This document shows, piece after piece, positions 1 to 64,000 of a stretch of DNA of 64,000 nt (within the stretch, counting starts at the first letter, position 1; every line of letters starts with the position of its first letter). This DNA is from Nitrospirales bacterium. Lineage in GTDB: Bacteria; Nitrospirota; Nitrospiria; Nitrospirales; UBA8639. The translations under genes were made by a program, and so were the position numbers. The notes beneath the pieces are model-generated. The model was not told the origin of the DNA. It was given only the letters and a program-made list of their open reading frames with translations, and did not search any database. The stretch spans positions 1,536,001-1,600,000 of the forward strand of contig CBDCWC010000003.1 in assembly GCA_965223295.1 (NCBI GenBank), written 5' to 3'.

Positions 1-861
1 CCATTCGAGCGGGTATTCAGGTTTTTACATCCTGATGGAGCAGTGCGGCGGGTCTTAAGCCGGGCGGTACCTATTAATGATGAATCGGGACGGACGATGG
101 TGTATCAGGGATTTAATGTGGATATCACGGCTTTAGAGCAAATGCGGGCGCAGTTAAGCCGATCAGAACGGTTGGCCACATTAGGACAAGTCGCGGCGGG
201 TATCGCCCATGAAATTCGGAATCCCCTTGTAGGAATTGGTTCTACCGCTTCTTTGTTAATCGAAGAGTTTGAAGAAGGGGATTCTCGGTGGGAGGATTTG
301 ACGATTATCTTAAAGGAAACACGGCGTCTGGATCGTATCGTGAATCAAATTGTCGACTATGCACGTCCGAGAGAGTTTATTCCCGTGACTTTTCAACTCG
401 AGGACTTATTGAACGAATCTCTTCAAGTCCTATCGAAGCCGATTGAAGAAAAGGCTATTCAAGTTTCTCATGTGTTTCCAGATGATCTCTGTGCACTTCA
501 AGCCGATAGGGACCAATTGAAACAGGTAATCTTGAATATCTTGCAGAATGCCATTGAAGCAATGCCAGAAGCAGGAACCTTACAGGTCTCTATCCATGAA
601 GAGCCATATGAGCATGAGCCAGGTCTTCGATTGAAGGTTGAAGACTCGGGGAAAGGGATTGACCCGAATGTTCTTTCACGAATTTTTGAGCCATTTTTTA
701 CGACCGGAAAATATCGAGGAACCGGCTTAGGGTTAGCCATCTGTCGCAATATCATTGAAGCGCATGGAGGGGAGATTTATGCCGAGAGTCAACTGCAGGT
801 TGGGACGACGGTTTCGATATGGCTTCCCTGCGTCTGCCAGCCACAACTATCTATGGTGTAA
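1..861 (+). CDS. PAS-domain sensor histidine kinase, 5'-truncated by the window edge
   Basis: Frame is open from base 1 (PFERVFRFLHPDG..., PAC-like). H-box AHEIRNPL, N-box ILNILQNAIEA, G boxes DSGKGI and GTGLGL. Confidence 0.93.
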   Translation, partial: PFERVFRFLHPDGAVRRVLSRAVPINDESGRTMVYQGFNVDITALEQMRAQLSRSERLATLGQVAAGIAHEIRNPLVGIGSTASLLIEEFEEGDSRWEDLTIILKETRRLDRIVNQIVDYARPREFIPVTFQLEDLLNESLQVLSKPIEEKAIQVSHVFPDDLCALQADRDQLKQVILNILQNAIEAMPEAGTLQVSIHEEPYEHEPGLRLKVEDSGKGIDPNVLSRIFEPFFTTGKYRGTGLGLAICRNIIEAHGGEIYAESQLQVGTTVSIWLPCVCQPQLSMV

Positions 862-863
862 CG

Positions 864-2252
864 ATGCGGGCAACAATTTTTGTGACAGATGATGATGAAG
901 TCGTGCGTCAGGCTATTACCCGACGCTTGGCTAAACGTCAACATGACATACGCGGTTTTGATTCTGGCGAAGCTTTATTGGAAGCTCTTGATCACGATAT
1001 GCCTGACATCATTTTTCTAGATTTGAAAATGATTGGGTTGAGCGGGCTAGAAACACTAAAGCAGGTGCGCTCAAAAACACAGCAAGCCTTGGTCATTTTA
1101 CTCACGGCCTATGGCACGGTTGAAAATGCCGTGGAGGCTATGCGCCTGGGTGCCTATGATTTTCTCATTAAAAGCGTGGATTTGTCAGGAGTGGATCCGG
1201 TAATCGATCGAGCGTTGGAATACCTGACATTGCGTCGTCGTGTCGACTTTGAAACACAAGACCGGCCGGGGCGGTATTCTTTAGAAAGTGTCGTATCCAA
1301 TAGTCCCAGCATGAAGGAATTAGTCGGGCAAGTTCAGGAAATGGCGCAAAACCTTAAAACCACGGTGTTGTTATTTGGAGAAACAGGAACGGGTAAGGAA
1401 TTCGTTGCACGTGTGCTGCACCATAATGGCCCCAGGGCGCAGGGGCCTTTTGTTGGAGTAAATTGTACGGCCATTCCGCAAGAGTTATTTGAAAGCGAGT
1501 TGTTTGGCTATGAGCGGGGCGCATTTACGGGAGCGCATCAACGGAAACCGGGGTTGTGTGAACAAGCTGAAGGTGGCACCCTGTTTCTTGATGAAATTGG
1601 CGATTTAAACCCTGCGATGCAAGCAAAATTGCTTCGGGTTTTACAAGAACGGTCATTTAAACGTTTGGGGGGGCGTCAAGACATTGATGTTGATTTCCGT
1701 CTCGTTGCGGCCACGAATCGCGATCTTCGAAAAGAAGTGGCACAAGGGAATTTTCGAGAAGATCTGTTTTTTCGATTGAATGTTGTCTCGCTAGATCTTC
1801 CCCCGTTGCGTCAACGCGTCGAAGATATCATTCCTCTCGGCTTGCAGACATTGGTTCGGCATAGCCAAGACTTGGGAAAAGATGTCACGGCGATCGATCC
1901 CGACGCACAGCAATTTTTAGAGCGGTATCAGTATCCAGGTAATATACGGGAATTGCAAAATATCATTGAACGGGCTGTCATCTTTTGCCGGGGAAAAAGT
2001 TTGACGAGTGGAGACTTGCCCCGGGAAGTTCATGAAGCCGCGCAGTCTTCCGTCAATGTTGTGACACAGGGCGACCAACCTGTTGTGCGCATCGAAATGA
2101 AACTGGGCGAACAATCGCTGGGGGATATTGAAAATACGTTGATCGAGGAAGTCATGCGCGTCTCGGATTTTAATAAAAGTTTAGCGGCGAAACATTTAGG
2201 TATTACACGATTTGCTCTCGACCGCCGTCTCAAAAAACAGGCGGATGCATGA
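864..2252 (+). CDS. Sigma54-dependent response regulator (NtrC/AtoC family): REC-AAA+-Fis HTH
   Basis: REC (FLDLKM), Walker A GETGTGKE, GAFTGA loop, FLDEIG, C-terminal HTH (AAKHLGITRFAL). Start placed at ATG 864, just after the kinase stop. Confidence 0.95.
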   Translation: MRATIFVTDDDEVVRQAITRRLAKRQHDIRGFDSGEALLEALDHDMPDIIFLDLKMIGLSGLETLKQVRSKTQQALVILLTAYGTVENAVEAMRLGAYDFLIKSVDLSGVDPVIDRALEYLTLRRRVDFETQDRPGRYSLESVVSNSPSMKELVGQVQEMAQNLKTTVLLFGETGTGKEFVARVLHHNGPRAQGPFVGVNCTAIPQELFESELFGYERGAFTGAHQRKPGLCEQAEGGTLFLDEIGDLNPAMQAKLLRVLQERSFKRLGGRQDIDVDFRLVAATNRDLRKEVAQGNFREDLFFRLNVVSLDLPPLRQRVEDIIPLGLQTLVRHSQDLGKDVTAIDPDAQQFLERYQYPGNIRELQNIIERAVIFCRGKSLTSGDLPREVHEAAQSSVNVVTQGDQPVVRIEMKLGEQSLGDIENTLIEEVMRVSDFNKSLAAKHLGITRFALDRRLKKQADA

Positions 2253-2275
2253 AGTCATGCAGCAGGCCACGACTT

Positions 2276-2371
2276 TTAGTCGTCTTTTTTCTTTCGGCTT
2301 TTCACCAAAACAATGATGCCAGCAATCCCGATGGCCAAAGAAAGAAATCCAAGTAAGGCTAACCCTTCCAT
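2276..2371 (-). CDS. 31-aa single-pass membrane micropeptide MEGLALLGFLSLAIGIAGIIVLVKSRKKKDD
   Basis: Read by hand; below the ORF-track cutoff. GAGGG SD-like motif upstream, one hydrophobic segment, then a basic tail. Confidence 0.6.
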   Translation of the reverse strand: MEGLALLGFLSLAIGIAGIIVLVKSRKKKDD

Positions 2372-2453
2372 TTCAATCCCTCTATCTTGGTATCCATGAC
2401 GTGCAGACCTTGTAGTATGTTACGAAAGTACAAGGCTATTTGCTCTCTCCTCT

Positions 2454-2891
2454 TCAGGCATCATACCGAAAACGATCTCGATATTCTTCTGGCGGGACGT
2501 AGCACGCATCCAGCGTTCCCCGCAACTGATAGCGATGCCGGGCAATGAAGTCATACACCCCATCTCGTAAATTTTTTGGTAGTAAAAGAAAGACCGAGAA
2601 GATCGGCCAGAGGCCTTCAAGCTGGCGGGCAATGTTCAGGGCTGCCGTTGACTTGGTCAAGTGGCCGTCGGGAGTAATTACGACAAACGTCGAAAATTCT
2701 TGTTGTGGCAATTCATACTTGGACAGGAATTGTTGTCCAAGAGGGGATTGGAGTGGGGTAAATTGAAATCGTTTCCCGGTATCACGGGTGATGAGAAATC
2801 GAACCCATCCAGTGCACCATTCGCAGACTCCATCAAAAAGAATCAACCATGGGGTTTGGGGGAGATGTTGAGAAAATGGGATGTGCTTCAT
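2454..2891 (-). CDS. DCC1-like thiol-disulfide oxidoreductase (DUF393/YuxK family)
   Basis: ILFDGVCEWC (DxxCxxC) and C-terminal YDFIARHRY motif. Start uncertain (ORF is open to 3050; MKHIPF at 2891 preferred). Confidence 0.85.
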   Translation of the reverse strand: MKHIPFSQHLPQTPWLILFDGVCEWCTGWVRFLITRDTGKRFQFTPLQSPLGQQFLSKYELPQQEFSTFVVITPDGHLTKSTAALNIARQLEGLWPIFSVFLLLPKNLRDGVYDFIARHRYQLRGTLDACYVPPEEYRDRFRYDA

Positions 2892-3061
2892 CAAAATGGT
2901 TTGTTCCAAATTCTTATCTAGTCCATACAGCTTGGCAGTTAGCTTGGCAGTTGAATCAATCATCTGTCTAGTACGACTAATATCTCTTGAGACAAGCGCA
3001 AGATTGTCGGATGATGGCTCGCTTGGTACAATGGCGTTTTTCATGAACATGCCATCGCCTC

Positions 3062-5389
3062 ATGCTTGCTGATGTTGTTCTGCCAAGTCGGCGGTTTCAA
3101 GTCTTTACCTACCAGGTTCCTGCACAATTGGTGGCTTCTATCCATATTGGAAGCCCGGTTACCGTGCCATTAGGGCCGACGGTCATTTCAGGACTCGTCG
3201 CGAGTATCTATGATCATGAATCGTTGGTACCTGAAAACAAGCCACTTCGCTACACGTCCTTGCGGGCCATCCTTACCGTGGAAACGGAAACCTCTCAGGT
3301 TCCCCTGGGACGAAATCTGTTCCGGCTTGCCGAGAAAATTTCGGCCTATTATCTCGTTCCGCTTTCCACCTGTTTGCGGCTTATTGTCCCTCCCTATTCC
3401 GTAAAGATGAGCAAACGTCTTCTGCTCACGGAAGAGGGACGTGCAGCATTAGGGAAATCATCACTCTCAAAAACGAGCAGGGCCGTACTTCGTAAATTGG
3501 AGCATGCGCCCAATGGGTTGCTCCGTTCCTCTATGACCCGATCGATGAACGATGCGGATGTGGCAGCCACGTTGGACTTTGTGAAAATGAAGGGATGGGT
3601 CGTTGAGAAAACAGCGAGTCATTCCCATTCCAGAGGAAGAAAACGTCCACGCGCTTCACGGGCAAAGTTTGAGACCCCAAATTTATTCGATTCTCTGAAT
3701 CAAGGTGACAAGTCTTTTGAGGAAGCGTGGATTGAAACAGGTTCTTTTGTAGACGTGTCATTTCCGTTTTGGTCAACCATGGCCAAGGCAATACGTGCCG
3801 GTGGGTTTCAGGAAGTCTCTGTAGTGGGTGTGGAGTCAGTTCGACGAAAGCTTCTGCTAGAAACTATCAAAACCATTAACAAACAAGGAAAGCAGGCGTT
3901 AATCCTGATGCCTGAGGTACACCAGGCAGAAACCTTGGCTGACGATCTGCAGACTATTTGGAAAGACCAAGTCGAAGTCTATCATGGACAGCTTTCTTCA
4001 TTTGTGCGTGTTGAAGGATGGGAACGAATTCATCAAGGAGAGGCTTCTATCATTGTGGGAACGCGTTCCGCGCTGTTCCTGCCTTTTGCCGATCTTGGCC
4101 TTGTGTGGGTTGAAGAAGAACAAGATGCGTCTTACAAAGACGAACATCTTCCCTATTATCATGCGCGGGAAGTGGCCCGGATGCGAGGAGAAATTGATAG
4201 GGCTCTGGTGGTATATGGCGCCACTTGCCCATCGTTGGAATCCTATAGCCGGTTTCCTCTTCCAAACTCTAATCACGCGGAGCCGTTTAATACCCAGGTT
4301 TTGCATAAGGATAAGCCAAAGGTGGAGATGATTGACCTCGGTTCTTTGCCATTTGGCACAACGCTGGCTCCCCAGTTAATGATGAGTGTGAGGCGTACGT
4401 TGGAGGCCGGACAACAAATTATTCTATTGTTGAATCGGAAAGGGTTTTCTCGTGCGTTGATTTGCCAGGACTGCGGGCAGGCACCAAAATGTTTGAACTG
4501 TGGGCTCACTCTTATGCTTTTTCATCGTCCTGCTCGTTTGGTCTGTTCCTATTGCGACAACAAACAGGAAACTCCGGAGATTTGTCCAAGTTGCCAGGGA
4601 TCGATTTTTCGCCATTCAGGAATGGGGACTCAACGACTAGAAGAGGAGCTTGCCGAGCTAGTGCCACCATATTCAATAGCACGTTTGGATCGTGAAAATG
4701 TGAAGACGATGGAAGAAGCCAACAGAATTTTGCAGCAATTTAGGCAGCAGAAGATTCAAATTCTGATCGGAACGGAATTCTTGCTTCACCAAGCCATTCC
4801 ACCAACGGCTCCGTTGGTTGTCTTACCTCAAGCTGACCTTGGGCTGCATATCCCAGATTTTCGATCATCTGAGCGCACATTTCAGATGCTGTCCAAAGCT
4901 GTTGCCTTAGCGCAGAATGAGCATCAGCTAGGACAGGTTATTCTTCAAACTCGAATGCCAGATCATCATGTCCACCAAGCTATTTACCACGGTGATCCCT
5001 GTATATTTTATGATCAAGAATTAGAGCTGCGGGAGGCGTTAGGGTATCCGCCAGCCACGCATGTCATTTTGTTAGTCATCACAGGTGCCCAAGAGCATCG
5101 AGTAAAGAGGGTGGTTGATCGTTTAAGTACGCAGTTGGCTGATTGTGGTATGAAGGGGAGAGTGGGTGAAGAAGAGAAAGGACTGCTCTCATTGCCAATT
5201 GCTTTAGGACCGATGGCGTCAAGAAAATCTGGAAGTGCAAAAAAGAACCGAACCTTGTTTCTTATTAAAACCGAAAATTTGGCAGACACGAAACGTCATC
5301 TTCGGCAAATTCAAGACATCTTGAAAGAACAATTCTCTAAAGATGGGGTTGTCTGTGAAATGAACGTGGATCCAATTACTATTCAGTAG
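3062..5389 (+). CDS. priA: Primosomal protein N' (PriA) with degenerate helicase motifs
   Basis: N-terminal 3'-binding domain (FTYQVP), GTRSALFLP, LNRKGFS, four CxxC Zn motifs, PDFRSSERTFQ, YPP. Confidence 0.9.
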   Translation: MLADVVLPSRRFQVFTYQVPAQLVASIHIGSPVTVPLGPTVISGLVASIYDHESLVPENKPLRYTSLRAILTVETETSQVPLGRNLFRLAEKISAYYLVPLSTCLRLIVPPYSVKMSKRLLLTEEGRAALGKSSLSKTSRAVLRKLEHAPNGLLRSSMTRSMNDADVAATLDFVKMKGWVVEKTASHSHSRGRKRPRASRAKFETPNLFDSLNQGDKSFEEAWIETGSFVDVSFPFWSTMAKAIRAGGFQEVSVVGVESVRRKLLLETIKTINKQGKQALILMPEVHQAETLADDLQTIWKDQVEVYHGQLSSFVRVEGWERIHQGEASIIVGTRSALFLPFADLGLVWVEEEQDASYKDEHLPYYHAREVARMRGEIDRALVVYGATCPSLESYSRFPLPNSNHAEPFNTQVLHKDKPKVEMIDLGSLPFGTTLAPQLMMSVRRTLEAGQQIILLLNRKGFSRALICQDCGQAPKCLNCGLTLMLFHRPARLVCSYCDNKQETPEICPSCQGSIFRHSGMGTQRLEEELAELVPPYSIARLDRENVKTMEEANRILQQFRQQKIQILIGTEFLLHQAIPPTAPLVVLPQADLGLHIPDFRSSERTFQMLSKAVALAQNEHQLGQVILQTRMPDHHVHQAIYHGDPCIFYDQELELREALGYPPATHVILLVITGAQEHRVKRVVDRLSTQLADCGMKGRVGEEEKGLLSLPIALGPMASRKSGSAKKNRTLFLIKTENLADTKRHLRQIQDILKEQFSKDGVVCEMNVDPITIQ

Positions 5390-5413
5390 GATACCATTGC
5401 CAGTGCCAAAAAA

Positions 5414-5851
5414 TTACCGTGATTTCTTTTTGGATTTCTTCCTTGGGGGTGTGCCTGAAGAAGGTTCAGGGAAGGGGTGGTGACTGATGGAGCCCTGGGT
5501 GCGTTTAAAGATTCCATAGGCAAAGGTCATCCAAAACACTCCGGAAAAGAGACCAAATATAACAGCGTTAAAAATACGTTCTAATTCTTCCATCGGTGGT
5601 TCAGGCCCTAATTGTTGTAGGTCAGCCATTTGCATCAAAGGCCAAGCAATACTTTCTACTCCTAATAGTAAGGTACATGCAGCCCAGATGTAGCCGATAG
5701 ACGAGCATTTCCAGGCCAGGATCATTGCCAAACCGATACCAATAGCAATTCCAAGTGGTATGGGTACTGCCCCGAGCAAGAGCCACAACCCTATTGTAAC
5801 CGTGAGGCTCCCCAGCACGGCATTAAGTTGATGCCATAGATTACTGTTCAT
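5414..5851 (-). CDS. Hypothetical membrane protein (about 4 TM)
   Basis: 145-aa ORF with several hydrophobic segments and a basic C-terminus. Confidence 0.75.
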   Translation of the reverse strand: MNSNLWHQLNAVLGSLTVTIGLWLLLGAVPIPLGIAIGIGLAMILAWKCSSIGYIWAACTLLLGVESIAWPLMQMADLQQLGPEPPMEELERIFNAVIFGLFSGVFWMTFAYGIFKRTQGSISHHPFPEPSSGTPPRKKSKKKSR

Positions 5852-5949
5852 AAGACATATTCTTTATTCTTCGGGTGTAAAATGCTCACACCATATCACA
5901 GCTCTTTTCCCTAGAGCAGCTGAGGAATGAAAATGTGGATATTTAGCGA

Positions 5950-6822
5950 TTATCGACCAATATCGGCTAGGGGTTCGGAAGAGAGAATATATTCTCCTCG
6001 AGGATTATTTGTGAAGGTATTGGCCTGGGGTAGCTTCTCAGGTTCCGGGGTGGGGTGGGAATCTGGTGTCATGACTATTCCCCACTGAGCGTTCTGTTCA
6101 AAGGTATTGTCCAAAATTAGGGCTTGTGCCTGCGAAAAGAGCAAGAGGCCACTTAGCATATTATCGCGGCAAATGTTTTTAACCACATCTGGGCGAGTAT
6201 TCTCATCTCGAGCCGCGATACCAAAGTGGTGATTTCCGAAACAGTCATTCTGCCGCAAGTAGGGTTGAGCTCCGGCAAACGAAAAAATACCGGATTCTCG
6301 GTTATGACAAATCTCATTCTCTTGCAATGTTGGACGACAGTCGGGACCATATATGACCACTCCTGAGAGGAGCCCCTCTGTGGCCCGGCATTGAGAAATC
6401 GTACATGCTGAATCCAAGATGTTGATGGCTGAATGTTGGTCACTGCCCACATACCGAAAGGTCATGCCGCTAATTTGCCCACTTGAAACTCGTTGTAAGT
6501 AGCAGGGGCCACTTCGTCGATAATAAATGGTGACAGAGTCACGTCCTGCACCAATTAAATGAATTGGCCGTTCGGTAATGGTGACACGATCTTCGTAAAT
6601 CCCGGGTCTGACGAAAATTTGATCATTCGATTCAGCTTGTTTCAATGCTTCGCTAGGAAGGGCAAAACAATCTGGTTGATTGGGATCGACGATTAAGGTT
6701 CGTCCTCCAAGCGGATTGGAAGGAGGCTCAGTTAAAGAATGTGGTTGACTGCTCAGAAGTTTTACTCCCCTGGCAAGGGTGACTTGGCAATGAGTGGAAT
6801 GGGTAAATCGGTGTTGTACCAC
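5950..6822 (-). CDS. Right-handed parallel beta-helix (pectin-lyase-like/CASH) protein
   Basis: IFVRPGIYED motif, then ~23-aa repeats (NEICHNRESGI, NDCFGNHHFGI, NICRDNMLSGL). Start uncertain. Confidence 0.85.
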   Translation of the reverse strand: MVQHRFTHSTHCQVTLARGVKLLSSQPHSLTEPPSNPLGGRTLIVDPNQPDCFALPSEALKQAESNDQIFVRPGIYEDRVTITERPIHLIGAGRDSVTIYYRRSGPCYLQRVSSGQISGMTFRYVGSDQHSAINILDSACTISQCRATEGLLSGVVIYGPDCRPTLQENEICHNRESGIFSFAGAQPYLRQNDCFGNHHFGIAARDENTRPDVVKNICRDNMLSGLLLFSQAQALILDNTFEQNAQWGIVMTPDSHPTPEPEKLPQANTFTNNPRGEYILSSEPLADIGR

Positions 6823-6942
6823 ATCTATCGTGACTTCTCATCCACGAAATGCTGGGGACATGCCACAGAAGAACCTTGTTAATGATGACAGGGGTCAAGA
6901 GGTTGTTGATCGTACGGGCGGGAAAAATTGTTACCTAGAAGT

Positions 6943-8436
6943 CTATAAACTCGGGAGCCATGTGATGAGTCGCTTCAGAATCTTCAGGGTAGGGTGTTCG
7001 CGCCAACACCCTTGTTTCCAGATCATCCGTTGAGAAGTTTTTTTAGCCCAATCGATATTATCAGAATCGCAATTTCCGGTGATCATACATTGCCTGTTGT
7101 ATCGTCGAAGAGCTTCAACGGCTTTACAGTCTGCTAGTTGGTTAAGCGCCCATCCGTAGTTCAGCCAGTACCAAGGTTTTTCTGGTTTCAGCTGGACTGC
7201 TTTTTTGAGATAGGGTAGCGCTTGTTTAGGGCTATGTAGATCAGCCAGATACAATCTTCCCAGTTTGCCTACGACTCTGTGGTCGTAAGAACCATACGTC
7301 AAGGCTTGAGTCAACACAATTTCCGCTTCTTGCAACTTGCGGTGGCGCGTGAGTCTCCAAGCGTAGCGGCGGAGATTTCCTGGATCCAGTTCATCAAGCG
7401 CAATAGCTTTAGCTTGCTCCTCCAATGCTTCTTCAGGACGGTCAAGAGCTTGGAGAGCCCGTGCTCGATAATCATAGACATCCGCTACTTGTGGGCGGGC
7501 TTGGAGGGCCGCAGTGAATACGTCCAGGGCTTCTTCGTCCCGATCAAGGTAAAACAGGGACTGTCTATAGCTGAAGGAATAATAGTAATAACGTCCGTGT
7601 TTAAGCGCGGCTTTATAATGTGGAATAGCATTTTCTTCGTCATCATTCCGGTCGAACATTTCTCCTTGGATGTAATCCGGAAACCCTAAAAGAGGCCTGA
7701 GATTTGAATTTCGGTCTAGCACAGGTAAGACTTCTTTTTTGAGGAATGCGTCTGTATTTGCAAGACTGTCCTTAAGAGGCATGCTACTCCACTAAGGTGT
7801 TTGGCTGTATAGATATTTCCATCGTATTGCGAATGAATTAGGGTCGGCCTGGAGGCCTTTGAGGGTATATTGGAGAGTCCCATCTCTATCTCCCAAGACC
7901 ATAGCAATATTGATCAGGAACGCGTACGGGATCCCAGAGTGTTTTTTTAAACTGGAGGCAAGCTTAAGATCCTTCCAGGCTACTGCAAAATTTTCTTTCA
8001 TGCCTAAAACCCGTTCATTTGGAGTATCTGAGAAAAACGCGAATCCTCGGCATTTCCACCCTCTATTCCAGTAGTACATGCCACGGGCAAGGTGGGCTGT
8101 CCCTTTCGACTTTTTTCGAGCCACCCATTCATTTAGTTTTTCTTCAAGATCGGCCGCAGAATTAGCAAATGCGTGGTAGGCGGCTTCCACGTGTTCTTCT
8201 GGAATGTTCTTGGTCTGGTACAGACGTTCCTGTCGAGTGAGAATCTGTTCTAACTTTTGGTAATGACCTTGGCGTAGATGGTTGAGAAGTTCAAGCCGAT
8301 CCAAAAACTCGGCATGGACTATTTCTGGAGAAAAGAAAAAGACTAGTAGGCCGAACCATAAGCCTAGTGCTCGGATTGCTGGCAGAGTTTGAGGAATCGC
8401 AGGGACGAGAAAAGAGTGATGAGCGTGACGTACCAT
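6943..8436 (-). pseudogene. DUF4034-like/TPR exported protein interrupted by one in-frame TAG at 7792-7794
   Basis: ORFs 7792..8436 and 6943..7782 share a frame and read ...YSQTP-TAG-WSS-MPLK... N-terminal signal-like segment and C-terminal TPR-like repeats. Confidence 0.8.
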
Positions 8437-8695
8437 GATGAAATCCCGGGAATAGGTGAACTGTCTTTATTCCCTTTCGGTTGGGATTGTTGTTTAGTGT
8501 AGGAGGAATCTCTGGAGTTGTTAATTATTGGACCTTTTCCCAGTGACGGAAATATAAAAAGGTAGCCTCACAATGAGGAATCAAGAAATCCTGCGTGATT
8601 CCTGAGAGGCAGAGAGTAGTTTATTAGGAGGGAATAATTGTCATTCATCCCTCGCAAACGGAACTCTAAGTTACAAGGAAGACGAGGATAGTGAG

Positions 8696-9373
8696 TTAGT
8701 TATTCTCGAAGGCTTGGCGAGTGGCAAAGACTTCCCCTGGATGGATCAACAACAAGCAGTCTCCATCAACGGGATCTTTGTGAAACAGCGCGAAGGCAAG
8801 GCAAAGCTGCGGCGTCGGTTCCGGGGGAAACTCTAAAAGTACGGGAACATCAATTAGGGGTGTGGGCTCCTTCAGACTGGCCAGGCGAAGTCGCACGGCA
8901 ACTAAGGTCTGGCGGATGCGGGTGTGAATGTGTTGTTCGGTAAGATCTGGAGAGGAAGTAATGTATTGCTCCCAGAGCGGATTCGTCATGCCTACACAAA
9001 AGTCTAAGCCGATACTTTGCGCCGATGGAGTCACATCTTTAAGAATCCCGGATTCGATGGCCTCTCGTCGTATGCGAATGGTGAACTGTTTCAGGTCTGG
9101 TGGGATTTCTTGAGCGTTCACCGAATCGGGAGTTGTCAATTCCAATACGCTATCGGAAGAAGAGTCTTCTCTATGGTCAATCAAAGCGGGCAATTCAGGT
9201 AGGGAAGGATCCTCTGAGACAGGAAGTTCAGAGGGGTCATTGCCAAGGGCTTGTATGATGCCTTCATAAACGGATTTGGCAGAAGCGGTCCAATTTTCAT
9301 CTTGAGGCAATCCACGAAAAGCGGCTTCTGAGGCCTTCTTTTCGTCATGCGTTAAAGGGCGTGGTGATATCAT
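8696..9373 (-). CDS. Hypothetical protein; C-terminal half resembles DUF6573-type proteins
   Basis: 225-aa ORF with an acidic/proline linker. RREAIESGILKDVT resembles the RxxAIxDGxLxDV motif (recalled similarity, not searched). Confidence 0.65.
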   Translation of the reverse strand: MISPRPLTHDEKKASEAAFRGLPQDENWTASAKSVYEGIIQALGNDPSELPVSEDPSLPELPALIDHREDSSSDSVLELTTPDSVNAQEIPPDLKQFTIRIRREAIESGILKDVTPSAQSIGLDFCVGMTNPLWEQYITSSPDLTEQHIHTRIRQTLVAVRLRLASLKEPTPLIDVPVLLEFPPEPTPQLCLAFALFHKDPVDGDCLLLIHPGEVFATRQAFENN

Positions 9374-9458
9374 ACTTACAAGGTAAGTTAATTTGACAGA
9401 AAGTCAAGTATTACCAATGAATTATTAATAAAAGTAAGTAAGTAGCCTTCTTCCTTGT

Positions 9459-9496
9459 GAGCGAAATCGCACTTTCATCACAGAGCGAAAACGCTC
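9459..9496 (+). promoter_or_regulatory. Tandem palindromic enhancer-like sites (candidate bEBP upstream activating sequences)
   Basis: GAGCGAAATCGCAC (9459-9472) and GAGCGAAAACGCTC (9483-9496), 24 bp apart and 110-150 bp upstream of a sigma54 motif. Confidence 0.6.
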
Positions 9497-9604
9497 TTTT
9501 TTATAATATCCACCATAAATATATAGAAAATAGTTGCATGAAAATTGTTAAATTATATAAATATTTCAATTGTTTATGTGTTTATTTACGACACAATTAA
9601 ATAT

Positions 9605-9620
9605 TGGAATATAATTTGCA
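9605..9620 (+). promoter_or_regulatory. Sigma54 (-24/-12) promoter
   Basis: TGGAATATAATTTGCA has GG-N10-GC spacing. An AT-rich tract upstream holds the IHF-like TTTCAATTGTTTA (9564-9576). Confidence 0.65.
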
Positions 9621-9663
9621 GAATAATCATTGTATTACGTTAATTTATTGTAAGGAGCAAACA

Positions 9664-9735
9664 ATGGATCCACTTTTTGATTTAGCCATGATCGCCGTAG
9701 TTGCCATTATGGTTGGTTTTAATATTTACGGGTAA
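9664..9735 (+). CDS. 23-aa hydrophobic micropeptide MDPLFDLAMIAVVAIMVGFNIYG
   Basis: Perfect SD TAAGGAG (9651-9657) 6 nt before the ATG, directly downstream of the sigma54 motif. Confidence 0.65.
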   Translation: MDPLFDLAMIAVVAIMVGFNIYG

Positions 9736-10139
9736 TTAACCTTCTTTCATTTCTCTTGTAGTAAAAAGAGAAATTGAGGCGGTGTTGATCCGGGATCCCT
9801 CCCCAGTTTCTTCCATTCTTCAGGTCCTCTCTTCAAATCAAAGTGTTTCTACGTAATTAAAACTTCATAAGATCAAGGTTTTTAAGGAATTTTTTCTAAA
9901 ATTTCTTGAGGTCGCCCACTCCCTCCTGGTATATCTCTTTGACATCTCAAGGAGTTACGTAAAGCCGATAGCTTAAAGTTAGAGGTTTTTCAAAAATTCC
10001 ATTTCCCTTAAACAGTATGGGTTCTATCCAAATTATCGAGTGACTGACTCTCAGGAAGAAAAAAGGGGTCGGTGTCAATGCAAGCCGGTTTGTGTTGCTG
10101 GAAAGTGCTCCGGTAACTGGGACCGGCTTTGTTGTATAA

Positions 10140-10393
10140 GGTTCTGTTGAAAAAAGCTGCCGCCTACTCCGCCGGAGTCACTGGATGGGCTACGAAGGCC
10201 GGGAGCGGCGTTCCTGCCTTCGCCGGGCCTCCTTCGCCGTAGTGGCTATGAAGGCTGAAAGCGGCTTCGCGTTTACGCGCAGGAGCGCTTCACCGCGCAG
10301 GCGAGCGGACTTTTTTAAAAGACCCGAGGCCTCTGACATGTGAAACCGCAGAGGCTAAATGTGGCCATTGATATCATCATTATTCAACAGCCC
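10140..10393 (+). mobile_element. MITE-like repeat copy A, interrupted by nested REP-like palindromes
   Basis: Same ends as copies B-E (GGTTCTGTTGAAAAAAGC ... TTATTCAACAGCCC); centre replaced by GC-rich palindromic inserts. Confidence 0.75.
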
Positions 10394-10519
10394 CATTAAG
10401 AGTTGTCCACAAACAACAAAATGCTGTTGAAATTTGCGCGAAAGAGACTTCCGGCATCAGTTGGCTGATATCAAAATAATATAGGGCGATCCTTCTTCAT
10501 CAGTTTCTCAAATCCCATC

Positions 10520-12157
10520 ATGACCTCAAGCGAAAAGGACATTCCTAGAGGGCAGATTTCAGAATTCCCGAAACACTGGCAGGCGGATATGGTTTCGGGG
10601 TTTTTGGTTTTTTTGATCGCGCTTCCGCTGTGCTTGGGGATTTCTTTAGCCTGTGGCTACCCTGCGATTTCCGGGATTTTTACGGCGATAATTGGTGGGG
10701 TGCTGGCCACTTTTTTCAGTAACTCTGAGCTCACGATTAAAGGGCCGGCCGCGGGGCTCATTGTTATCGCTCTGGGATGTGTGACGGAATTTGGGTTTAC
10801 AGGTGGGGAAGACCCTGCTGCTGATCTTCAGGCCTATCGCTTGGCTCTTGGTGTTGGTGTCGCAGCTGGACTGATCCAAATTCTATTTGGAATAGGTCGG
10901 GCGGGAATTCTGGGGGAGTTTTTCCCGACTTCGGCGGTGCATGGCCTGCTCACTGCTATTGGCGTCATCATTATGGCCAAACAATTTCCGGTGGCCATGG
11001 GCCTGAGTCCTGCAGGAACGCCTTTGGAACTGCTGGCCAACATTCCACATTTTATTCTGAACATGAATCCCCTGGTCGGTGTGATTGGCGTGGTGAGTCT
11101 GGTCATCATGTTTGGGTATCCGTTTCTGAAGAACTCTCGGTTGACCGCCATCCCAGCGCCAATGCTGGTGTTATGTATCACAGTGCCTTTAGCTATGTAT
11201 TTCAATATTGGAGGCGAGCAGACGTATTCCTTCCAAGGACAGGACTATCCATTAGGAAAGAATTTTCTCGTGGCGGTTCCGGAGAATATGTTTCATGCTC
11301 TCACCTTCCCTGACTTTTCTGGTCTCGGCACAACGATAGGAATAAAATATGTGATCATGTTTGCTTTAATAGGGAGTATCGAATCTCTTCTCAGCGCCAA
11401 GGCGATTGATGAAATTGATCCGTGGAAAAGAAAAACGGATCATGATCGAGATATGCTCGCGGTGGGAGTTGGGAATACCCTTGCCTCGTTTGTGGGTGGT
11501 CTTCCCATGATTTCGGAAATCGTTCGCAGCAAGGCCAATATTGATAATGGGGCACGGACTCGATTTGCGAATATGTTTCACGGCCTGTTTCTCCTGGGGT
11601 TTGTGGCACTCATCCCGGGCCTCATCAATCAGATTCCCCTTGCGGCCCTTGGAGCCATGCTTGTCTTTACGGGGTTCCGACTAGCGTCTCCTCAAGAATT
11701 TGTCCACATGTGGCAAGTTGGACGTGAGCAATTTATTATTTTTGTCTCAACGGTCATTGGCGTCTTGTCGACTGATTTGCTGATGGGAATCGCGATTGGC
11801 ATTGGTGTAAATTTTTTGGTGCATCTGAAGAATGGAGCGCCTCCTAAGTCACTTCTGAAGACACAAGTTACGGTGGGACGGCAGGAAAAGGAAGGCGTTG
11901 TTGTTCGAGTCAAAGATTCGGCTATTTTTAGTACATGGATCGGTCTGAAAAAAACATTAGAACCCTTAGTGACAGAATCTCGCGTGATCCTGGATTTATC
12001 CGATACGGCTCTCGTTGACCACACGGTTATGTCTAAACTTCAAGATATGGAAAAGACCTTTCAGGAACATGGATCGACCCTAGTCCTTGTGGGATTAGAG
12101 CAGCATCAGCGACTGTCTGATCATCCTGCCGCAGCGAGAAAAAAGGTGCGAACATAG
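10520..12157 (+). CDS. SulP/SLC26-family anion (probably bicarbonate) transporter with C-terminal STAS-like domain
   Basis: VFLIALPLCLGISLACG, GPAAGL, GGLPMISEIVRS and VILDLSDTALVDHT; lies next to dabA. Confidence 0.92.
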   Translation: MTSSEKDIPRGQISEFPKHWQADMVSGFLVFLIALPLCLGISLACGYPAISGIFTAIIGGVLATFFSNSELTIKGPAAGLIVIALGCVTEFGFTGGEDPAADLQAYRLALGVGVAAGLIQILFGIGRAGILGEFFPTSAVHGLLTAIGVIIMAKQFPVAMGLSPAGTPLELLANIPHFILNMNPLVGVIGVVSLVIMFGYPFLKNSRLTAIPAPMLVLCITVPLAMYFNIGGEQTYSFQGQDYPLGKNFLVAVPENMFHALTFPDFSGLGTTIGIKYVIMFALIGSIESLLSAKAIDEIDPWKRKTDHDRDMLAVGVGNTLASFVGGLPMISEIVRSKANIDNGARTRFANMFHGLFLLGFVALIPGLINQIPLAALGAMLVFTGFRLASPQEFVHMWQVGREQFIIFVSTVIGVLSTDLLMGIAIGIGVNFLVHLKNGAPPKSLLKTQVTVGRQEKEGVVVRVKDSAIFSTWIGLKKTLEPLVTESRVILDLSDTALVDHTVMSKLQDMEKTFQEHGSTLVLVGLEQHQRLSDHPAAARKKVRT

Positions 12158-12160
12158 GTC

Positions 12161-15100
12161 ATGAAAGATTCGATGACGGTTGAATCAGTGAGACAAGAGG
12201 TTTCTCCTTTGACCCAAGAAGAACGGAAAATGCTTGGTGCTGTCATTGAATCGGCCAGTGAGCCCATCGCCCCGTTTTGGCCCATGCGGACTATGGTGGC
12301 TCAAAACCCCATTCATGGCTTGGAATATCTTTCATTTGATGAGGCGGTTCGACAGGGCAAAGATCTTCTTGGAGGCAATGGTTATCTGCCGAATGAAGAA
12401 TATCGGCAATTCTATTTGGAAGGGCGAATCACTCTCGAAAGTATTCAACGGGCATTAATCCCCGTAGGACCTCGGCCCCAATCACAAGAACCGATCACGA
12501 TCGGAACGCGTCAATTTTCTCCTCAAGATATTTGGAAATGGCATCTGGTTCGCGGCTTCGAGGAGTTGGAACCTGTCCTCTTGCAATGGGAGCTCAGTGG
12601 ACGAGGAGCCATTGAGGAATTTCGTTCAGACTTTCCCAGTGAAGCCAAACATCGGATTATCCAACGAACGATTAAGGAATGTGAGCATTGTCGAGACTTT
12701 CCCGAAAAGGCCTATTTAACAAATCTATGGAATGCCACCTTATTTACATTAGGTCTTCATGATTCTATCTCGGAAGAAAAGACTGATCATGCCTCTGCTC
12801 AAAAAGAATTTTCTGCCCGTGCCATAGAAGAATCACCACTCGTCATTGATTTACCCGTTCGGCGAACGATGAGTGATTGGATCGAATGCTTGAGTAGTGT
12901 TCCTTTGGTCGAACAGATCAATCACCAAATGATTAAGTGGATTGCCGCTTTTGTTGACGAGGGGCAAGCAGGTTGGCAAATGCCATTCAGGGAGAAGGGC
13001 TTTTTCCTCGCGTGGCAGGACTTGGCTCAATTGGACTACTCTGGGCACTTCTTGGGGATTACTGACTTTCATCAGAAAGTTCAAGCGTTGCCTCCTGACC
13101 CTGAAGAGGTCATTGCTTTGTGTCTGCGCCGTCTTGGCGTTCCTTACGCACAATGGCAATCGTATCTTGCCCGTGAGCTCTCTCAACTGCCAGGATGGAC
13201 TCGATACATTCGGTGGTTGGGAGAACATCCTCTGTATCATGCTCAACGACAACATCCGATTGACACGAGACAGTATTTGGCGGTTCGACTGTTTTATGAA
13301 GTGGAATTGACTAACATTTGCTGTCGACAAGAATGGGGAATTGATGGAACTGTTTCAGCCATGACGGCATATTGGAAGGACCGATCTGAAGAATATCGCA
13401 ATCGAATAGGAGAAGGAGGGCATTCTATTGATCAAACAGAACGGATGATATGCCGAGACGCCTGGCGATTATTTCATCTCGCACAATTCCTTGAGTTATC
13501 TCCAATTGAAGTCCATGACCTATCACTTGCTGATGCTCAGAAGATGTTGCAATGGCTAGATGAATTTCCTGCTGATCAGCATAGTTCCGTGTGGCTTGAA
13601 GCCTATGAAGAATCGTTTCGGGCAGACATCCTAAGCAAGATCTCCGCGCATCGGGAGACCGTTCCAGCCTTAACGTCTCGTCCTCATGCGCAATTGGTCT
13701 TTTGTATCGATGTACGCTCTGAATCATTTCGCCGTCATATTGAAGCCCAAGGTCCTTACGAAACGTTCGGGTTCGCGGGGTTTTTTGGCATACCTCTGAG
13801 CCATCAAGTCTTTGATAGTGATCAGCGTTCCTTCTTGTGCCCTGTACTACTTACTCCTAACCATGCCGTCATGGAAATACCCCGATCTGGAGAGGAAACG
13901 GCGTTAGAAAAGTATTCTTCTGGTACTCGCTGGCATCAGCTGGGGCATCATTTCTTTCATGATCTGAAACATCATCCTATTGGGTCTATGATGGCAATTG
14001 ATGTGCTAGGACTCTTTTTTAGTCTGGGGTTGGTGGGAAAAACCCTATTCCAAAAAACATTTCAGGGGATTACCTCGAGCATCGAGCGTTGGTTCACCTA
14101 TAGAGTGCCGACTCAAATCGCGGTTTGCGCTCCCGTCGATCAGAAGAACCCAAAAGTCGGAGAAGTGCATGCAGAAGGGGTTCCCGTGGGTCTCGCTCAG
14201 GGGTTTTCTTTGGCAGAACGAGCCACCTTTATCGAAAACGGCTTACGCGCCATGGGACTTTCACAGAATTATGCGCGGCTCGTGTGCCTCTGTGGCCATG
14301 GCAGTGAGACAGACAACAATCCCTATTATGGCGCATTGGATTGTGGGGCCTGTGGAGGAGCACCCGGAGATGCGAATGCGCGGGTCTTTGCTGCAATGGC
14401 GAATGATCCTCAGGTTCGGCGTATCTTGAAACAAAATGGGTTGCCCATTCCAGACGATACGTGGTTCCTTCCTGGGAAACATAACACGACAACTGATCGA
14501 GTCGAGTTTTACGATCTAGAAGAATTACCTGGTACACATATTGAAGATTTGCGTGCGTTGAACAAAGATCTAGAAGCAGCTGGTGCGAATCAAGCCCTTG
14601 AACGTTGCCATCGCATTCCACGTGCCCCGGAAGAGATTTCTCCAGAGCAGGCCTTTGCTCATGTCATGGAGCGCAGTTGCGATTGGGCCAACCCTCGACC
14701 GGAATGGGGGTTAGCTGGGAATGGCGCCTTTCTTATCGGGAGACGGAAGCTGACGAAAGGTTTGGATTTAGGCGGTCGTGTGTTTTTGCATTCGTATGAT
14801 CCTCTTGCTGATCCCGAGGGAGCCATCCTTGAAAAAATCATGACCGCACCCTTAATTGTCGGCGAATGGATTAGCACCGGCTATTACTTTTCCGCTGTGG
14901 ATCCATGGACCTATGGCAGTGGTAGTAAAGTCTTGCACAATGTGGTTGGTGGTGTTGGAATGATGTTGGGAAGCCAAAGTGATTTGCAAATGGGCTTTCC
15001 TTTACAAACGGTGAATAACGGAGACGTTCACTATCACGAACCCATGCGGCTACTCGCCATCATTGAACATAAGCCGAGTGTGATCTCGTCTATCATTCAA

Positions 15101-15226
15101 AAACATGCGATCCTTCAGCGGCTATTTCATAACCAGTGGTTAAATCTTGTTGCGATCGATCCCCACACCTTTGCGTTTCATCGCTATTTTCCTGATGGCC
15201 AGTGGGAAGCTGTCACTCACAACTGA
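12161..15226 (+). CDS. dabA: DabA/MpsB (DUF2309, UPF0753) beta-carbonic-anhydrase-like inorganic carbon pump subunit
   Basis: IAPFWPM, FCIDVRSE, GFAGFFG, GHGSETDNNP, LDCGACGG, RPEWGLAGN, FLHSYD, YHEPMRL. The Cys/Asp/His/Cys Zn ligands are intact. Confidence 0.95.
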   Translation: MKDSMTVESVRQEVSPLTQEERKMLGAVIESASEPIAPFWPMRTMVAQNPIHGLEYLSFDEAVRQGKDLLGGNGYLPNEEYRQFYLEGRITLESIQRALIPVGPRPQSQEPITIGTRQFSPQDIWKWHLVRGFEELEPVLLQWELSGRGAIEEFRSDFPSEAKHRIIQRTIKECEHCRDFPEKAYLTNLWNATLFTLGLHDSISEEKTDHASAQKEFSARAIEESPLVIDLPVRRTMSDWIECLSSVPLVEQINHQMIKWIAAFVDEGQAGWQMPFREKGFFLAWQDLAQLDYSGHFLGITDFHQKVQALPPDPEEVIALCLRRLGVPYAQWQSYLARELSQLPGWTRYIRWLGEHPLYHAQRQHPIDTRQYLAVRLFYEVELTNICCRQEWGIDGTVSAMTAYWKDRSEEYRNRIGEGGHSIDQTERMICRDAWRLFHLAQFLELSPIEVHDLSLADAQKMLQWLDEFPADQHSSVWLEAYEESFRADILSKISAHRETVPALTSRPHAQLVFCIDVRSESFRRHIEAQGPYETFGFAGFFGIPLSHQVFDSDQRSFLCPVLLTPNHAVMEIPRSGEETALEKYSSGTRWHQLGHHFFHDLKHHPIGSMMAIDVLGLFFSLGLVGKTLFQKTFQGITSSIERWFTYRVPTQIAVCAPVDQKNPKVGEVHAEGVPVGLAQGFSLAERATFIENGLRAMGLSQNYARLVCLCGHGSETDNNPYYGALDCGACGGAPGDANARVFAAMANDPQVRRILKQNGLPIPDDTWFLPGKHNTTTDRVEFYDLEELPGTHIEDLRALNKDLEAAGANQALERCHRIPRAPEEISPEQAFAHVMERSCDWANPRPEWGLAGNGAFLIGRRKLTKGLDLGGRVFLHSYDPLADPEGAILEKIMTAPLIVGEWISTGYYFSAVDPWTYGSGSKVLHNVVGGVGMMLGSQSDLQMGFPLQTVNNGDVHYHEPMRLLAIIEHKPSVISSIIQKHAILQRLFHNQWLNLVAIDPHTFAFHRYFPDGQWEAVTHN

Positions 15227-15430
15227 GCAGACTAAGGCGATATGTGGTGAGGAAGAAATGTCGCACCGATAAAAGAACGAAAATTCTTTTAGGAATGCCG
15301 GATTAAATTTTATCCGCGCTAATAAACTGGTAGCTGTACAATCTCACTAGAACCGTCTAGATGATTTTTCGCTGAATTCCTTTCAGCTTCCATAAGATTT
15401 CGGGATAAGGGAATGAATGGTGCTACATAA

Positions 15431-15958
15431 ATGACAAGCAAGGGTTTTTCTCCAGGGGCCCGCCCTAGACCGATTTCCTCACAATTCTTGATACTAAAGA
15501 CCACGGCACTCTTTGTGTTGTGGATCATGTTATCTGCAAGTTTCGACTGGATCCATCTTGGATTGGGTTTGGTTCTCTCGTTTGCGGTAGCGTGGGTGAA
15601 CTCTGGCCACTCTCCCTTTGTTCCCAAATTTCGATTGTGGGGTAACATCATTCTCTATCTCCCTTGGCTTTTTGTGAAAATCGTCCAAAGCAGTCTTCAT
15701 CTATCAAAGCTCATTCTTCACCCCGCGCTTCCCATTAATCCTAGGTTGATCCACGTGGAGACGCAATTGGGACATCATGCAGCAGTTGTGCTTCTTGGTA
15801 ATTCCATTACGTTGACTCCTGGAACGATCACCGCGGAAGTTGAACGTAATACGCTCATTGTTCACGCCATGGATGAAGTTTCAGCGCAGGATGTCACAAG
15901 TAAGCGGATCGAATCCAAAATTGCTGCAATTTTTAAAGATGAAAAGCCGGATCTATGA
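15431..15958 (+). CDS. mrpE: Mrp/Mnh antiporter subunit E
   Basis: LLGNSITLTPGTIT and LIVHAM. Confidence 0.92.
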   Translation: MTSKGFSPGARPRPISSQFLILKTTALFVLWIMLSASFDWIHLGLGLVLSFAVAWVNSGHSPFVPKFRLWGNIILYLPWLFVKIVQSSLHLSKLILHPALPINPRLIHVETQLGHHAAVVLLGNSITLTPGTITAEVERNTLIVHAMDEVSAQDVTSKRIESKIAAIFKDEKPDL

Positions 15959-16221
15959 AAGTATTTCTGCTCTGTGTTTTGATCTTATTGGCTTTACTCA
16001 TTGGTTCGTATTTGTATCGTGTGCTTCAGGGGCCCACGATTTTTGATCGTGTATTGGGTCTCAATGGCATTTCTACCAAGGCGATTATTCTCTTGATTGT
16101 GATGGGTATGTACTTTGAGCGAATCGACATGTTTATCGATATCTCGACTGGGTATGCCCTATTGAATCTGGTGGGAGCTCTTGCCGTCGCAAAATTTCTG
16201 GAACAAAGAGGACTACCCTAG
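15955..16221 (+). CDS. mrpF: Mrp/Mnh antiporter subunit F
   Basis: RVLQGPTIFDRVLGL; three TM segments; ATGA overlap with mrpE. Confidence 0.92.
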   Translation: MKVFLLCVLILLALLIGSYLYRVLQGPTIFDRVLGLNGISTKAIILLIVMGMYFERIDMFIDISTGYALLNLVGALAVAKFLEQRGLP

Positions 16222-16222
16222 C

Positions 16223-16522
16223 ATGGAAGTGACTGCTATCTCCTGTATTCTGGCTGGATTATTTTTCTTGATTGTTGCGGCGATTGGGGTGATTCGTCTG
16301 CCCGATGTGTTTAGTCGTTCTCACGCCGTTTCGCTTACAGACTCGTTAGGTGCCTTTCTGATGTTAGTGGGCATTGCGCTTCATGAGGGCCTGAGTACGA
16401 GTACCCTGAAAATTATTGCAGTCTTGGCATTACTCTATATTCAAAATCCGGTTATTGCCCATGCGACGGTTCGCGCCGCGATGCGAGCTGGCCTCAAACC
16501 GTGGAAACGAGAGACCTCATGA
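16223..16522 (+). CDS. mrpG: Mrp/Mnh antiporter subunit G
   Basis: GVIRLPDVFSRSHA and NPVIAHA. Start placed at ATG 16223. Confidence 0.92.
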   Translation: MEVTAISCILAGLFFLIVAAIGVIRLPDVFSRSHAVSLTDSLGAFLMLVGIALHEGLSTSTLKIIAVLALLYIQNPVIAHATVRAAMRAGLKPWKRETS

Positions 16523-17049
16523 CCTTTTCGTATGAAATCCCCTTGCTCGTTCTTCTCCTTGCCACCGCAGCCGGTGCCATATTAGTCAAAGATCTCATCA
16601 GTGCGATCTTGCTCTTGGGGTCTTATAGTTTTTTTCTGGCCTTGGTATGGGCTTGGTTAGGAGCGGTGGATGTGGCGTTTGTCGAAGCAGTTGTTGGAGC
16701 TGGGTTAGCCACCGTGCTTTTTTTGCTCACCCTGTTTGGAACCGCACCAAAAGACAATCGTCTTAGGCGGCCACCACCGCCCATGGCAGCATTAATTGCT
16801 CTTCCACTGTTAGGCCTTCTCTTGCTCTATGCAGCAAACGATCTTCCTGAGTTTGGAGATCCATATTCTCCTGCAAGTGTTCATATTTCGCCGACCTATC
16901 TCGAACAGAGTTATGCGGATACTCATACACCAAATGTTGTGACCTCGGTGCTGATGGATTACCGCTCGCTCGATACGATGGTGGAAACCGTGGTGATTTT
17001 TACGGCAGGTATTGCCTGTGCCCTTTTGTTGAGGAGACAAACCTCATGA
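16519..17049 (+). CDS. MrpA C-terminal fragment homolog (DUF4040/MbhD-like plus MbhE-like)
   Basis: AVDVAFVEAVVGAG and PNVVTSVLMDYRSLDTMVE; ATGA overlap with mrpG. Confidence 0.88.
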   Translation: MTFSYEIPLLVLLLATAAGAILVKDLISAILLLGSYSFFLALVWAWLGAVDVAFVEAVVGAGLATVLFLLTLFGTAPKDNRLRRPPPPMAALIALPLLGLLLLYAANDLPEFGDPYSPASVHISPTYLEQSYADTHTPNVVTSVLMDYRSLDTMVETVVIFTAGIACALLLRRQTS

Positions 17050-17498
17050 TTCAACCTCACGATAGTATCATTGTTCAGACCTTGGGACGTTTTCTCATTC
17101 CGGTAATCCAAATTTTTGGGCTGTACGTGTTGTTTTTCGGCCAATACGGTCCTGGTGGAGGATTTGTTGGAGGAGTGATCTTAGGGACGGGTATGATTTT
17201 ATCAGTGTTGATTTTTGGCCATGATGCATCTCGGAGTCAGGTGGCGAAAAAAGTATTGCACGGTGATGGAGTCGGCATGTTGATTTATGCTGGGGTGGGA
17301 GGCTTATGTATGATTGGGGGTGGAGAGTTTCTCAATTATGCCAATCTGGAGATTCCAGGGCTTGAGACAGCATCCCGCCGGTCATTGGGAATCATCTTGA
17401 CGCAAATTGGTGTGGCTGTGGATGTGGCTGTTACGGCGGTCTCCATTGTGTTCAGTCTTTCTGCTGAAGAAATTATGGAGGATTCGATGAATGGGTGA
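17046..17498 (+). CDS. mrpB: Mrp/Mnh antiporter subunit B
   Basis: GQYGPGGGFVGG motif. Confidence 0.9.
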   Translation: MIQPHDSIIVQTLGRFLIPVIQIFGLYVLFFGQYGPGGGFVGGVILGTGMILSVLIFGHDASRSQVAKKVLHGDGVGMLIYAGVGGLCMIGGGEFLNYANLEIPGLETASRRSLGIILTQIGVAVDVAVTAVSIVFSLSAEEIMEDSMNG

Positions 17499-17868
17499 TC
17501 TCTTTTCCGCCGTCTTTCAGCGTCCTAACTTTTTGACGTTTGTCATTATTTTCCTGTGGGGCTTTTATATCATGGTGACACGATATAACCTCGTCAAGAA
17601 ACTGGTCGGTTTGTATCTGGTGCAAACCAGCGTAATTTTTTTTCTGGTATCTATTAGTGCGAAGAAACACTCAACCGCTCCCGTTCTTCTGTCTACCACT
17701 GAAACCGTGCAAGCTATGAACTATGCGAATCCGTTGCCACATGTGCTGACGTTGACGGCTATTGTGGTTGGTGTCGCTACCTTGGGTGTGGCCTTGGCCT
17801 TGTGTGCTGCGATCTATCGACGATACGGCAGTCTTGATGAAGAAGAAATTCTAAAAAAATTAGAATGA
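17491..17868 (+). CDS. mrpC: Mrp/Mnh antiporter subunit C (NuoK-like)
   Basis: NLVKKLVGL, NPLPHVLTLTAIVVG, YGSLDEEEI. Confidence 0.92.
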   Translation: MGDLFSAVFQRPNFLTFVIIFLWGFYIMVTRYNLVKKLVGLYLVQTSVIFFLVSISAKKHSTAPVLLSTTETVQAMNYANPLPHVLTLTAIVVGVATLGVALALCAAIYRRYGSLDEEEILKKLE

Positions 17869-19334
17869 CTCATCACTTTCCAGCCATTCTGTTTCTGCTC
17901 CCTTTGTTTGCGGCGATTTCCATGCCAGTGGTTTGTTTGAAACACCGAGAATGGAGTCGGCCTATCTCTCTGGCTGTACTCGGGGCTATGGTTGTGGTCT
18001 CCATTCTGAATCTCATCAGTGTCATCAATCACGGAGAAGTGCGATATGCCTTTAGTGGCTGGACTGCACCATTAGGCATTGAGTGGGTCGCAGATGGTTT
18101 AGCGAGCGTAATCCTTATGACATTGAGTCTCTTGGGTTTGCTGGCGTTGGTCTTTACCGGGCCTACTTCACCAAAAGATCTTGGTGGACGAATTGTTCAT
18201 TATTACATCTTGATCTTGCTGCTAATTTCCGCGCTCACTGGAATTGTGTTTGCAGGAGATTTATTTAATCTATTCGTATTTTTAGAAGTCGCAGCCATAT
18301 CCAGTTATGCACTCATTGGCGTGGCTGGAGGCAGAGCTCTATTCGCCGCTTTTCGTTATCTCGTGTTGGGAACGCTTGGGGCTTCCCTCTATTTATTAGG
18401 GGTGAGTTATTTCTACGCGGCCAGTGGGACGCTCAATATGGCAGATATGGCTCAGAAACTCCCCCAATTATTGACCTCGAAAGCTGTGGTCGGCGGGCTT
18501 CTTTTTATGTTCATAGGATTAGGCATCAAAATGGCTTTGGTGCCGTTCCATGCATGGCTGCCGGACGCCTACACGTATGCTCCGGAATCAATATCTCCTA
18601 TTTTGGCGGCATTGGTCACCAAGGTGGCATTATTAGGATGGGTCCGCATAATTTACTGGGTTCTGGGTGCCAAGGCCATCGTCTACGACATTCCTGTGCT
18701 CTTACTCGTGGGGATACTGGGCACTCTGGCGGCGGTCATTGGTGCGGTTCTCGCCCTGTCTCAGCGAAACATTAAAATGATGTTTGCCTATGGGGGGATT
18801 TCTCACATTGGCATCATTCTTATTGGCGTGAGTCAGGGTAACCATACAGGATTTGTGGGGGGTGTCTTCTATTTACTGAACGATGCAGTTATGCAAGCAG
18901 CATTGTTTTTTTTAGCAGGGGTAGCCATTTGCCAGTATGGCGTTCGGACCGTAGAAGATATTGGGCAAATTGGGAGACAAGCGCCTTGGTTTACGGGGGC
19001 TTTGGTGGTCGTGGCGCTAGGTATGATAGGCCTTCCTCCGACTGGGGGATTTTTTGGAAAATGGTATATCATTCTTGGAGCACTTGAAGCGAACAATTAC
19101 ATCGCAGTCGCCGCAGTTTTACTCTCGACTCTCCTGACGCTTGCCTATTTCGTGAAACTATTTGAGGCGATCTTTCGTCAACCAGCAACTCAATCGGAGA
19201 TGCTTCCAGGGGAGATTCCTTTCCCTTATAAACTGAGTGTGGGGATGACAGCCGCGGCCGTGATGATCTTAGGTCTGTTGAGTGACCCCATTGTTCAGTT
19301 TTTATTGAACCAGGCATTGCCACCCGGTATTTGA
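17865..19334 (+). CDS. mrpD: Mrp/Mnh antiporter subunit D
   Basis: DLFNLFVFLEV, GIKMALVPFHAWLPDAY, GLPPTGGFFGKW. Confidence 0.92.
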   Translation: MTHHFPAILFLLPLFAAISMPVVCLKHREWSRPISLAVLGAMVVVSILNLISVINHGEVRYAFSGWTAPLGIEWVADGLASVILMTLSLLGLLALVFTGPTSPKDLGGRIVHYYILILLLISALTGIVFAGDLFNLFVFLEVAAISSYALIGVAGGRALFAAFRYLVLGTLGASLYLLGVSYFYAASGTLNMADMAQKLPQLLTSKAVVGGLLFMFIGLGIKMALVPFHAWLPDAYTYAPESISPILAALVTKVALLGWVRIIYWVLGAKAIVYDIPVLLLVGILGTLAAVIGAVLALSQRNIKMMFAYGGISHIGIILIGVSQGNHTGFVGGVFYLLNDAVMQAALFFLAGVAICQYGVRTVEDIGQIGRQAPWFTGALVVVALGMIGLPPTGGFFGKWYIILGALEANNYIAVAAVLLSTLLTLAYFVKLFEAIFRQPATQSEMLPGEIPFPYKLSVGMTAAAVMILGLLSDPIVQFLLNQALPPGI

Positions 19335-19342
19335 AGGAAGCT

Positions 19343-21439
19343 ATGGCTATCTTTGTTTTGATTCCTTTGCTCCCTCTCCTTGCCTCGGTTCTCCTTCTTC
19401 TTGGAGGACGGCGATGGGGTGAGCAAAGTCACCGGATCGGAATTCCTGCTATAGGCCTGTCGTTTGGTTTGTCAGTGCTCGCTTTTCTTGAGGTCTTGCG
19501 TAACGGGCCTTTCTCTCTCTCTCTTTATCGTTTCTTTCAGTCTGGATCGTTATCCATTGACTTAGGTTTGTTTGTTGATCAACTCACCGTCCTGCTTTTG
19601 CTCTTGGTCACAGGGGTGAGTGGTGTGGTGCATGTGTATTCTTCCCGGTACATGATTGGAGACCCACGATACAACCGATTCTTTGCGGTCATCGCGTTGT
19701 TTACCTTTTCTATGGTGTTGCTTGTCATGAGTAACAACCTGTTGATGTTGTTGGTCAGTTGGGAAATTATGGGGATCTGTTCGTATCTCTTGATTTCCCA
19801 TGCCGCACAGCGACCCTCGGCAGGTCGGGCAGCGACCAAGGCGTTTTTGGTCAATGCGGTGGCGGATGTCGGGCTCAGTTTCGGAATTATTTTGACGTTT
19901 TTCACATTCGGCACGCTTGACATCCAAACTATCCTCACTGAGGCCGAAAGCATGCAGCATCAGAGGATCAATATTCTGGGATGGATGGGAGGAAATCTCC
20001 TCGTCAATCCAGTAACGCTTATTCCTTTCTTTTTATTCATCGGGGCTATGGGTAAGTCAGCTCAAATGCCGTTTCATATATGGTTGCCGTTTGCCATGGA
20101 AGCCCCCACTCCGGTGTCGGCATTGATTCACGCGGCGACCATGGTAAACGCCGGTCCGTTCCTGCTTGTGCGATTGAGCCCCTTGCTCGTCCTTTCTCCG
20201 TTCACTATGACCTTCATTGCGGTCATTGGAGCCACTACTGCGCTGTTCGCTGGTATTGTTTCCCTGACGCAGTCTGACATTAAAAAGATTTTGGCATATT
20301 CCACGATTAGCCAAATTGGTTTCATGATTATGACCTGCGGTTTAGGTGCATTCGTCGTGACGATTTTTCACCTGCTTGCTCATGGTTGTTATAAAGCGTT
20401 CTTCTTTCTTTCAACGGGGAATGCGCTTCGATCCGTCGCTCAAGGTCATGCCCATAGAGAGCAGGAGTATCATGCACCTCAAGGTATGGGCGTGTTGTAT
20501 GGTGGTGCGCTGTTATTGGCGTTGATTCCTCCGATTATTCTGTTTTCAGGTGCGTATGAAAACTTGTGGGGAGTGATGGGATTTGCTTCTGCCACAATTG
20601 GATTCCGCGTCATTGGTCTGATCACAGTGTTTGTGGCTTCTATGTATCTCTTCCGAAGCGTCACGTCGTTATTTGTTCATGGTCCAAAGACATATTGGCC
20701 GGTATCAGGCCAATCGGCGTTGCAGACACAATCCATTCGACCACAGTTTGTGAATGGTTCGATAATGGTTGGTCTTCTCATTGTCACGGTGATCGTAGGA
20801 GTAGCATTGACGCTGTTTTGGAGTTGGTTTGTCAGCTTCCTTGCTCCCGCATTAGCCCTTGCTGGTGTTGCGACGAATGAAGGAACGGTTGGGATCGGTT
20901 TCTCGATTTGGCTTCTGGGGGCTATTGGGATGGCCATTTCGGGATGGGTTTGTGCGTATTCGTGCGCTCAACCTGGCTCGCAAGTTGTCTGGTCAACTAG
21001 TAAAAACACAAGGTTATACATGCTCTTCTGGAATAAATGTTATTTTGATGAATTTTATGATGCCTATTTAGTGAACCCGACCATTCGATTTTCCCATTGG
21101 CTCTGGCACATGATTGATGTTGGGGTCATCGATAGATTCATACATTCCATCGCAACCTATTCCATTCTCTTTGCACGTTGGCTCTGGCGGATTGTGGATA
21201 TCAAAGGTATTGATCGAATGGTGATGGGTATTGGACGACAGAGCGTTGGTATGAGTGGATGGCTTTGGAAAGTGGTGGATATTCGATGGTTGGAAAAGAC
21301 AGTCAGTCAAGTGGGTAGCCAAGCAGATACGGCAGGGCAATTATTGCAAGAGGTCGAACCTCGTACCATTCAACATCAATTACTCGTCATGATACTTTGG
21401 CTGGTCTTGGCAACCGGACTATTATATATCTTGGTTTAA
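19343..21439 (+). CDS. dabB: DabB/NuoL-like antiporter-type subunit with an elongated C-terminal lateral helix
   Basis: WEIMGICSYLLI, GKSAQMPFHIWLP, MEAPTPVSALIHAATMVNAG, HLLAHGCYKAFFFL. NuoL-type tail NKCYFDEFY with three WLWxxxD repeats. ATG 19343 follows an AAGGAAG SD. Confidence 0.8.
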   Translation: MAIFVLIPLLPLLASVLLLLGGRRWGEQSHRIGIPAIGLSFGLSVLAFLEVLRNGPFSLSLYRFFQSGSLSIDLGLFVDQLTVLLLLLVTGVSGVVHVYSSRYMIGDPRYNRFFAVIALFTFSMVLLVMSNNLLMLLVSWEIMGICSYLLISHAAQRPSAGRAATKAFLVNAVADVGLSFGIILTFFTFGTLDIQTILTEAESMQHQRINILGWMGGNLLVNPVTLIPFFLFIGAMGKSAQMPFHIWLPFAMEAPTPVSALIHAATMVNAGPFLLVRLSPLLVLSPFTMTFIAVIGATTALFAGIVSLTQSDIKKILAYSTISQIGFMIMTCGLGAFVVTIFHLLAHGCYKAFFFLSTGNALRSVAQGHAHREQEYHAPQGMGVLYGGALLLALIPPIILFSGAYENLWGVMGFASATIGFRVIGLITVFVASMYLFRSVTSLFVHGPKTYWPVSGQSALQTQSIRPQFVNGSIMVGLLIVTVIVGVALTLFWSWFVSFLAPALALAGVATNEGTVGIGFSIWLLGAIGMAISGWVCAYSCAQPGSQVVWSTSKNTRLYMLFWNKCYFDEFYDAYLVNPTIRFSHWLWHMIDVGVIDRFIHSIATYSILFARWLWRIVDIKGIDRMVMGIGRQSVGMSGWLWKVVDIRWLEKTVSQVGSQADTAGQLLQEVEPRTIQHQLLVMILWLVLATGLLYILV
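21098..21340 (+). repeat. Three 81-nt (27-aa) tandem units within dabB/nuoL
   Basis: WLW codons begin at 21098, 21179 and 21260, an exact 81-nt period. Confidence 0.85.
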
Positions 21440-21472
21440 CCATCTGTTTCTTAAAGAATAAAGATTAAACAT

Positions 21473-22978
21473 ATGGGCATATTGATGGATCACATCATTA
21501 GTTGGATGGTTGCTGTTCCTTTTTTAGGAATCGGGATTCTTGCGTTTGTCCGTGATGAAGAATGGATTAGACGAGTCGCCTTTGGTGCCACCATGGTGGA
21601 GTTTTTCCTCTCGATGGTCCTTTGGAGCAGTTTTGATTTTACCCAACAAGGTATGCAATTCGTTGAACGTGTGGAGTGGATGCCCACCTTCAATATTCAA
21701 TATGCCGTTGGCGTGGATGGGATCAGTATCCTGTTAGTCATCCTTACTGCTCTTCTGTGCCCACTTTGTGTTCTGTGTTCGTGGAACGCTATCACTACGC
21801 GAGTGCGAGCGTATCTGTCGCTGATCTTGCTTGTTGAAGGTGCGATGATTGTTGTCTTTACAGCTTTAGATCTTTTCCTCTTCTTCATGTTGTGGGAACT
21901 CACCATGATTCCCATGTATTTTATGATTATTTTGTGGGGAGGTCCGAATCGTATCACAGCAGGAATTAAATTTGTCTTGTACAGTCTGACGGGCAGCTTG
22001 TTATTGCTCGTGGGAATTCTTGGCCTCTACTTAGAAGGTGGGCATACCTACGATCTGTTGGTTCTCAGCGAACAAACGTATTCCTCTAGAACGCAATTCT
22101 GGCTATTTCTTGCGCTCTTCTTAGCGTTTGCCATCAAAATGCCCATGGTGCCATTTCACACCTGGTTGCCTGACGCACATTCCGAGGCCCCAACAGTCGG
22201 TAGCGTCATTTTAGCTGGAGTGCTGTTGAAAATGGGGGGCTATGGATTCTTGCGCTTTTGTTTGCCAATGTTTCCCGAAGCTTCGGTGAAATTTGCGCCG
22301 TATATATTATGGCTCTCTGTCATTGCCATTATCTATGGAGGCTACATGGCTTTGGCACAGTCTGATCTCAAAAAACTCGTCGCGTATTCCTCGGTCTCAC
22401 ATATGGGATTTGTCACTCTTGGGATCTTTGTTTTTAACAGTCAGGGAATCCAGGGCGCCATTTTACAAATGTTTAATCACGGGATTACCACTGCGGCTTT
22501 ATTTATTTCAGTGGGGCAACTCTATGATCGCACCCACAGCCGAGCCATCGGTGATTACGGGGGGTTGCATAAGCCCATGCCTAGGTTCGTAGCATTATTC
22601 TTTTTGTTCTCAGTTGCGTCATTTGGACTGCCGGGTACCTGTAATTTTATTGGTGAATTTTTGGTGCTTGTTGGGACGTCCTATGTCAATTTCGCGATGG
22701 TCTTGATTTCTATGGGAGGGATTGTCTTAGCCGCGGCCTATATGCTGTGGATGCTACAACGTTTGGCTTTAGGCGAACCGAACAAAGAAGTTGTGAGAGT
22801 GCTGCCAGACTTAACAAGTCGAGAATTAGCCACCGTAATTCCTCTAGCGGTACTTGTCCTCTGGATCGGACTATATCCGGGCCCATTGATGGAGATGATG
22901 GATGCGAGTGTGACTCATCTCGTTCAGCAGGTCGCTGCGTATGAATCCGCTCTTCCTGAGCACACGGTCTTACGTTAA
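21473..22978 (+). CDS. nuoM: NuoM-like antiporter-type subunit
   Basis: GVDGIS, WELTMIPMY, AIKMPMVPFHTWLPDAH, LLKMGGYG, LVAYSSVSHMG, FIGEFLVL. Confidence 0.93.
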   Translation: MGILMDHIISWMVAVPFLGIGILAFVRDEEWIRRVAFGATMVEFFLSMVLWSSFDFTQQGMQFVERVEWMPTFNIQYAVGVDGISILLVILTALLCPLCVLCSWNAITTRVRAYLSLILLVEGAMIVVFTALDLFLFFMLWELTMIPMYFMIILWGGPNRITAGIKFVLYSLTGSLLLLVGILGLYLEGGHTYDLLVLSEQTYSSRTQFWLFLALFLAFAIKMPMVPFHTWLPDAHSEAPTVGSVILAGVLLKMGGYGFLRFCLPMFPEASVKFAPYILWLSVIAIIYGGYMALAQSDLKKLVAYSSVSHMGFVTLGIFVFNSQGIQGAILQMFNHGITTAALFISVGQLYDRTHSRAIGDYGGLHKPMPRFVALFFLFSVASFGLPGTCNFIGEFLVLVGTSYVNFAMVLISMGGIVLAAAYMLWMLQRLALGEPNKEVVRVLPDLTSRELATVIPLAVLVLWIGLYPGPLMEMMDASVTHLVQQVAAYESALPEHTVLR

Positions 22979-23036
22979 ATCATCGTTGTACAGATCATTT
23001 CAATGGAGCAGCATTTCCATTATGATGAGATGCTAT

Positions 23037-24461
23037 CTAAGATTGTCTTTCCTGGTGGCGCAAAAGCATTTCATAATTCTGTTGGTAGAGTTGGGCGGTG
23101 GGATGATCAATGCCGAACGCTTCAGTAATGATTGGAATAGCGCGTTCATACAACGTGAGGGCCTCTTGAGTGTGCCCTTGAAGTTTCAAGACAGAGGCAA
23201 GGTTGTTCAACGTTGAAGCTACTTTAGGATGGTGAAGGCCTAGGGATTTTTCTCTGATTTCTAGGGCCTCTTCATAAAGGCGTCGAGCTTGGATGAGTTG
23301 ACCCTGCCTCTGCCGCAAGCCTGCATAGTTGGTCAAAAGAGTCGCCACTTGTAAATGGTCTGATCCAAGGTTTTCACGAGCACGGGACAGGGCCTCGAGG
23401 TAAAGAGATTCGGCTTTCGAGAACTGGTCCCGGCTTTGATGAAGTTCAGCCACATTATTTAATATCGTCACATGTTGATGGGGATGGGGGTTTGGGGATC
23501 GGTATAAAAGGATCAGGGCTTCTTTGTAGTGGTCATGTGCGAGGGTGTATTGCTGCTGTTCTTGGTACAAGCTCCCCAAGTTTTGTTGCAGTGTAATCTT
23601 AGAAGAAAAGTCAGAATATGGGAGGCGTTCAACGATGTCTAATGCTTGCTTGTAAAGCGACTCGGCGGGTGTATATTCCTGTTGTATGTGATGGAGCCGT
23701 GCCGCATTGTTCAAGACTCTGACTAATTGCGGGTCTACCCCTGAAGCCTTCTTGAGGTATCCAATAGCTTGCCGATATTCCTGTTGGGCCTCAATGTATC
23801 GGCCTTGCGCTTGAAGCACTTCTCCTAATGTATTGATCGTAATTCCTAACGTGCTGTAGGGAGGGTGTTTCCGTTGTTCCAACAAAGCAAGAGCTCGACG
23901 GATAGAGATTTCAGATTTAGAAAATTGTTCTTGTTTCCAATAGAGCTCGCCAAGATTGGTGATTGTTGAGGCCATCAGAAGGGTATCAGGAGGTTTTTGT
24001 TGTTCCAAAATTTCTAATGCCCGTTCTAGTAACCTTTCAGCTTCATCGAGTTTTCCTTGTGTTCGATAAATAATAGCTAGATTGTTCAGGCTCGTCGCCA
24101 GCTCAGGGTGGGATGCCCCAAGTGTTTTTTCTAATAATTCAATGGTCTGGTGGTAATCGGTCTCAGCTTGCCCCAAGAGCCCTAGGGCATATTGTGTTCG
24201 GGCCATATGGTAATGACTATTGGCTAAGCGGAGGTTGTCCGTCTTGAGTGCATGCGCTGATTCTTTGGCGGCATTGAAATGTTCTAGGGCTTCTGTGAAT
24301 TGTCTTCGATCGTAGGCTTTTGTCCCTTCGTCAATGGCCAATTCCCATGAATCGATATTGTGGGAACAGCCCGCGAAGATTCCCGAAAAGACTACAAATC
24401 CTAAGCTAAGGATATTCAGAAACCACCGTCTCAAAATTGAATGTAGGAAAGGCATCATCAT
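23037..24461 (-). CDS. TPR-repeat lipoprotein
   Basis: Lipobox FAGC; ~42-aa TPR repeats (HPELATSLNNLA, HPKVASTLNNLA). Confidence 0.9.
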   Translation of the reverse strand: MMMPFLHSILRRWFLNILSLGFVVFSGIFAGCSHNIDSWELAIDEGTKAYDRRQFTEALEHFNAAKESAHALKTDNLRLANSHYHMARTQYALGLLGQAETDYHQTIELLEKTLGASHPELATSLNNLAIIYRTQGKLDEAERLLERALEILEQQKPPDTLLMASTITNLGELYWKQEQFSKSEISIRRALALLEQRKHPPYSTLGITINTLGEVLQAQGRYIEAQQEYRQAIGYLKKASGVDPQLVRVLNNAARLHHIQQEYTPAESLYKQALDIVERLPYSDFSSKITLQQNLGSLYQEQQQYTLAHDHYKEALILLYRSPNPHPHQHVTILNNVAELHQSRDQFSKAESLYLEALSRARENLGSDHLQVATLLTNYAGLRQRQGQLIQARRLYEEALEIREKSLGLHHPKVASTLNNLASVLKLQGHTQEALTLYERAIPIITEAFGIDHPTAQLYQQNYEMLLRHQERQS

Positions 24462-24769
24462 GTCCGTAATGGTGAAGTGAAGAGGCTTTGGGAGTCAACC
24501 CTCATTGAGGAGGGAGCCTGGAAAGAAAAATACTGTTCACCATGGCTTGGGAGCTAGCATTGATGGACAGTGTTCTTGCTTATGTTAAAATGCGTTTTTT
24601 TATGGGAAAACGGTGCTTTTTTCTTGTTATTGTCTCAAGAATGTTCTTCGGGATGCCGAAAGGATTGGAACAGGTCCAATCAATTGCCGACTCAATGGAA
24701 TGTAGAGGCTCCTTGTTCCATAGAATGTGCATCTCTGAGTAACAGAGGTAAATTCATGAAGGCAATCGG

Positions 24770-25033
24770 ATGAAGAAAAGTAGGTGCCTGAGGATGTATG
24801 GTTGGGTTTTTGTTGTTTGGGGTATTGTCGGCCTTGGATGTACCCAATTTGTGACAGTCTATTGGTCAAAACCCGGAGCAGGCAATGCCGAATTGCAACG
24901 GGATAAAGATGAGTGTCAGTCTCTACAACGGGCAGTCGGATTAGATGAAAGTCGAATAGAAAAATGTCTTGTAGCAAAGGGATGGGAGCAAGTCAGCCAA
25001 GAAAAAGGATCGCCTGCTTCAAATTCCGAATGA
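24770..25033 (+). CDS. Small putative lipoprotein
   Basis: Lipobox GLGC; W-x-K-P-G...DKDEC...CLVAKGW pattern typical of small disulfide lipoproteins. Confidence 0.7.
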   Translation: MKKSRCLRMYGWVFVVWGIVGLGCTQFVTVYWSKPGAGNAELQRDKDECQSLQRAVGLDESRIEKCLVAKGWEQVSQEKGSPASNSE

Positions 25034-25097
25034 ATAAAAAATTAAATATTTCCTATGGGCTGCAGGTTTGTGATGAGATCTATGTGGATGGAGGAGT

Positions 25098-26249
25098 ATG
25101 TTTATGAATAGGACAAAAATCATCGTTGCCATTCTCGTATGCTGGATGCTTGCGGGTTGTGCGAGCCAACAGGCTCATGAACGGGCTATGGAAGAGTTAG
25201 AAATGGCTAGCCAAAACTCTGCCCAAGAAGTTGAGCGGCTGCAACGCATTGTTGAGGAGCAGCAGGCTCAAGTTCTCCAACTGGAGGAAAATAAGCAAGA
25301 ACTTGAAAAGGCAATTGAAACCAAAGAAACGGCTGTCGTCCGACTTCAGGAGAAAAATGTTGACTTAGTAGACGAGGTAAAGCTTAAAGAACAAGAAAAG
25401 GAAGAGCAACTGCAAACGGTGAAATCTGAACTGCAAACACTGTATTCCGAGATTGCTGGGTTACAAGAGTTGACCGGGGTTGGGTCATTTTCGAAAGGAA
25501 GCTTGGAAGGGGACGACCTGAGTGATTTAAGCAATATGGCCAAAGCCTTTCAACATGTTCGGGATACTCTGCAGTCGCAAATTGATCATTTTTCTCAATT
25601 GCAACAGAACAACAAAGCATTAGAGCAAAATCTCGTTCAACTAGAGGACCGCCTGAAAAATGTTGAGCGGTTGAAAAGAGAGTTGGAAGAAGTGCGAGCA
25701 GCTCGTGAGGCGCAAGAGTCTCAACTAGCCAAAGTGAAACAGGAAGTCAATACCGTGAGCCGAGAAATTGACCGCATTACGCAAGCTCTGGAAGAAAAAT
25801 TTGGGAAGAGCTTAGTGGTGACTCAGCATCAGGACCGATTGGTCTTAACGATGCTCGGGCAAATTTTATTTGCCTCGGGAGAAGCACAACTTACGCCCTT
25901 GGGCCTTGATATTATGAAGCAAGTTGGGGAAGTGTTAGCAACATTGCCCAACAAGAATATCCAAGTGGAAGGCCATACCGACAATAATCCTATTTATGGC
26001 CGGCTTCAAAAAAGATTTCCGACGAATTGGGAATTATCAACGGCCCGGGCCACGACTGTGCTTCGGTATTTGATTGAGCAAACCGGTATGGATCCGAAAG
26101 ATTTCGCCGCTACCGGCTATGCTGATACACGGCCAGCTGTGGCAAACGACACTGATGAAGGGCGGGCTCAAAATCGTCGTGTGGAAATTGTGCTGTATCC
26201 AGAACGAGTTATTGATGATACCAAGAAAATGGCCACCCTTGCTCAATAA
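25098..26249 (+). CDS. Lipoprotein with long coiled coil and C-terminal OmpA/MotB peptidoglycan-binding domain
   Basis: Lipobox LAGC, GGAGGAG SD, VEGHTDN, NWELSTARA, AQNRRVEI. Confidence 0.92.
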   Translation: MFMNRTKIIVAILVCWMLAGCASQQAHERAMEELEMASQNSAQEVERLQRIVEEQQAQVLQLEENKQELEKAIETKETAVVRLQEKNVDLVDEVKLKEQEKEEQLQTVKSELQTLYSEIAGLQELTGVGSFSKGSLEGDDLSDLSNMAKAFQHVRDTLQSQIDHFSQLQQNNKALEQNLVQLEDRLKNVERLKRELEEVRAAREAQESQLAKVKQEVNTVSREIDRITQALEEKFGKSLVVTQHQDRLVLTMLGQILFASGEAQLTPLGLDIMKQVGEVLATLPNKNIQVEGHTDNNPIYGRLQKRFPTNWELSTARATTVLRYLIEQTGMDPKDFAATGYADTRPAVANDTDEGRAQNRRVEIVLYPERVIDDTKKMATLAQ

Positions 26250-26297
26250 GTAGAGAGCCTTCTTTTAGAATTCTGCTTCAGCTTCGTCAGATACATC

Positions 26298-27893
26298 TTA
26301 ATGGTGTGTTGACACTCCAGTATCGCTGCTTGGGATTGGATGATGCTGAATGAGGTTCAGATCATACAAAGCCAAGGTGGCGGGCGCGAGGAAGACATAC
26401 GCCGCCAATAAGCCCACTAGCGTCATCGTGATTGTATAGGGCAGCGCCATCCACACCATTTTCCCATATGACAAGCGAATGATGGGGGCTAAAGACGAGG
26501 TCAACAAGAACAAAAAGGCTGCCTGCCCATTCGGCGTCGCCACACTGGGAATATTGGTGCCCGTATTAATGGCCACCGCCAACAAGTCGAACTGATCCCG
26601 CGTAATCGTGCCCGCCTGCAGTGCTCGAAAAACTTCATTGATATAGACCGTCGCCACAAACACATTGTCGCTAATGGATGAAAGAATGCCATTGGCTAAA
26701 TAAAACATCCCAATTTGATGCGTTCCATCCAGACTCAATCCATAGCCAATAATGCCCGTGAATAAGTTTTGCTCCTGGATCACCGCCACAATCGCAAAAA
26801 ACACCACTAAAAGAGCCGTAAAAGGGAGGGCCTCTTTAAAGGCTTCCCCTAATTGATGCTCCTCAATAATTCCGTTGAAAGCGGTAATGAGGATAATAAC
26901 CGTCAGGCCAATGATGCCTACCTCCGCCAGATGAAAGGCCAAGGCGATAATCAACCAAATGCCGGCCACGGCTTGGACAATGAGCTTGGCCTTATCATCG
27001 TTATCGCGGCGGTTTGTTTGTTCCGTTTCATACTCCACTAAAATATGCCGCACCGGCTCGGGGAGTTGATAGCCATAGTCAAACCACCGCAGCTTCTCAA
27101 CTAGTAGACATGTGGCTAAACCCATGAGAAGGACTGGCAGGGTAATCGGGGCCATGCGAAAGACAAACTCCATAAATTGCCAGCTGGCCCGATCGGCAAT
27201 TAACAGATTTTGAGGCTCGCCCACTAAGGTACAGACCCCGCCTAAGGCGGTGCCGACGGCCCCATGCATCATCAGATTCCGGAGAAAGCCGCGAAAGTTC
27301 TCCAAGTTCTCTCGATTTAATTCCTGCACGTCGTGATCACTGGTATGGTCATGGGAGCTGGTATAAGACTTGCCAGAGGCTACGCGGTGATAGATGCTAT
27401 AAAAGCCCGTCGCGACGGCAATGATGACGGCGGTGACCGTGAGGGCATCCAGAAAAGCGGAGAGAAAGCCGCCCATGAGCGAAAACAGCAGGGCGAGCCA
27501 TTGTTTGGACTGGACGCCCAGGAGGATCTTGGTAAAGAGAAACAACAAGAGATCTTTCATGAAGTAAATACCTGCCACCATAAACATCAACAGCAGGATG
27601 ACCTGGAAATTATTCACGGTTTCGTGGTAGACCATGGCGGGGGTGGTCAGGCCCAGCAGGACGGCTTCCATGGCCAACAGGCCCCCTGGTTGGAGGGGGT
27701 AGCTTTTAAGGGCCATGGCGAGGGTGAAGATAAACTCCAGGATGAGCACCCACCCCGTCACGAAGGGGCCAGCCAAGAGCAGCAGGATAGGATTGAATAG
27801 CAGAAACCCCAGGATGGTGAGCTTGTACCAGGCGGGGGTGTGATTGAGAAAGTTCTGCGCCAGTTCCTGCGCAATACTACGTGTTATTGGCAT
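26298..27893 (-). CDS. nhaB: Na+/H+ antiporter NhaB
   Basis: [63 protein letters not shown]. Start placed at ATG 27893. Confidence 0.95.
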
Positions 27894-28111
27894 GCGAGCC
27901 CTTTCCTTTGAAGCGACCACTGAGCGTTAGTAAGTGAGAACTCTGCTGAGGATATTCCTAAGGCACGTCATAGAGGAATTGAGACGAAAAGCCTTCTATC
28001 GAGGTACGCTTATTATAGGAAGCTATTTCCTTCTAATCAAAGCATAAAGGTATAAAAATGAGAAAAATTCTGTTTCCTTTTAGAGATGGACGCAATGAGG
28101 GATAGGTTCTC

Positions 28112-28465
28112 GTGATCAATGTTTACCATATTGCCGGGGTTGACGATCGAGAACGGGGCTTTAATCGGCAAGCTCAGGTGATTCTGCAAGGAGCGGTCTA
28201 TCAGGCTCGTTTGAGATATGAAGCCTTGCAACTTGAGGGGGAGTCGAATGAATCGGAAGGAGGGGCACTTCAAAGACTTATTCAACGCTTACATGCGCAT
28301 GGGTATACTCAATTGCGCACCCAACAAATTTTCCAAGGTGATCACTATCTAGGAAATCAGGAATTATGGGTGGACTACCCAGATCCCCAACTGCCTAAAA
28401 CAGAGTCCATTTCTTGGTTGATGCGGCTGCGACGTTTCTTGGGAGTGGGGAAAAGTAAGGAGTGA
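28112..28465 (+). CDS. Hypothetical protein
   Basis: 117-aa ORF with GTG start and a purine-rich SD-like sequence. Confidence 0.65.
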   Translation: MINVYHIAGVDDRERGFNRQAQVILQGAVYQARLRYEALQLEGESNESEGGALQRLIQRLHAHGYTQLRTQQIFQGDHYLGNQELWVDYPDPQLPKTESISWLMRLRRFLGVGKSKE

Positions 28466-28523
28466 AGAAGGTCATGGCAGCAATTTTTTTTGCCTGAGCG
28501 TTTCCTATTCACTTCTTGTTGAG

Positions 28524-29864
28524 CTATGAGGTGCTGCATGATTCAAGGACAGGTGTTTGTGAAGGAAAATAGCTAATCATGCGCCGGGGGTTGAGACATT
28601 CTCGGATGTGGGGGGCTAGGTCACCTGGACGAATCGCATCTACAATCGTTAACGATTGGTCTTCTTCTGCTAAGTTGAGAACAATGGGTTCGTCTGTTGA
28701 GGAATGCTCATCATAGACGAGTACAATAGGACGGAGCCGATTGTCGAGATTCACGCTTGTGACAATCCCGATTTTTTGATTGCTCAAGTTCACCAAGGAA
28801 CCGGGTGGATACACCCCTAATTGTTTGATCAAAGAGACGATGGCTTCTTGCCAGAGACTTTGGCGACACTTTACGTATAAATATGAGAGGGCTTCCGAAG
28901 GAATGAGGGAACGCGTGGGGTCTGGGTGATGGCAGAGTTCGTCATAGAGATCGACAACCATCACAATTTTGGCAAAGGGGCTAATTTGTGACTCTTTTTT
29001 CCCTGAAGGCTGGCCTGTTCCATTTAAGCGTTCATGGTGTTGTTGAATGATATCAATAGCTTCATAGGGAAAATTCGGGGTTTTCTCTAAAATTTCTATG
29101 CCATATTTCACATGTGTGGCTAAAAACTTTATGTGTTCACCTGGCCCCATGGTTCCTTTTCGCAATAGAGTTTCAATTGGGTATTTGAGCTCTCCCACGT
29201 CATGAAAAAATGCGCCTAGGGCCAACTTCTGGTTTTCATCCCGACTGAAGCCAAGATCCAGGCCCACCATAAGAGACAGCGATGAAACATTCGAAGCATG
29301 AAGAAAAAATTCATCATTGGGTTCATTGGAGCCCATCAGATTGAGCAACGCTCTTGAATTTTCCGGTCCGTCTAATAAATCGAAAAGATTGTCGACGATC
29401 TGTTTGGCGGTTCGGAGCCCACGAGGGCGTCCTGCCACGACGTCTTGAACGGCCTGATTTGAATTTTGTAAAACCTCTTGGAACTGGTTTTCAACTTTCT
29501 GTAGGTGGTCTTGATAGACTTGAAACGCTTCATGTTGGGCCACTTTCCGCTGTAATGGGTCGTCAGTCAGCTCCTCTGCTTTTGGAGGAGATGAAGTGTC
29601 GACTTCCGCCTCAAGAGCGAAGTTTTCATTCGTGATGGTCTCAGATGATTCGAGAGTCGGTGAGTCTGGGGAATCTGGCTCTGGGTCTGAGCGTGGGATA
29701 TCAACAAACAATTTGACCTTTTTTAATCCCTTGAGTGTTTCAAGGTCTTTTTCCGTCTTGATCTTGAAAGAGTTTGTCGAAAAGGGATGACTGAACCAGG
29801 ATCCTTCAATCTTGATAAATAATCCTAGGCGTAGGGCAGAGGGGTTTAATGGAATAAATGCCAT
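28524..29864 (-). CDS. DUF3391-like/HD-GYP domain protein (GYP changed to GQP)
   Basis: LRLGLFI...WFSHPF N-terminus, FFHDVG, HHERLNGTGQP, GVYPPGS. Start placed at ATG 29864. Confidence 0.9.
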   Translation of the reverse strand: MAFIPLNPSALRLGLFIKIEGSWFSHPFSTNSFKIKTEKDLETLKGLKKVKLFVDIPRSDPEPDSPDSPTLESSETITNENFALEAEVDTSSPPKAEELTDDPLQRKVAQHEAFQVYQDHLQKVENQFQEVLQNSNQAVQDVVAGRPRGLRTAKQIVDNLFDLLDGPENSRALLNLMGSNEPNDEFFLHASNVSSLSLMVGLDLGFSRDENQKLALGAFFHDVGELKYPIETLLRKGTMGPGEHIKFLATHVKYGIEILEKTPNFPYEAIDIIQQHHERLNGTGQPSGKKESQISPFAKIVMVVDLYDELCHHPDPTRSLIPSEALSYLYVKCRQSLWQEAIVSLIKQLGVYPPGSLVNLSNQKIGIVTSVNLDNRLRPIVLVYDEHSSTDEPIVLNLAEEDQSLTIVDAIRPGDLAPHIRECLNPRRMISYFPSQTPVLESCSTS

Positions 29865-29949
29865 CGTGATTAACTCAAACAATCTAAAAAACAATCAATA
29901 GGGATCAACTGCAAGGGAGCAGGTGCTCATAGACCTATACCCTGTAGTC

Positions 29950-29977
29950 TTTTCGGAGAACAACATGAGAAAATTAA
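29950..29977 (-). promoter_or_regulatory. Sigma28-like promoter
   Basis: TTAA-N16-TCCGAAAA upstream of the HD-GYP gene. Confidence 0.55.
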
Positions 29978-30111
29978 GAGAAACAAAAAATTTTCTCTCA
30001 ACTAGAGAGAAATTGGTTAGGACACGCTCATACTATTTGGTGGGTGTCCTTATTCCTCAGTGAGCCGGCATGTTGACTTGCTGCGATGCAGCAGCGACAT
30101 AGTCATTACTA

Positions 30112-30302
30112 GGGCCTATTGTAAAAAGCCACCAGCGGCGTTCTCGCCATTGTTCCGTGCTCACGTAGGACCAGTGCGCTCCGCGCGCAAAAATGGCTGT
30201 GGCCTTGCTGGACGGGCTTTTTTGAACAGACCCGAGGCTGCTGACATGGTCCGTTGCAGAGACGAAATTTGGCCGTTGATATCATCATTATTCAACCGTT
30301 CC
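30112..30302 (+). mobile_element. MITE-like repeat copy B
   Basis: About 190 bp, homologous to the other copies, flanked by TA on both sides (30110-30111, 30303-30304). Confidence 0.85.
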
Positions 30303-30519
30303 TACTAGGAAATATTTTCTTAAGTTGGAAAACTCAAGGCCTGATTGTAAGGAGTCCTGAAAGGGGTGGTCAGCCAAGTTAGGATGTTTCATCCTACAAA
30401 TTTTTGGAGGTGAGCAGAATTCAAGTACCAAAGAAAGATAGGTAGATTACTCGGACCTCATATCACCTGAGGTGCGCCGAACTGCCTGGTTTATGCAACT
30501 GCGATATGATTCTCATGAG

Positions 30520-31869
30520 CTATTGTGCACCGCACGATTCAAGAACAGGTACCTGCGAAGGGAAATAACTAATAATCCGTCGAGGGTTTAAGCATTCTCG
30601 GATATGTGGGGCTAGGTCGCCTGGACGGATTGCATTCACAATTGTTAAAGAGTGGTCTTCGTCTGCGAGGTTGAGAACAATGGGTTCTTCTGTCGAGACG
30701 TGTTCATCATAGACCAGCACAATGGGCCGGAGCCGACTGTCGAAATTCACGCTAGTGACAATCCCGGTCTTTTGATTGCTGAGTTGAACCAGAGAGCCAG
30801 GCGGGTAGACGCCTAACTGTTTAATCAACGAGACGATGGCCTCTTGCCAAAGACTTTGGCGACACTTCACGTATAAATATGAGAGGGCTTCTGAGGGAAT
30901 GAGTGAACGAGCCGGATCTTGGTGGTGGCAAAGTTCGTCATAGAAGTCGGCAACCATCACAATTTTGGAAAAGGTACTAATGTTGGCCCCTTTATTTCCT
31001 AAGGGGAGGCCAGAGCCATTGAGCCGTTCATGGTGTTGATGGATCACTTCAACGGCTTCCCTAGGAAATTTCGGAATTCTCTCGACCATTTCGACGCCGT
31101 ATTGCGGGTGGGTACTCACAAATGTTTTACGCTCACCTTGCCCCATCATATCTTTTCGCATAAGAGTTTCAACCGGATATTTGAGCTCTCCCACGTCATG
31201 AAAAAACGCGCCTAGTGCCAATTTCTCATTGTCTTCCCGACTCAAACCAAGGTCGATCCCGACCATCAGAGACAAAGAACAAACATTTGTAGCGTGCAGG
31301 AAGAATTCCTCGCTGGATTCATTAGAGCCCATCAGGTTGAGCAACGCTCTAGCGTTATTTGCCCCATCTAAGAGGTTAAACAGGTCGTCGATGATTTTCT
31401 TCGCAGTTCGAAGCCCACGAGGACGTCCCGCCACGACGTCTTGCACGGTCTGTTTCGATTCCTGTAAGACTTCTTGAAATTGCTCTTGAACGTGCTGAAG
31501 ATGGTTCTGGTAAGCGTGAAAGGCCTCACGCTGTTCGGCTTTGCGTTGGATAGCTTCGTCAACAGGTTCTGCTGTTTTGGAAGAGGGGGGCGGGTTGACC
31601 TCCTGTTCAGTTGCGGATTTGGTGTCTTCCAAGATTTGTGAGGAGTCTACGGACGAATCGTGCTGGTCTGGTTGAATAATGGGTTCAGGGTCGGATCGTG
31701 TGAAATCAACTGACAGCGGGAGGTTGGCTAACCCTTTGAGTTTGGCCAGGTCTTTCGCCGTTTTGATTTTAAAAGAATTGGTGGAAAAAGGATGACTGAA
31801 CCAGGACCCTTCAATGCGAATATACAATCCCACCCGAAGAGCACTGCGTTCTAAAGGAACGAAGGACAT
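30520..31869 (-). CDS. DUF3391-like/HD-GYP domain protein (GYP changed to GLP), paralog of 28524..29864
   Basis: FFHDVG, HHERLNGSGLP; long identical stretches shared with the neighbouring paralog. Confidence 0.9.
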   Translation of the reverse strand: MSFVPLERSALRVGLYIRIEGSWFSHPFSTNSFKIKTAKDLAKLKGLANLPLSVDFTRSDPEPIIQPDQHDSSVDSSQILEDTKSATEQEVNPPPSSKTAEPVDEAIQRKAEQREAFHAYQNHLQHVQEQFQEVLQESKQTVQDVVAGRPRGLRTAKKIIDDLFNLLDGANNARALLNLMGSNESSEEFFLHATNVCSLSLMVGIDLGLSREDNEKLALGAFFHDVGELKYPVETLMRKDMMGQGERKTFVSTHPQYGVEMVERIPKFPREAVEVIHQHHERLNGSGLPLGNKGANISTFSKIVMVADFYDELCHHQDPARSLIPSEALSYLYVKCRQSLWQEAIVSLIKQLGVYPPGSLVQLSNQKTGIVTSVNFDSRLRPIVLVYDEHVSTEEPIVLNLADEDHSLTIVNAIRPGDLAPHIRECLNPRRIISYFPSQVPVLESCGAQ

Positions 31870-31900
31870 GATAGTCGATAAAGCTCAGGGGAAGTGGTGT

Positions 31901-32257
31901 TTAGGTTTCCACTGGAACCGAAGCATGAGGTGCTTGAGAGGCCTGAGCCACAGAATCATAGAGCGGAAATAATTTGTCCATATTGGTTAACAGAAGAACA
32001 TCCCGTGTGGAGCCTTGGATAGTCACCATGACGATTTGAACTCCCTGGGGCGTCAAATTCTTATGAGCCAAGGTCATCAGGCCTAATCCAGCACTATCGA
32101 CGTGGGAAACACAACTTAAATCCAAAATAATTCTGCGCGGTGACGTCTCTGCAGCTTGGGTGATGGCTTTTGGGAACTCATGGCGGGATTGAAAGTCAAA
32201 CTTCCCTGAAAGCTCTAAGACCCATGTCTGTGCATCTACCTGTGTGGCGTTGATCAT
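31901..32257 (-). CDS. STAS-domain anti-sigma-factor antagonist
   Basis: LSGKFD and ILDLSCVSHVDSAGLG (phospho-Ser motif); GGAG SD. Confidence 0.92.
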   Translation of the reverse strand: MINATQVDAQTWVLELSGKFDFQSRHEFPKAITQAAETSPRRIILDLSCVSHVDSAGLGLMTLAHKNLTPQGVQIVMVTIQGSTRDVLLLTNMDKLFPLYDSVAQASQAPHASVPVET

Positions 32258-32520
32258 TATTCGTTCATCTCCAAATCCCAGCGCTCAGCCATTTGAGCTT
32301 TGGTACTGTTTATGGTGAGCAATAACATTCTGAAACGTAATAGGGTGTACCCAGTTACGTACATTCTTGCTCTACAACACCAATTCGCTTGGGTGCTTCA
32401 ACTTGCCGTCCCTTAAGAGGCTGGCTCGCTGGGCAAAGGGGTCCTTTTAGAGGACTCGAGGCTAACCGTCAGGTTCGAGAGAGGGTGCTCTTCTAGTCAG
32501 CTTCTTTTCACTTAGGAGAA

Positions 32521-32548
32521 TTATCGGCTGGAGGCTAGGGATTCTTGA
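32521..32548 (-). promoter_or_regulatory. Sigma28-like promoter
   Basis: TCAA-N16-GCCGATAA, with a perfect -10 box. Confidence 0.7.
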
Positions 32549-33299
32549 GCGTTTCTGTCGTTTCGCGTAGCACTTGTTCTAAATGTTTACGGAGGCCTGC
32601 TAAGTCTTTTGATCGGAACGCACTCTTGGTTTTTTGGAGAATGTGAATCGTATGATATACCGATTCTCGAAGTCGGAAATAATCGGTCATCGATGGAGTA
32701 GAATCTTCATGAAGGGATGACAGGCCAGCGTGTTTCTGGGTGTCTAAGGTTCCTGGATGACTGGCTCTGTGCAGTTCCAGTTCTCGAATGTGAGGATCGG
32801 CAAGCTTGGACTTGCTGGAATCAGCATTGAGCGTCACAAGAAAGGTTCCAAGAGTTTCTTCCAGATGAGCCAAGTTTTGTCTTCGTTGCTCTGCTTCCCG
32901 CCGAAACTGGCTCAGGGAGTTGAGCACATTGCGATAGTGTAGGCCACGCTTCACGGCATCAAGCAATTCTGGAAAATGGATGGGTTTGATCATATATTCA
33001 AGGACATTTAGGTGCACCGATTCCACGGCGGTGGGCACGGATGGATAGCCTGTGATCACGATAACGGGCATGATCTTGGCTTGTTCTCTTAAGTCCTGGA
33101 CTTTCTTCATGACGTGGTTGCCGGGCATATTCAGGTCGGTGATCAGAAGATCAAACTCTGAACCCGTCAAGGCTTGTGAAAGTTCATGGGAATCATGGAC
33201 GCCATGACAGTCGTAGCCTTCTTCTTCTAAGAGTTCTTTCGTGGCTTCTAAGAACGTGTCTTCATCGTCTGCGATCAAAATCGATCCTTGTGCCGTCAT
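32535..33299 (-). CDS. Response regulator (REC plus unrecognised helical output)
   Basis: ILIADDE, ITDLNMPG, ITGYPS, YMIKP. Confidence 0.9.
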   Translation of the reverse strand: MTAQGSILIADDEDTFLEATKELLEEEGYDCHGVHDSHELSQALTGSEFDLLITDLNMPGNHVMKKVQDLREQAKIMPVIVITGYPSVPTAVESVHLNVLEYMIKPIHFPELLDAVKRGLHYRNVLNSLSQFRREAEQRRQNLAHLEETLGTFLVTLNADSSKSKLADPHIRELELHRASHPGTLDTQKHAGLSSLHEDSTPSMTDYFRLRESVYHTIHILQKTKSAFRSKDLAGLRKHLEQVLRETTETLKNP

Positions 33300-36200
33300 G
33301 TCGGTTGTCCTCCATTTTGCCTTGCGCAGGGTAGGGTGATGGTGAACTGTGACCCTTGTCCAATTCCGGTGGAAAAGTCCAGTGTTCCCCCCATGGCTTC
33401 GATCAGGCTATGGCTAATGGACAAACCTAAGCCCATACCGCCATCTGTTTTCCCCTGCTTGGTCGAAAAGAACGGTTCAAAGATACGTGATGCGACGTCA
33501 GGTGAAATGCCATGCCCATGATCAATGACATGGATTTTGACCCTATCACATTCTGTGTTGGCGGTCACCTCAACCGTATCATAGGGTTGTGATGTGTCGA
33601 TGGCATTTTGGATCAAGTTGCAGAGTACCTGAATCATTTCATTTCTGGGAACTACGGACAACAGAGAAACCGGAAGTTCGGCGACCGCAAGCTCTACTCG
33701 GTGCTGTGAGGAGGGGCCCTGCATGATTTCCACGGCATCGTGAATTGGTATTCGAACATCGAGTTGCGACGGTGTCGGACTACTTGGACGGTACAGTTGA
33801 TAGAGGTGCGAGGTAATCTGTGAAATGCGTTCGATGCAATCTTCCGCTTTGGCCATATATCGAAAATGCGGGTGTTGTTGAGGAAGCGCTCGCTTGAGGA
33901 GAACCAACGATTGCGAAATGCTAGCGAGTGGATTATTGATTTCATGTGCCACTCCAGCAGCTATTTGTGCCAATGCCGCTAATTTTTCAACCTGCATGCG
34001 ACGCTGCTCCAATTCTTGAATCCGTAAGGCTCGCCGTTCGACTTTCGCTTCTAATTCTTCGTGCTGTTGGTGAAGGGCGGCTTCCAGGGCTTTTCGCTCT
34101 GTTATGTCCTGCACCACAACGATACAATGTAACGGATCGTTTCCAGCTTGAGTCATCAATGATACGGTGGCGTTAACACAAACTAGTGTTCCATCGGCCC
34201 GTATGTAGCGTTTCTCACGTGAGAAAGTTGACATGTCTCCAGTAATCAGTTTCCTCATATTGTCGAGATCGGTCTCAAGGTCGTCGGGATGGGTGATCTT
34301 CCGGAAAGTCGTTCCTTGCATGTCTTCTTTGGAATACCCGACGATATCGCTATAGCGTTGATTGACCTTGATGAACTGTCCAGTTGTTGAGTCTACCTGC
34401 GCTATACCCACGGCTGCCATTTCAAAGATTGTCCGAAATCTCTCTTCACTCTGCTGCAGGGCCTCCTCCGCCTGTTTGATATTAGAAATATCAATAACGT
34501 TGGCGACCCGATAAAGCACCTCGTCCTGAGGATCTTTAATCGAGAAAACTGTGAGTAAAGCAGGAAACGTGCTGCCATCTTTTCGGATATGAAGCGCTTC
34601 AAATGAGTGAAAGCCTTGTTCATGAATGATACGAATATTCTGGGAGAGTTGCTCTCGAGATTCTGGTGCAAAAACCTGGGCAATCGGCTTCCCTTGCAAT
34701 TCCTCCACGGTATATCCGTGCATGCGCGCGTATGCTTCATTCACCATATCCAATGTTTGACTATGCACGTTTCCCACAGCCACTCCCCATTGGGTATGCT
34801 GAAAGACTGTTGCCCATCTCTCTAGTTGTGCTTGAGCCTTGTTCCATTCAGTGACATCTCGCCCGACACAAATAATTCCATAAGGTTCTTCGTTCTCATT
34901 GAACAAACAATCAATGTTCCATGAGATGAATCGCATCTCCTTATCCTTGTTGATAACCTCATATTGAAAGTCGCGAATGGGTTCTCCTTCTAAGACGTTT
35001 TTGATCATAGCCATAATGGACAATCGATTGGATTCTTGGATGAATAATTCGAAATAATTTGTATCCAAAACCTCTTCTCGTGTTCTTCCGTAGAACCGCT
35101 CGGCTTCCCGATTCCATTCCACAATCCAACCTTCCGGCGTCAGCCCAACGATGAGACTGCCAGCTGCCTCAACTAAGGATCGAAAGCGGTATTCACTGGC
35201 TTGTAGTTCGTGTTCGATTTTTTTTCGAGCTGAGATGTCTTGGACCATTTCGCGGCGCTCTATAATGTGTCCAGATTCATCAAAAATGAGGACAACATTC
35301 AGGCTGATCCAAATAACGACTCCGTCTTTTCTGATCATCTCTAACTCTTCATCATGGATTGAGAGACCTGCTTGAGCTTTCTTTTGAAGGGTTGCGGCTT
35401 TTGCATAGCCCTCTTTTGTGGGTGCATATAATTCCAACACTGGTTTCCCGACGAGTTCTTCCCGGGAATATCCGAGCAGTTCACATGCCCGGTGATTGAC
35501 TCTGGTGATATGCCCATCCAATGAAGCAGAAAAGTAGGCTAATGGGGCCGACTCATAGAGATCGCGGAATTCATCTTCACTGCGTTGTAGAGCCGTTTCG
35601 GCATTTTTTCGATCAGTTAAATCCTGAGAAAATACCACAATTTCTTGGATGGGCTCATTGTGTGTTCGTAGGGGGAGATAGGAGACGTTCATATACCGAC
35701 GTCGATCATCTGGAAACGTAATCCATGATTCGTAGTGGACCTCCTCACCTTGAAAACAACGGTCTAATCGAGGTTTCAGTAGTTGAGTAAAAATCTCTTC
35801 TCCGAATAAGTCTGCCACTGACTTGCCCACAATTTCCTGGCTACTTTTCTTATGGGCGGCTTGGTACGCCAAATTAATCCGATGGTATCGATAATCTTGA
35901 CCGAGTATGGAAATGTGGTTCGGGGATTCCATGAAGACTCGATCAGTTAAGAGAAGGTCTTCTTGTGTGCATTTGAAGGCGGATATATCCTGAGAAATGC
36001 CGACAGGGTTAATGATAATGCCCTCTGGCTGTTCCAGTTGATGCAGGCCCAACAAGGTCGTGATCCAGATGGCGAATAACGCCAATGCCCGGTTGATCAC
36101 GATGCTCAAGAGCTCTCCTCCTGCCGGAGAGAAAACGCTTCCCAAAATCGTTAGTGTGGAACATCCTATTGTGGTCCAAATGAGTATTTGAGTCTGCTGG

Positions 36201-36409
36201 TGTCGAAGGCTGAGGAGGATAACCAGGATATAAGAGACTCCGTAAGCAACATCCCATGGAGACATCAGGTCGAGGATAAAGATGATGCTTGCTGTTAACA
36301 CGAGGAGCCAAATATTCGATGGACACGAATCGTGGTGTAATATTTTTTGGAGAGGATTCAAGGTGTATCCCCATTTAGTTGAGATGTGGAAGTTTTTCTC
36401 ATTCTTCAT
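33296..36409 (-). CDS. Membrane-anchored multi-PAS sensor histidine kinase
   Basis: N-terminal TM segments, five PAS/PAC repeats, AHEINNPL, NLIQNAID, GMGLGL. Confidence 0.93.
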   Translation of the reverse strand: MKNEKNFHISTKWGYTLNPLQKILHHDSCPSNIWLLVLTASIIFILDLMSPWDVAYGVSYILVILLSLRHQQTQILIWTTIGCSTLTILGSVFSPAGGELLSIVINRALALFAIWITTLLGLHQLEQPEGIIINPVGISQDISAFKCTQEDLLLTDRVFMESPNHISILGQDYRYHRINLAYQAAHKKSSQEIVGKSVADLFGEEIFTQLLKPRLDRCFQGEEVHYESWITFPDDRRRYMNVSYLPLRTHNEPIQEIVVFSQDLTDRKNAETALQRSEDEFRDLYESAPLAYFSASLDGHITRVNHRACELLGYSREELVGKPVLELYAPTKEGYAKAATLQKKAQAGLSIHDEELEMIRKDGVVIWISLNVVLIFDESGHIIERREMVQDISARKKIEHELQASEYRFRSLVEAAGSLIVGLTPEGWIVEWNREAERFYGRTREEVLDTNYFELFIQESNRLSIMAMIKNVLEGEPIRDFQYEVINKDKEMRFISWNIDCLFNENEEPYGIICVGRDVTEWNKAQAQLERWATVFQHTQWGVAVGNVHSQTLDMVNEAYARMHGYTVEELQGKPIAQVFAPESREQLSQNIRIIHEQGFHSFEALHIRKDGSTFPALLTVFSIKDPQDEVLYRVANVIDISNIKQAEEALQQSEERFRTIFEMAAVGIAQVDSTTGQFIKVNQRYSDIVGYSKEDMQGTTFRKITHPDDLETDLDNMRKLITGDMSTFSREKRYIRADGTLVCVNATVSLMTQAGNDPLHCIVVVQDITERKALEAALHQQHEELEAKVERRALRIQELEQRRMQVEKLAALAQIAAGVAHEINNPLASISQSLVLLKRALPQQHPHFRYMAKAEDCIERISQITSHLYQLYRPSSPTPSQLDVRIPIHDAVEIMQGPSSQHRVELAVAELPVSLLSVVPRNEMIQVLCNLIQNAIDTSQPYDTVEVTANTECDRVKIHVIDHGHGISPDVASRIFEPFFSTKQGKTDGGMGLGLSISHSLIEAMGGTLDFSTGIGQGSQFTITLPCARQNGGQPT

Positions 36410-36533
36410 GAGAAAGACAAAGAGGGGGGAAATATAAAGTGTAGCCGATTATGCAACAACTGACAAAGGGTTCGACTGTAGCTCTGATTGCGAACTCGAT
36501 TGTAAAGAGCAGTCGGGCTGTGTGAGAAAGGGG

Positions 36534-37643
36534 TTAAGCCAAGTAGCTGGATTCGACCAGATTGAACTGCGGAGAGTCAATATCGGCGTGTGTGCGCTGA
36601 ATATCCATGATCACGGGTAGGAATTCATCAAACATCTCAACGAGTCGTGGATCAAAATGTCTTCCCGAAAGCGACCGAATTTCTTCAAGCGTTTTTTCCA
36701 ATGGCCAAGGGTCTTTGTAACACCGCTTTGAAGAGAGTGCATCGAAGACATCGGCTATGGCGCAAATTCGTCCGACAAGCGGGATATCTTCTCCGGCTAA
36801 TCGGTTTGGATATCCAGAGCCATCCCATTTTTCGTGATGCGTCAGAGCGATCATTTCGCCCATTTTGAGAATGGGAGATTTACTGTTGGAAAGAAGTTGT
36901 GCTCCAAGAACCGTATGTTGTTTCATGATTTCCCATTCGTCGGTGTCCAGTTTCCCAGGTTTCAGAAGTATCCGATCAGGAATGCCTAACTTCCCCACGT
37001 CATGCATGGGGGTGGCGTGGAATAAGACGTCGCATTCTTCTTCCGGCATTCCGCAAGCGCGTCCCAGGACGGTGGCGTAATGACTCATGCGGATGATATG
37101 GCTGCCCGTTTCGTTGTCTCGATGTTCGGCTGCTTGAGCTAAGCGATGAACGATTTCCAATTGTGTTTCTTTGAGTTCGAGTGTGCGCTCCCGGACCGTT
37201 TCTTCCAGGTTTTCTTTTTGCAAAGAAATCGTTTTATTCAAAAGGCTGGTTTCCAACAGATTGCGGATGCGCATGATCACTTCGATTTTATCGAATGGTT
37301 TATGTAAAAAGTCCTTTGCGCCAGATTCCAATGCTCGTAATCGTGTTTCCCGATCTTCCTCGGACGTTAAGACCAAAATGGGCAGAAAGGTATCTTGTTG
37401 GATGATTTTTAATTGTGCCATGACCTGAAATCCATTGAGCTGAGGCATGCGGATATCCAGACAGATCAGATCCGGGTGGAGTTCTTTGACTAGGGCAAGA
37501 ACTTGTGTGGGGTCTTGGGTGGAATGAATGTGTGTGTAGCCCGCATTTTGTAAGATGCTCTCCAATAACAAGATATTGGTCATCTGATCGTCCACGATGA
37601 GAATCGTGGCAGTTTGACAATGTTGTTGTGAAATCATAGCCAT
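36534..37643 (-). CDS. REC-HD-GYP cyclic-di-GMP phosphodiesterase (RpfG-like)
   Basis: REC (LDIRMP), ETGSH, HDVGK, intact HHEKWDGSGYP, KRCYK. Confidence 0.94.
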   Translation of the reverse strand: MAMISQQHCQTATILIVDDQMTNILLLESILQNAGYTHIHSTQDPTQVLALVKELHPDLICLDIRMPQLNGFQVMAQLKIIQQDTFLPILVLTSEEDRETRLRALESGAKDFLHKPFDKIEVIMRIRNLLETSLLNKTISLQKENLEETVRERTLELKETQLEIVHRLAQAAEHRDNETGSHIIRMSHYATVLGRACGMPEEECDVLFHATPMHDVGKLGIPDRILLKPGKLDTDEWEIMKQHTVLGAQLLSNSKSPILKMGEMIALTHHEKWDGSGYPNRLAGEDIPLVGRICAIADVFDALSSKRCYKDPWPLEKTLEEIRSLSGRHFDPRLVEMFDEFLPVIMDIQRTHADIDSPQFNLVESSYLA

Positions 37644-37771
37644 GGAGAGGTGTTGATGCTGGATTTATTGATTTGTCGTCTGTTCTTTAGATATTCAATG
37701 AATCCATTGAACCAGTCTATTGCTGAAGAATTCCTTGCTGATGGATATGAATATTTATGTATTCTGTTTCA

Positions 37772-37798
37772 TTTTCGGATGACCTGTCCGAAACTTGA
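37772..37798 (-). promoter_or_regulatory. Sigma28-like promoter
   Basis: TCAAGTTT extended -35 box; TCAA-N15-TCCGAAAA. Confidence 0.6.
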
Positions 37799-37957
37799 CG
37801 GCAGATAGCGAATATTCTTTCTGCACATGATTTACACCAGTTGGTTAAATGCACATACGGTCGGTTACGCGATGTTCTTTGGAGGCGATAGGATTGTGAG
37901 GGGTAACGGCACGGAGAAAAAAAAGGAAGCTACCTGACCCCAAACAGTTCAGGACGG

Positions 37958-40900
37958 TCATGTATGAGGTAAAGAGATTGTCGCTAAAAACGTTTCGATT
38001 GCTGCTACGGCTGTTCGAAGCGATTCCATCGTGTCGGTTCCGTTCACCGTCTTCCCTTGACGGCCAACCTGTTCGAGGTCAAACGCGAACTGCCGAAGCT
38101 GTGTGGCTCCGATATTGGCGCAAATTCCCTTGAGGCCGTGTGCCGCATCTGCAAGAGCGTCTGCATTGTTCGTATCAAGAGCGTCCTCGATGGTATTCAC
38201 ACAAGCATGTACATCTTTGACAAATTGTTGGATCATTTGTGTAGCAAAGGCTGGTCCTCCAAGTTCTACCCATTCGTGAAGTCTGTCAAGACCGATTGGA
38301 GATTCTGGGGCTTCATCGACAGCTTCTTGGTCATGTGTAGCAACGAATGTTGGTGCGTTGATATCTGGTTGCGAAGTCAGAAGTGAGTCAGGTAAGGGTA
38401 AAGAAGGTCCGGTTATTGGGCTTTCCTCATGATCGACCGTGAGCCAACGCTCCAATGCTGCTGCTAATTCTTCCTGACGAATTGGTTTCGTCAGATAATC
38501 ATCCATCCCTGCCGCTAAACACTTTTCTCTGTCTCCCGCCATGGCATTAGCGGTCAATGCGATAATCGGAATTCTGGAAAAGTAGGGAGTCACGAGTGAG
38601 GAGTCATGAGTTTCGGAAATACCTGTTTCATATTTCTCGCTCCTAACCTCTGCCGCCGTATCTTTTTCTTTCAAGCTTTCTTCTTCACGGATCCTTCTTG
38701 TCGCTTCGAATCCGTCCATTTCCGGCATTTGGCAGTCCATAAACACAAGGGAATAGGATCCCGTGAGAATGGCATGGATTGCTTCTTTGCCATTGTTGAC
38801 GACATCCGTGGGATACCCGAAACTCTCTAACAACAACACCATGAGTTGCTGATTTACCGCGTGATCATCAGCAACCAGGATTTTCTTTCGTGACTGGCGT
38901 TGGGCCTCTTTGATGGTGTGACGGGTGATCAAGGGTCTGGTTGTGGTGATATGAGTTGAAGGAGAAAATCCCATCACCGCCGCAAGGCTATTGTGAAGAT
39001 CCACTTTACGAATAGGTTTCGTGAGATAGGCGTCAAAGCCAGCCTTTTCGGCATCAAGAGCTTCCCCGCGTTGGGCGACTGATGTGAGTAACATGAATTT
39101 TGTGTCGGCGAGAGAAGGGTCTTGTTTGCATCGCAAGCCAAAATGTATCCCGTCATGCTCGGGAAAGTTCCGATCAATAATCGCAAGGTCAAAGGGGCGT
39201 TCGTTGTGGGCGGCTTCGCGCAGAGCTGAAAGCCCAATTTCTGGATCGCCGGTGGTAAAGGCTTCCATGCCCCAAGTCTCCGCGTATTTCTTAATAAGGA
39301 AAAGATTTGTGGGGTTGTCATCGATGCAACATAATCGTAGCCCTTGTAGGTCTTTTCGTGGAATCCATTCTTGTTGTGGTTGAGCCAGTGGTGTATTTAA
39401 GCGAAGGGAAAACCAAAACAAGGTCCATTCATGGAGTTGGCTTTCAACACCAATTTCACCACCCATGAGGTCAACGAGTTGCTGACAAATGGCCAAGCCA
39501 AGCCCCGTGCCTCCGAATTTACGGGTGGTGGAACTGTCGGCTTGGCTAAAAGCTTGAAACAATCTGCTTTTCGCGTCGGGGGCAATGCCTATTCCGGTAT
39601 CCCAAATATGGAATCGTAATTCAACATCAGTTTCGCTTTCTTCCGCCAATAACACCTGGACACTCACTTCCCCGTGTTTTGTGAACTTAATGGCATTTCC
39701 CAGTAAATTCAAAAGGATTTGGCGGAGCCGTCCGGGATCTCCTCTCAGAAAGGTTGGGACATCGGGAAAAACGAGTCCGGTCAGCTCAAGATCCTTTTTT
39801 GCCGCCCGTTCGGCTAAGAGATCTAAGCTGGCCTCCACCGTGGCATTTAGATCAAAGTCGATGGATTCCAATTCAAGTTTACCTGCCTCAATTTTTGAAA
39901 AATCCAGAATGTCATTGAGCAGAGTCAGAAGGGCTTCAGCCGATCCCTGCACTGTATTGGCCAAGGACAATTGACTAGGGGTCAGTCCAGTTCCCAACAG
40001 TAAGTCAGTCATTCCTAAAATTCCGTTCATGGGTGTACGGATTTCATGACTCATTGTGGCTAAGAACTCTGCTTTGGCTCGAGCGGCTTGGAGTGCGGCA
40101 TCACGGGAGAGCGCTAATTCTTCATTTTTCATCTTAAGATCGTTGGCCATTTCTTGCACCTGTTTGGCAATACGTTCACGTTTGATGATTTCATCTTGCA
40201 GGCGCACGTTGGCATCGGATAACTCAGCTGTTCTTTCTATGACCATGTCAGATAAGTGAGAACGATGCTGATTCAATTCTCTATTCTGCTCCTCAATTTC
40301 TTTGAGCATGGTGTTGAATCCATCAAATAGGGTTCCTATTTCGTCCGGTGCATGGGCTGGGGCACGTAAGGAATAATCTTTATTTTGTGAAATTCGACCA
40401 GCCACTTCTGTCAAACTCACTAAGGGGCCCATGATGACTTTTTGAAGTCGTGCTGAAATAACGAGTGCCAAAAGACCGGAGACAATCATTGCGGCCACGG
40501 TCACCAGGAGTAAGTCTTTCAAATGTTGTTTAAGGGTGTCGAGGTTTGAATGGAGATAGATGAAGCCAACGTGTTCATGGTTGTGAACAATCGGACGGAA
40601 GATTTTTATCGATTCCCATGTCACCTGAGTCTTGAGTTGTCGTTGGGGCTTGTCAAAATATGGAGGCTCTCCCGGGCGGAATTGGGCCAAGATATCACCA
40701 GAGGCTGTATACAAAATGGCTTGCAGAATGGTTGGTTGATGTTCAAAGGCTTCAAGAATTTCCTTTGCGCCTTTAGAATCGTCGAATACCAACGCTGCAG
40801 AGCTGTTTTCACCAACCAAGCTTGCTTGCTCCGTGAGTTCTTTGACCAGAGAATCTCGAATTTGTAAGACATCATTGATGACTAATGCTGAACAAGCAAA

Positions 40901-40996
40901 TAACAGGCTCAGCACCGAAGTCAGCAATAAAATCAAGAAAAATTTTTTCTTGAGTGAGATACGTTGAAAGATTTGAGAAATGGAAAAGGATGCCAT
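37958..40996 (-). CDS. Hybrid sensor kinase: periplasmic CHASE-like domain, HAMP, HisKA, HATPase, REC, REC, Hpt
   Basis: NSSAALVFDD periplasmic motif, [28 protein letters not shown], two receivers, AHGLKG. Confidence 0.93.
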   Translation of the reverse strand: MASFSISQIFQRISLKKKFFLILLLTSVLSLLFACSALVINDVLQIRDSLVKELTEQASLVGENSSAALVFDDSKGAKEILEAFEHQPTILQAILYTASGDILAQFRPGEPPYFDKPQRQLKTQVTWESIKIFRPIVHNHEHVGFIYLHSNLDTLKQHLKDLLLVTVAAMIVSGLLALVISARLQKVIMGPLVSLTEVAGRISQNKDYSLRAPAHAPDEIGTLFDGFNTMLKEIEEQNRELNQHRSHLSDMVIERTAELSDANVRLQDEIIKRERIAKQVQEMANDLKMKNEELALSRDAALQAARAKAEFLATMSHEIRTPMNGILGMTDLLLGTGLTPSQLSLANTVQGSAEALLTLLNDILDFSKIEAGKLELESIDFDLNATVEASLDLLAERAAKKDLELTGLVFPDVPTFLRGDPGRLRQILLNLLGNAIKFTKHGEVSVQVLLAEESETDVELRFHIWDTGIGIAPDAKSRLFQAFSQADSSTTRKFGGTGLGLAICQQLVDLMGGEIGVESQLHEWTLFWFSLRLNTPLAQPQQEWIPRKDLQGLRLCCIDDNPTNLFLIKKYAETWGMEAFTTGDPEIGLSALREAAHNERPFDLAIIDRNFPEHDGIHFGLRCKQDPSLADTKFMLLTSVAQRGEALDAEKAGFDAYLTKPIRKVDLHNSLAAVMGFSPSTHITTTRPLITRHTIKEAQRQSRKKILVADDHAVNQQLMVLLLESFGYPTDVVNNGKEAIHAILTGSYSLVFMDCQMPEMDGFEATRRIREEESLKEKDTAAEVRSEKYETGISETHDSSLVTPYFSRIPIIALTANAMAGDREKCLAAGMDDYLTKPIRQEELAAALERWLTVDHEESPITGPSLPLPDSLLTSQPDINAPTFVATHDQEAVDEAPESPIGLDRLHEWVELGGPAFATQMIQQFVKDVHACVNTIEDALDTNNADALADAAHGLKGICANIGATQLRQFAFDLEQVGRQGKTVNGTDTMESLRTAVAAIETFLATISLPHT
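38580..38650. repeat. Heptamer-period palindromic insert, in frame in a REC domain
   Basis: AAGTAGG GAGTCAC GAGTGAG GAGTCAT GAGTTTC, then a spacer and a degenerate pyrimidine-rich arm. Confidence 0.6.
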
Positions 40997-41002
40997 GAGA
41001 AC

Positions 41003-41551
41003 TTAGGGTGACACGATTTTTGCTAAACGAAGTAACTTTGAACTCATTGCTAATTCGGTTTGTTTGACGGCGTCTGGATTCACCGCAAAGCGGACCTTTT
41101 GATTATCCACGAAAAACTGGACCATCCCTCCCTGCTGAATAAATTCACGAGCTTCACCAATCGTGAGCACATTTCCTTTGTTTTTTTGTCTACTCAGTTC
41201 TTTGAGGGTTGCTGGTCTCGAATTCGTGACATACAGCATGTGACAATACTGAATGTCTTGTTTGGAGGGATTTCGACGTATCTGGAATGGATGACCTGCA
41301 GCCTTTTTGCTTTCTAGATTGTTATCTAGAATTTGACCAAAAGGATCTTTGCCCAGAATGCAAATCCGAAAATGGCCATCTGTTGGCTCGAACGTCGATT
41401 CTGGCCACACCACAAAGTTAGCGAAGTGGTAGAGGAACGCCCCTTTGACTTGATATTCGTCTGGACTCTCAGCCTGGCTGGTGCCCGAGAAGTGGCCTAG
41501 GCTAAGAAGTAGGACTATAATCGAGAGCAATAATCGTGAGGATGGAGACAT
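41003..41551 (-). CDS. YfiR-family (DUF4154) periplasmic protein
   Basis: Signal peptide, EYQVKGAFLYHFANFVVWP, MSSKLLRLA. Confidence 0.92.
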   Translation of the reverse strand: MSPSSRLLLSIIVLLLSLGHFSGTSQAESPDEYQVKGAFLYHFANFVVWPESTFEPTDGHFRICILGKDPFGQILDNNLESKKAAGHPFQIRRNPSKQDIQYCHMLYVTNSRPATLKELSRQKNKGNVLTIGEAREFIQQGGMVQFFVDNQKVRFAVNPDAVKQTELAMSSKLLRLAKIVSP

Positions 41552-41587
41552 ATTCTAACGCGCTTTACCGACTCAAATGTTGGTTTA

Positions 41588-43600
41588 TCAATAGTTCCAG
41601 GTGATTTTCCCGTAAAAGCTCCGCTGTACTTCGGTTGGTTGGGTTGCTAATAACGGAGAAGAGCCGGTTTCTGGATGATGGTTATCTAGGAGATTTTGGC
41701 CAACAAGTGAAATGTCAAGATTTGGCCAAGGTTTCCACCCTAGTCTGAGATCGAGTTCTATGTACCCTGGGATGTTCTGAGCCTTGAGGTTATCCACCAC
41801 ACGGATCCACGAATCGAATTCTACCTGATGGGGAAGTGCGATCAATGAACGCAGGGAGCCTTGATGATGAGGAGTGTTTCCTCCTAGTGTGCTGAGGCTC
41901 GTATTAAGAGGACCATCCACGTCCATGTTGATATAGGAATAGGCTCCACGTATGCGCCACCAGTCTTGCAACTGGATGTCACTTGCGATTTCAAGACCAA
42001 TCGTGTCGACTGTTAAGTTATTGGCAAGCGTGCCAGTGGGGGGAAGGAGGCTGACCGTCTGAGTGCCACGAATATTGTCGTATTGATTGTAGAAACCTGT
42101 GAGATCAAAAGAAAAATGTTCGAACGCACTTAGCCGATAGCCCACCTCAAAGGCCAGAAGTTCCTCGGATTTAAATTCTTGGTTTCCTCTCAAGCGAACG
42201 GGAAATGGTGTGGTGGCATTTGGGGCAAATGTTAGGAGACTATTATCTTCTAAGCGGGACGGAACACGGACCGCCCGAGATACAGTTCCCCACAGATTAT
42301 GTCCTTCAAGGGGAGCCCAGAGGAAACGTCCGCTGGGTTGATATTCAAAACCTGTAAAATCATTGTGAGAAAGTTTTGTGCCGATGGTCACAGTCAATGT
42401 TTCAGGGAGGAGTGTGATTTCATTCTGCAGAAACCCACTGATTAGGTTGAATGAACGGGAATCAGGAAATACCACTGTCCCTGCGGTGTTTTGTAAATCA
42501 TCTACCCAATATCGATATTCCAATCCCCAGAGTAGTTCTTGGTTGGTGGACAGTTCAAAGCGATGTTGGAAGTCCACATCGAAAGAATCAATGGTCGCTT
42601 TCACCGTGTTCTCGTTACGCTCAGTTCGATCATAGAAGAATTGGAGAGCCATATCTGAATCTGAGCTAAATGTGTGTTCCCATCGTGTCAGGAAATGCCC
42701 ACCAGACATCTCAAGGTCTTCATCGCCTGTAGTAAATCCATAAGGAAATGTGGGTGTAGTCGCGACTGTGCTGCGTTGACCACCCTCCATCGTATAGAGC
42801 TCACCTTGTACCATGACCTGATCGCGCGTAGCGGGTGCCCAATCTGTTCGAAATCCACTGCGAAACATGCGAGTATCGTCATGGGCTCCCATTGAGTTAA
42901 AACTGGTATCACGATTGAAATATTTACCAAACAGGCGATAATGGAAATCTTTACCATGGCTCCCGCCTTGCCGAAGTGACACAATGCCTTCTTCCGTTCC
43001 GCCGACCCCACTGACTAAGAGGCCATGAGTCTCTTGGGATTTTTTCGTAATAATATTGATCACACCGTTGACGGCATTGACACCCCAGAGTGCTCCCCCT
43101 GGGCCACGGATGACTTCGATGCGTTCAATGTCTTCCAGGATGGTGTCTTGCGTTTCCCAGGTCACGCCGGCGAAGAGCGGGTTATAAATGGTTCGGCCGT
43201 CAATGAGGACGAGAAGTTTGTTTGTAAAACGTTCGTTGAAACCTCTGGCGCTAATGTTCCATGCATTTTTGCTGTCTCGCGTGACTTGGATGCCGGGAAC
43301 CATCCGAAGCGCTTCCGGGATGCTCGTGGCACCAGATCGGCGAAGATCTTCTTGGGTAATGACAAAGATTGCGGCCGCCGATTCAGAGAGCTTTTGTTTT
43401 TTCTTTGAAACCGAAGTCACTTCGACAGACATCAGCTCTTCAAGGCTCAGTTGAGTAAGGTCGACACTTGCAGGGGCTGTAGGCGATTTGCCTGCAGCGT
43501 TCCCGCCGATGCCAAGAAGCAACAACCCCGTGAATGCCAGCCTCAAACCTATGCCTTGAACGTCGTGAAGAAACCGGAGTTTTCTAGGAATATCTATCAT
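41588..43600 (-). CDS. TonB-dependent receptor
   Basis: LSLEELMSVEVTSVSKK, plug motifs LVLIDGR and IERIEVIRGPGGALWG, aromatic C-terminal strand; GGAGG SD. Confidence 0.94.
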   Translation of the reverse strand: MIDIPRKLRFLHDVQGIGLRLAFTGLLLLGIGGNAAGKSPTAPASVDLTQLSLEELMSVEVTSVSKKKQKLSESAAAIFVITQEDLRRSGATSIPEALRMVPGIQVTRDSKNAWNISARGFNERFTNKLLVLIDGRTIYNPLFAGVTWETQDTILEDIERIEVIRGPGGALWGVNAVNGVINIITKKSQETHGLLVSGVGGTEEGIVSLRQGGSHGKDFHYRLFGKYFNRDTSFNSMGAHDDTRMFRSGFRTDWAPATRDQVMVQGELYTMEGGQRSTVATTPTFPYGFTTGDEDLEMSGGHFLTRWEHTFSSDSDMALQFFYDRTERNENTVKATIDSFDVDFQHRFELSTNQELLWGLEYRYWVDDLQNTAGTVVFPDSRSFNLISGFLQNEITLLPETLTVTIGTKLSHNDFTGFEYQPSGRFLWAPLEGHNLWGTVSRAVRVPSRLEDNSLLTFAPNATTPFPVRLRGNQEFKSEELLAFEVGYRLSAFEHFSFDLTGFYNQYDNIRGTQTVSLLPPTGTLANNLTVDTIGLEIASDIQLQDWWRIRGAYSYINMDVDGPLNTSLSTLGGNTPHHQGSLRSLIALPHQVEFDSWIRVVDNLKAQNIPGYIELDLRLGWKPWPNLDISLVGQNLLDNHHPETGSSPLLATQPTEVQRSFYGKITWNY

Positions 43601-43711
43601 GAATCCTCCATGTCATAGTCACGAAAACATCCTGACCCCACTCTCTTGCTCCAAAGGGTCTCGAAAAAGGGGGCTGGAAATAAGACATTGTTCCAGGTTT
43701 TCCTTATCTTT

Positions 43712-43739
43712 TTGTCGGTTATTGAACGTTGAGACTTAA
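43712..43739 (-). promoter_or_regulatory. Sigma28-like promoter
   Basis: TTAA-N16-ACCGACAA upstream of the TonB receptor operon. Confidence 0.55.
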
Positions 43740-43792
43740 TCTTGGGGATGTCAAAACGAATAAATGTTGTCTGAAGAAAGGTGGCGGAAATT

Positions 43793-43981
43793 GGAGTGTT
43801 GAATAATGAAGATAGCAGGGGCCATATGTCGCCAGGAAGCTGTTTGCTATCAGCAGCATCGGGTCTGTTCAAAAAAGTCGTCCAGCAAGGCCGCAGCCAT
43901 TTTTGCGCGCGGAGCGTACTGGCACTACGTGAGCACGGAAAAATGGCGAGAACGCCGCTGGCGGCTTTTTTCAACAGGCCC
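43793..43981 (-). mobile_element. MITE-like repeat copy C (inverted relative to A, B, D)
   Basis: GGAGTGTTGAATAA ... GGGTCTGTTCAAAAAAG ... TTTTTTCAACAGGCCC. Confidence 0.85.
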
Positions 43982-44109
43982 GAAATTGGTATTTGAGGGG
44001 AAATTGAGAATAGATGATCAAGGATCAATCAGATCATCTTGTCAAGAGCCAACGATGAATTTCACGTCTGTATAGGATGTTTTGAGGAGTGGCTGATGCA
44101 AAAGTATGT

Positions 44110-47100
44110 TTAGGAAGAGAGAGAATTATTGACAGAATTTTCAAGTTCTTCTCGGGTTTGTTGGAAACGGTCATGAATGATTGGTCGAAATGATGAAAGA
44201 GATGGTGTGCCTTCAGCCTTGCAGGCGGTCTCGAGATCCAGAGCCACTTGGGCGAGGGAATGAGCTCCCATGTTCCGCGCGATACCTTTGAGTCCGTGCG
44301 CAGATTCTCGAATTTGGTCGAGGTCGTTGCTGGCGAGTGCGTGTTCAATGAGTGTGACGCAGTGAAAGGCATCCTCCACAAAATTCTGAATCATGGTTTG
44401 AAGAAATTGTTGGCCACCCAGGTCTTCTATCTCCTTCAACGTCTCAAGGTTGATGGTGGATTGGGTGGATGGATTGGTTAGTGAAGAAGCAGACATCATC
44501 GGTTTTTCTGGGCTTGAGGTCTTATTGGGATTTGGCTGAGGCAGCCATGTCTTGAACATGTGTTCTAGCTCTTCTGGTCGAATGGGTTTGCTCAGGTAAT
44601 CATCCATGCCAGCTTCCAGACATTTGTCCCGATCGCCTTGCATAGCATTGGCCGTCATGGCAATGATCGGCACATGGGAGCCGTGAGCAGTGAGGTGTGA
44701 GGAGTCAGCCGTGACAGACAAATCCGTCTCATGCTCATTACTCTTAACTCCTAATTTCTGACTCTTTAGGCGTTCCGCTTCACGGATACTTCTTGTGGCT
44801 TCATACCCGTCCATTTCTGGCATTTGGCAATCCATCAGAACTAGATCATAGGGAATGCGCGAGATAGCTTCTACCGCTTCTTGTCCGTTTCCGGCGACAT
44901 CGGCTTTATACCCCAACCGTTCCACCATTAAGACTCCTAATTGTTGATTGACCTGATGGTCGTCGACGACCAAGATCCGCATGGCTTGTTGTCGTTGGAG
45001 ATCTTTCAGAAAATGAGATGTCACTAATGGTTGGGTCGTTGTCGGGAGGGTTTCAGATACCTGAAATCCCATGACGGTTTCTAAGCAGGCTTGAAGTTGG
45101 GCTTTTCGGATGGGTTTGGTGAGGTACCCTGCAAATCCATATTCCTTTGCTGCAGTGGCATCCCCCGTCTTCCCAGAGAGGTGAGAAGGATGAGGCGCGT
45201 AGCTTGAAGATTTGGATCTGTCTTGATCAATTTTGCCAGTTCAAACCCATCCATATCGGGCATTTCCATATCCAATATGGCCAAATCGTAGGGAGTGCCG
45301 TTTTGAGCTTGTTGCTGAAGGAGAGTGAAGCAATTGCTCGGATGTTTCACTAAAGTGCCTTCCATATTCCAATGTTGAAAATATTGTTCTAAGAGTTGCC
45401 GATTGGTGGGATGATCATCAACCGCACAGACGCGGAGATGTTCCAGGGCTACGGGATCTTGCGAGACAGAGGCTCTCGGGTTTTGCTGTTTTTGAAACCG
45501 CGCAGTAAACCAGAAGGTGCTGCCGCCGGCTTTTCGGCTTTCAACTCCAATATCCCCATCCATGAGGCGGACGAGTTGTCTGCAAATGGCAAGGCCAAGC
45601 CCTGTACCTCCATGTCGTCGGGTGGTGGAACTATCAGCCTGGGAAAAGGGCTTAAACAATTTCGGTAAGATATCTGAAGGGATGCCTTCTCCGGTATCTT
45701 GAATTTCAACACGAACAACAACCTCGTTCTGAGTTTCTTCAATGGAAGAGATCTTTACAATAATTTCACCTGTGGAGGTGAATTTTATGGCATTCCCCGT
45801 GAGGTTCATAAAAATTTGGCGCAACCGTCCGGGATCACCTAGGAGCGCTGTAGGGACATGAGCTGACACTAACCCGACTAATTCCAATTTCTTTTTCCCG
45901 GCGGCCTCGGCCAGTAACTCCAAGGATTCTTCCATTGTAGTACGGAGATCGAAGGGAATCATTTCAAACTCTAATTTCCCTGCTTCGATTTTTGAAAAAT
46001 CAAGAATGTCATTAATAATTTTCAGCAAAGTTTCCCCAGAAGAGCGAACCGTTTCTGCAAATTGCCGTTGCTGGTTCGTTAGGACGGTATCCAAAAGCAA
46101 GCCCGTCATGCCGATGACTCCGTTCATAGGTGTGCGGATTTCATGACTCATCATGGCCAAAAATTGACTTTTGGCGGTTGCTGCCATTTCAGCATGCTCT
46201 TTGGCTTCCTGCAGTTCTTGCTCGTGCTTTTTTCGGTCACTAATGTCACGGATAATGCCGGTAAAAGTGCGACGAGAGCCCACCCTAATTTCACTCACCG
46301 ATAACTCCATAGGAAAGACCGAGTCGTCTTTTCGTTTCCCGACTAATTCGCGAGCTTTCCCAAAAATAACCGATGTCTGATCCTTGAGATATCGTTGGAT
46401 GTATTCATCATGATTTTCTTGATAGGGGGAGGGCATGAGTAGAGACACATTTTCCCCTAAAATTTCTTGGACAGAATACCCAAACATATGTTCTGCAGCG
46501 CTGTTGAAGGATTGGATCAAGCCGGTTTCATTGATTGTAATAATGGCATCGGCGGCGGTTTCAAGGATTCCCCGAATGCGGGCGTCACTTTCTTCCCGAG
46601 CCAGTTCTCCTCGTTTCCGTTCCAACACGCGTCCCAGTTGTGTGCCAATAATTTCTATGACTTCTAACAGCCGGGCATCGGGCTTTTCCACCGAACGGGA
46701 AAAAAATTCTAAGACACCCATGACATGATTTCCCATCATAACGGGAAAGGCCAATCCTCCACGGATCCCCAAATCCTTGGCGGTGTGATTGCGGGGAAAA
46801 TTTGAGTCTTGAGTAATGTCGGGTATCCATACTGCTCGTCTCTGTTGTAACACTCGTCCCGGAAGCCCAACGCCTTTTGAAAAGGTCGTCTGTTCCGTGA
46901 GGGTTTTGAAAGTGCGGAATTCTTGAGGGTGATCCAGATGCCAAATTCCGGAAGTAGTGAGTAAGTCGATATGTTCATCTACGCGAAAATACACGTGTCC
47001 AACCGGCCATTTTGTATAGATACAGATGCGGTCTAGGCTCGCTTGAAACGTTTCCATCACTGATGCCGCTTCGTTGGCGGCTATGGCGACCTGTTGAATG

Positions 47101-47537
47101 AGGTTCATGAGGTCTGTCTTTTGCCGAAGAGCATTTTCCGTATTTTTTTGTTCAGTGAGATCTCGCACGAATGCGTAGAACGAATAGGTGTATTCTTGGA
47201 AAATAGGAATAATGGTCAATTCAATGGGAAACTCGTGGCCGTCTCGATGTAGAGCTGCTAATTTGAGACGCTGATTCACGATGGAGCCCTTTTCCGTGGT
47301 GGCAAATCGTTTCAGTCCGTCCGTGTGAGCTTGTCTGTACTGCTCAGGAATAATGGTGCCTGTGAGAGACTGGCCTATGATTTGATCCTGTGACCATCCA
47401 AAGATGTCTACCGCCGAAGGGTTCCAGGTTGTGACGATGCCCTCATTATTGATCCCAATGATGCCGTCCAGAGCATGATCAACAATCAACCGCATTTCAT
47501 CCCGGTTTTCTTGAAACATAGGAGGTTGAAACATCAT
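44110..47537 (-). pseudogene. Hybrid sensor kinase PAS-GAF-PAS-HisKA-HATPase-REC-REC-Hpt split by a 1-nt deletion at 45162-45166
   Basis: Adding one G to the G5 run restores [37 protein letters not shown], matching the paralogs, and joins ORFs 45081..47537 and 44110..45072. Confidence 0.85.
44681..44764. repeat. Heptamer-period palindromic insert, in frame in a REC domain
   Basis: CCGTGAG CAGTGAG GTGTGAG GAGTCAG CCGTGAC ... ATTACTC TTAACTC CTAATTT CTGACTC. Confidence 0.75.
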
Positions 47538-47612
47538 TGTGCTCTGGGGCTGCCTGTGAGTTGAGATTTCACAAATCCGCCCTCGATTAAAGCCATGAAA
47601 GTTTTCTCTGTC

Positions 47613-47802
47613 GGGTCTGTTGAAAAAAGCCGCCAGCAGCGTTCTCGCCCTTGTTCCGTGCTCATGTCATACCAGTACGCTCCGCGCGCAAACATGGCTG
47701 TGGCCTTGCTGGACGACATTTTTGAACAGCCCCGATGTTGTTGATGGCGAACCGCTTCCGGGCGAAATATGGCCCCCGATATCTTCATTATTCAACACTC
47801 CC
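47613..47802 (+). mobile_element. MITE-like repeat copy D
   Basis: GGGTCTGTTGAAAAAAGCC ... TTTTTGAACAGCCC ... TTATTCAACACTCCC. Confidence 0.85.
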
Positions 47803-47918
47803 CTGTATCACATATTGTTCGACAACGATGTCTTGATAAGTAGAGGACTCCGACTATCGGACATTCCTTGTTACGATATGAGACTAGTGCTGGCTCAATA
47901 GGCTACACCTCATTCTAC

Positions 47919-47946
47919 TTTTCGGTTTTCAGAACTGGGTTCTTAA
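47919..47946 (-). promoter_or_regulatory. Sigma28-like promoter
   Basis: TTAA-N16-ACCGAAAA; a second, weaker match TCAT-N16-TCCGATAG lies at 47854-47881. Confidence 0.55.
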
Positions 47947-48018
47947 AATTGAATGAGGAAGGATGGCAAAGAAATGGGAGAGATGAGAGAAGGGACGGGT
48001 TGAATCGCTGCGTTTGAG

Positions 48019-50319
48019 CTAAACAGTGGCTGGTGCGGGAAGCCACCGTTTTAAGGCTTGTGCGAGGAAATCCGGTCGCACCGGCTTAGGCAAATAGTCA
48101 TCCATTCCAGCTTGTAAACATTTTTCTCGATCTTCCGGCATCGCGTTTGCGGTCATGGCAATAATGGGCAGACGGGAACGGTGAGGGCTACAACGTAAGG
48201 AGTGAGAAGTTTGTGAAAGATCGGTCTCTTGGGCCTCACCCTTCACTCCTAACTCATGACTATTGACCTTGGACTTTTCACTTTCTGCCTTCCTAATCGC
48301 GCGGGTGGCTTCATAGCCATCCATGACTGGCATGTGGCAATCCATGAATACGATGTCGTAGGGAATGGTGGAGCATGCATTGATCGCTTCTTCACCATTT
48401 GCTGCGACGTCTGCTTTATGTCCGAGACGTTCGATCATCATGACAGCCAATTGTTGGTTGACTTGATGGTCATCCACCACCAAAATTCTATGGCTGTTGA
48501 TTTTTGCCGCTTCCAAACCTGAAAAACGCGTTACGACAGGAGTATCAGGGTGATGAAGGTTCCCGGTGGTCAGGCCCATGACCGTTTCCAATGTGCGCTT
48601 GAGAGTGCTTTGGCGAATCGGTTTAGTGAGATAACCTGAAAAGCCTGCAGCTTTGGCTTCTTTTGCATCTCCACGTTGGCCAAGAGAGGATAAAAGAATT
48701 AAACGAATATCCGAGAGCTGAGGATTGGCTTTTATTTCTCGAGCGAAGGTCATCCCATCCATTTCGGGCATCTCCATATCTACAATCGCAATCTGAAAAG
48801 GCGTCCCTTCTTCTTGTGCGTGTTGAAACAGCTGGAGTGCTTCAAGGGGAGTAGCCGCAGAGGCCACTTTCATGTTCCAGCCTTTGGCATATTCTTCCAA
48901 GAGTCGACGATTGACTGGATGATCGTCGATGCAACAGAGGCGTAGCCCCTCCAAATCGCCGGTCGGGAGAATCGGGGTTTGACAAGATTGCTTGATAAAG
49001 TGTGCGGTAAACCAAAAAGTGCTGCCTTGGCCCATCTGACTGTCAAGGCCGATTGTTCCACCCATGTGCTCAACTAACTTCTTACAAATAGCCAGGCCCA
49101 GCCCGGTGCCTCCGAATTGCCGAGTGGTAGAGCTATCGGCTTGTTGGAAAGGTTGAAAGAGGCGCTGTTGGGCAAGAGAGTCAATGCCAACGCCTGTATC
49201 CGTGACCGCCACTCGAAGAGTAGCGGCTTCTGGGGTTTCGTTGACTAGCGAAATGGTCACAGTCACCGCGCCTTTTTTGGTAAATTTGATAGCATTACTT
49301 ATCAAATTCAACAGAACTTGCCGAAAGCGACCCGGATCGCCTCGTAGAGCTGTGGGGACCTGCGAGTCCACACAACCGACCAGCTCCAGATGTTTACTCC
49401 CTGCCTTTTCCGCTAACAGGTCTAAGGTGTCTTCCATCGCGACACGAAGGTCGAAATCAATCGTTTCAAAATCCAGCTTTCCGGCTTCGATTTTTGAAAA
49501 ATCCAAAATATCATTGATAATCGTAAGCAGGGCTTCTCCTGAGCTTCGGACCGTTTCGGCAAACTGCTGTTGTTCTACAGTCATCTCCGTATCTAACAAC
49601 AGACCGGTCATGCCGATAATGCCATTCATGGGGGTCCGAATCTCGTGACTCATGGTCGCCAAGAATTCGCTTTTGGCTTTCGCTGCATGTTCCGCCGCTT
49701 CTTTAGCCGCCCGGAGAGTTTGCTCCGTTTCTTTCCGTTCGGTGATGTCTCGAATAAATGCGCTAAAGAGTGTGGTCCCTTCCATGGTAAATGGGTTGAC
49801 CGATATTTCGATGGGGAAGACCTCTCCTTTTCGATTGAGCGCCGAAAATTCAACGCGCTGATTTAACATGGTGCCTTTCCGAGTTCTGAGGTAACGTTGA
49901 AAACCTTGGTTATGGGCTTCACGGAAATCAGGAGGAATGATCTTGTCGGACACCAGTTGACCGACGATTTCTTCTTTCGTCCATCCAAACAATGTTTCGG
50001 CTTGTGGGTTCCAGTCTATGATGATTCCGTCTTCATTCACCGAAATAACCGCATCCAGGGCGTGATCCACGATCATCTTCGTACGTTCCTGCTCATACTT
50101 AAGCCGGGTTTCGCTTGTGCGTCTGAGGTCATCATAGAGTTGCTGCATTTCTCTGGATGAAAGAGCCAATGATCGTTCCAGTAATTCTCGCCCCTGATCG
50201 GCTTCGGTATAGGCATTGCTGATTCGTTCCAGCAGTTTTCCCCAATTTTCAAGGGGAGGAGGAGTGGTGGGATCACTCGCCCCTAATCGTTTGAGTTGGC
50301 GTTTGAGCAAAGGATGCAT
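48019..50319 (-). CDS. FIST-associated hybrid sensor kinase PAS-HisKA-HATPase-REC-REC (NahK-like)
   Basis: [12 protein letters not shown]-terminus, [11 protein letters not shown], two receivers; starts 6 nt after the FIST gene. Confidence 0.92.
48171..48283. repeat. Heptamer-period palindromic insert, in frame in a REC domain
   Basis: GACGGGA ACGGTGA GGGCTAC AACGTAA GGAGTGA ... CTCACCC TTCACTC CTAACTC ATGACTA TTGACCT TGGACTT TTCACTT. Confidence 0.75.
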
Positions 50320-50325
50320 GGATGG

Positions 50326-51459
50326 CTACTGCTCAGAAATCGTGGTTAGCGTCATTGTTTGGTTGTGAAGGTCGCAACGTCCGTTGGTGTAGGGAGACAA
50401 TTCGCCGTACGAATAAAACCCAATTTGCTTGGTTCCTTCAGGAAATACCTCGAGGGTGGCCTCAATTTCTTCTTCTGCTCGTTCTCCAAGAACTAAGCGC
50501 CGTCCAACACAGGTAATGGCAATCGCAAGCGTGTTCTCCGCCTCCAGGGATTTGGTCAGGAGGGCGGCCTCCGACGCTCCGGTGATCAGGCGATCAAAAT
50601 TTCCACGCATCAGTTGGACAGCAGCATTGAGAGGGATATTTCCTGCAAAGGTCATGGATTGGTCTGATTCATTCACCGCCAAAATGGTTCGCACGAGATA
50701 TTCATCATTGCTGCCCTCCTGTTTCAATGCTAAGGGAAAGAGGAGAGCCGTTGCCGGGAGTCCACTGGCCCGTTCGCCCAGATATTGTTTGTACAGTTCC
50801 AGAGCAGGTTTGCCGTCCAGCTCATACAGCACATTGCCTTCTGATCGGGTCACTCGACGTTCGGGCCCCAAATAATCCCATCCGCCTTTTGACCCATGTC
50901 CTAGACGAATGTGATCACCATAAAATCCGACAGCCGTCACCACGCCTCCAGTTGGCGTATTCTCCTGAATCACCCAGGTTTGTTTGAAGCGATCTCCATC
51001 TCCTGCGAGCCCTCCGGTGATGATCACGGATTCCGGGAGAACATCATTCATGCCACGGATGAGTTCGCTTCCATTGACTTTGAGCCCATCTGAAAGCACT
51101 AAGACTCCTCTAAGATCCGGTCGCAAGAGATGGTTGGCTATCTGTTGTCCAACTTGCAGAGATTGTGAGGGGTCAGGAATGGCTACTGTCGTGGTTTGGA
51201 CCGTGGTCTGTTCAAACTGAAGAATGCCTCCCACCAGACTGCCGTCTCTAATTTCACTGCCAAAGACTTCCCCGGAAGTCGAACAGCCAACGACGGGAAT
51301 ACCGGAAAAGGTTTGACAGACATCCTGGATGTAGGTCGGTGCTTCCAGAAAACTTGAGGATCCAAATAAAATGACCAGGGACTTTTGAGGGTCCTGGAGA
51401 AAATCCGGGCGAGTGATTAATGGGCTAGAATTATCCAGACAAAATGTTTGAACCTTCAT
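50326..51459 (-). CDS. nosP: FIST-domain protein (NosP-like candidate heme NO sensor)
   Basis: VGCSTSGE, LSDGL, GGLAGD, ELDGKPA, ITCVGRR, GFYSYGEL, LHNQT; GGGAGGAG SD. Confidence 0.88.
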   Translation of the reverse strand: MKVQTFCLDNSSPLITRPDFLQDPQKSLVILFGSSSFLEAPTYIQDVCQTFSGIPVVGCSTSGEVFGSEIRDGSLVGGILQFEQTTVQTTTVAIPDPSQSLQVGQQIANHLLRPDLRGVLVLSDGLKVNGSELIRGMNDVLPESVIITGGLAGDGDRFKQTWVIQENTPTGGVVTAVGFYGDHIRLGHGSKGGWDYLGPERRVTRSEGNVLYELDGKPALELYKQYLGERASGLPATALLFPLALKQEGSNDEYLVRTILAVNESDQSMTFAGNIPLNAAVQLMRGNFDRLITGASEAALLTKSLEAENTLAIAITCVGRRLVLGERAEEEIEATLEVFPEGTKQIGFYSYGELSPYTNGRCDLHNQTMTLTTISEQ

Positions 51460-51566
51460 GTCTCCTCCCTCATTGCATCGAATGTTCTTGCTCTTCTTTT
51501 AGCTGCTCGTGGGCCATACACACTTTTTCAGCGTACGCTTCCGACAATATAGAGAACGTGCTATCT

Positions 51567-51594
51567 TTGTCGGCTGTTTGAGGAGAAATCTAAA
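51567..51594 (-). promoter_or_regulatory. Sigma28-like promoter
   Basis: TTTA-N16-GCCGACAA upstream of the FIST gene. Confidence 0.55.
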
Positions 51595-51672
51595 CCTGAA
51601 CCTGGAATGCTAAGAGGAATAGTCTATCTGTGACCGGCTGTATCCAGAATCGACGAGTCTTTCGATTGTGAA

Positions 51673-53046
51673 TCAGGGTTTTGGGGAAGGGGGGAGCGAA
51701 AGTTTCACTGTTGGAGTCTGTTGGGTGAGACGTGCAAACAGCTTTTTTCGAGTGGAAAAAAATTCCGGATTGCCTTCTGAAGCTTTAAGAAATTTCCCAT
51801 AATATTGATTGGCCAATCGATTATTTCCTAATTGTTCATAGGCATACCCCATGTTGAGATGAATGTGAGGCAGATTGGGCTCAAGCGACTCGGCTTGCCG
51901 TAATTCATGGATGGCTAATTGATAATTTCCACGTTGTTGGGCGACCAAGGCTCGTTGGATCCACAATTGGGGGACCTTGTCATTTCTGGCTAATCCACTT
52001 AGGAAAAATTGATCAGCTTTTTCTATATCCCCTTTGCCCAATAGCGCGGTTCCCATCCAAAACCAGGGTTGCCAATTAACTGGAGGTTTATGGAAGAAGG
52101 GCGAAAGAAGGGCTGAGGCTTCTTGATATTTTCCAACCTGAATCAGGTGTCGAGCGTCACGCAACTGTTGAGCTGGCGAGCGCTGTTGTTGAGGAGGTGT
52201 TGGGGTTTCGGCCTTTGACGTTTCTAATTGTGCCGACAATGGAAGATTCTCTGGTGTTTCAGGTAAATCAGTTGTCAGCATGCTTGTCATCATAACTTCG
52301 TCAGGCTGAATGATTTCTTCCTCTTCCAGAGGTGTGGCAAATGAGTTGGTGTCGTCTGAGTCATCTCCGTTGTCAGGGGGTGTTGTAGATGAAGAGGGAG
52401 CCGTTGGTGTTGACGTTTCAATCGTTGGTGTCGTCTGGACAATAGAGGGCTCCGGCGTCTCGGATTCTAACGGAACTGGATCATTCCCTTGGTCATTATC
52501 GACGGCTATACTTGTTATTGAAGAGGCTTCTTCATCAAGAGAATTTGCGAATGCCACGACCTTCTCTGAAGCATTTGTGTCGGGTGATTCTCCAGAGGCC
52601 AGAGGCTGTTTCCCTTCCTCTGCCGGTGTTGGTGCGATTACTATATGTTCCGTCTCAGACGTTTGTGGAAGAGTAACAGCTTTTGGTTCTTTAGCCGCTA
52701 GATTTTCAGCCAAAGTTTCAGGTGGTGTGTTGATGGGCACAGTTTCCTCAGGAGGGGGGTTGACGTCGAGAATAGAAGGACGGGTATTGATGCTAGCTTG
52801 AGTATGAGGGGCCAGCCCAAAATCCATATGCCAACCAATCCAAAACGCACCGATAGCTAGTCCGCCAAGAGCGAGGGTGATTCCTGCACTCACAATCCAA
52901 AATTTTGCCCGAGAGGCTTTTTGATGTTGTCCTGTTCCTTCCCCTTTGGTAAAAGTCGGCCGCGAAGAGGGGGGATCTGGTGATTCTGCAGAACCACTTT
53001 TTGATTGTGACTGGAGGCGTTTGAGTGTGTCGGCGATGATACTCAT
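51673..53046 (-). CDS. MshN/GspB-like protein: TM, low-complexity linker, TPR
   Basis: MSIIADTLKRL start, one TM, P/T/E-rich linker, C-terminal TPRs; follows the ExeA-type ATPase. Confidence 0.8.
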   Translation of the reverse strand: MSIIADTLKRLQSQSKSGSAESPDPPSSRPTFTKGEGTGQHQKASRAKFWIVSAGITLALGGLAIGAFWIGWHMDFGLAPHTQASINTRPSILDVNPPPEETVPINTPPETLAENLAAKEPKAVTLPQTSETEHIVIAPTPAEEGKQPLASGESPDTNASEKVVAFANSLDEEASSITSIAVDNDQGNDPVPLESETPEPSIVQTTPTIETSTPTAPSSSTTPPDNGDDSDDTNSFATPLEEEEIIQPDEVMMTSMLTTDLPETPENLPLSAQLETSKAETPTPPQQQRSPAQQLRDARHLIQVGKYQEASALLSPFFHKPPVNWQPWFWMGTALLGKGDIEKADQFFLSGLARNDKVPQLWIQRALVAQQRGNYQLAIHELRQAESLEPNLPHIHLNMGYAYEQLGNNRLANQYYGKFLKASEGNPEFFSTRKKLFARLTQQTPTVKLSLPPSPKP

Positions 53047-53053
53047 GTTGGAA

Positions 53054-53137
53054 CCGTAAATAGTAAAAAGTGAGAAGTGAATAGGTAAGACATAAAGACT
53101 AGTTTTTTCTTTACTCCTGACTTCCCACGTTCCCCCT
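53054..53137. repeat. Intergenic heptamer-period palindrome
   Basis: CCGTAAA TAGTAAA AAGTGAG AAGTGAA TAGGTAA ... TTACTCC TGACTTC CCACGTT. Confidence 0.65.
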
Positions 53138-53140
53138 TTT

Positions 53141-53965
53141 TTATTTTAAAAATTCCTGGGCGGCTTTCCAAACCAGGAAATGACTAATCACTGGACGTCT
53201 TTTGGCATAGGCTCCTAGCAAAGCGCGATCACAGAGTTGATTAATACGTCGAGGGACACCATGGGACAACAGGAAAATAAGGCCAGGAACTCCAGCCTGG
53301 AACCTCAGCCGATGAGTGCGTTCAGCTTTCTGAAGGCGATGAACAATATAGGCACGAGTTTCCCGATACCCGAACGGTTTCAGACAGTATTTCACGCTTA
53401 TACGTTGGCGTAGCGGGCGAAAGGCTCGAGCGGACAATTTTTGCTCAAGTTCCGGTTGCCCGACAAGGAGCAAGCACATCAATTTGTCTTTTTCCGTATC
53501 CAGGTTAGACAGGAGTCGTAAGCCTTCTAACACTTTCCCGCTTAACCGATGTGCTTCATCAACTAACACGACAACGCGTTCGCCACCTTCCGCCAAGCGA
53601 AGCAGAAGTTTCGGCAATTCGCGTTGAAGGGCGCCAAGCGAGGAATCCTCTGGAATCGTTCCCGTTAAATCTTCATAAATGGATGTGAGCAAATCCCCAT
53701 AGGATTGGTCGGGGTTGATCAGATAGGCAAAGCGGATGCCTTCTGGAGGATTGCGAAGGAGATGTCGGCACAAGAGGGTTTTCCCGAGTCCCACTTCCCC
53801 AGTCAACATCGTGAAGCCTCCACTCGCGATACCAAAACGAAGATGGTGCAAGGCTTCCATATGATGACTGCCTGGAAAAAAGAAATCGGTGTCCGGAGTC
53901 AATTGAAATGGCGGTTCTGCAAATCCCAGTTCTTCATAGCAAAGGCTCAGGTCTAGAGTCGTCAT
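53141..53965 (-). CDS. ExeA/MshM-family AAA ATPase
   Basis: PFQLTPD, GEVGLGKT, LVDEAH, LVGQPEL, GVPRRINQLCD. Confidence 0.92.
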   Translation of the reverse strand: MTTLDLSLCYEELGFAEPPFQLTPDTDFFFPGSHHMEALHHLRFGIASGGFTMLTGEVGLGKTLLCRHLLRNPPEGIRFAYLINPDQSYGDLLTSIYEDLTGTIPEDSSLGALQRELPKLLLRLAEGGERVVVLVDEAHRLSGKVLEGLRLLSNLDTEKDKLMCLLLVGQPELEQKLSARAFRPLRQRISVKYCLKPFGYRETRAYIVHRLQKAERTHRLRFQAGVPGLIFLLSHGVPRRINQLCDRALLGAYAKRRPVISHFLVWKAAQEFLK

Positions 53966-53967
53966 AA

Positions 53968-55548
53968 TTATGATTTCACAATCTTGGGTGAGAGAAAAAT
54001 GACCAGTTCACTTTTGGTTTTGACGGTATAGGTTCCTTTAAACAACCGGCCTAACAACGGGATATCACCTAACAACGGCACGGATCGTTCCGTTTCAGAT
54101 TCTTCGTCTTGAATCAACCCTCCAATAATCACCATTTCCCCATCTTTGAGTCGGACAACTCCCGAGGATTGTTTGATGTCCAAAATTGGAGCATTCGATG
54201 TCTCGAGTGGTGAGAGGGCGATATCACGTAGACGGGAAATAATAGGCGTGACATCTAACATGATCCATCCATCTTCGGAAATTTGCGGAGTGACTGATAA
54301 GACTAAGCCCACCGTGACCGAATTAGCTTCTTCCGTCACGATATTGCCGGTTCCAGCTGTTCCCTGGGTAATGGTTTGGGTAAAAAATGGTTGATCGGTG
54401 GCCACCTTAATCAAGGCTGGTTGGTTATTCAATGTCACAACGCGAGGCTGTGAGACGACTTTGAGTTCGCCTTGCTCACGAAGAGCATCTAAGATGCCTG
54501 AAAAATCTCCAGAGGTAAAAGACATCGTGGTCGTGGCGACTTTAGGGACAAGCCCTCCAAAGGGGGCGGTGATAATATTTGAGAGGGAAAATGCACCGGT
54601 ATCCCCATCAAATTTGATCTCGTTCCAGTTAATGCCTAGACTGTAATTGTCGTTCAAGTTCACTTCATAAATTCTGGCTTCGATCTCTACTTGGCGATAC
54701 AGCGCGTTATGAACCCTATCAAGGAATTCTTCGATCTCGTTGACGCGTTGGTACCAATCTGTCACATGGATGGTTCCGGAAAGACGATTGGCCACCATCC
54801 GGCCATCTGTAGACATCAGTGTTTGAATCTGCTTCTCAAGTTCTTCCCAGAACTTGATTTCGTCTTGTTGATTGACCGTAATTTGCCCCGTTTCCTGCGA
54901 TCCCCCGCCGCTGGAAGATCCTGAGCTCATTTTTGCCTGATTTTGACCGGTTCCCCCTCGAATGAGTCGGATATAGTCCACGTTGAATAATGCCGTTCTG
55001 AATTGCCTCACTCTGATGAGGCTATCCTCTTCTTTCCAATAATACCCATGGGCTTCCAAGAGTGCCGTCATGGCTCGTTCAAGTGGAAGATCGTGAAAAT
55101 CTACGGTGACTGTGCCAATAATTTCTGGTCCGGCCACGATATTGAGTTTGTTGCTTCTCGCAAAGAGCGCTAAGGCGTCAATAAGCGGCAGATCTTGTGC
55201 CCGAAACGAATATAATGGACCTAGAGTCGGAGCAGGGTCTGGAGGCGTTTCCGGAAAATTGCTGCTCAGCAACATGCGATCTTCCAAGGAAAAATTCGTG
55301 TGATTTTCGGTGAGAGGTTCTGAAAATGCTTGCGAGTTGTGTGATAGGTTTCCTGACGATTGAGACTGGGCTGGTATGGCTTGGATTTCTGTTTCACGGC
55401 CGATGGTGGAACAACCCGAAACCGTAAAAATGCTGACGAGTGCGATATGGAGACCCACCCGTAGGGAAGAATGTGCAAAGGTATGCCAGAGTGGTGTGCC
55501 CATAACTGAGAGGATATATTTGTGTATCGGTTGTTGCGTAAGCGACAT
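53968..55548 (-). CDS. Secretin (MshL/GspD/PilQ family), probable lipoprotein
   Basis: VSGC lipobox, QVEIEARIYEV, TLNNQPALIKV, VPLLGDIPLLGRLF, ELVIFLSP. Confidence 0.93.
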   Translation of the reverse strand: MSLTQQPIHKYILSVMGTPLWHTFAHSSLRVGLHIALVSIFTVSGCSTIGRETEIQAIPAQSQSSGNLSHNSQAFSEPLTENHTNFSLEDRMLLSSNFPETPPDPAPTLGPLYSFRAQDLPLIDALALFARSNKLNIVAGPEIIGTVTVDFHDLPLERAMTALLEAHGYYWKEEDSLIRVRQFRTALFNVDYIRLIRGGTGQNQAKMSSGSSSGGGSQETGQITVNQQDEIKFWEELEKQIQTLMSTDGRMVANRLSGTIHVTDWYQRVNEIEEFLDRVHNALYRQVEIEARIYEVNLNDNYSLGINWNEIKFDGDTGAFSLSNIITAPFGGLVPKVATTTMSFTSGDFSGILDALREQGELKVVSQPRVVTLNNQPALIKVATDQPFFTQTITQGTAGTGNIVTEEANSVTVGLVLSVTPQISEDGWIMLDVTPIISRLRDIALSPLETSNAPILDIKQSSGVVRLKDGEMVIIGGLIQDEESETERSVPLLGDIPLLGRLFKGTYTVKTKSELVIFLSPKIVKS

Positions 55549-55555
55549 CGGATTT

Positions 55556-56083
55556 CTAAGAAGTTGTGAGTGTTTTAAATGTGAGTAGGTGTTTCTTCCC
55601 TCGCCGTTTTAACCATACGCCTCGAACTTCGATGGCCACGACCTGATAGCCATTAATCATTTCTCCTTCGTACACCACACTTCGGTTAATCACGGCGCTG
55701 CGTTCCTGGCTGTCCAACGCAATGGCTTTGAGTTCGAACTGTTGCAGTGCACTCTGTGATTCCCTATTTTTTTCTGAAGAAGTTTTTGAGGGTTGACTTG
55801 CTGAGGCATCGGTCATTGCCCAAACAGGTGCCGGTGCAAACGGATCCCGCTGGGGATTCTGTATCCATTGAGTGGCTTCGGCATCATGTCCTTGAAGTGT
55901 AGGCGTGGTGGCCGACTGGGTTTCACCAAGAAATGGTGCTGCTGCGTCCATCAAAACTGAAGGAATGAAATCTGAAGTCGTTTCCATAAGGTTGTTATAG
56001 ACCGCCATGCCGGCCATGGCACACAGGCCTAAGGCGACAAAGGGGTTCTTTAAAGCTCGACTGAATGCTGAGTTTTCATCCAT
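55556..56083 (-). CDS. MshK/PilP-like accessory protein
   Basis: RDPF motif and AVIN...EGEMINGYQV beta-sandwich pattern; position in the operon. Confidence 0.7.
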   Translation of the reverse strand: MDENSAFSRALKNPFVALGLCAMAGMAVYNNLMETTSDFIPSVLMDAAAPFLGETQSATTPTLQGHDAEATQWIQNPQRDPFAPAPVWAMTDASASQPSKTSSEKNRESQSALQQFELKAIALDSQERSAVINRSVVYEGEMINGYQVVAIEVRGVWLKRRGKKHLLTFKTLTTS

Positions 56084-56661
56084 ACCGACAATCCAACCGT
56101 GAGTTGTGTGGCTTTTTTCCCGTCACCGATCAACGTAATTTCTTCAAGATCTACGCGAGCTCTGGATTGTTCCAACACTTTCAAAAATTTCAGATAAGAT
56201 CCATACCCGCTCGCTTTGTTTCGAGGACTGACGGTGAGTTCGATCGGAACCCGGTTAATCCCTTGAAGCGATGAAGCCGATTGTTTTTCTTTCAAAATTT
56301 TATAGTCTGTATGAAGTGCCAACTGGTTTCCGTGTTCCTGAATCTTCTGAGCCCAGTCCGCCAATTGAGTGAAATCTTGAATCAGCCGTTGGTCGGCTTG
56401 AGTCAGGTCTGCCTGAAGGGATTCGGGATGAGCCTCCTGATATTGATGGCGAAGCTGAGAGACTTGACGCTCCAAATTCAGAATCGTTTGGTAAGAATCC
56501 CGGTTCTGTTGAATGATCAAGAAATGATCCACGCTAATCCAACCAACGACCACAAGACTGCCGATAAGTAGAAGAGTCAAGACCATGGTTCTCAGATCGG
56601 ACAAGGAGAGATCTTTTTCCGCTAACCAGTTCTTCATGAGAAATTTCCCTGTAAGGCCCAA
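56050..56661 (-). CDS. MshJ/PilO/GspM-like inner-membrane platform protein
   Basis: One TM, coiled coil, YGSYLKFLKVLE; position in the operon. Confidence 0.7.
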   Translation of the reverse strand: MGLTGKFLMKNWLAEKDLSLSDLRTMVLTLLLIGSLVVVGWISVDHFLIIQQNRDSYQTILNLERQVSQLRHQYQEAHPESLQADLTQADQRLIQDFTQLADWAQKIQEHGNQLALHTDYKILKEKQSASSLQGINRVPIELTVSPRNKASGYGSYLKFLKVLEQSRARVDLEEITLIGDGKKATQLTVGLSVWMKTQHSVEL

Positions 56662-58124
56662 CGATACAGTGGTTGGCCACGTTCATCTGTAGTTGGCGAA
56701 TTCGATTGAGTGAGAAGTTGGTCTCGCCAATTCTCATCTATCGAGACATGATAGGGCCCGTCTCCTAATTCCTGTGCGAGTTTTTCGACGAGAACCAAAG
56801 TTGATGAAAGATTGGCTGAGGTGTGCCCTGCCAATTCCAGATTCCAGGAATTTTTATTTTTCTTAATTGAGGCTTTATGCAGAATGATCTGAGGCGGAAC
56901 AACTTTCCCCAAGTAGCTCAGTAAGGGGCCTTCGAGCATGGCGGTGGTATTTTCGGTAAGGGTCTGCGCCCACTGTCGTTTGCTTTGGACTGACACAAGT
57001 TGACGTTGCCAATGTCGGTGTTCCTGGTCCAGGGCCTTTTCTTGAGAGGCCAGGCGTTGATTGCGTTCCTGATTTTTGGCCAAATTTCCTTCAATGGCTC
57101 CGGTTGCTCCGATGCCGATAGCAAGGAAGACTGCGATAACGGCAGCGGCCGTATTCGCGAGCATCTTTTTCATCGGGGCACGACGGACGTGCAGTGGCGT
57201 GAAATTTGTCGGAAGGTTCATCGGGAGCGTGGCACCGACCCAAAGCCAGTATTTCCAATCCGGGCTGACGGGACAAGGAACCATAGGCGTGGCCACGTGG
57301 GCTTGTACTTCTTCGAGGGTTAATCGTTCATCTTCACCTAAAAACCAGATTTGGGGAATGGGCAAGTTGATTTGTTGGTTAATAAACATGATCGTCCTAT
57401 TAACCTCTGTTCCAACGCGTTCTCCTAGAGGAATCCAATCTTGTACTGGAGCCAGGTGCCGGGTTAGGAGCGGAATGCCATCTTCTCCTCCGGCGACAAA
57501 TGTCACCTTTCCATCCAACATACTGATAAGCATGGCGGCCTCACCTTGTTCCACTGTCAGAGAGCTGAGTTGACTTTCCGACAAGGCGGAGAGAGGGGCT
57601 AGTTGCTGAAGGTATAAACCCAACTCTTCACACATCTGAACGATCTCATCGATGAAGTTTTGTGGCCAAACCTCAAGGTGGATACTTTGTTTCCCCCTGG
57701 CCAGCATGCCAAGGTAATGGCGCCAGACTGCCGGCCCGTCCCAGTTTTTGACCTGTTGAGCTTTACGTTCAAGAATCCTCATAAGGTCAGCGTGGGGCAT
57801 GGAAGGGAGTTGAACCATGAAGGTCATTAATCGATGGTCTTCCACAATGATAGAAACGTGGGTTCCTGGAAATTGTGTGTTATCAATGGCTTCGGCAATG
57901 GCTTGTCGAAGCGCTTGGGGTTTCCGAATGACTCCCGGTCGCTCCCATCCTTTGTGAATAGCATCATTAATGATGGATAAAGCCTTAAAACGACCATTGA
58001 TGAGAGTGATACTTAGAACGGTGAGCTGCTTGCGAAAGATGCCTTTTTCATAGTTGTCAGAAAATTTCTTGGTAATTTCCTGAAACCCTTGCTTCGAAAG
58101 ATATGTGGAGAATGGTAATGTCAT
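56634..58124 (-). CDS. PilM-PilN/GspL/MshI-like fused platform protein
   Basis: Large cytoplasmic domain, one TM, coiled coil and periplasmic domain (LELAG); position in the operon. Confidence 0.65.
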   Translation of the reverse strand: MTLPFSTYLSKQGFQEITKKFSDNYEKGIFRKQLTVLSITLINGRFKALSIINDAIHKGWERPGVIRKPQALRQAIAEAIDNTQFPGTHVSIIVEDHRLMTFMVQLPSMPHADLMRILERKAQQVKNWDGPAVWRHYLGMLARGKQSIHLEVWPQNFIDEIVQMCEELGLYLQQLAPLSALSESQLSSLTVEQGEAAMLISMLDGKVTFVAGGEDGIPLLTRHLAPVQDWIPLGERVGTEVNRTIMFINQQINLPIPQIWFLGEDERLTLEEVQAHVATPMVPCPVSPDWKYWLWVGATLPMNLPTNFTPLHVRRAPMKKMLANTAAAVIAVFLAIGIGATGAIEGNLAKNQERNQRLASQEKALDQEHRHWQRQLVSVQSKRQWAQTLTENTTAMLEGPLLSYLGKVVPPQIILHKASIKKNKNSWNLELAGHTSANLSSTLVLVEKLAQELGDGPYHVSIDENWRDQLLTQSNSPTTDERGQPLYRWALQGNFS

Positions 58125-58139
58125 GATTTGAGAGATTCC

Positions 58140-58991
58140 CTATGGGACGTAACATCCGCTGCTGATGACGCGCCATTGCGAGCCATTGGGGCAATCGGGA
58201 TCAAATTGATAGCCGGCTTCTGCGGTCATTGTAAATTGTACTTCGGCGGTTCCAAATGTATTGGCTTCATCAAGGCCGACGGGCGTCCCGGTAATGTGGT
58301 ACCGAATAGCTGGGGCAAGGGTTCCGCCCCCTGAGTTCGTCGGTGCGCCGTCGATGGAATAACTGCCTCCGGCTCCGTCGGCGGACAAACTGACTAGATG
58401 AAATAAATGTCCTAAATGCCCACGATGTATTTTCACATCATGCAGGCTAGTTTCATCGGTATTCCACCAGGTCTCGAAATCCGCATCGTTGTTAATGACA
58501 GGATTGAGGTTCTGCGCCAGCCCAGAAATGAGCAGGTATCGTGCATTGGCTAGTTGATTGGGAGCCAAACCAGCGGCATTGGAAAAGCCAGCAAGGTTTG
58601 GCTGCAGAAAAAAGTATCGTGAAAAACCATTGGGATTATTCAACAGTTGATTGGAAGAAGTCTGAACATAATCTGGACTTAATGCCGCAAGGTTTGCGGG
58701 AAAAGAACGGGTTTGTCGGACAAAAAGTTCAATGCCCTTGGCAATGTTTTCTAACTGCTTGGTTTCTGCATCTCGTCTGGCGTTCCGCAATTGATTGATG
58801 ATGCTCGGTGCCACAAAACTGGCTAAAATAGCCAAGATGGCTAAGACCCCGATTAATTCCACAAGGGTAAAGCCATGAGGGAGCGTGAGGCGTGAGGCGT
58901 GAGGCGTTGAGGATACGAAAGCTGGCTGTGCCGTTACAGAAATTCTGAGTCCTGCACCGTGGCTGCATCTGTATGTAGGTTTGCGTAACAT
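58140..58991 (-). CDS. Type IV prepilin/pseudopilin
   Basis: G|FTLVELIGVLAILAIL class III signal; C-terminal Cys pair. Confidence 0.9.
   Translation of the reverse strand: MLRKPTYRCSHGAGLRISVTAQPAFVSSTPHASRLTLPHGFTLVELIGVLAILAILASFVAPSIINQLRNARRDAETKQLENIAKGIELFVRQTRSFPANLAALSPDYVQTSSNQLLNNPNGFSRYFFLQPNLAGFSNAAGLAPNQLANARYLLISGLAQNLNPVINNDADFETWWNTDETSLHDVKIHRGHLGHLFHLVSLSADGAGGSYSIDGAPTNSGGGTLAPAIRYHITGTPVGLDEANTFGTAEVQFTMTAEAGYQFDPDCPNGSQWRVISSGCYVP
58883..58911. repeat. (GCGTGAG)x3 heptamer tandem in the prepilin leader
   Basis: Three exact copies at 58883-58903 plus a degenerate fourth. Confidence 0.75.
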
Positions 58992-59196
58992 TTCTCTAAC
59001 TCTTCTGTGGCCTTTTGGCTAACACATGCACGCATCGATGGTCCTGGCAGATTTTGCCGGGTATACCTCTCCTTAATCTGTCGGAGAAACAATAGCCAAT
59101 CTTTATTAAGAGAAGGATTTTTTGCGAAAAATCCGAGTACTAAAGAAAAGGGAGAATGGTGACTGTGAACCCTATCTTTGACGTGGCTAAGTGGGA

Positions 59197-59988
59197 TCAG
59201 CAGGTTGGATTCAACGGGTTCCATTGTTTGGCGGCTGTACAATTGGGGTCATACCAGTACGCCGTATTAGTGGTGAGGGCGAATTGAACTTCCGGGGCCG
59301 CATAGAACGTGTTTTCATCCAGACCAATAAGGGTTCCGACTAGGTGGAAGGCATTGTGGGCAGGCAGGAGGCCGCCGCCTGAGTCCGTAGGCGGATTGGT
59401 TCCGACGAAATAACTGGCCCCGTTTCCATCAGGAGTAATAGCCAAAGAATAGAATAGATGCCCAATATTACCTCGATGAATGTGCAAGTCCGGGGTCAGG
59501 GTTTCATTAAGAGTCCACCAGGTCTCAAATTGAGCAGGTGTGTTAACGATTGGTGTCATATCCTGTGAAAGATTAGAGAGAAGGAGGAAGCGAGCATTAA
59601 CCAACTCGGCAGCAGTGAGTCCGGTACTATTGTTAAAACCATTCATGGCTGGATGGATGGCATAGTAGCGAGGAAACCCGTGTGCGTTGGTCGTTAGTTG
59701 TGGCAAGGAAAATGGAACATAATCCGGGACGAGACTGGCCAAGGATGGAGGATAGGCTTTTTGTTCTTCAAGATACAATACAATACCATTGGCAATACGG
59801 CGAAGCTGCCGATCTTCGATTTCCTGATCCTGTTGGTTGAAAATTTGGATAAGAGCTGGTGCAGCTACCGCCAAGCCTATAGAGATCACGGCTAACGCGC
59901 CTATGAGCGCAATAAGAGAGAAGCCTTGTTGCAGATGTATGAGATGTGGTCGAGAAGATTTGAGACGAAGGTGGGGTGTGTATGTCAT
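59197..59988 (-). CDS. Type IV prepilin-like protein lacking Glu5; paralog of 58140..58991
   Basis: G|FSLIALIGALAV; shares PDYV, NARxLLxS, FETWW, IHRG and DPxC motifs with its neighbour. Confidence 0.85.
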   Translation of the reverse strand: MTYTPHLRLKSSRPHLIHLQQGFSLIALIGALAVISIGLAVAAPALIQIFNQQDQEIEDRQLRRIANGIVLYLEEQKAYPPSLASLVPDYVPFSLPQLTTNAHGFPRYYAIHPAMNGFNNSTGLTAAELVNARFLLLSNLSQDMTPIVNTPAQFETWWTLNETLTPDLHIHRGNIGHLFYSLAITPDGNGASYFVGTNPPTDSGGGLLPAHNAFHLVGTLIGLDENTFYAAPEVQFALTTNTAYWYDPNCTAAKQWNPLNPTC

Positions 59989-59998
59989 TGGCCATTCA

Positions 59999-60189
59999 GG
60001 GACTGTTGAATAATAATGATATCAACGACCAAATTTCGTCTCAGCAACGTACTATGTCAGCTGCCTCGGGTCTGTTCAAAAAAGTCCGTTCAGCAAGGCT
60101 GCAGCCCTTTTTGCGCGCGGAGCGTACTGGTATTACGTGAGCACGGAAAAAGGGCGAGAACGCCGCTGGCGGCTTTTTCCAACAGACCC
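59999..60189 (-). mobile_element. MITE-like repeat copy E (inverted), inside the pilus operon
   Basis: GGGACTGTTGAATAA ... GGGTCTGTTCAAAAAAG ... TTTTTCCAACAGACCC. Confidence 0.85.
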
Positions 60190-60194
60190 ATTCA

Positions 60195-61400
60195 TTAAAA
60201 CCCGCCCATTAAACTCATCATGGGCATAAAGAGCGCTAGGGCCACCACTCCCACGATGCTAATAAGACCTAAGGTGATCACAGGCTCCAGGATGGCAAAG
60301 ATTTTTTTTACACGTCGCGGGATTTCTTTATTATAGTAATTGGCCACATTCATGAGTGTTTTGGGCAGATTTCCCGTGGCTTCCCCGACCGCAATCATTT
60401 GGACCATCATGGGTGGAAAAATGGGGTGCCGACGCAGTGAATCATGAATCGATGAACCTTCTGAAATGTTACGTTGCATAGCTTCTATGGCGTTGCCCAC
60501 GACCTGGTTGCCAACCACCCCATGGCACAATTTCAGACATTGGAGGACAGGGATGCCAGCCTTGTAGAGTACCGCAAAGTTGTGTACAAACTTTGATAAC
60601 GTCAACATCTTAAAGAGTTCCCCTAGAATGGGCAGATGGAGGATCATATGGTCCCGCCAACTCGAAAAGCCTGGGACAAGCTTCCGTGCCATCCACCAGG
60701 CTATGGGTATCCCAAGCACCAGAGGCAACCATAGGTACCAATTATCCACGAGGAAAAGACTGGTGTTAAACACCATGACGGTGATGAATGGGAGAGGGAT
60801 ATTCAGGCTTTCCAAAACAGGAATAAATTGAGGGACGACAAAGGTAAACAATAGAATCAACAGTCCGGCCACCGCAATGATCACCACACTTGGATAAATG
60901 GTGGCTTGGCGAACGTCGCTTCGGATTTGATCGGCCCAGTCTAAATAGCGTTCCAATTCTTTGAAGGTATCCGGCAAGGTGGCGCTTTCTTCTCCTGCTT
61001 GGACCAGGTTGGTGACCTGTGGAGGGAAAATGTGAGGATGTTGGCTCATGGCCACATTCAGGGGACTTCCAGCTTCAACTTGGTGATGAATCGTGCGTAG
61101 GGTGGCCCGCATCTGAAGATTCGGGGATTCTTCCGACAAGTTTTTCAGCGCTTGCGCAAGAGAAATCTCGGCGTCCAATAAGGTAAACATATGGGTGGAA
61201 AATTCCATGAGATCACGGGGGCTGACCTTCCCTCGTTTGCCACCAGAGGAAGTTTTCTTTTGTTTGGATTCCAGGGCTTCCACTAAATAGAGCCCCATGT
61301 CTTCCAGACGGCTTTCCAAGTGCGAGCGATCAAGGACGATCATATCGCCTTCTTCAGGACGGCCTTGATCATCAATGGCACGGTAATGGAAGCTAAGCAC
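60195..61400 (-). CDS. GspF/PilC/MshG inner-membrane platform protein
   Basis: AGEESATL, IYPSVV, VGEATGNL, ILEPVI, LFMPM. Confidence 0.94.
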   Translation of the reverse strand: MLSFHYRAIDDQGRPEEGDMIVLDRSHLESRLEDMGLYLVEALESKQKKTSSGGKRGKVSPRDLMEFSTHMFTLLDAEISLAQALKNLSEESPNLQMRATLRTIHHQVEAGSPLNVAMSQHPHIFPPQVTNLVQAGEESATLPDTFKELERYLDWADQIRSDVRQATIYPSVVIIAVAGLLILLFTFVVPQFIPVLESLNIPLPFITVMVFNTSLFLVDNWYLWLPLVLGIPIAWWMARKLVPGFSSWRDHMILHLPILGELFKMLTLSKFVHNFAVLYKAGIPVLQCLKLCHGVVGNQVVGNAIEAMQRNISEGSSIHDSLRRHPIFPPMMVQMIAVGEATGNLPKTLMNVANYYNKEIPRRVKKIFAILEPVITLGLISIVGVVALALFMPMMSLMGGF

Positions 61401-63072
61401 CTGCTACCCTTATGACTTCTTCTACCGTTGTAAGCCCTTTGAGCGCTTTCTGTATGCCATCTTGAAACATCGTAGGCATGCCTTGTTTATGAATAAGCGC
61501 CCGGAGGCTCCCCATGTCCATCCCATTCACAATGGGTCCGTGGATTTCGTCGGTAATTTCGATGATTTCATAGATTCCGGCACGTCCCTTATAGCCAGTT
61601 TTTGCACAAGAGGTGCACCCGTTTCCTTTCCAGAGTTGAGCCGGTGCGTTTTCAGGAAGTGTGACCTTGAATTCCCCTAATACTTTTGCCGAGTCCGTCC
61701 GTTCAACCTTGCAATCCGGACAAATGCAGCGGACAAGTCGTTGTCCGGCCACTGCTGCTAAGGCTGAGGCCAGGAGAAAGGGTTCGATGCCCATATCAAT
61801 GAGTCGTGGAATGGCGCCCAGCGCATCATTGGTATGTAAGGTGGAGAAAACCAAATGCCCGGTCAGAGCCGCACGAATGGCCAGTTCTGCGGTTTCGTGA
61901 TCACGAATTTCACCCACCAAGATGACATCAGGATCTTGCCGTAAGAGGGCGCGGAGGCCAGCTGCGAAGGTCATGTCAATATCAGGATTGATTTGTGTTT
62001 GGCGGATCATCGGCATTTGATATTCAATAGGATCTTCAAGCGTGAAGACGCTTTTTTCTTTGGCGTTAATATGGCGAAGTGCCGTGTAGAGGGTTGTGGT
62101 TTTGCCGCTTCCTGTCGGACCGGTGACCAAGATGATCCCGTGCGGCTTCTGGATGATCGATTTCATGCGAGATTGATCCTTCGACGTAAAGCCCAAGGCT
62201 CGAAATTCTAACTTGAGCGATCCTTTGTCCAAGATTCGCAGCACAATACTTTCCCCGAAATTCGTGGGGAGTGTCGAGACACGGAGGTCTATCCGGCGGG
62301 AGCCTAGGGCGAAAGCAATTCGACCATCCTGGGGTGTGCGTTTTTCGGTGAGATTCAAGTTGGCCATGAGTTTCATGCGAGCGATAATTGGCGCCTGGAG
62401 AGGCTTCGGAATTAACAGTTCTTTAGTCAGCACACCATCGACGCGATATCGAATTCGTAAATATTGCTCTTCCGGTTCAATATGAATATCGGTGACTCTG
62501 GCTTGAATGGCAGCGGTAATCAATTGATTGCAGAGTCGTATCATTGGGGCGTCGCGGCTGGCATCTTCGCCGATGTTTGACAAGCCTTGGGCGGACAACT
62601 CATCCAGCAATTGTTTAATCGATTCGCTATGGTCGTAGTGACGTTCAATCGCTTCTGCAAGTTCCTGGGCTGGGGCCGTTTGGGTGGCGACATTCAGGCC
62701 TGTGCGTCTTTCGATGGTATCCACGGCGATGATGTTCAAGGGGTCTGCCATGGCTAAATTTAAGACTTTTCCCTTCGTGCTGATCGGAAGCACTTGCAGT
62801 TGAGTGGCCAGTTCATAGGGGATGAGATCTAAGATTTCTGGAGGGATAAACGTGGTAGTAAGATCGACGATACCGGTCTGCGTTCCTTCAGCCAGATAGT
62901 GTGCCAACAGCTTTTCGGAAATAAAGCCGAGGTGAATCAACGTTTGCCCAAGCATGACTTTGTTACGCTTGGATTCACGCAAACCCAGATTGAGTTGTTC
63001 TTCAGTAATCCACCCATCCTGAACGAGAGTGGCACCTAATTGAGGTCGAGTAGGTGAAGAGGTATTTGACAT
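61393..63072 (-). CDS. GspE/PilB/MshE assembly ATPase with an MshEN-like N-terminus
   Basis: TGPTGSGKTTTLY, EDPIEY, LRQDPDVILVGEIRD, STLHTN, tetracysteine motif. Confidence 0.95.
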   Translation of the reverse strand: MSNTSSPTRPQLGATLVQDGWITEEQLNLGLRESKRNKVMLGQTLIHLGFISEKLLAHYLAEGTQTGIVDLTTTFIPPEILDLIPYELATQLQVLPISTKGKVLNLAMADPLNIIAVDTIERRTGLNVATQTAPAQELAEAIERHYDHSESIKQLLDELSAQGLSNIGEDASRDAPMIRLCNQLITAAIQARVTDIHIEPEEQYLRIRYRVDGVLTKELLIPKPLQAPIIARMKLMANLNLTEKRTPQDGRIAFALGSRRIDLRVSTLPTNFGESIVLRILDKGSLKLEFRALGFTSKDQSRMKSIIQKPHGIILVTGPTGSGKTTTLYTALRHINAKEKSVFTLEDPIEYQMPMIRQTQINPDIDMTFAAGLRALLRQDPDVILVGEIRDHETAELAIRAALTGHLVFSTLHTNDALGAIPRLIDMGIEPFLLASALAAVAGQRLVRCICPDCKVERTDSAKVLGEFKVTLPENAPAQLWKGNGCTSCAKTGYKGRAGIYEIIEITDEIHGPIVNGMDMGSLRALIHKQGMPTMFQDGIQKALKGLTTVEEVIRVAGA

Positions 63073-63202
63073 GGGATTGTCCGGACTTTAGAGGCTATGA
63101 CCCCTGAGACTCAGATATTTGAATCCCAGGGATCTTCAGAGGATGTGCAGTGAAGGGGTCTGTCGACACCATGGACAGAGCTCACTAATGTTAGGCGGAT
63201 AT

Positions 63203-63889
63203 TTATTGGCTGGCCAGGTAAATCCGTACGGTGCCTCCAGCGTTGGCTACCCACTTGACTCGACCCTGTACTTGGCGATCAGCTGTCGTAGCTCCAATGC
63301 CCGGGTCCAAGATGCTATCAAGTTCATCGAAGGCAGCGACGGGGACGCCGGTGATATTCAGATAGGCCAATTGAGAGCCATCAGGGAAGTCGTTGGCACC
63401 ATTCCCGTCCAAGTCAAAATTGTTTTGATTAAAGGCCGGGGCCGCCCCGAAATTATTGACTACCGCATTCGGCATGGTCATAAGAGTTCCCAACCCAGGG
63501 GGATTATTGCTATTAAACTGTTCGAGATAGGGGCCTCGGAAACGAGGCCATAGGCCCGTTCCAACTTGTGCTAAGGGGTCTTGTGAACTCAATGTGAGGC
63601 GTCTTGGAAGAGAAAGCACATTTGATGTATTTCCGTTTCCTTGTGCTGATGCAGCACCGGCGGCATTCAACGAATAGATAGTGCCCACGTCCGCAAAATA
63701 ATTCGTAATAGCTGTGGTGTAGGTTCTTACGGCTGCGGCCGTTGACCGCGCATTGGAGGAAGCCACCAGTTGGAAAATTCGAGGCAACAGTAAGGCAATC
63801 AGAATAGCGATGATCGCCAAGACGCCGATCATTTCGACCAAGGTGAACCCTCGTTCTTGGTGTGTTCTGGTGAATAGTGCTCTAACCAT
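63203..63889 (-). CDS. Type IV prepilin, likely the major subunit
   Basis: ERG|FTLVEMIGVLAIIAIL; strong AAGGAG SD; first gene after the promoter. Confidence 0.92.
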   Translation of the reverse strand: MVRALFTRTHQERGFTLVEMIGVLAIIAILIALLLPRIFQLVASSNARSTAAAVRTYTTAITNYFADVGTIYSLNAAGAASAQGNGNTSNVLSLPRRLTLSSQDPLAQVGTGLWPRFRGPYLEQFNSNNPPGLGTLMTMPNAVVNNFGAAPAFNQNNFDLDGNGANDFPDGSQLAYLNITGVPVAAFDELDSILDPGIGATTADRQVQGRVKWVANAGGTVRIYLASQ

Positions 63890-63971
63890 ACGAATCTACT
63901 CCTTTAAGACGAGGTACTAAGAGTTCTCTCATGTGACAACGGTTTTCTTTTCGTTCACTGGTTGTTACTGA

Positions 63972-63999
63972 CTATCGGTATGGCAGAATAAATTCTTGA
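63972..63999 (-). promoter_or_regulatory. Sigma28-like promoter
   Basis: TCAA-N16-ACCGATAG upstream of the pilin gene. Confidence 0.6.
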
Positions 64000-64000
64000 A

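Follow-up and report, generated by a model that had tools for sequence, protein, structure and literature searches.

Gene content of the cluster

The window, by which we mean the whole 64,000-nucleotide stretch of Nitrospirales DNA analysed here (assembly GCA_965223295.1, contig CBDCWC010000003.1), contains a cluster of eleven open reading frames at positions 10520-22978, all on the plus strand and mostly overlapping. Genes were assigned by matches to Pfam and NCBIfam models, and the two antiporter-like genes at the end of the cluster are called L and M below.

10520-12157, plus strand: SulP, 545 aa; PF00916 (191 bits) and STAS
12161-15226, plus strand: DabA, 1021 aa; PF10070 (866 bits)
15227-15430, no strand: dabA-mrpE spacer, 204 nt
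15431-15958, plus strand: MrpE, 175 aa; PF01899 (111 bits)
15955-16221, plus strand: MrpF, 88 aa; PF04066 (51 bits)
16181-16522, plus strand: MrpG, 113 aa; PF03334 (76 bits) and TIGR01300 (74 bits, cut-off 63)
16501-17049, plus strand: MrpA', 182 aa; MbhD + MbhE (PF13244 + PF20501), NF009159 (168 bits, cut-off 141)
17046-17498, plus strand: MrpB, 150 aa; PF04039 (81 bits)
17491-17868, plus strand: MrpC, 125 aa, NuoK-like; PF00420 (73 bits), best NCBIfam matches to MrpC models
17865-19334, plus strand: MrpD, 489 aa, antiporter-like, of the MrpD/MbhH/MbsH type; PF00361
19331-21439, plus strand: L, 702 aa, NuoL-type antiporter-like; PF00662 + PF00361, TIGR01974 (458 bits, cut-off 407.5)
21473-22978, plus strand: M, 501 aa, NuoM-type antiporter-like; PF00361 + PF01059

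The gaps between sulP and dabA, dabA and mrpE, and L and M are 3, 204 and 33 nt, respectively, and all seven junctions from mrpE to L overlap, by 4 to 41 nt. A scan of the dabA-mrpE spacer revealed neither a terminator-like nor a promoter-like site. The initial annotation had described eleven co-directional, mostly overlapping or abutting genes, with the small Mrp subunits and MrpD placed between dabA and a DabB-like partner and NuoM following, and both the coordinates and the family assignments agree with that description.

MrpA' aligns to approximately residues 600-790 of full-length MrpA models and is thus the MrpA C-terminal module encoded as its own gene. The best solved relatives of MrpD are MbsH (6u8y_H, 189 bits), MrpD (7qru_D, 179 bits) and MbhH (6cfw_H, 169 bits). 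Pfam and NCBIfam searches of the eleven genes identified no full-length MrpA, and Pfam searches of these genes and the scanned flanking reading frames identified no NuoB/C/D/H/I, NuoH/MbhM-like or hydrogenase domains, as had been claimed from the sequence at the outset. Genuine nuo operons are located elsewhere in the same genome, which also carries a separate canonical DabB-DabC-DabA-PII operon (DAB1-PII), and the only MnhE match in this genome is the mrpE of the cluster.

DabA aligns to the solved DabA2 (9rd0_A, 382 bits) with retention of the motifs FCIDVRSE, GHGS, LDCGAC and DWANPRPEWGL. Residues C515, D517, H713 and C728 do not vary among 53 orthologues, so that the earlier statement that DabA keeps its Zn ligands holds. 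We take these residues to form a beta-carbonic anhydrase-like Zn site (Cys, Asp, His, Cys) like that of DabA2. A PF10070 domain with such a site places the protein in the DAB family.

The putative transporter at the start of the cluster can be assigned to SulP at the family level only. Its match to the BicA model NF050096 (105 bits, cut-off 880) does not allow identification as BicA, and it is also below the cut-offs of the DauA and sulP models in NCBIfam; the initial proposal of a parallel bicarbonate route through SulP therefore finds no backing in this score. Of 70 related loci, 35 carry a SulP homologue (at least 45% identity) ahead of dabA and in the same orientation (Nitrospirota 28/36, Bryobacterales 2/2, Rariloculales 1/1, Nitrospinota 4/31). 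Within 5 kb of the cluster are an OmpA/MotB-like gene (25098-26249) and nhaB (26298-27920).

Conservation, rearrangement and loss

Among 41 related genomes, 22 of 24 MnhE matches are directly downstream of dabA on the same strand. A wider survey found 70 loci, and mrpE and the genes beyond it follow dabA in 63 of the 66 that are informative. The order E-F-G-A'-B-C-D-L-M occurs in every case, and 50 loci reach M. The locus records belong to Nitrospirota (36), Nitrospinota (31), Bryobacterales (2) and Rariloculales (1, a gammaproteobacterium), and one further example of the block is present in a metagenome locus (L115). Recurrence in four phyla puts the arrangement far beyond chance, and conserved dabA-mrp synteny in related genomes, a check proposed beforehand, is clearly observed.

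The variable junction is that between dabA and mrpE, which spans less than 600 nt in 52 of 63 loci, 1.9-4.1 kb in eight and 7.2-9.7 kb in three. In the family to which the studied genome belongs, 39 of 68 MnhE matches are less than 1 kb downstream of DabA, 17 are at 1-5 kb and five at 5-13 kb, and for the remaining seven no DabA precedes the match on that contig and strand. That the spacing is 204 nt here but up to 9.7 kb elsewhere weighs against a single complex built from all of these proteins.

As a sign of lateral transfer, DabA and L of this cluster have closer relatives in Nitrospina, a member of another phylum, than in several other Nitrospirales, and the cluster could be a young mobile block, functionally meaningless and horizontally spread among marine nitrite oxidisers. 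We consider this highly improbable, because in Bryobacterales, Rariloculales and two further genomes (G042 and G063) several subunits are only 42-55% identical and yet order and overlaps are retained. Insertions among the surveyed loci are confined to the dabA-mrpE junction, and one genome (G105) keeps dabA approximately 263 kb from the mrp-L-M block with both intact, observations that likewise speak against a meaningless block.

Two loci encode dabA, L and M without intervening mrp genes (L110, in genome G030, and L116), although both contigs end inside M. MnhE and MnhB were not found in G030, a 90% complete genome, whose DabA and L fall within Mrp-linked clades in quick trees. The Mrp module thus seems to be an addition to a core of DabA, L and M. 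There are also two EFGA'BCD clusters that lack DabA and include two further antiporter-like genes (L088, on the minus strand, and L089). Together, these loci indicate that the modules can be encoded apart, which counts against the single-complex interpretation.

The Mrp-free loci, and the placement of their DabA and L, suit an explanation in which one operon specifies two complexes: a DAB1-like trimer of DabA, L and M, with M replacing DabC, and a small co-expressed Mbh-like module, MrpEFGA'BCD, which has MrpD as its sole antiporter-like subunit and rebalances the H+ or Na+ moved by the pump. Mbh operates with one MrpD-like subunit, and the sole non-overlapping junctions from dabA onward are L-M (33-125 nt) and dabA-mrpE, both of which would fit. 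However, the mrp block separates dabA from L exactly, instead of flanking the unit, and the mrpD/L overlap is 4 nt in all 20 readable junctions, comparable to the overlaps of the mrp genes among themselves (mrpE/mrpF, 4 nt in 35 of 35 readable junctions). Moreover, a canonical Mrp requires a lateral helix and a core of the NuoL/MrpA type, and within the cluster only L could provide them. We regard two separate complexes as a minority possibility.

The translational coupling of L to mrpD resembles that of the mrp genes to one another and fits replacement of the MrpA core by L. It is also compatible with a stand-alone group 3-type Mrp antiporter, made of MrpEFGA'BCD with L and M as extra MrpA/MrpD-like subunits, that serves salt and pH homeostasis and energises a BicA-like SulP, with DabA as a functionally related neighbour rather than a subunit. 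The available text of PMC7784846 proposes exactly this for the same type of locus in Ca. Nitrospira alkalitolerans, with NuoM/NuoL-like genes after mrpD, plus bicA, nhaB and motB, and Na+ extrusion energising BicA. As far as their accessible text goes, PMC12342949 and PMC3578206 interpret these genes as salt adaptation, and PMC12342949 reports the cluster to be commoner in marine lineages. The neighbouring nhaB and OmpA/MotB-like genes and the DabA-less clusters are also in keeping with a stand-alone antiporter.

Against such an antiporter are the position of dabA between sulP and mrpE (63 of 66 informative loci, four phyla), the distance of SulP from the BicA cut-off, and the pattern of gene loss in one genus (g8). 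There, 19 of 22 genomes that have MnhE, but none of the 16 that lack it, carry an intact DabA of the L/M-associated type. In eight of these 16 only truncated dabA remnants survive, and five of the eight contain a TGA in frame. Joint loss must be read with caution, since neighbouring genes vanish together for trivial reasons and related genomes are not independent. In view of these observations, and of the relationships and predicted contacts of L described below, we rate the stand-alone antiporter as a rather unlikely explanation of the cluster.

Relationships of DabA, L and M

In a quick tree, the L/M-associated DabAs, including that of the window, split from DAB1-type DabAs of the same class with SH-aLRT support of 100. 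The lineage of L is less straightforward. By score it is closer to NuoL than to DabB, both among paralogues in its own genome (426 bits to NuoL, 288 bits to DabB1) and among solved chains (245-274 bits to NuoL, 135 bits to DabB2), and this resemblance argues against the single-complex reading. In a tree, however, L sequences form a clade (SH-aLRT 99) that is sister to DabB (99) and outside the DabB clade, and that contains neither the NuoLs of this genome nor canonical MrpAs. The 30 rows of this quick tree include no more than two NuoLs and four MrpAs, all of them from a single class, which limits the weight it can bear for a single complex. The cluster is accordingly not a complete MrpA-G set with an MrpA-lineage core: it has only B-G and the C-terminal MrpA module, and L is separate from the four MrpAs.

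L is also the only DabB candidate in all five genomes whose sole DabA is of the L/M-associated type. The PF00662 genes in these genomes are L and complex I-type NuoL genes, with weak matches in NuoM/N-sized frames in two of them. Both this and the sister relationship of L to DabB, rather than to MrpA, are difficult to reconcile with a DabA that merely neighbours a stand-alone Mrp antiporter.

L is encoded 4.1 kb downstream of dabA, behind seven mrp genes. Its C-terminus has a long amphipathic helix region, longer than in the NuoLs of the same genome, followed by a conserved terminal membrane anchor, features that count against two separate complexes. The helical region contains three WLWR.VD..ID repeats. 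Repeat number varies from two to four without tracking the presence of Mrp genes, and the Mrp-less G030 has three, which speaks against a single complex.

Structure prediction of L (residues 1-445) with DabA (470-1021) gave a score of 0.73, compared with 0.00 for the best of three controls; 58 of 80 solved complexes attain this mark, as do 2 of 110 mismatched pairs, and the predictor can also accept near relatives of the true partner. Contact agreement between runs was at least 90%, and partner pLDDT was at least 78. The predicted interface sets the DabA finger (594-629), NNPY..DCGAC (718-723) and DW..RPEWGL (841-846) against TM11 of L (343-367), and the passages available from the DAB1 and DAB2 papers describe the same interface elements. 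DabA is thus predicted to bind L, and the agreement with the DAB interface is a further point against an Mrp antiporter that functions without DabA.

We propose that L both corresponds to DabB and substitutes for the core of MrpA. The initial annotation had DabB itself taking the place of that core. What the evidence favours is a DabB-like protein (the tree, its status as sole candidate in five of five genomes and the predicted interface), and its coupling to mrpD fits the replacement of MrpA.

M matches the complex I NuoM of its own genome at 551 bits. The three NuoM copies encoded in this genome have 13 charged or His columns in common, and 12 of these columns are each conserved in 80% or more of 44 M orthologues. 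According to the portion of the DAB1 paper available, DabC aligns with the NuoM helices that adjoin NuoL, and we propose that M is a full-length counterpart of DabC.

A candidate ion-driven carbon pump and related systems

Based on gene content, synteny, motifs, the phylogeny of DabA and L, and the co-retention and co-decay of dabA and mrp genes, the cluster probably specifies a DAB-type system for inorganic-carbon uptake, in which DabA sits on L and the L-M pair is joined to an Mbh-type Mrp module. We assign this reading a probability of approximately 0.55. DabA, the Zn-containing, carbonic anhydrase-like cytoplasmic component, would dock on L, a membrane subunit from the sister lineage of DabB, and M, full-length and apparently ion-competent, would occupy the position of DabC in DAB1. 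L-M would be joined to MrpE, F, G, A', B, C and D, and L would fill in for the absent MrpA core. Such an assembly would resemble the membrane arm of complex I but be redox-free; it would carry three antiporter-like subunits, and DabA would be at the L end. Flow of H+ and/or Na+ through this arm could drive one-way hydration of CO2 and a build-up of bicarbonate in the cytoplasm, and SulP and the nearby NhaB may contribute anion transport and Na+ cycling. We infer the assembly of L and M with the Mrp module, as well as the coupling ion, its direction and the substrate of SulP.

A bolder version, which we put forward tentatively and hold to be somewhat less probable than its negation, is a ten-subunit DabA-L-M-MrpD-MrpA'BC-MrpEFG complex, a redox-free relative of the complex I membrane arm, in which downhill flow of Na+ and/or H+ through the Mrp module is relayed mechanically, via the three antiporter-like subunits, to the carbonic anhydrase-like head. 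This would give marine nitrite oxidisers that use the reductive TCA cycle a CO2 trap driven by the sodium motive force, a third solution next to NDH-1MS, which is redox-driven, and DAB, which is minimal and proton-driven.

Nitrospina and marine Nitrospirales are responsible for most oceanic nitrite oxidation and have very little energy to spare for carbon fixation. A conserved cluster in these organisms that appears to couple DabA to a multi-subunit Na+/H+ antiporter could be an unrecognised way to power inorganic-carbon uptake. If the proposal is correct, a known carbon pump is modular in its energy input, and carbon acquisition would become at least a partial role of genes whose current annotation is that of an antiporter for salt tolerance. 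Complex I and Mrp both pose the unanswered question of how coupling is relayed over long distances through antiporter-like subunits, and here structural biologists would have a natural complex in which such coupling ends in a simple reaction that can be assayed. The cluster is also a candidate part for engineered carbon-concentrating mechanisms driven by Na+ gradients.

The cyanobacterial NDH-1MS and MS' complexes (CupA/CupB on NdhF3/D3 or F4/D4) also place a CO2-hydrating protein on antiporter-like subunits of the complex I type. The cluster differs in having no Cup protein, NuoH/A or redox module, so that ion gradients would have to supply the energy, and it shows no NdhF3 orthology (TIGR01960 at 149 bits, cut-off 589).

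Mrp (CPA3) antiporters, including group 3 with split MrpA, and the Mrp-like modules of Mbh and Mbs likewise have MrpE, F, G, B, C and D and a separate MbhD + MbhE, and the order E-F-G-A'-B-C-D corresponds to mbhA-H. Unlike Mrp, the cluster has no core from the MrpA clade, since L groups with DabB and NuoL instead, has three antiporter-like subunits rather than two, and is headed by dabA. Canonical mrpA-G operons of the same class are 25-37% identical to the cluster subunits and have no DabA.

Judging by its description, the locus reported from Ca. Nitrospira alkalitolerans and lineage IV Nitrospirales (group 3 Mrp, NuoM/NuoL-like genes, BicA, NhaB and MotB; PMC7784846, PMC12342949) is of the same type, with L and M taken as extra Mrp subunits. 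The available text of these papers on the locus does not mention DabA or DUF2309, although Fig. S8 and Fig. S15 may show the gene. The composition has therefore not gone wholly unnoticed, and the initial claim that no characterised complex has it must be narrowed: the locus type has been published as Mrp with NuoL/M, and it is the link to DabA that appears to have been overlooked in the text available. The COGNAT 'clade C' (ybcC upstream of a nuoL homologue, COG0659 and COG1008) similarly has SulP, DabA, a NuoL homologue and NuoM in the same order. Its main text, as far as available, names no small Mrp subunits, and it is better matched by the Mrp-less loci L110 and L116 than by the window.

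Also close to the cluster are DAB1 (DabA-DabB-DabC; Halothiobacillus neapolitanus and Thermocrinis albus) and DAB2/MpsAB (DabA-DabB). These share the Zn site and coupling motifs of the PF10070 DabA and a NuoL-like PF00662 + PF00361 partner, with a matching predicted interface, including finger and elbow against TM11 in the parts of the reports available, and in DAB1, too, the NuoM side is occupied by a third membrane subunit. In contrast to DabB, L forms a separate clade and is 702 aa in length, with a lateral-helix region and C-terminal anchor (564 aa in the genome's own DabB1, 551 aa in the solved DabB2, 9rd0_B), and M is a full NuoM with charged residues, whereas DabC is described, in the available portion of the DAB1 paper, as half-sized and hydrophobic. 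The cluster has no PII gene after it and, unlike either DAB system, carries seven Mrp genes between dabA and L.

Gene content and surroundings of the cluster

The cluster spans 10520-22978 (+) and comprises eleven ORFs, all in one direction, whose identities rest on Pfam and NCBIfam assignments:

sulP (+): SulP transporter with a STAS domain
dabA (+): carbonic-anhydrase-like subunit, PF10070, 866 bits
mrpE, mrpF and mrpG (+): Mrp subunits, Pfam/NCBIfam
mrpA' (+): 182-aa MbhD+MbhE protein, counterpart of MrpA's C-terminal module, NF009159, 168 bits (cut-off 141)
mrpB, mrpC and mrpD (+): Mrp subunits, Pfam/NCBIfam
L, 19331-21439 (+): 702-aa NuoL-type protein, PF00662 and PF00361, TIGR01974, 458 bits (cut-off 407.5)
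M, 21473-22978 (+): 501-aa NuoM-type protein

Gaps of 3 and 33 nt separate sulP from dabA and L from M, and the seven junctions from mrpE to L each overlap by 4 to 41 nt. The sole sizeable gap, 204 nt between dabA and mrpE, gave no terminator-like and no promoter-like site in a consensus scan. NuoB/C/D/H/I and hydrogenase domains are absent from the cluster and the scanned flanks. DabA matches the solved DabA2 (9rd0_A) with 382 bits and retains FCIDVRSE, GHGS, LDCGAC and DWANPRPEWGL; C515, D517, H713 and C728 are invariant among 53 orthologues. With these ORF, domain, junction and motif results, together with the absence of redox subunits, every point of the gene content described in the initial annotation holds. 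A thiol-redox reading of DUF2309 in Leptospirillum (PMC9080137) was set aside because the solved DabA structures, in the passages that treat the site, place the CxxC stretch in the Zn site.

A 1.1-kb AT-rich spacer with short ORFs only (9374-10519, GC about 0.38) precedes sulP and contains, at 9588-9615, a strong promoter-like site and, at 9482-9497, a terminator-like hairpin. Rfam gave no matches at gathering thresholds across the whole window, this spacer included. Two genes lie 2-5 kb past the cluster, one for an OmpA/MotB-like protein with a coiled-coil N-terminus (25098-26249, +) and one for an NhaB Na+/H+ antiporter (26298-27920, -; PF06450, 805 bits); the same company is described for a published Mrp/BicA locus (PMC7784846). 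Two tandem DUF3391+HD_5 (HD-GYP-like) genes follow (28524-31869, -), and after them a dense region of PAS/GAF hybrid histidine kinases, response regulators and a TonB-dependent receptor (33296-50319, -).

Conservation of the dabA-mrp-L-M arrangement

MnhE is matched 24 times in 41 related genomes. In 22 cases a DabA match precedes it on that contig and strand, 130-620 nt away from Pfam match to Pfam match; of the other two, one is at a contig start and one is a second, weaker MnhE. Scanning public genome contigs with the window DabA and mapping the eleven window proteins by tblastn yielded 70 loci (by record title, 36 Nitrospirota, 31 Nitrospinota, two Bryobacterales of the Acidobacteriota and one Candidatus Rariloculales of the Gammaproteobacteria). 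Four end less than 500 nt from dabA and are uninformative; in 63 of the remaining 66, mrpE onward follows dabA on the same strand, a positive outcome for the synteny that the initial annotation had proposed to examine. In 52 loci less than 600 nt separate dabA from mrpE, in eight 1.9-4.1 kb and in three 7.2-9.7 kb, and the order E-F-G-A'-B-C-D-L-M is invariable as far as the contigs reach (M is reached in 50 loci). Three loci (L023, L059 and L071) have no block genes within 10 kb, and in the latter two dabA is in pieces. The dabA-mrp-L-M arrangement is thus real and strongly conserved.

The junctions are similarly constant, counting for each the loci whose tblastn matches extend to the exact gene ends. 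Overlaps of 4 nt occur at mrpE/F (35/35), A'/B (25/26) and C/D (48/50), and one of 8 nt at B/C (41/41). The mrpD/L junction likewise overlaps by 4 nt in 20 of 20 loci, so that L is built into the block just as the mrp genes are. Between L and M there is a gap in all cases, exceeding 50 nt in 24 of 28.

Within the window organism's own family, 61 of the 68 MnhE matches are downstream of a DabA (by less than 1 kb in 39, 1-5 kb in 17 and 5-13 kb in five). The other seven, with no DabA ahead of them on their contig and strand, are three additional copies, three lacking a DabA among the upstream matches listed, which are probably assembly breaks, and that of genome G105. Class-wide, in tallies that take in one unpublished genome (G300) on which no particular claim depends, 345 of 401 genomes have DabA and 110 have MnhE. 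Twelve of the MnhE regions fetched from other families (L075-L081 and L083-L087) are canonical mrpA-G operons without DabA, their subunits 25-37% identical to those of the window; three more families contribute one genome each (G165, G042 and G063) with the dabA-EFGA'BCDLM block. In another set of 20 regions, L102, L113 and L114, which were ill chosen, gave no hits. A metagenome scan with an alignment of L, run with generic patterns, kept 80 loci, 78 of them without DabA and without small Mrp subunits, leaving L115 and L116 as the informative ones.

In trees and identities, the window DabA and L group with Nitrospina, a member of another phylum, apart from several other Nitrospirales, which suggests that the whole block was transferred laterally between marine nitrite oxidisers. 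A young mobile block would account for such a distribution without any functional meaning, a reading that we regard as very improbable.

Identity of L and M and a second DAB operon

By score, L is nearest to NuoL. Against paralogues of its own genome it reaches 426 bits with NuoL, 340 with the NuoL of a second nuo cluster (which has two nuoM genes) and 288 with DabB1; against solved chains, 245-274 bits with NuoL/Nad5, 135 with DabB2 (9rd0_B) and 120-130 with MrpA. In a quick maximum-likelihood tree (30 rows, 608 columns, SH-aLRT support only), however, the 12 L proteins group together (99) as sister to eight canonical DabBs (99), and the two NuoLs of the own genome and four canonical MrpAs fall outside L/DabB. 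The long stem of DabB accounts for the NuoL-favouring scores. L as a plain complex I NuoL is rejected, since tree and genomic context do not favour it. The DabA tree is congruent, separating 12 L/M-associated DabAs from nine DAB1-type DabAs with a support of 100.

M is sister to the complex I NuoM of its own genome, and 12 of the 13 charged or His columns common to the three NuoM copies there are kept in at least 80% of 44 orthologues. The DAB1 paper, in the relevant part, matches DabC to the NuoM helices adjoining NuoL and describes those residues as lost from it. M could thus plausibly be the DabC counterpart in full-length, ion-competent form.

The lateral-helix region of L (window 21080-21300, residues ~585-655) consists of two to four copies of a ~21-residue repeat, WLWR.VD..ID. 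The window has three copies, as has the Mrp-less genome G030; Bryobacterales have two, G042 has four and the own-genome NuoLs have about one. The loci concerned, next to the window, are L088, L054 and L110. The helical C-terminal region is longer than in NuoL, its length not following Mrp presence, and it is poorly modelled by AF2 (mean pLDDT 61.5, below 50 at residues 591-680). Lateral-helix length as a ruler of the subunits spanned was rejected, as Mrp-less G030 equals the window within a family range of two to four repeats.

Five genomes with only this DabA type (G105, G012, G165, G027 and G063) contain no separate DabB in a PF00662 search; their PF00662 genes are L, complex I-type NuoL genes (G105, G012 and G165) and weaker matches in NuoM/N-sized frames (G027 and G063). 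A complex predicted from L residues 1-445 and DabA residues 470-1021 scores 0.73, and the best of three controls 0.00. Of 80 solved complexes 58 attain this mark, as do 2 of 110 mismatched pairs; these counts are approximate because our own alignments were used. At least 90% of contacts agree between runs, with partner pLDDT of at least 78, and the contacts are between DabA 594-629, 718-723 and 841-846 and L 96-112 and 343-367. The prediction supports, rather than proves, that DabA binds L in the DAB manner. The initial annotation had read the cluster as a candidate Mrp-coupled carbon pump in which a DabB/NuoL protein takes the place of the MrpA core. This interpretation is borne out in part, in that the NuoL-like L is the probable DabB-type partner by tree position, as sole candidate in the five genomes and by predicted contacts.

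The own genome (3.78 Mb, three contigs) has two DabA genes and one MnhE, that of this cluster. Its second DabA belongs to a canonical DAB1-type operon (G000:C3:136353-142903, equal to 8354-14904 on the - strand of locus L004), in which DabB (564 aa) is followed by a protein of 358 aa that occupies the DabC position and has no Pfam match, then by DabA (1081 aa) and PII. With this operon beside the window cluster, the genome carries two different DAB types. Four loci (L010, L038, L060 and L092) have a DAB1 operon inserted, inverted, between dabA and mrpE. Of five inserts scanned at this position, one (L026) contains a helicase/DUF559 gene and four, of ~2 kb, a gene for a DegP/HtrA-type protease (Trypsin_2 and two PDZ domains):

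L022, 13141-14673: HtrA gene between dabA and mrpE
L051, 13119-14693: HtrA gene between dabA and mrpE
L062, 13192-14727: HtrA gene between dabA and mrpE
L073, 13083-14663: HtrA gene between dabA and mrpE

The same protease type is encoded directly upstream of the own-genome DAB1 operon (L004 15546-17075, -), and the association of HtrA with DAB loci is recurrent.

Linkage of DabA and Mrp, and comparison with known systems

Genus g8 is represented by 38 genomes, most of them closed: 19 of the 22 with MnhE have an intact DabA of this type, and none of the 16 without. Eight of these 16 have only DAB1-type DabA and eight have truncated or fragmented remnants, five with an in-frame TGA. Several remnants have common breakpoints, which suggests one or a few ancestral deletions. 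The co-loss is consistent with dabA-mrp coupling without demonstrating it, as adjacent genes tend to vanish together. Mrp-linked DabA remnants in six genomes (G085, G127, G154, G178, G209 and G231) extend from residue ~14 to 500-530 and include one in-frame TGA; the mrp block is lost there except in G231, which has a partial MnhE 2 kb from the remnant.

In G105, about 263 kb separate dabA (C1:1393093-1396089) from the EFGA'BCDLM block, which starts at C1:1129732; both are kept intact although unlinked, in favour of their belonging together. The two modules can also be separate. In G030 (90% complete), dabA (1093 aa), L (737 aa) and M follow an alpha-carbonic anhydrase gene, a Usp gene and an uncharacterised gene, with no mrp genes between dabA and L and no MnhE or MnhB found in the genome; metagenome contig L116 has the same Mrp-less arrangement, and both contigs end inside M. 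The carbonic anhydrase of the G030 locus is of the alpha (eukaryotic) type and lies with the tandem-Usp gene just upstream (L110 5263-6078). In G042 (locus L088) the dabA cluster is joined, head to head, by a second EFGA'BCD cluster that lacks DabA:

597-8150 (-): DabA-less EFGA'BCD cluster with two further antiporter-like genes (492 and 596 aa) and an 81-aa ORF
8533-8916 (+): MpsC gene, PF10057, directly upstream of dabA

Two co-expressed but separate complexes would be compatible with Mrp-less loci such as those of G030 and L116; beside the mrpD/L overlap, we consider this alternative unlikely.

Parts of the locus have been described before. The COGNAT study (PMC5700660) reports a nuoL homologue that is preceded by ybcC and accompanied by genes for SulP and NuoM, and its main text names no small Mrp subunits. 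Daebeler et al. (PMC7784846) describe a locus in which the mrpD of a group 3 Mrp is followed by two NuoM/NuoL-like genes, with bicA, nhaB and motB also present, and propose that BicA is driven by Na+ extrusion. Extra nuoL and nuoM genes adjoin Mnh/Mrp in lineage IV Nitrospirales, where MnhBCDEFG is seen as a marine adaptation (PMC12342949), and Nitrospina gracilis is credited with an eight-subunit Mnh-type antiporter (PMC3578206). DabA is not mentioned at the relevant places of these four papers (in PMC5700660, not under that name), nor are Mrp-linked forms in the corresponding passages of the DAB structure papers. Literature on DabA/DUF2309/YbcC/MpsA with Mrp/Mnh, Nitrospira or Nitrospina gave no link between DabA and small Mrp subunits, although supplements may show the gene unlabelled. 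The published reading, an antiporter plus BicA, would suit the neighbouring nhaB and motB; with dabA ahead of the mrp block in nearly all informative loci, it seems to us an unlikely account of the cluster.

We hypothesize instead that DabA, L and M form the core, a vectorial carbonic anhydrase of the DAB type. Most of the clade, the window included, has an Mbh-type Mrp module inserted between dabA and L and translationally coupled to L, which may double as the missing MrpA core. A single membrane arm, ordered from the DabA end as L, M, MrpD, MrpA'BC and MrpEFG, is the best-supported reading, with a probability of roughly 0.55. Coupling ion and flux direction can only be inferred; a role for Na+ is attractive given the marine/alkaline habitat, the neighbouring NhaB and the Na+-linked Mrp module. 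From its sequence the locus thus appears to encode a DAB with an Mrp-type arm, the single complex and its energetics being putative. The likeness to DAB1 and DAB2 extends to the predicted DabA-L contacts, which correspond to the finger/elbow, NNPY..DCGAC, DW..RPEWGL and TM11 elements described in the relevant sections of the reports on those pumps.

Follow-up and report, generated by a model that had tools for sequence, protein, structure and literature searches.

A modular lateral helix in the NuoL-like subunit of a DabA-Mrp operon from Nitrospirales

Operon content and identity of the NuoL-like subunit

The window (the whole stretch of DNA analyzed, 64,000 nt, from a Nitrospirales genome) encodes an operon on the forward strand with the conserved order SulP-DabA-MrpE-F-G-MrpA(CTD)-B-C-D-L-M, in which CTD stands for C-terminal domain, and L and M for NuoL-like and NuoM-like subunits:

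10520..12157 (+), SulP/BicA-type anion transporter with a STAS domain (PF00916, PF01740)
12161..15226 (+), DabA, 1021 aa, the beta-carbonic-anhydrase-like subunit of DAB CO2 pumps (PF10070, 866.5 bits, full model length)
15431..17868 (+), MrpE, MrpF, MrpG, separate MrpA C-terminal domain, MrpB, and MrpC, in overlapping frames (PF01899, PF04066, PF03334, PF13244 + PF20501, PF04039, PF00420)
16501-17049 (+), within the preceding block, the MrpA C-terminal domain protein (MbhD/MbhE-like, 182 aa), which scores above the NF009159 cut-off and aligns with positions about 600-780 of MrpA models
17865..19334 (+), MrpD-like subunit, 489 aa (PF00361), sharing 4 nt at its stop with the start of L; its best NCBIfam matches are MrpD models, all under cut-off
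19331..21439 (+), NuoL-like antiporter-like subunit L, 702 aa from TTG 19331, or perhaps 698 aa from ATG 19343
21473..22978 (+), NuoM-like subunit M, 501 aa, closing the operon and separated from L by a 33-nt spacer (PF00361 + PF01059; TIGR01972 621 bits, cut-off 263.8)

The L gene is part of a conserved DabA-Mrp operon, and belongs neither to complex I nor to a classical DabAB pair. An Mrp-type operon is indicated by PF04039, PF00420, PF00361, PF01899, PF04066, and PF03334, all of which score above their cut-offs, and the DAB system is represented in the same operon by DabA (PF10070); the cluster is a putative CO2-uptake system (DabA plus Mrp antiporter). As stated in the preliminary description, the cluster encodes two antiporter-like subunits besides L, one MrpD-like and one NuoM-like. 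The start codon of L is ambiguous by four codons, with close orthologues being 698 aa in length; the choice has no effect on the repeat described below.

L contains both PF00662 and PF00361, and possesses the C-terminus of the NuoL type, with TM15, the lateral helix (HL), and TM16 (alignments, AF2 helices). It passes TIGR01974 (NDH_I_L, the NuoL subfamily; 458.5 bits, cut-off 407.5) and falls below the cut-off of the NuoL equivalog NF005141 (462.8 vs. 556 bits), which is passed by both nuo-encoded NuoL proteins of the same genome (760 and 749 bits). In the PDB, L matches best to Nad5/NuoL chains (E about 1e-80) and is nearer to NuoL than to MrpA chains (1e-34 to 1e-37); PDB DabB2 matches at 3e-38. 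MrpA equivalog models are all far under cut-off (e.g., NF009287, 233.7 vs. 937). MrpA identity was rejected on the failure of these models and the presence of the C-terminal domain as a separate gene (16501-17049); membership of complex I, on the absence of nuoA-K from the operon and the presence of two separate nuo loci elsewhere in the genome; 2M-type NuoL identity, on the two extra helix modules combined with a single nuoM-like gene; and DabB identity, on the length of 702 aa, against about 520-580 aa in DabB, the long HL plus TM16, and a position not adjacent to dabA. The label 'DabB' given to L in the preliminary description is likewise withdrawn: TIGR01974 is passed, HL and TM16 are complete, and the genome encodes, at another locus, a 564-aa DabB accompanied by a DabA of its own (G000:C3:136845-142903). 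The open frame of this DabB ends about 20 residues past a YVDxxY motif, and L is the nearest to it of the three pumps of the operon (phmmer, 288 bits).

Compared with MrpA (PDB 6z16, 7qru, 7d3u), the operon has the same MrpE, F, G, B, C, and D, with L in the role of the MrpA N-domain; the differences are that the C-terminal domain, fused in MrpA, is here a separate 182-aa protein, and that there is a third, NuoM-like pump. In Mrp, the MrpA HL braces a neighboring subunit (PMC7419157). DabB of DAB1/DAB2 is similarly a PF00361 protein encoded with DabA, but is described as having a short HL and no long strap (PDB 9rd0; bioRxiv 10.64898/2026.03.13.711513, 10.64898/2026.05.01.722082), whereas L has a full HL and TM16 and is separated from DabA by an entire Mrp module, at a distance of seven genes. 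In those preprints, DAB was assayed by its rescue, in air, of E. coli devoid of carbonic anhydrase. A locus with Mrp, nuoL/M-like genes, and BicA has been reported for 'Ca. N. alkalitolerans', DabA and the helix going unmentioned in the parts of that article consulted (PMC7784846). Our literature search, which did not extend to the supplements of the bioRxiv DAB preprints, found no description of a multi-module HL or of a DabA-Mrp complex.

Three modules in the lateral helix

The region 21044-21439 belongs to the lateral strap (TM15-HL-TM16 tail) of a NuoL-type subunit, and its parts are as follows:

21044..21097 (+), pre-module segment FDEFYDAYLVNPTIRFSH, common to all NuoL; aligns with residues 612-661 of Paracoccus NuoL (8qby_L); inside AF2 helix 569-622, pLDDT 75-87
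21098..21178 (+), HL module 1 WLWHMIDVGVIDRFIHSIATYSILFAR, equivalent of the single module of canonical NuoL; inside the confident AF2 helix 569-622
21179..21259 (+), HL module 2 WLWRIVDIKGIDRMVMGIGRQSVGMSG; in AF2, the helix is broken at 623-625 and followed by a low-confidence helix 626-642
21260..21340 (+), HL module 3 WLWKVVDIRWLEKTVSQVGSQADTAGQ, the module type retained in one-module relatives; AF2 pLDDT below 50
21341..21379 (+), post-module segment LLQEVEPRTIQHQ, a family signature in the place of LQSGxxxxY of canonical NuoL (alignments)
21380..21436 (+), TM16, the C-terminal anchor helix; AF2 helix 676-701, pLDDT 75-83

In the translation of 19331-21439 (+), three WLW-led modules with the 81-nt period previously noted begin with WLWHMIDVGVID, WLWRIVDIKGID, and WLWKVVDIRWLE at residues 590, 617, and 644 (nt 21098, 21179, and 21260), and the span from FDEFY (residue 572, nt 21044) to EVEPR is 107 aa, as first counted. 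The repeats had been called exact, which is correct for the period (exactly 27 aa) and not for the sequence, given that only 4-9 of 27 residues are identical (9, 4, and 9 in the pairwise comparisons; 37, 33, and 36 of 81 bases). No DNA repeat is reported at the module region of the window by Tandem Repeats Finder; this, together with the low base identity, indicates that the module duplication is old. The repeat goes far beyond what chance would give: scored in register, the modules have a sum-of-pairs BLOSUM62 value of 149 (shuffles -85.1 +/- 21.1; reached by 0 of 20000), and self-similarity at lags of 15-60 peaks solely at 27 (0.82) and 54 (-0.05), with all other lags at -0.74 or below. The module consensus is W-L-W-x-x-V-D-x-x-x-I-D followed by 15 less conserved residues; in module 2, columns of high identity among 17 orthologues are those of WLW, D, GIDR, and G.

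A 27-residue period amounts to a half turn of an ideal alpha-helix, so that the same faces can recur only with re-phasing in each module. The hydrophobic moment, measured relative to the first residue of each module, points in the same direction in all three (-88, -57, and -70 degrees). The AF2 monomer has helices at 526-546, 558-642 (with breaks at 568 and 623-625), and 676-701, of which 569-622 is a single confident helix; with pLDDT below 50 for 634-678, the model is uninformative past residue about 625.

The modules are individually conserved and under purifying selection, with module dN/dS values of 0.15, 0.19, 0.11, 0.11, and 0.09 in five pairs, as against 0.08-0.13 for the core. For TM16, dN/dS is 0.01-0.17 and mean column identity is 0.82 among three-module orthologues; one-module relatives have a similar hydrophobic stretch, as judged by eye from the tail sequences.

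Compared with HL of complex I (NuoL / Nqo12 / ND5), L has the same order of PF00662, PF00361, TM15, amphipathic helix, and TM16, the same lead-in motif (NKxYFDExY), and a LWxxxDxxxID module that is recognizable in Paracoccus NuoL (8qby_L) and in the genome's own NuoL. The differences are in module number, in the post-module signature (EPRTxQHQ in L, LQSGxxxxY in complex I NuoL), and in the setting of L, which lies in an Mrp-type operon with DabA and without nuoA-N, and scores under the NuoL equivalog cut-off. Within this one genome, the stretch that runs from xDExY to the pre-TM16 motif measures 58 aa in canonical NuoL (one module), 83 aa in 2M-type NuoL (two modules), and 112 aa in L (three modules); thus, the net lengthening over NuoL that had been anticipated is real. 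Two background statements in the preliminary description are also borne out by the genome: its canonical NuoL has one module, and its 2M-type NuoL (locus G000:C3:1499147-1505878) is longer by one unit (+25 aa) and is followed by two nuoM and one nuoN. An HL insert of about 26 aa is known from Nitrospira 2M-type NuoL and from MrpD2/NuoL of 'Ca. Manganitrophaceae' (PMC9040806, on Chadwick et al. 2018). L resembles these proteins in having a helix longer by a module-sized step, but has two extra modules rather than one, and its orthologues vary from one to six.

Module number across orthologous loci

Gains and losses of entire modules have occurred repeatedly, giving one to six per protein, while the encoded subunits remained unchanged. 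Among 53 orthologous loci with a full-length L, there are one, three, four, five, and six modules in 20, 24, 6, 1, and 1 loci, respectively (one locus is unclassed), and on the operon strand three is the highest number of PF00361 genes at any of the 53, with no added nuoM. The full E..M gene order is found in 43 of these loci (12, 23, 6, 1, and 0 in the one-, three-, four-, five-, and six-module classes, plus the unclassed locus); most of the others run into contig edges. Of the 53, 40 have DabA on the operon strand (14, 17, 6, 1, and 0 in the same classes, one unclassed, and one more than the classes as printed add up to). At four loci (L112, L113, L114, and L116), DabA is divergent together with a DabB. 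DabA is 1008-1050 aa at most loci, with one 1266-aa ORF at a four-module locus; by eye, ORF lengths reveal no correlation of DabA length with module number. L113 and L148 may be one genome, and related loci are not independent.

Tail length was scored as the distance from xDExY to the C-terminus, which replaced an HMM of the 27-aa unit that undercounted degenerate last modules. In the family (162 proteins with the motif), this distance is 130-132 aa in 134 proteins, which span three phyla, and 153-159 in 16, with rarer values of 186-188 (2), 214 (1), and 104-107 (3); generic NuoL representatives fall mostly at 73-82 (46 of 67) or 101-105 (9 of 67). A contig profile search with the generic pattern N[KA]xY[FLI]DExY[DE] included 6 family members among the 80 loci listed. 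In the orthologue alignment, indels are whole 27-residue units. Sister pairs in a quick IQ-TREE search differ in module number (L125 with 3 vs. L132 with 4; L133 with 4 vs. L005 with 5; L003 with 3 vs. L006 with 4), as do Nitrospinota with 3 and P0074/P0104 with 4. The one-module clade is nested in the three-module clade, beside the window protein (FastTree local support 100). In the six-module L004, the repeat is still present at the DNA level (81-bp period, 5.5 copies, 79% matches), indicating that some expansions are recent.

Frequent change and recent expansion would be expected if the extra modules were neutral slack, produced by unequal recombination between 81-bp repeats. This explanation is improbable, since the modules of the window are old (33-37 of 81 nt identical, no Tandem Repeats Finder match) and yet have dN/dS of 0.09-0.19, like the core, and since tails are held at 130-132 aa in most of the family (134 of 162 proteins, in three phyla).

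The preliminary description had proposed that repeat number be compared with PF00361 gene number, and had read the two extra units as room for about four antiporter-like subunits beyond L. Operons with the same three genes have one, three, four, five, or six units, and gene content gives no support to that reading; from the occurrence of one to six modules with the same partner genes, it follows that strap length is not a simple count of pump subunits. The further suggestion that the missing partners have their genes at other loci, and are held in place by the extra modules, is very improbable. No supporting evidence was found, DabB being the sole PF00361 gene outside nuo-type operons, and all 11 PF00361 genes are accounted for in four loci (nuo 3, 2M-nuo 4, DabB with its own DabA 1, and the L operon 3). 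Furthermore, the four-module genomes G301 (99% complete, 2 contigs) and G249 have a PF00361 set of 3+4+3 with no DabB and no spare gene, the same set as in the three-module genome G265.

Interpretation of helix length

L would be a subunit of a DabA-linked Mrp-type complex, together with MrpE-F-G, the separate MrpA C-terminal domain, MrpB-C-D, and the NuoM-like protein. Its helix is modular, with the 27-residue unit occurring three times between the common FDExY lead-in and the conserved TM16; each module might form a separate amphipathic helix segment, and the string of segments would brace the cytoplasmic face of the membrane arm. We tentatively prefer, at a little short of an even chance, the reading that the number of modules sets the length of this segmented belt, as an evolvable property, and does not count pump genes. 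The two extra modules would then most likely be added surface-binding segments on or alongside the L-M-D row and the small subunits, and less likely place-holders for two further pumps. The preference is consistent with the equal moment direction in each module and the AF2 helix break at 623-625, with the lack of spare PF00361 genes in this genome and in the four-module genomes, and with precedent, in that HL inserts are also reported in complexes without an extra pump (PMC9040806).

Several features of the helix sit less easily with a segmented belt. In every module, the canonical acidic and Trp positions are kept, which is a better fit to a repeated protein surface (e.g., successive pump subunits) than to lipid. 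TM16 is conserved in three-module orthologues and similar by eye in one-module forms, suggesting a single docking site. A helix of three modules, running straight, would extend ~80 A (54 residues x 1.5 A) past that site unless there are intervening subunits or a bend. In addition, three modules are the old and prevailing state, an argument for selection on length itself.

One alternative is a molecular ruler, by which the helix measures out identical NuoM-like protomers in an arrangement L-M(n)-D, where n is the module number, and 81-bp indels alter the number of pumps per complex without gene duplication; this corresponds to the L-M-M-M-D arrangement suggested earlier. In this genome, canonical NuoL combines three pumps with one module and 2M NuoL four pumps with two, and one-module orthologues fit L-M-D. 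The WLW..D..ID motif is under purifying selection in every module, tail lengths are quantized with partial units almost absent, and TM16 is conserved in three-module orthologues. M is also alone in the E-to-M block in having an intergenic spacer of its own; as a mark of separate M translation, however, this spacer was rejected, because one-module loci have it too (39-48 nt), and extra M synthesis cannot be read from it. We know of no complex in this superfamily in which a single antiporter-like gene product fills several positions, which weighs against a ruler, and the six modules of L004 would mean eight pumps. On balance, such a ruler is unlikely. Spectral counts in the proteome tables of N. 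marina (PMC8115632, supplement file 2) are zero for mrpA-G, alt_nuoL, and alt_nuoM of the orthologous cluster, and stoichiometry is therefore unreadable from these tables. The specific form of this proposal, in which the helix is a tape measure that sets the number of NuoM-like protomers between L and the MrpD-like subunit, and 81-bp gains and losses retune the pumps, is doubtful to a slightly greater degree; if true, the number of pumps coupled to DabA-driven CO2 hydration would be three in one-module forms, five here, and up to eight, with gene content unchanged.

Alternatively, HL and TM16 might reach into a second complex and stabilize a dimer or row. Mrp forms dimers whose interface contains MrpE (PMC7419157), the operon encodes MrpE, and a cross-brace could tolerate any integer number of modules. 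We regard this as quite unlikely: the one-module clade works without such a brace, and TM16 is alike by eye in one- and three-module forms, suggesting the same docking site.

In complex-I-type machines, the length of the strap helix has been taken to reflect how many pump subunits there are (the 2M rule). The L family breaks this reading, with the same three pump genes accompanying one, three, four, five, or six conserved strap modules. Either the 2M rule is wrong, or stoichiometry can change with the gene set constant; in each case, there are consequences for how antiporter-like subunits are coupled or braced by the helix, and the natural one-, three-, and four-module orthologues are a ready-made experiment. 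The operon (DabA plus a three-pump Mrp-type complex, with a BicA-like neighbor) is widespread in marine nitrite oxidizers of Nitrospirales and Nitrospinaceae, and also occurs in some Gammaproteobacteria. It has barely been described, and may be an unstudied inorganic-carbon uptake machine of major marine nitrifiers.

The L subunit and its operon

The L subunit, a NuoL-like protein, carries PF00662 and the pump (antiporter-like) domain PF00361, and passes the NCBIfam NuoL subfamily model TIGR01974 while failing the equivalog NF005141. Among solved structures, Nad5/NuoL chains match it best (E about 1e-80), far ahead of MrpA chains (1e-34 to 1e-37) and DabB2 (3e-38). Its gene is the ninth in a tightly packed operon, in which reading frames overlap from MrpE through L and a 33-nt spacer precedes M. 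The L frame starts either at TTG 19331, overlapping the stop of the MrpD-like frame by 4 nt, or at ATG 19343; the nearest orthologues among the 120 family matches listed are recorded at 698 aa.

Operon genes in order, and downstream genes
10520-12157: SulP/BicA-like transporter (first operon gene listed)
12161-15226: DabA
then MrpE, MrpF, MrpG
16501-17049: separate MrpA C-terminal domain
then MrpB, MrpC
17865-19334: MrpD-like subunit (D)
19331-21439, +: L subunit, 702 codons
21473-22978: NuoM-like subunit (M)
23037-24461, -: TPR protein
25098-26249, +: coiled-coil OmpA/MotB-like protein
26298-27920, -: NhaB
28524-29894, - and 30520-31869, -: closely spaced pair of DUF3391 + HD_5 (HD-GYP-like) paralogues

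The operon resembles the Mrp, nuoL/M-like and BicA locus of 'Ca. N. alkalitolerans', which is reported to include nhaB, motB and bicA, NhaB and OmpA/MotB-like neighbours being common to both (PMC7784846). Proteome data for Nitrospira marina (PMC8115632 supplement) give zero spectral counts for the orthologous cluster (mrpA-G, alt_nuoL, alt_nuoM) under both oxygen regimes; the adjoining bicA_3 and nhaB_1 were detected. A second, classical locus of the DabA/DabB CO2 pump (DAB) lies in the same genome, outside the window (G000:C3:136845-142903, -; DabB 564 aa, a 358-aa ORF, DabA 1081 aa). Four related loci (L112, L113, L114, L116) lack DabA in the operon and carry a divergent DabA-DabB pair (DabB 566-573 aa) beside MrpE, so DAB and Mrp genes stay neighbours in two different arrangements.

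A modular lateral helix

Three WLW-led modules lie in the lateral helix (HL), at the 3' end of the L frame.

HL modules in the translation of the L subunit
nt 21098, +: module 1, residue 590, WLWHMIDVGVID
nt 21179, +: module 2, residue 617, WLWRIVDIKGID
nt 21260, +: module 3, residue 644, WLWKVVDIRWLE

Translation reproduced these starts and the 107 aa from FDEFY to EVEPR, confirming the observation in the preliminary description. Of the "exact repeats" reported there, the period is exactly 27 residues; the units have diverged (9, 4 and 9 of 27 residues and 33-37 of 81 bases identical, pairwise), and Tandem Repeats Finder found no DNA-level repeat at them. The repeat is far beyond chance: its in-register score is 149 versus -85 +/- 21 for shuffles (0/20000 as high), and self-similarity across lags 15-60 peaks only at 27 and 54.

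The source genome, with 11 PF00361 genes (a canonical nuoL-M-N set; a 2M-type set of nuoL, two nuoM and nuoN; one DabB; and three in the L-subunit operon), supplies its own controls. From xDExY to the pre-TM16 motif, canonical NuoL spans 58 aa (one module), 2M NuoL 83 aa (two) and the L subunit 112 aa (three). The strap is modular and is lengthened by two modules in the window protein; the canonical helix length given in the preliminary description, and the pairing of a lengthened 2M helix with one extra NuoM, both hold in this genome. Among 67 generic NuoL representatives with the search motif (65 further ones lack it), motif-to-C-terminus length is 73-82 aa in 46 and 101-105 aa in nine. For 2M complex I and 'Ca. 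Manganitrophaceae', HL is known to carry inserts of about 26 aa, and PMC9040806 also records inserts with no additional pump. Unlike the window protein with its three-module HL, DabB of DAB1 and DAB2 has only a short HL in the available portions of the structure preprints (bioRxiv 10.64898/2026.03.13.711513 and 10.64898/2026.05.01.722082); no DabA-Mrp complex and no HL built of several modules is described in these portions or in the literature searched.

Each module is conserved. In comparison with five close orthologues, dN/dS is 0.09-0.19 for modules versus 0.08-0.13 for the core, and 0.01-0.17 for TM16; 17 orthologues hardly differ at the WLW, Asp and GIDR positions. Given this constraint, the additional modules are not slack, and neutral extension is held to be very improbable. 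An AF2 model (144 sequences, mean pLDDT 73) gives a confident helix at 569-622 that covers the lead-in, module 1 and the first part of module 2. It breaks the helix at 623-625 and places TM16 at 676-701, with low confidence at 634-678, where neither an extended nor a hairpin course is readable. The hydrophobic moment of every module has a like direction relative to its first residue. In an ideal alpha-helix, 27 residues make 7.5 turns, so for equal faces to recur the helix must be re-phased with each module; we infer a segmented strap, probably re-phased in this way.

Module number and pump genes

The query (L residues 545-702) matched 192 proteins. Most of those listed (120) have a length of about 700 aa, and the sources, where named, are Nitrospirales, Nitrospina gracilis, 'Ca. 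Nitronauta' and Nitrospinaceae. Tail lengths step by 27 aa across the 162 family proteins with the motif (nine further ones lack it): 104-107 aa in 3, 130-132 aa in 134, 153-159 aa in 16, 186-188 aa in 2 and 214 aa in 1. Length differences among orthologues are indels of whole modules (alignment A1). In the six-module L004 an 81-bp DNA repeat persists (5.5 copies, 79% matches); judging from it, some expansions are recent.

Gene contexts were drawn from species-representative genomes, 26 genomes of the window's phylum and metagenome contigs matched by the 1-module protein P0141. Among 53 loci with full-length L (perhaps not all distinct, as L113 and L148 are possibly one genome), 20 have one module, 24 three, six four, one five and one six, with L134 unclassed. 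The complete order E-F-G-A(CTD)-B-C-D-L-M occurs in 43/53; most incomplete loci end at contig edges. The exception, L001:1-8555 on a Nitrospinota MAG contig, has L and M after CitMHS transporters, glycosyltransferases and a TPR protein rather than MrpE-D, through either rearrangement or misassembly.

In all 53 loci the operon strand carries at most three PF00361 genes. Judged from these contexts, module number is labile (1-6) and unrelated to pump gene number, so that gene content does not support the proposed room for about four antiporter-like subunits beyond L; the interpretation offered with the repeat is only partly supported. That the modules hold partners encoded elsewhere, also proposed, is barely credible: whole-genome censuses of four-module G301 and G249 give exactly 3+4+3, as in three-module G265, with no spare PF00361 gene, and DabB is the sole addition in three-module G159, G275 and G341, so that no hidden partner appears in these six genomes. 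Four-module G357, G359 and G325 say nothing on this point because they carry additional PF00361 clusters elsewhere. Three-module G186 has DabB plus a weak PF00361 match (30 bits) in the adjoining ORF, recalling the half-NuoM-like DabC of DAB1.

Evolution and role of the extra modules

Module number differs between sister sequences several times in a quick IQ-TREE tree (50 rows, L134 and L001 left out) and a FastTree tree (41 chosen rows). In these trees of limited rows a 1-module clade is nested beside the window protein's own clade; on this placement two modules were lost secondarily in that clade, with the operon otherwise unaltered. Both trees place Nitrospinota L proteins as a single clade within the marine Nitrospirota clade, and nest two gammaproteobacterial operons, L003 and L006 (Pseudohongiella), within the family. 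Sequence relationships suggest that the whole operon moved between phyla.

A serious rival reading, although an unlikely one, is that module number sets the count of NuoM-like protomers between L and D. It would account for the conservation of the acidic and Trp positions and of TM16, and for the quantised tails; it has no known precedent, as no antiporter-like gene product of the superfamily is known to occupy several positions of one complex. Cross-bracing of two complexes by the long helix is less likely still and appears improbable, as less likely too are slack and partners encoded elsewhere. Tentatively, and at somewhat less than even probability, we favour a belt on the arm's cytoplasmic side, to which the added modules would contribute further segments that bind its surface.
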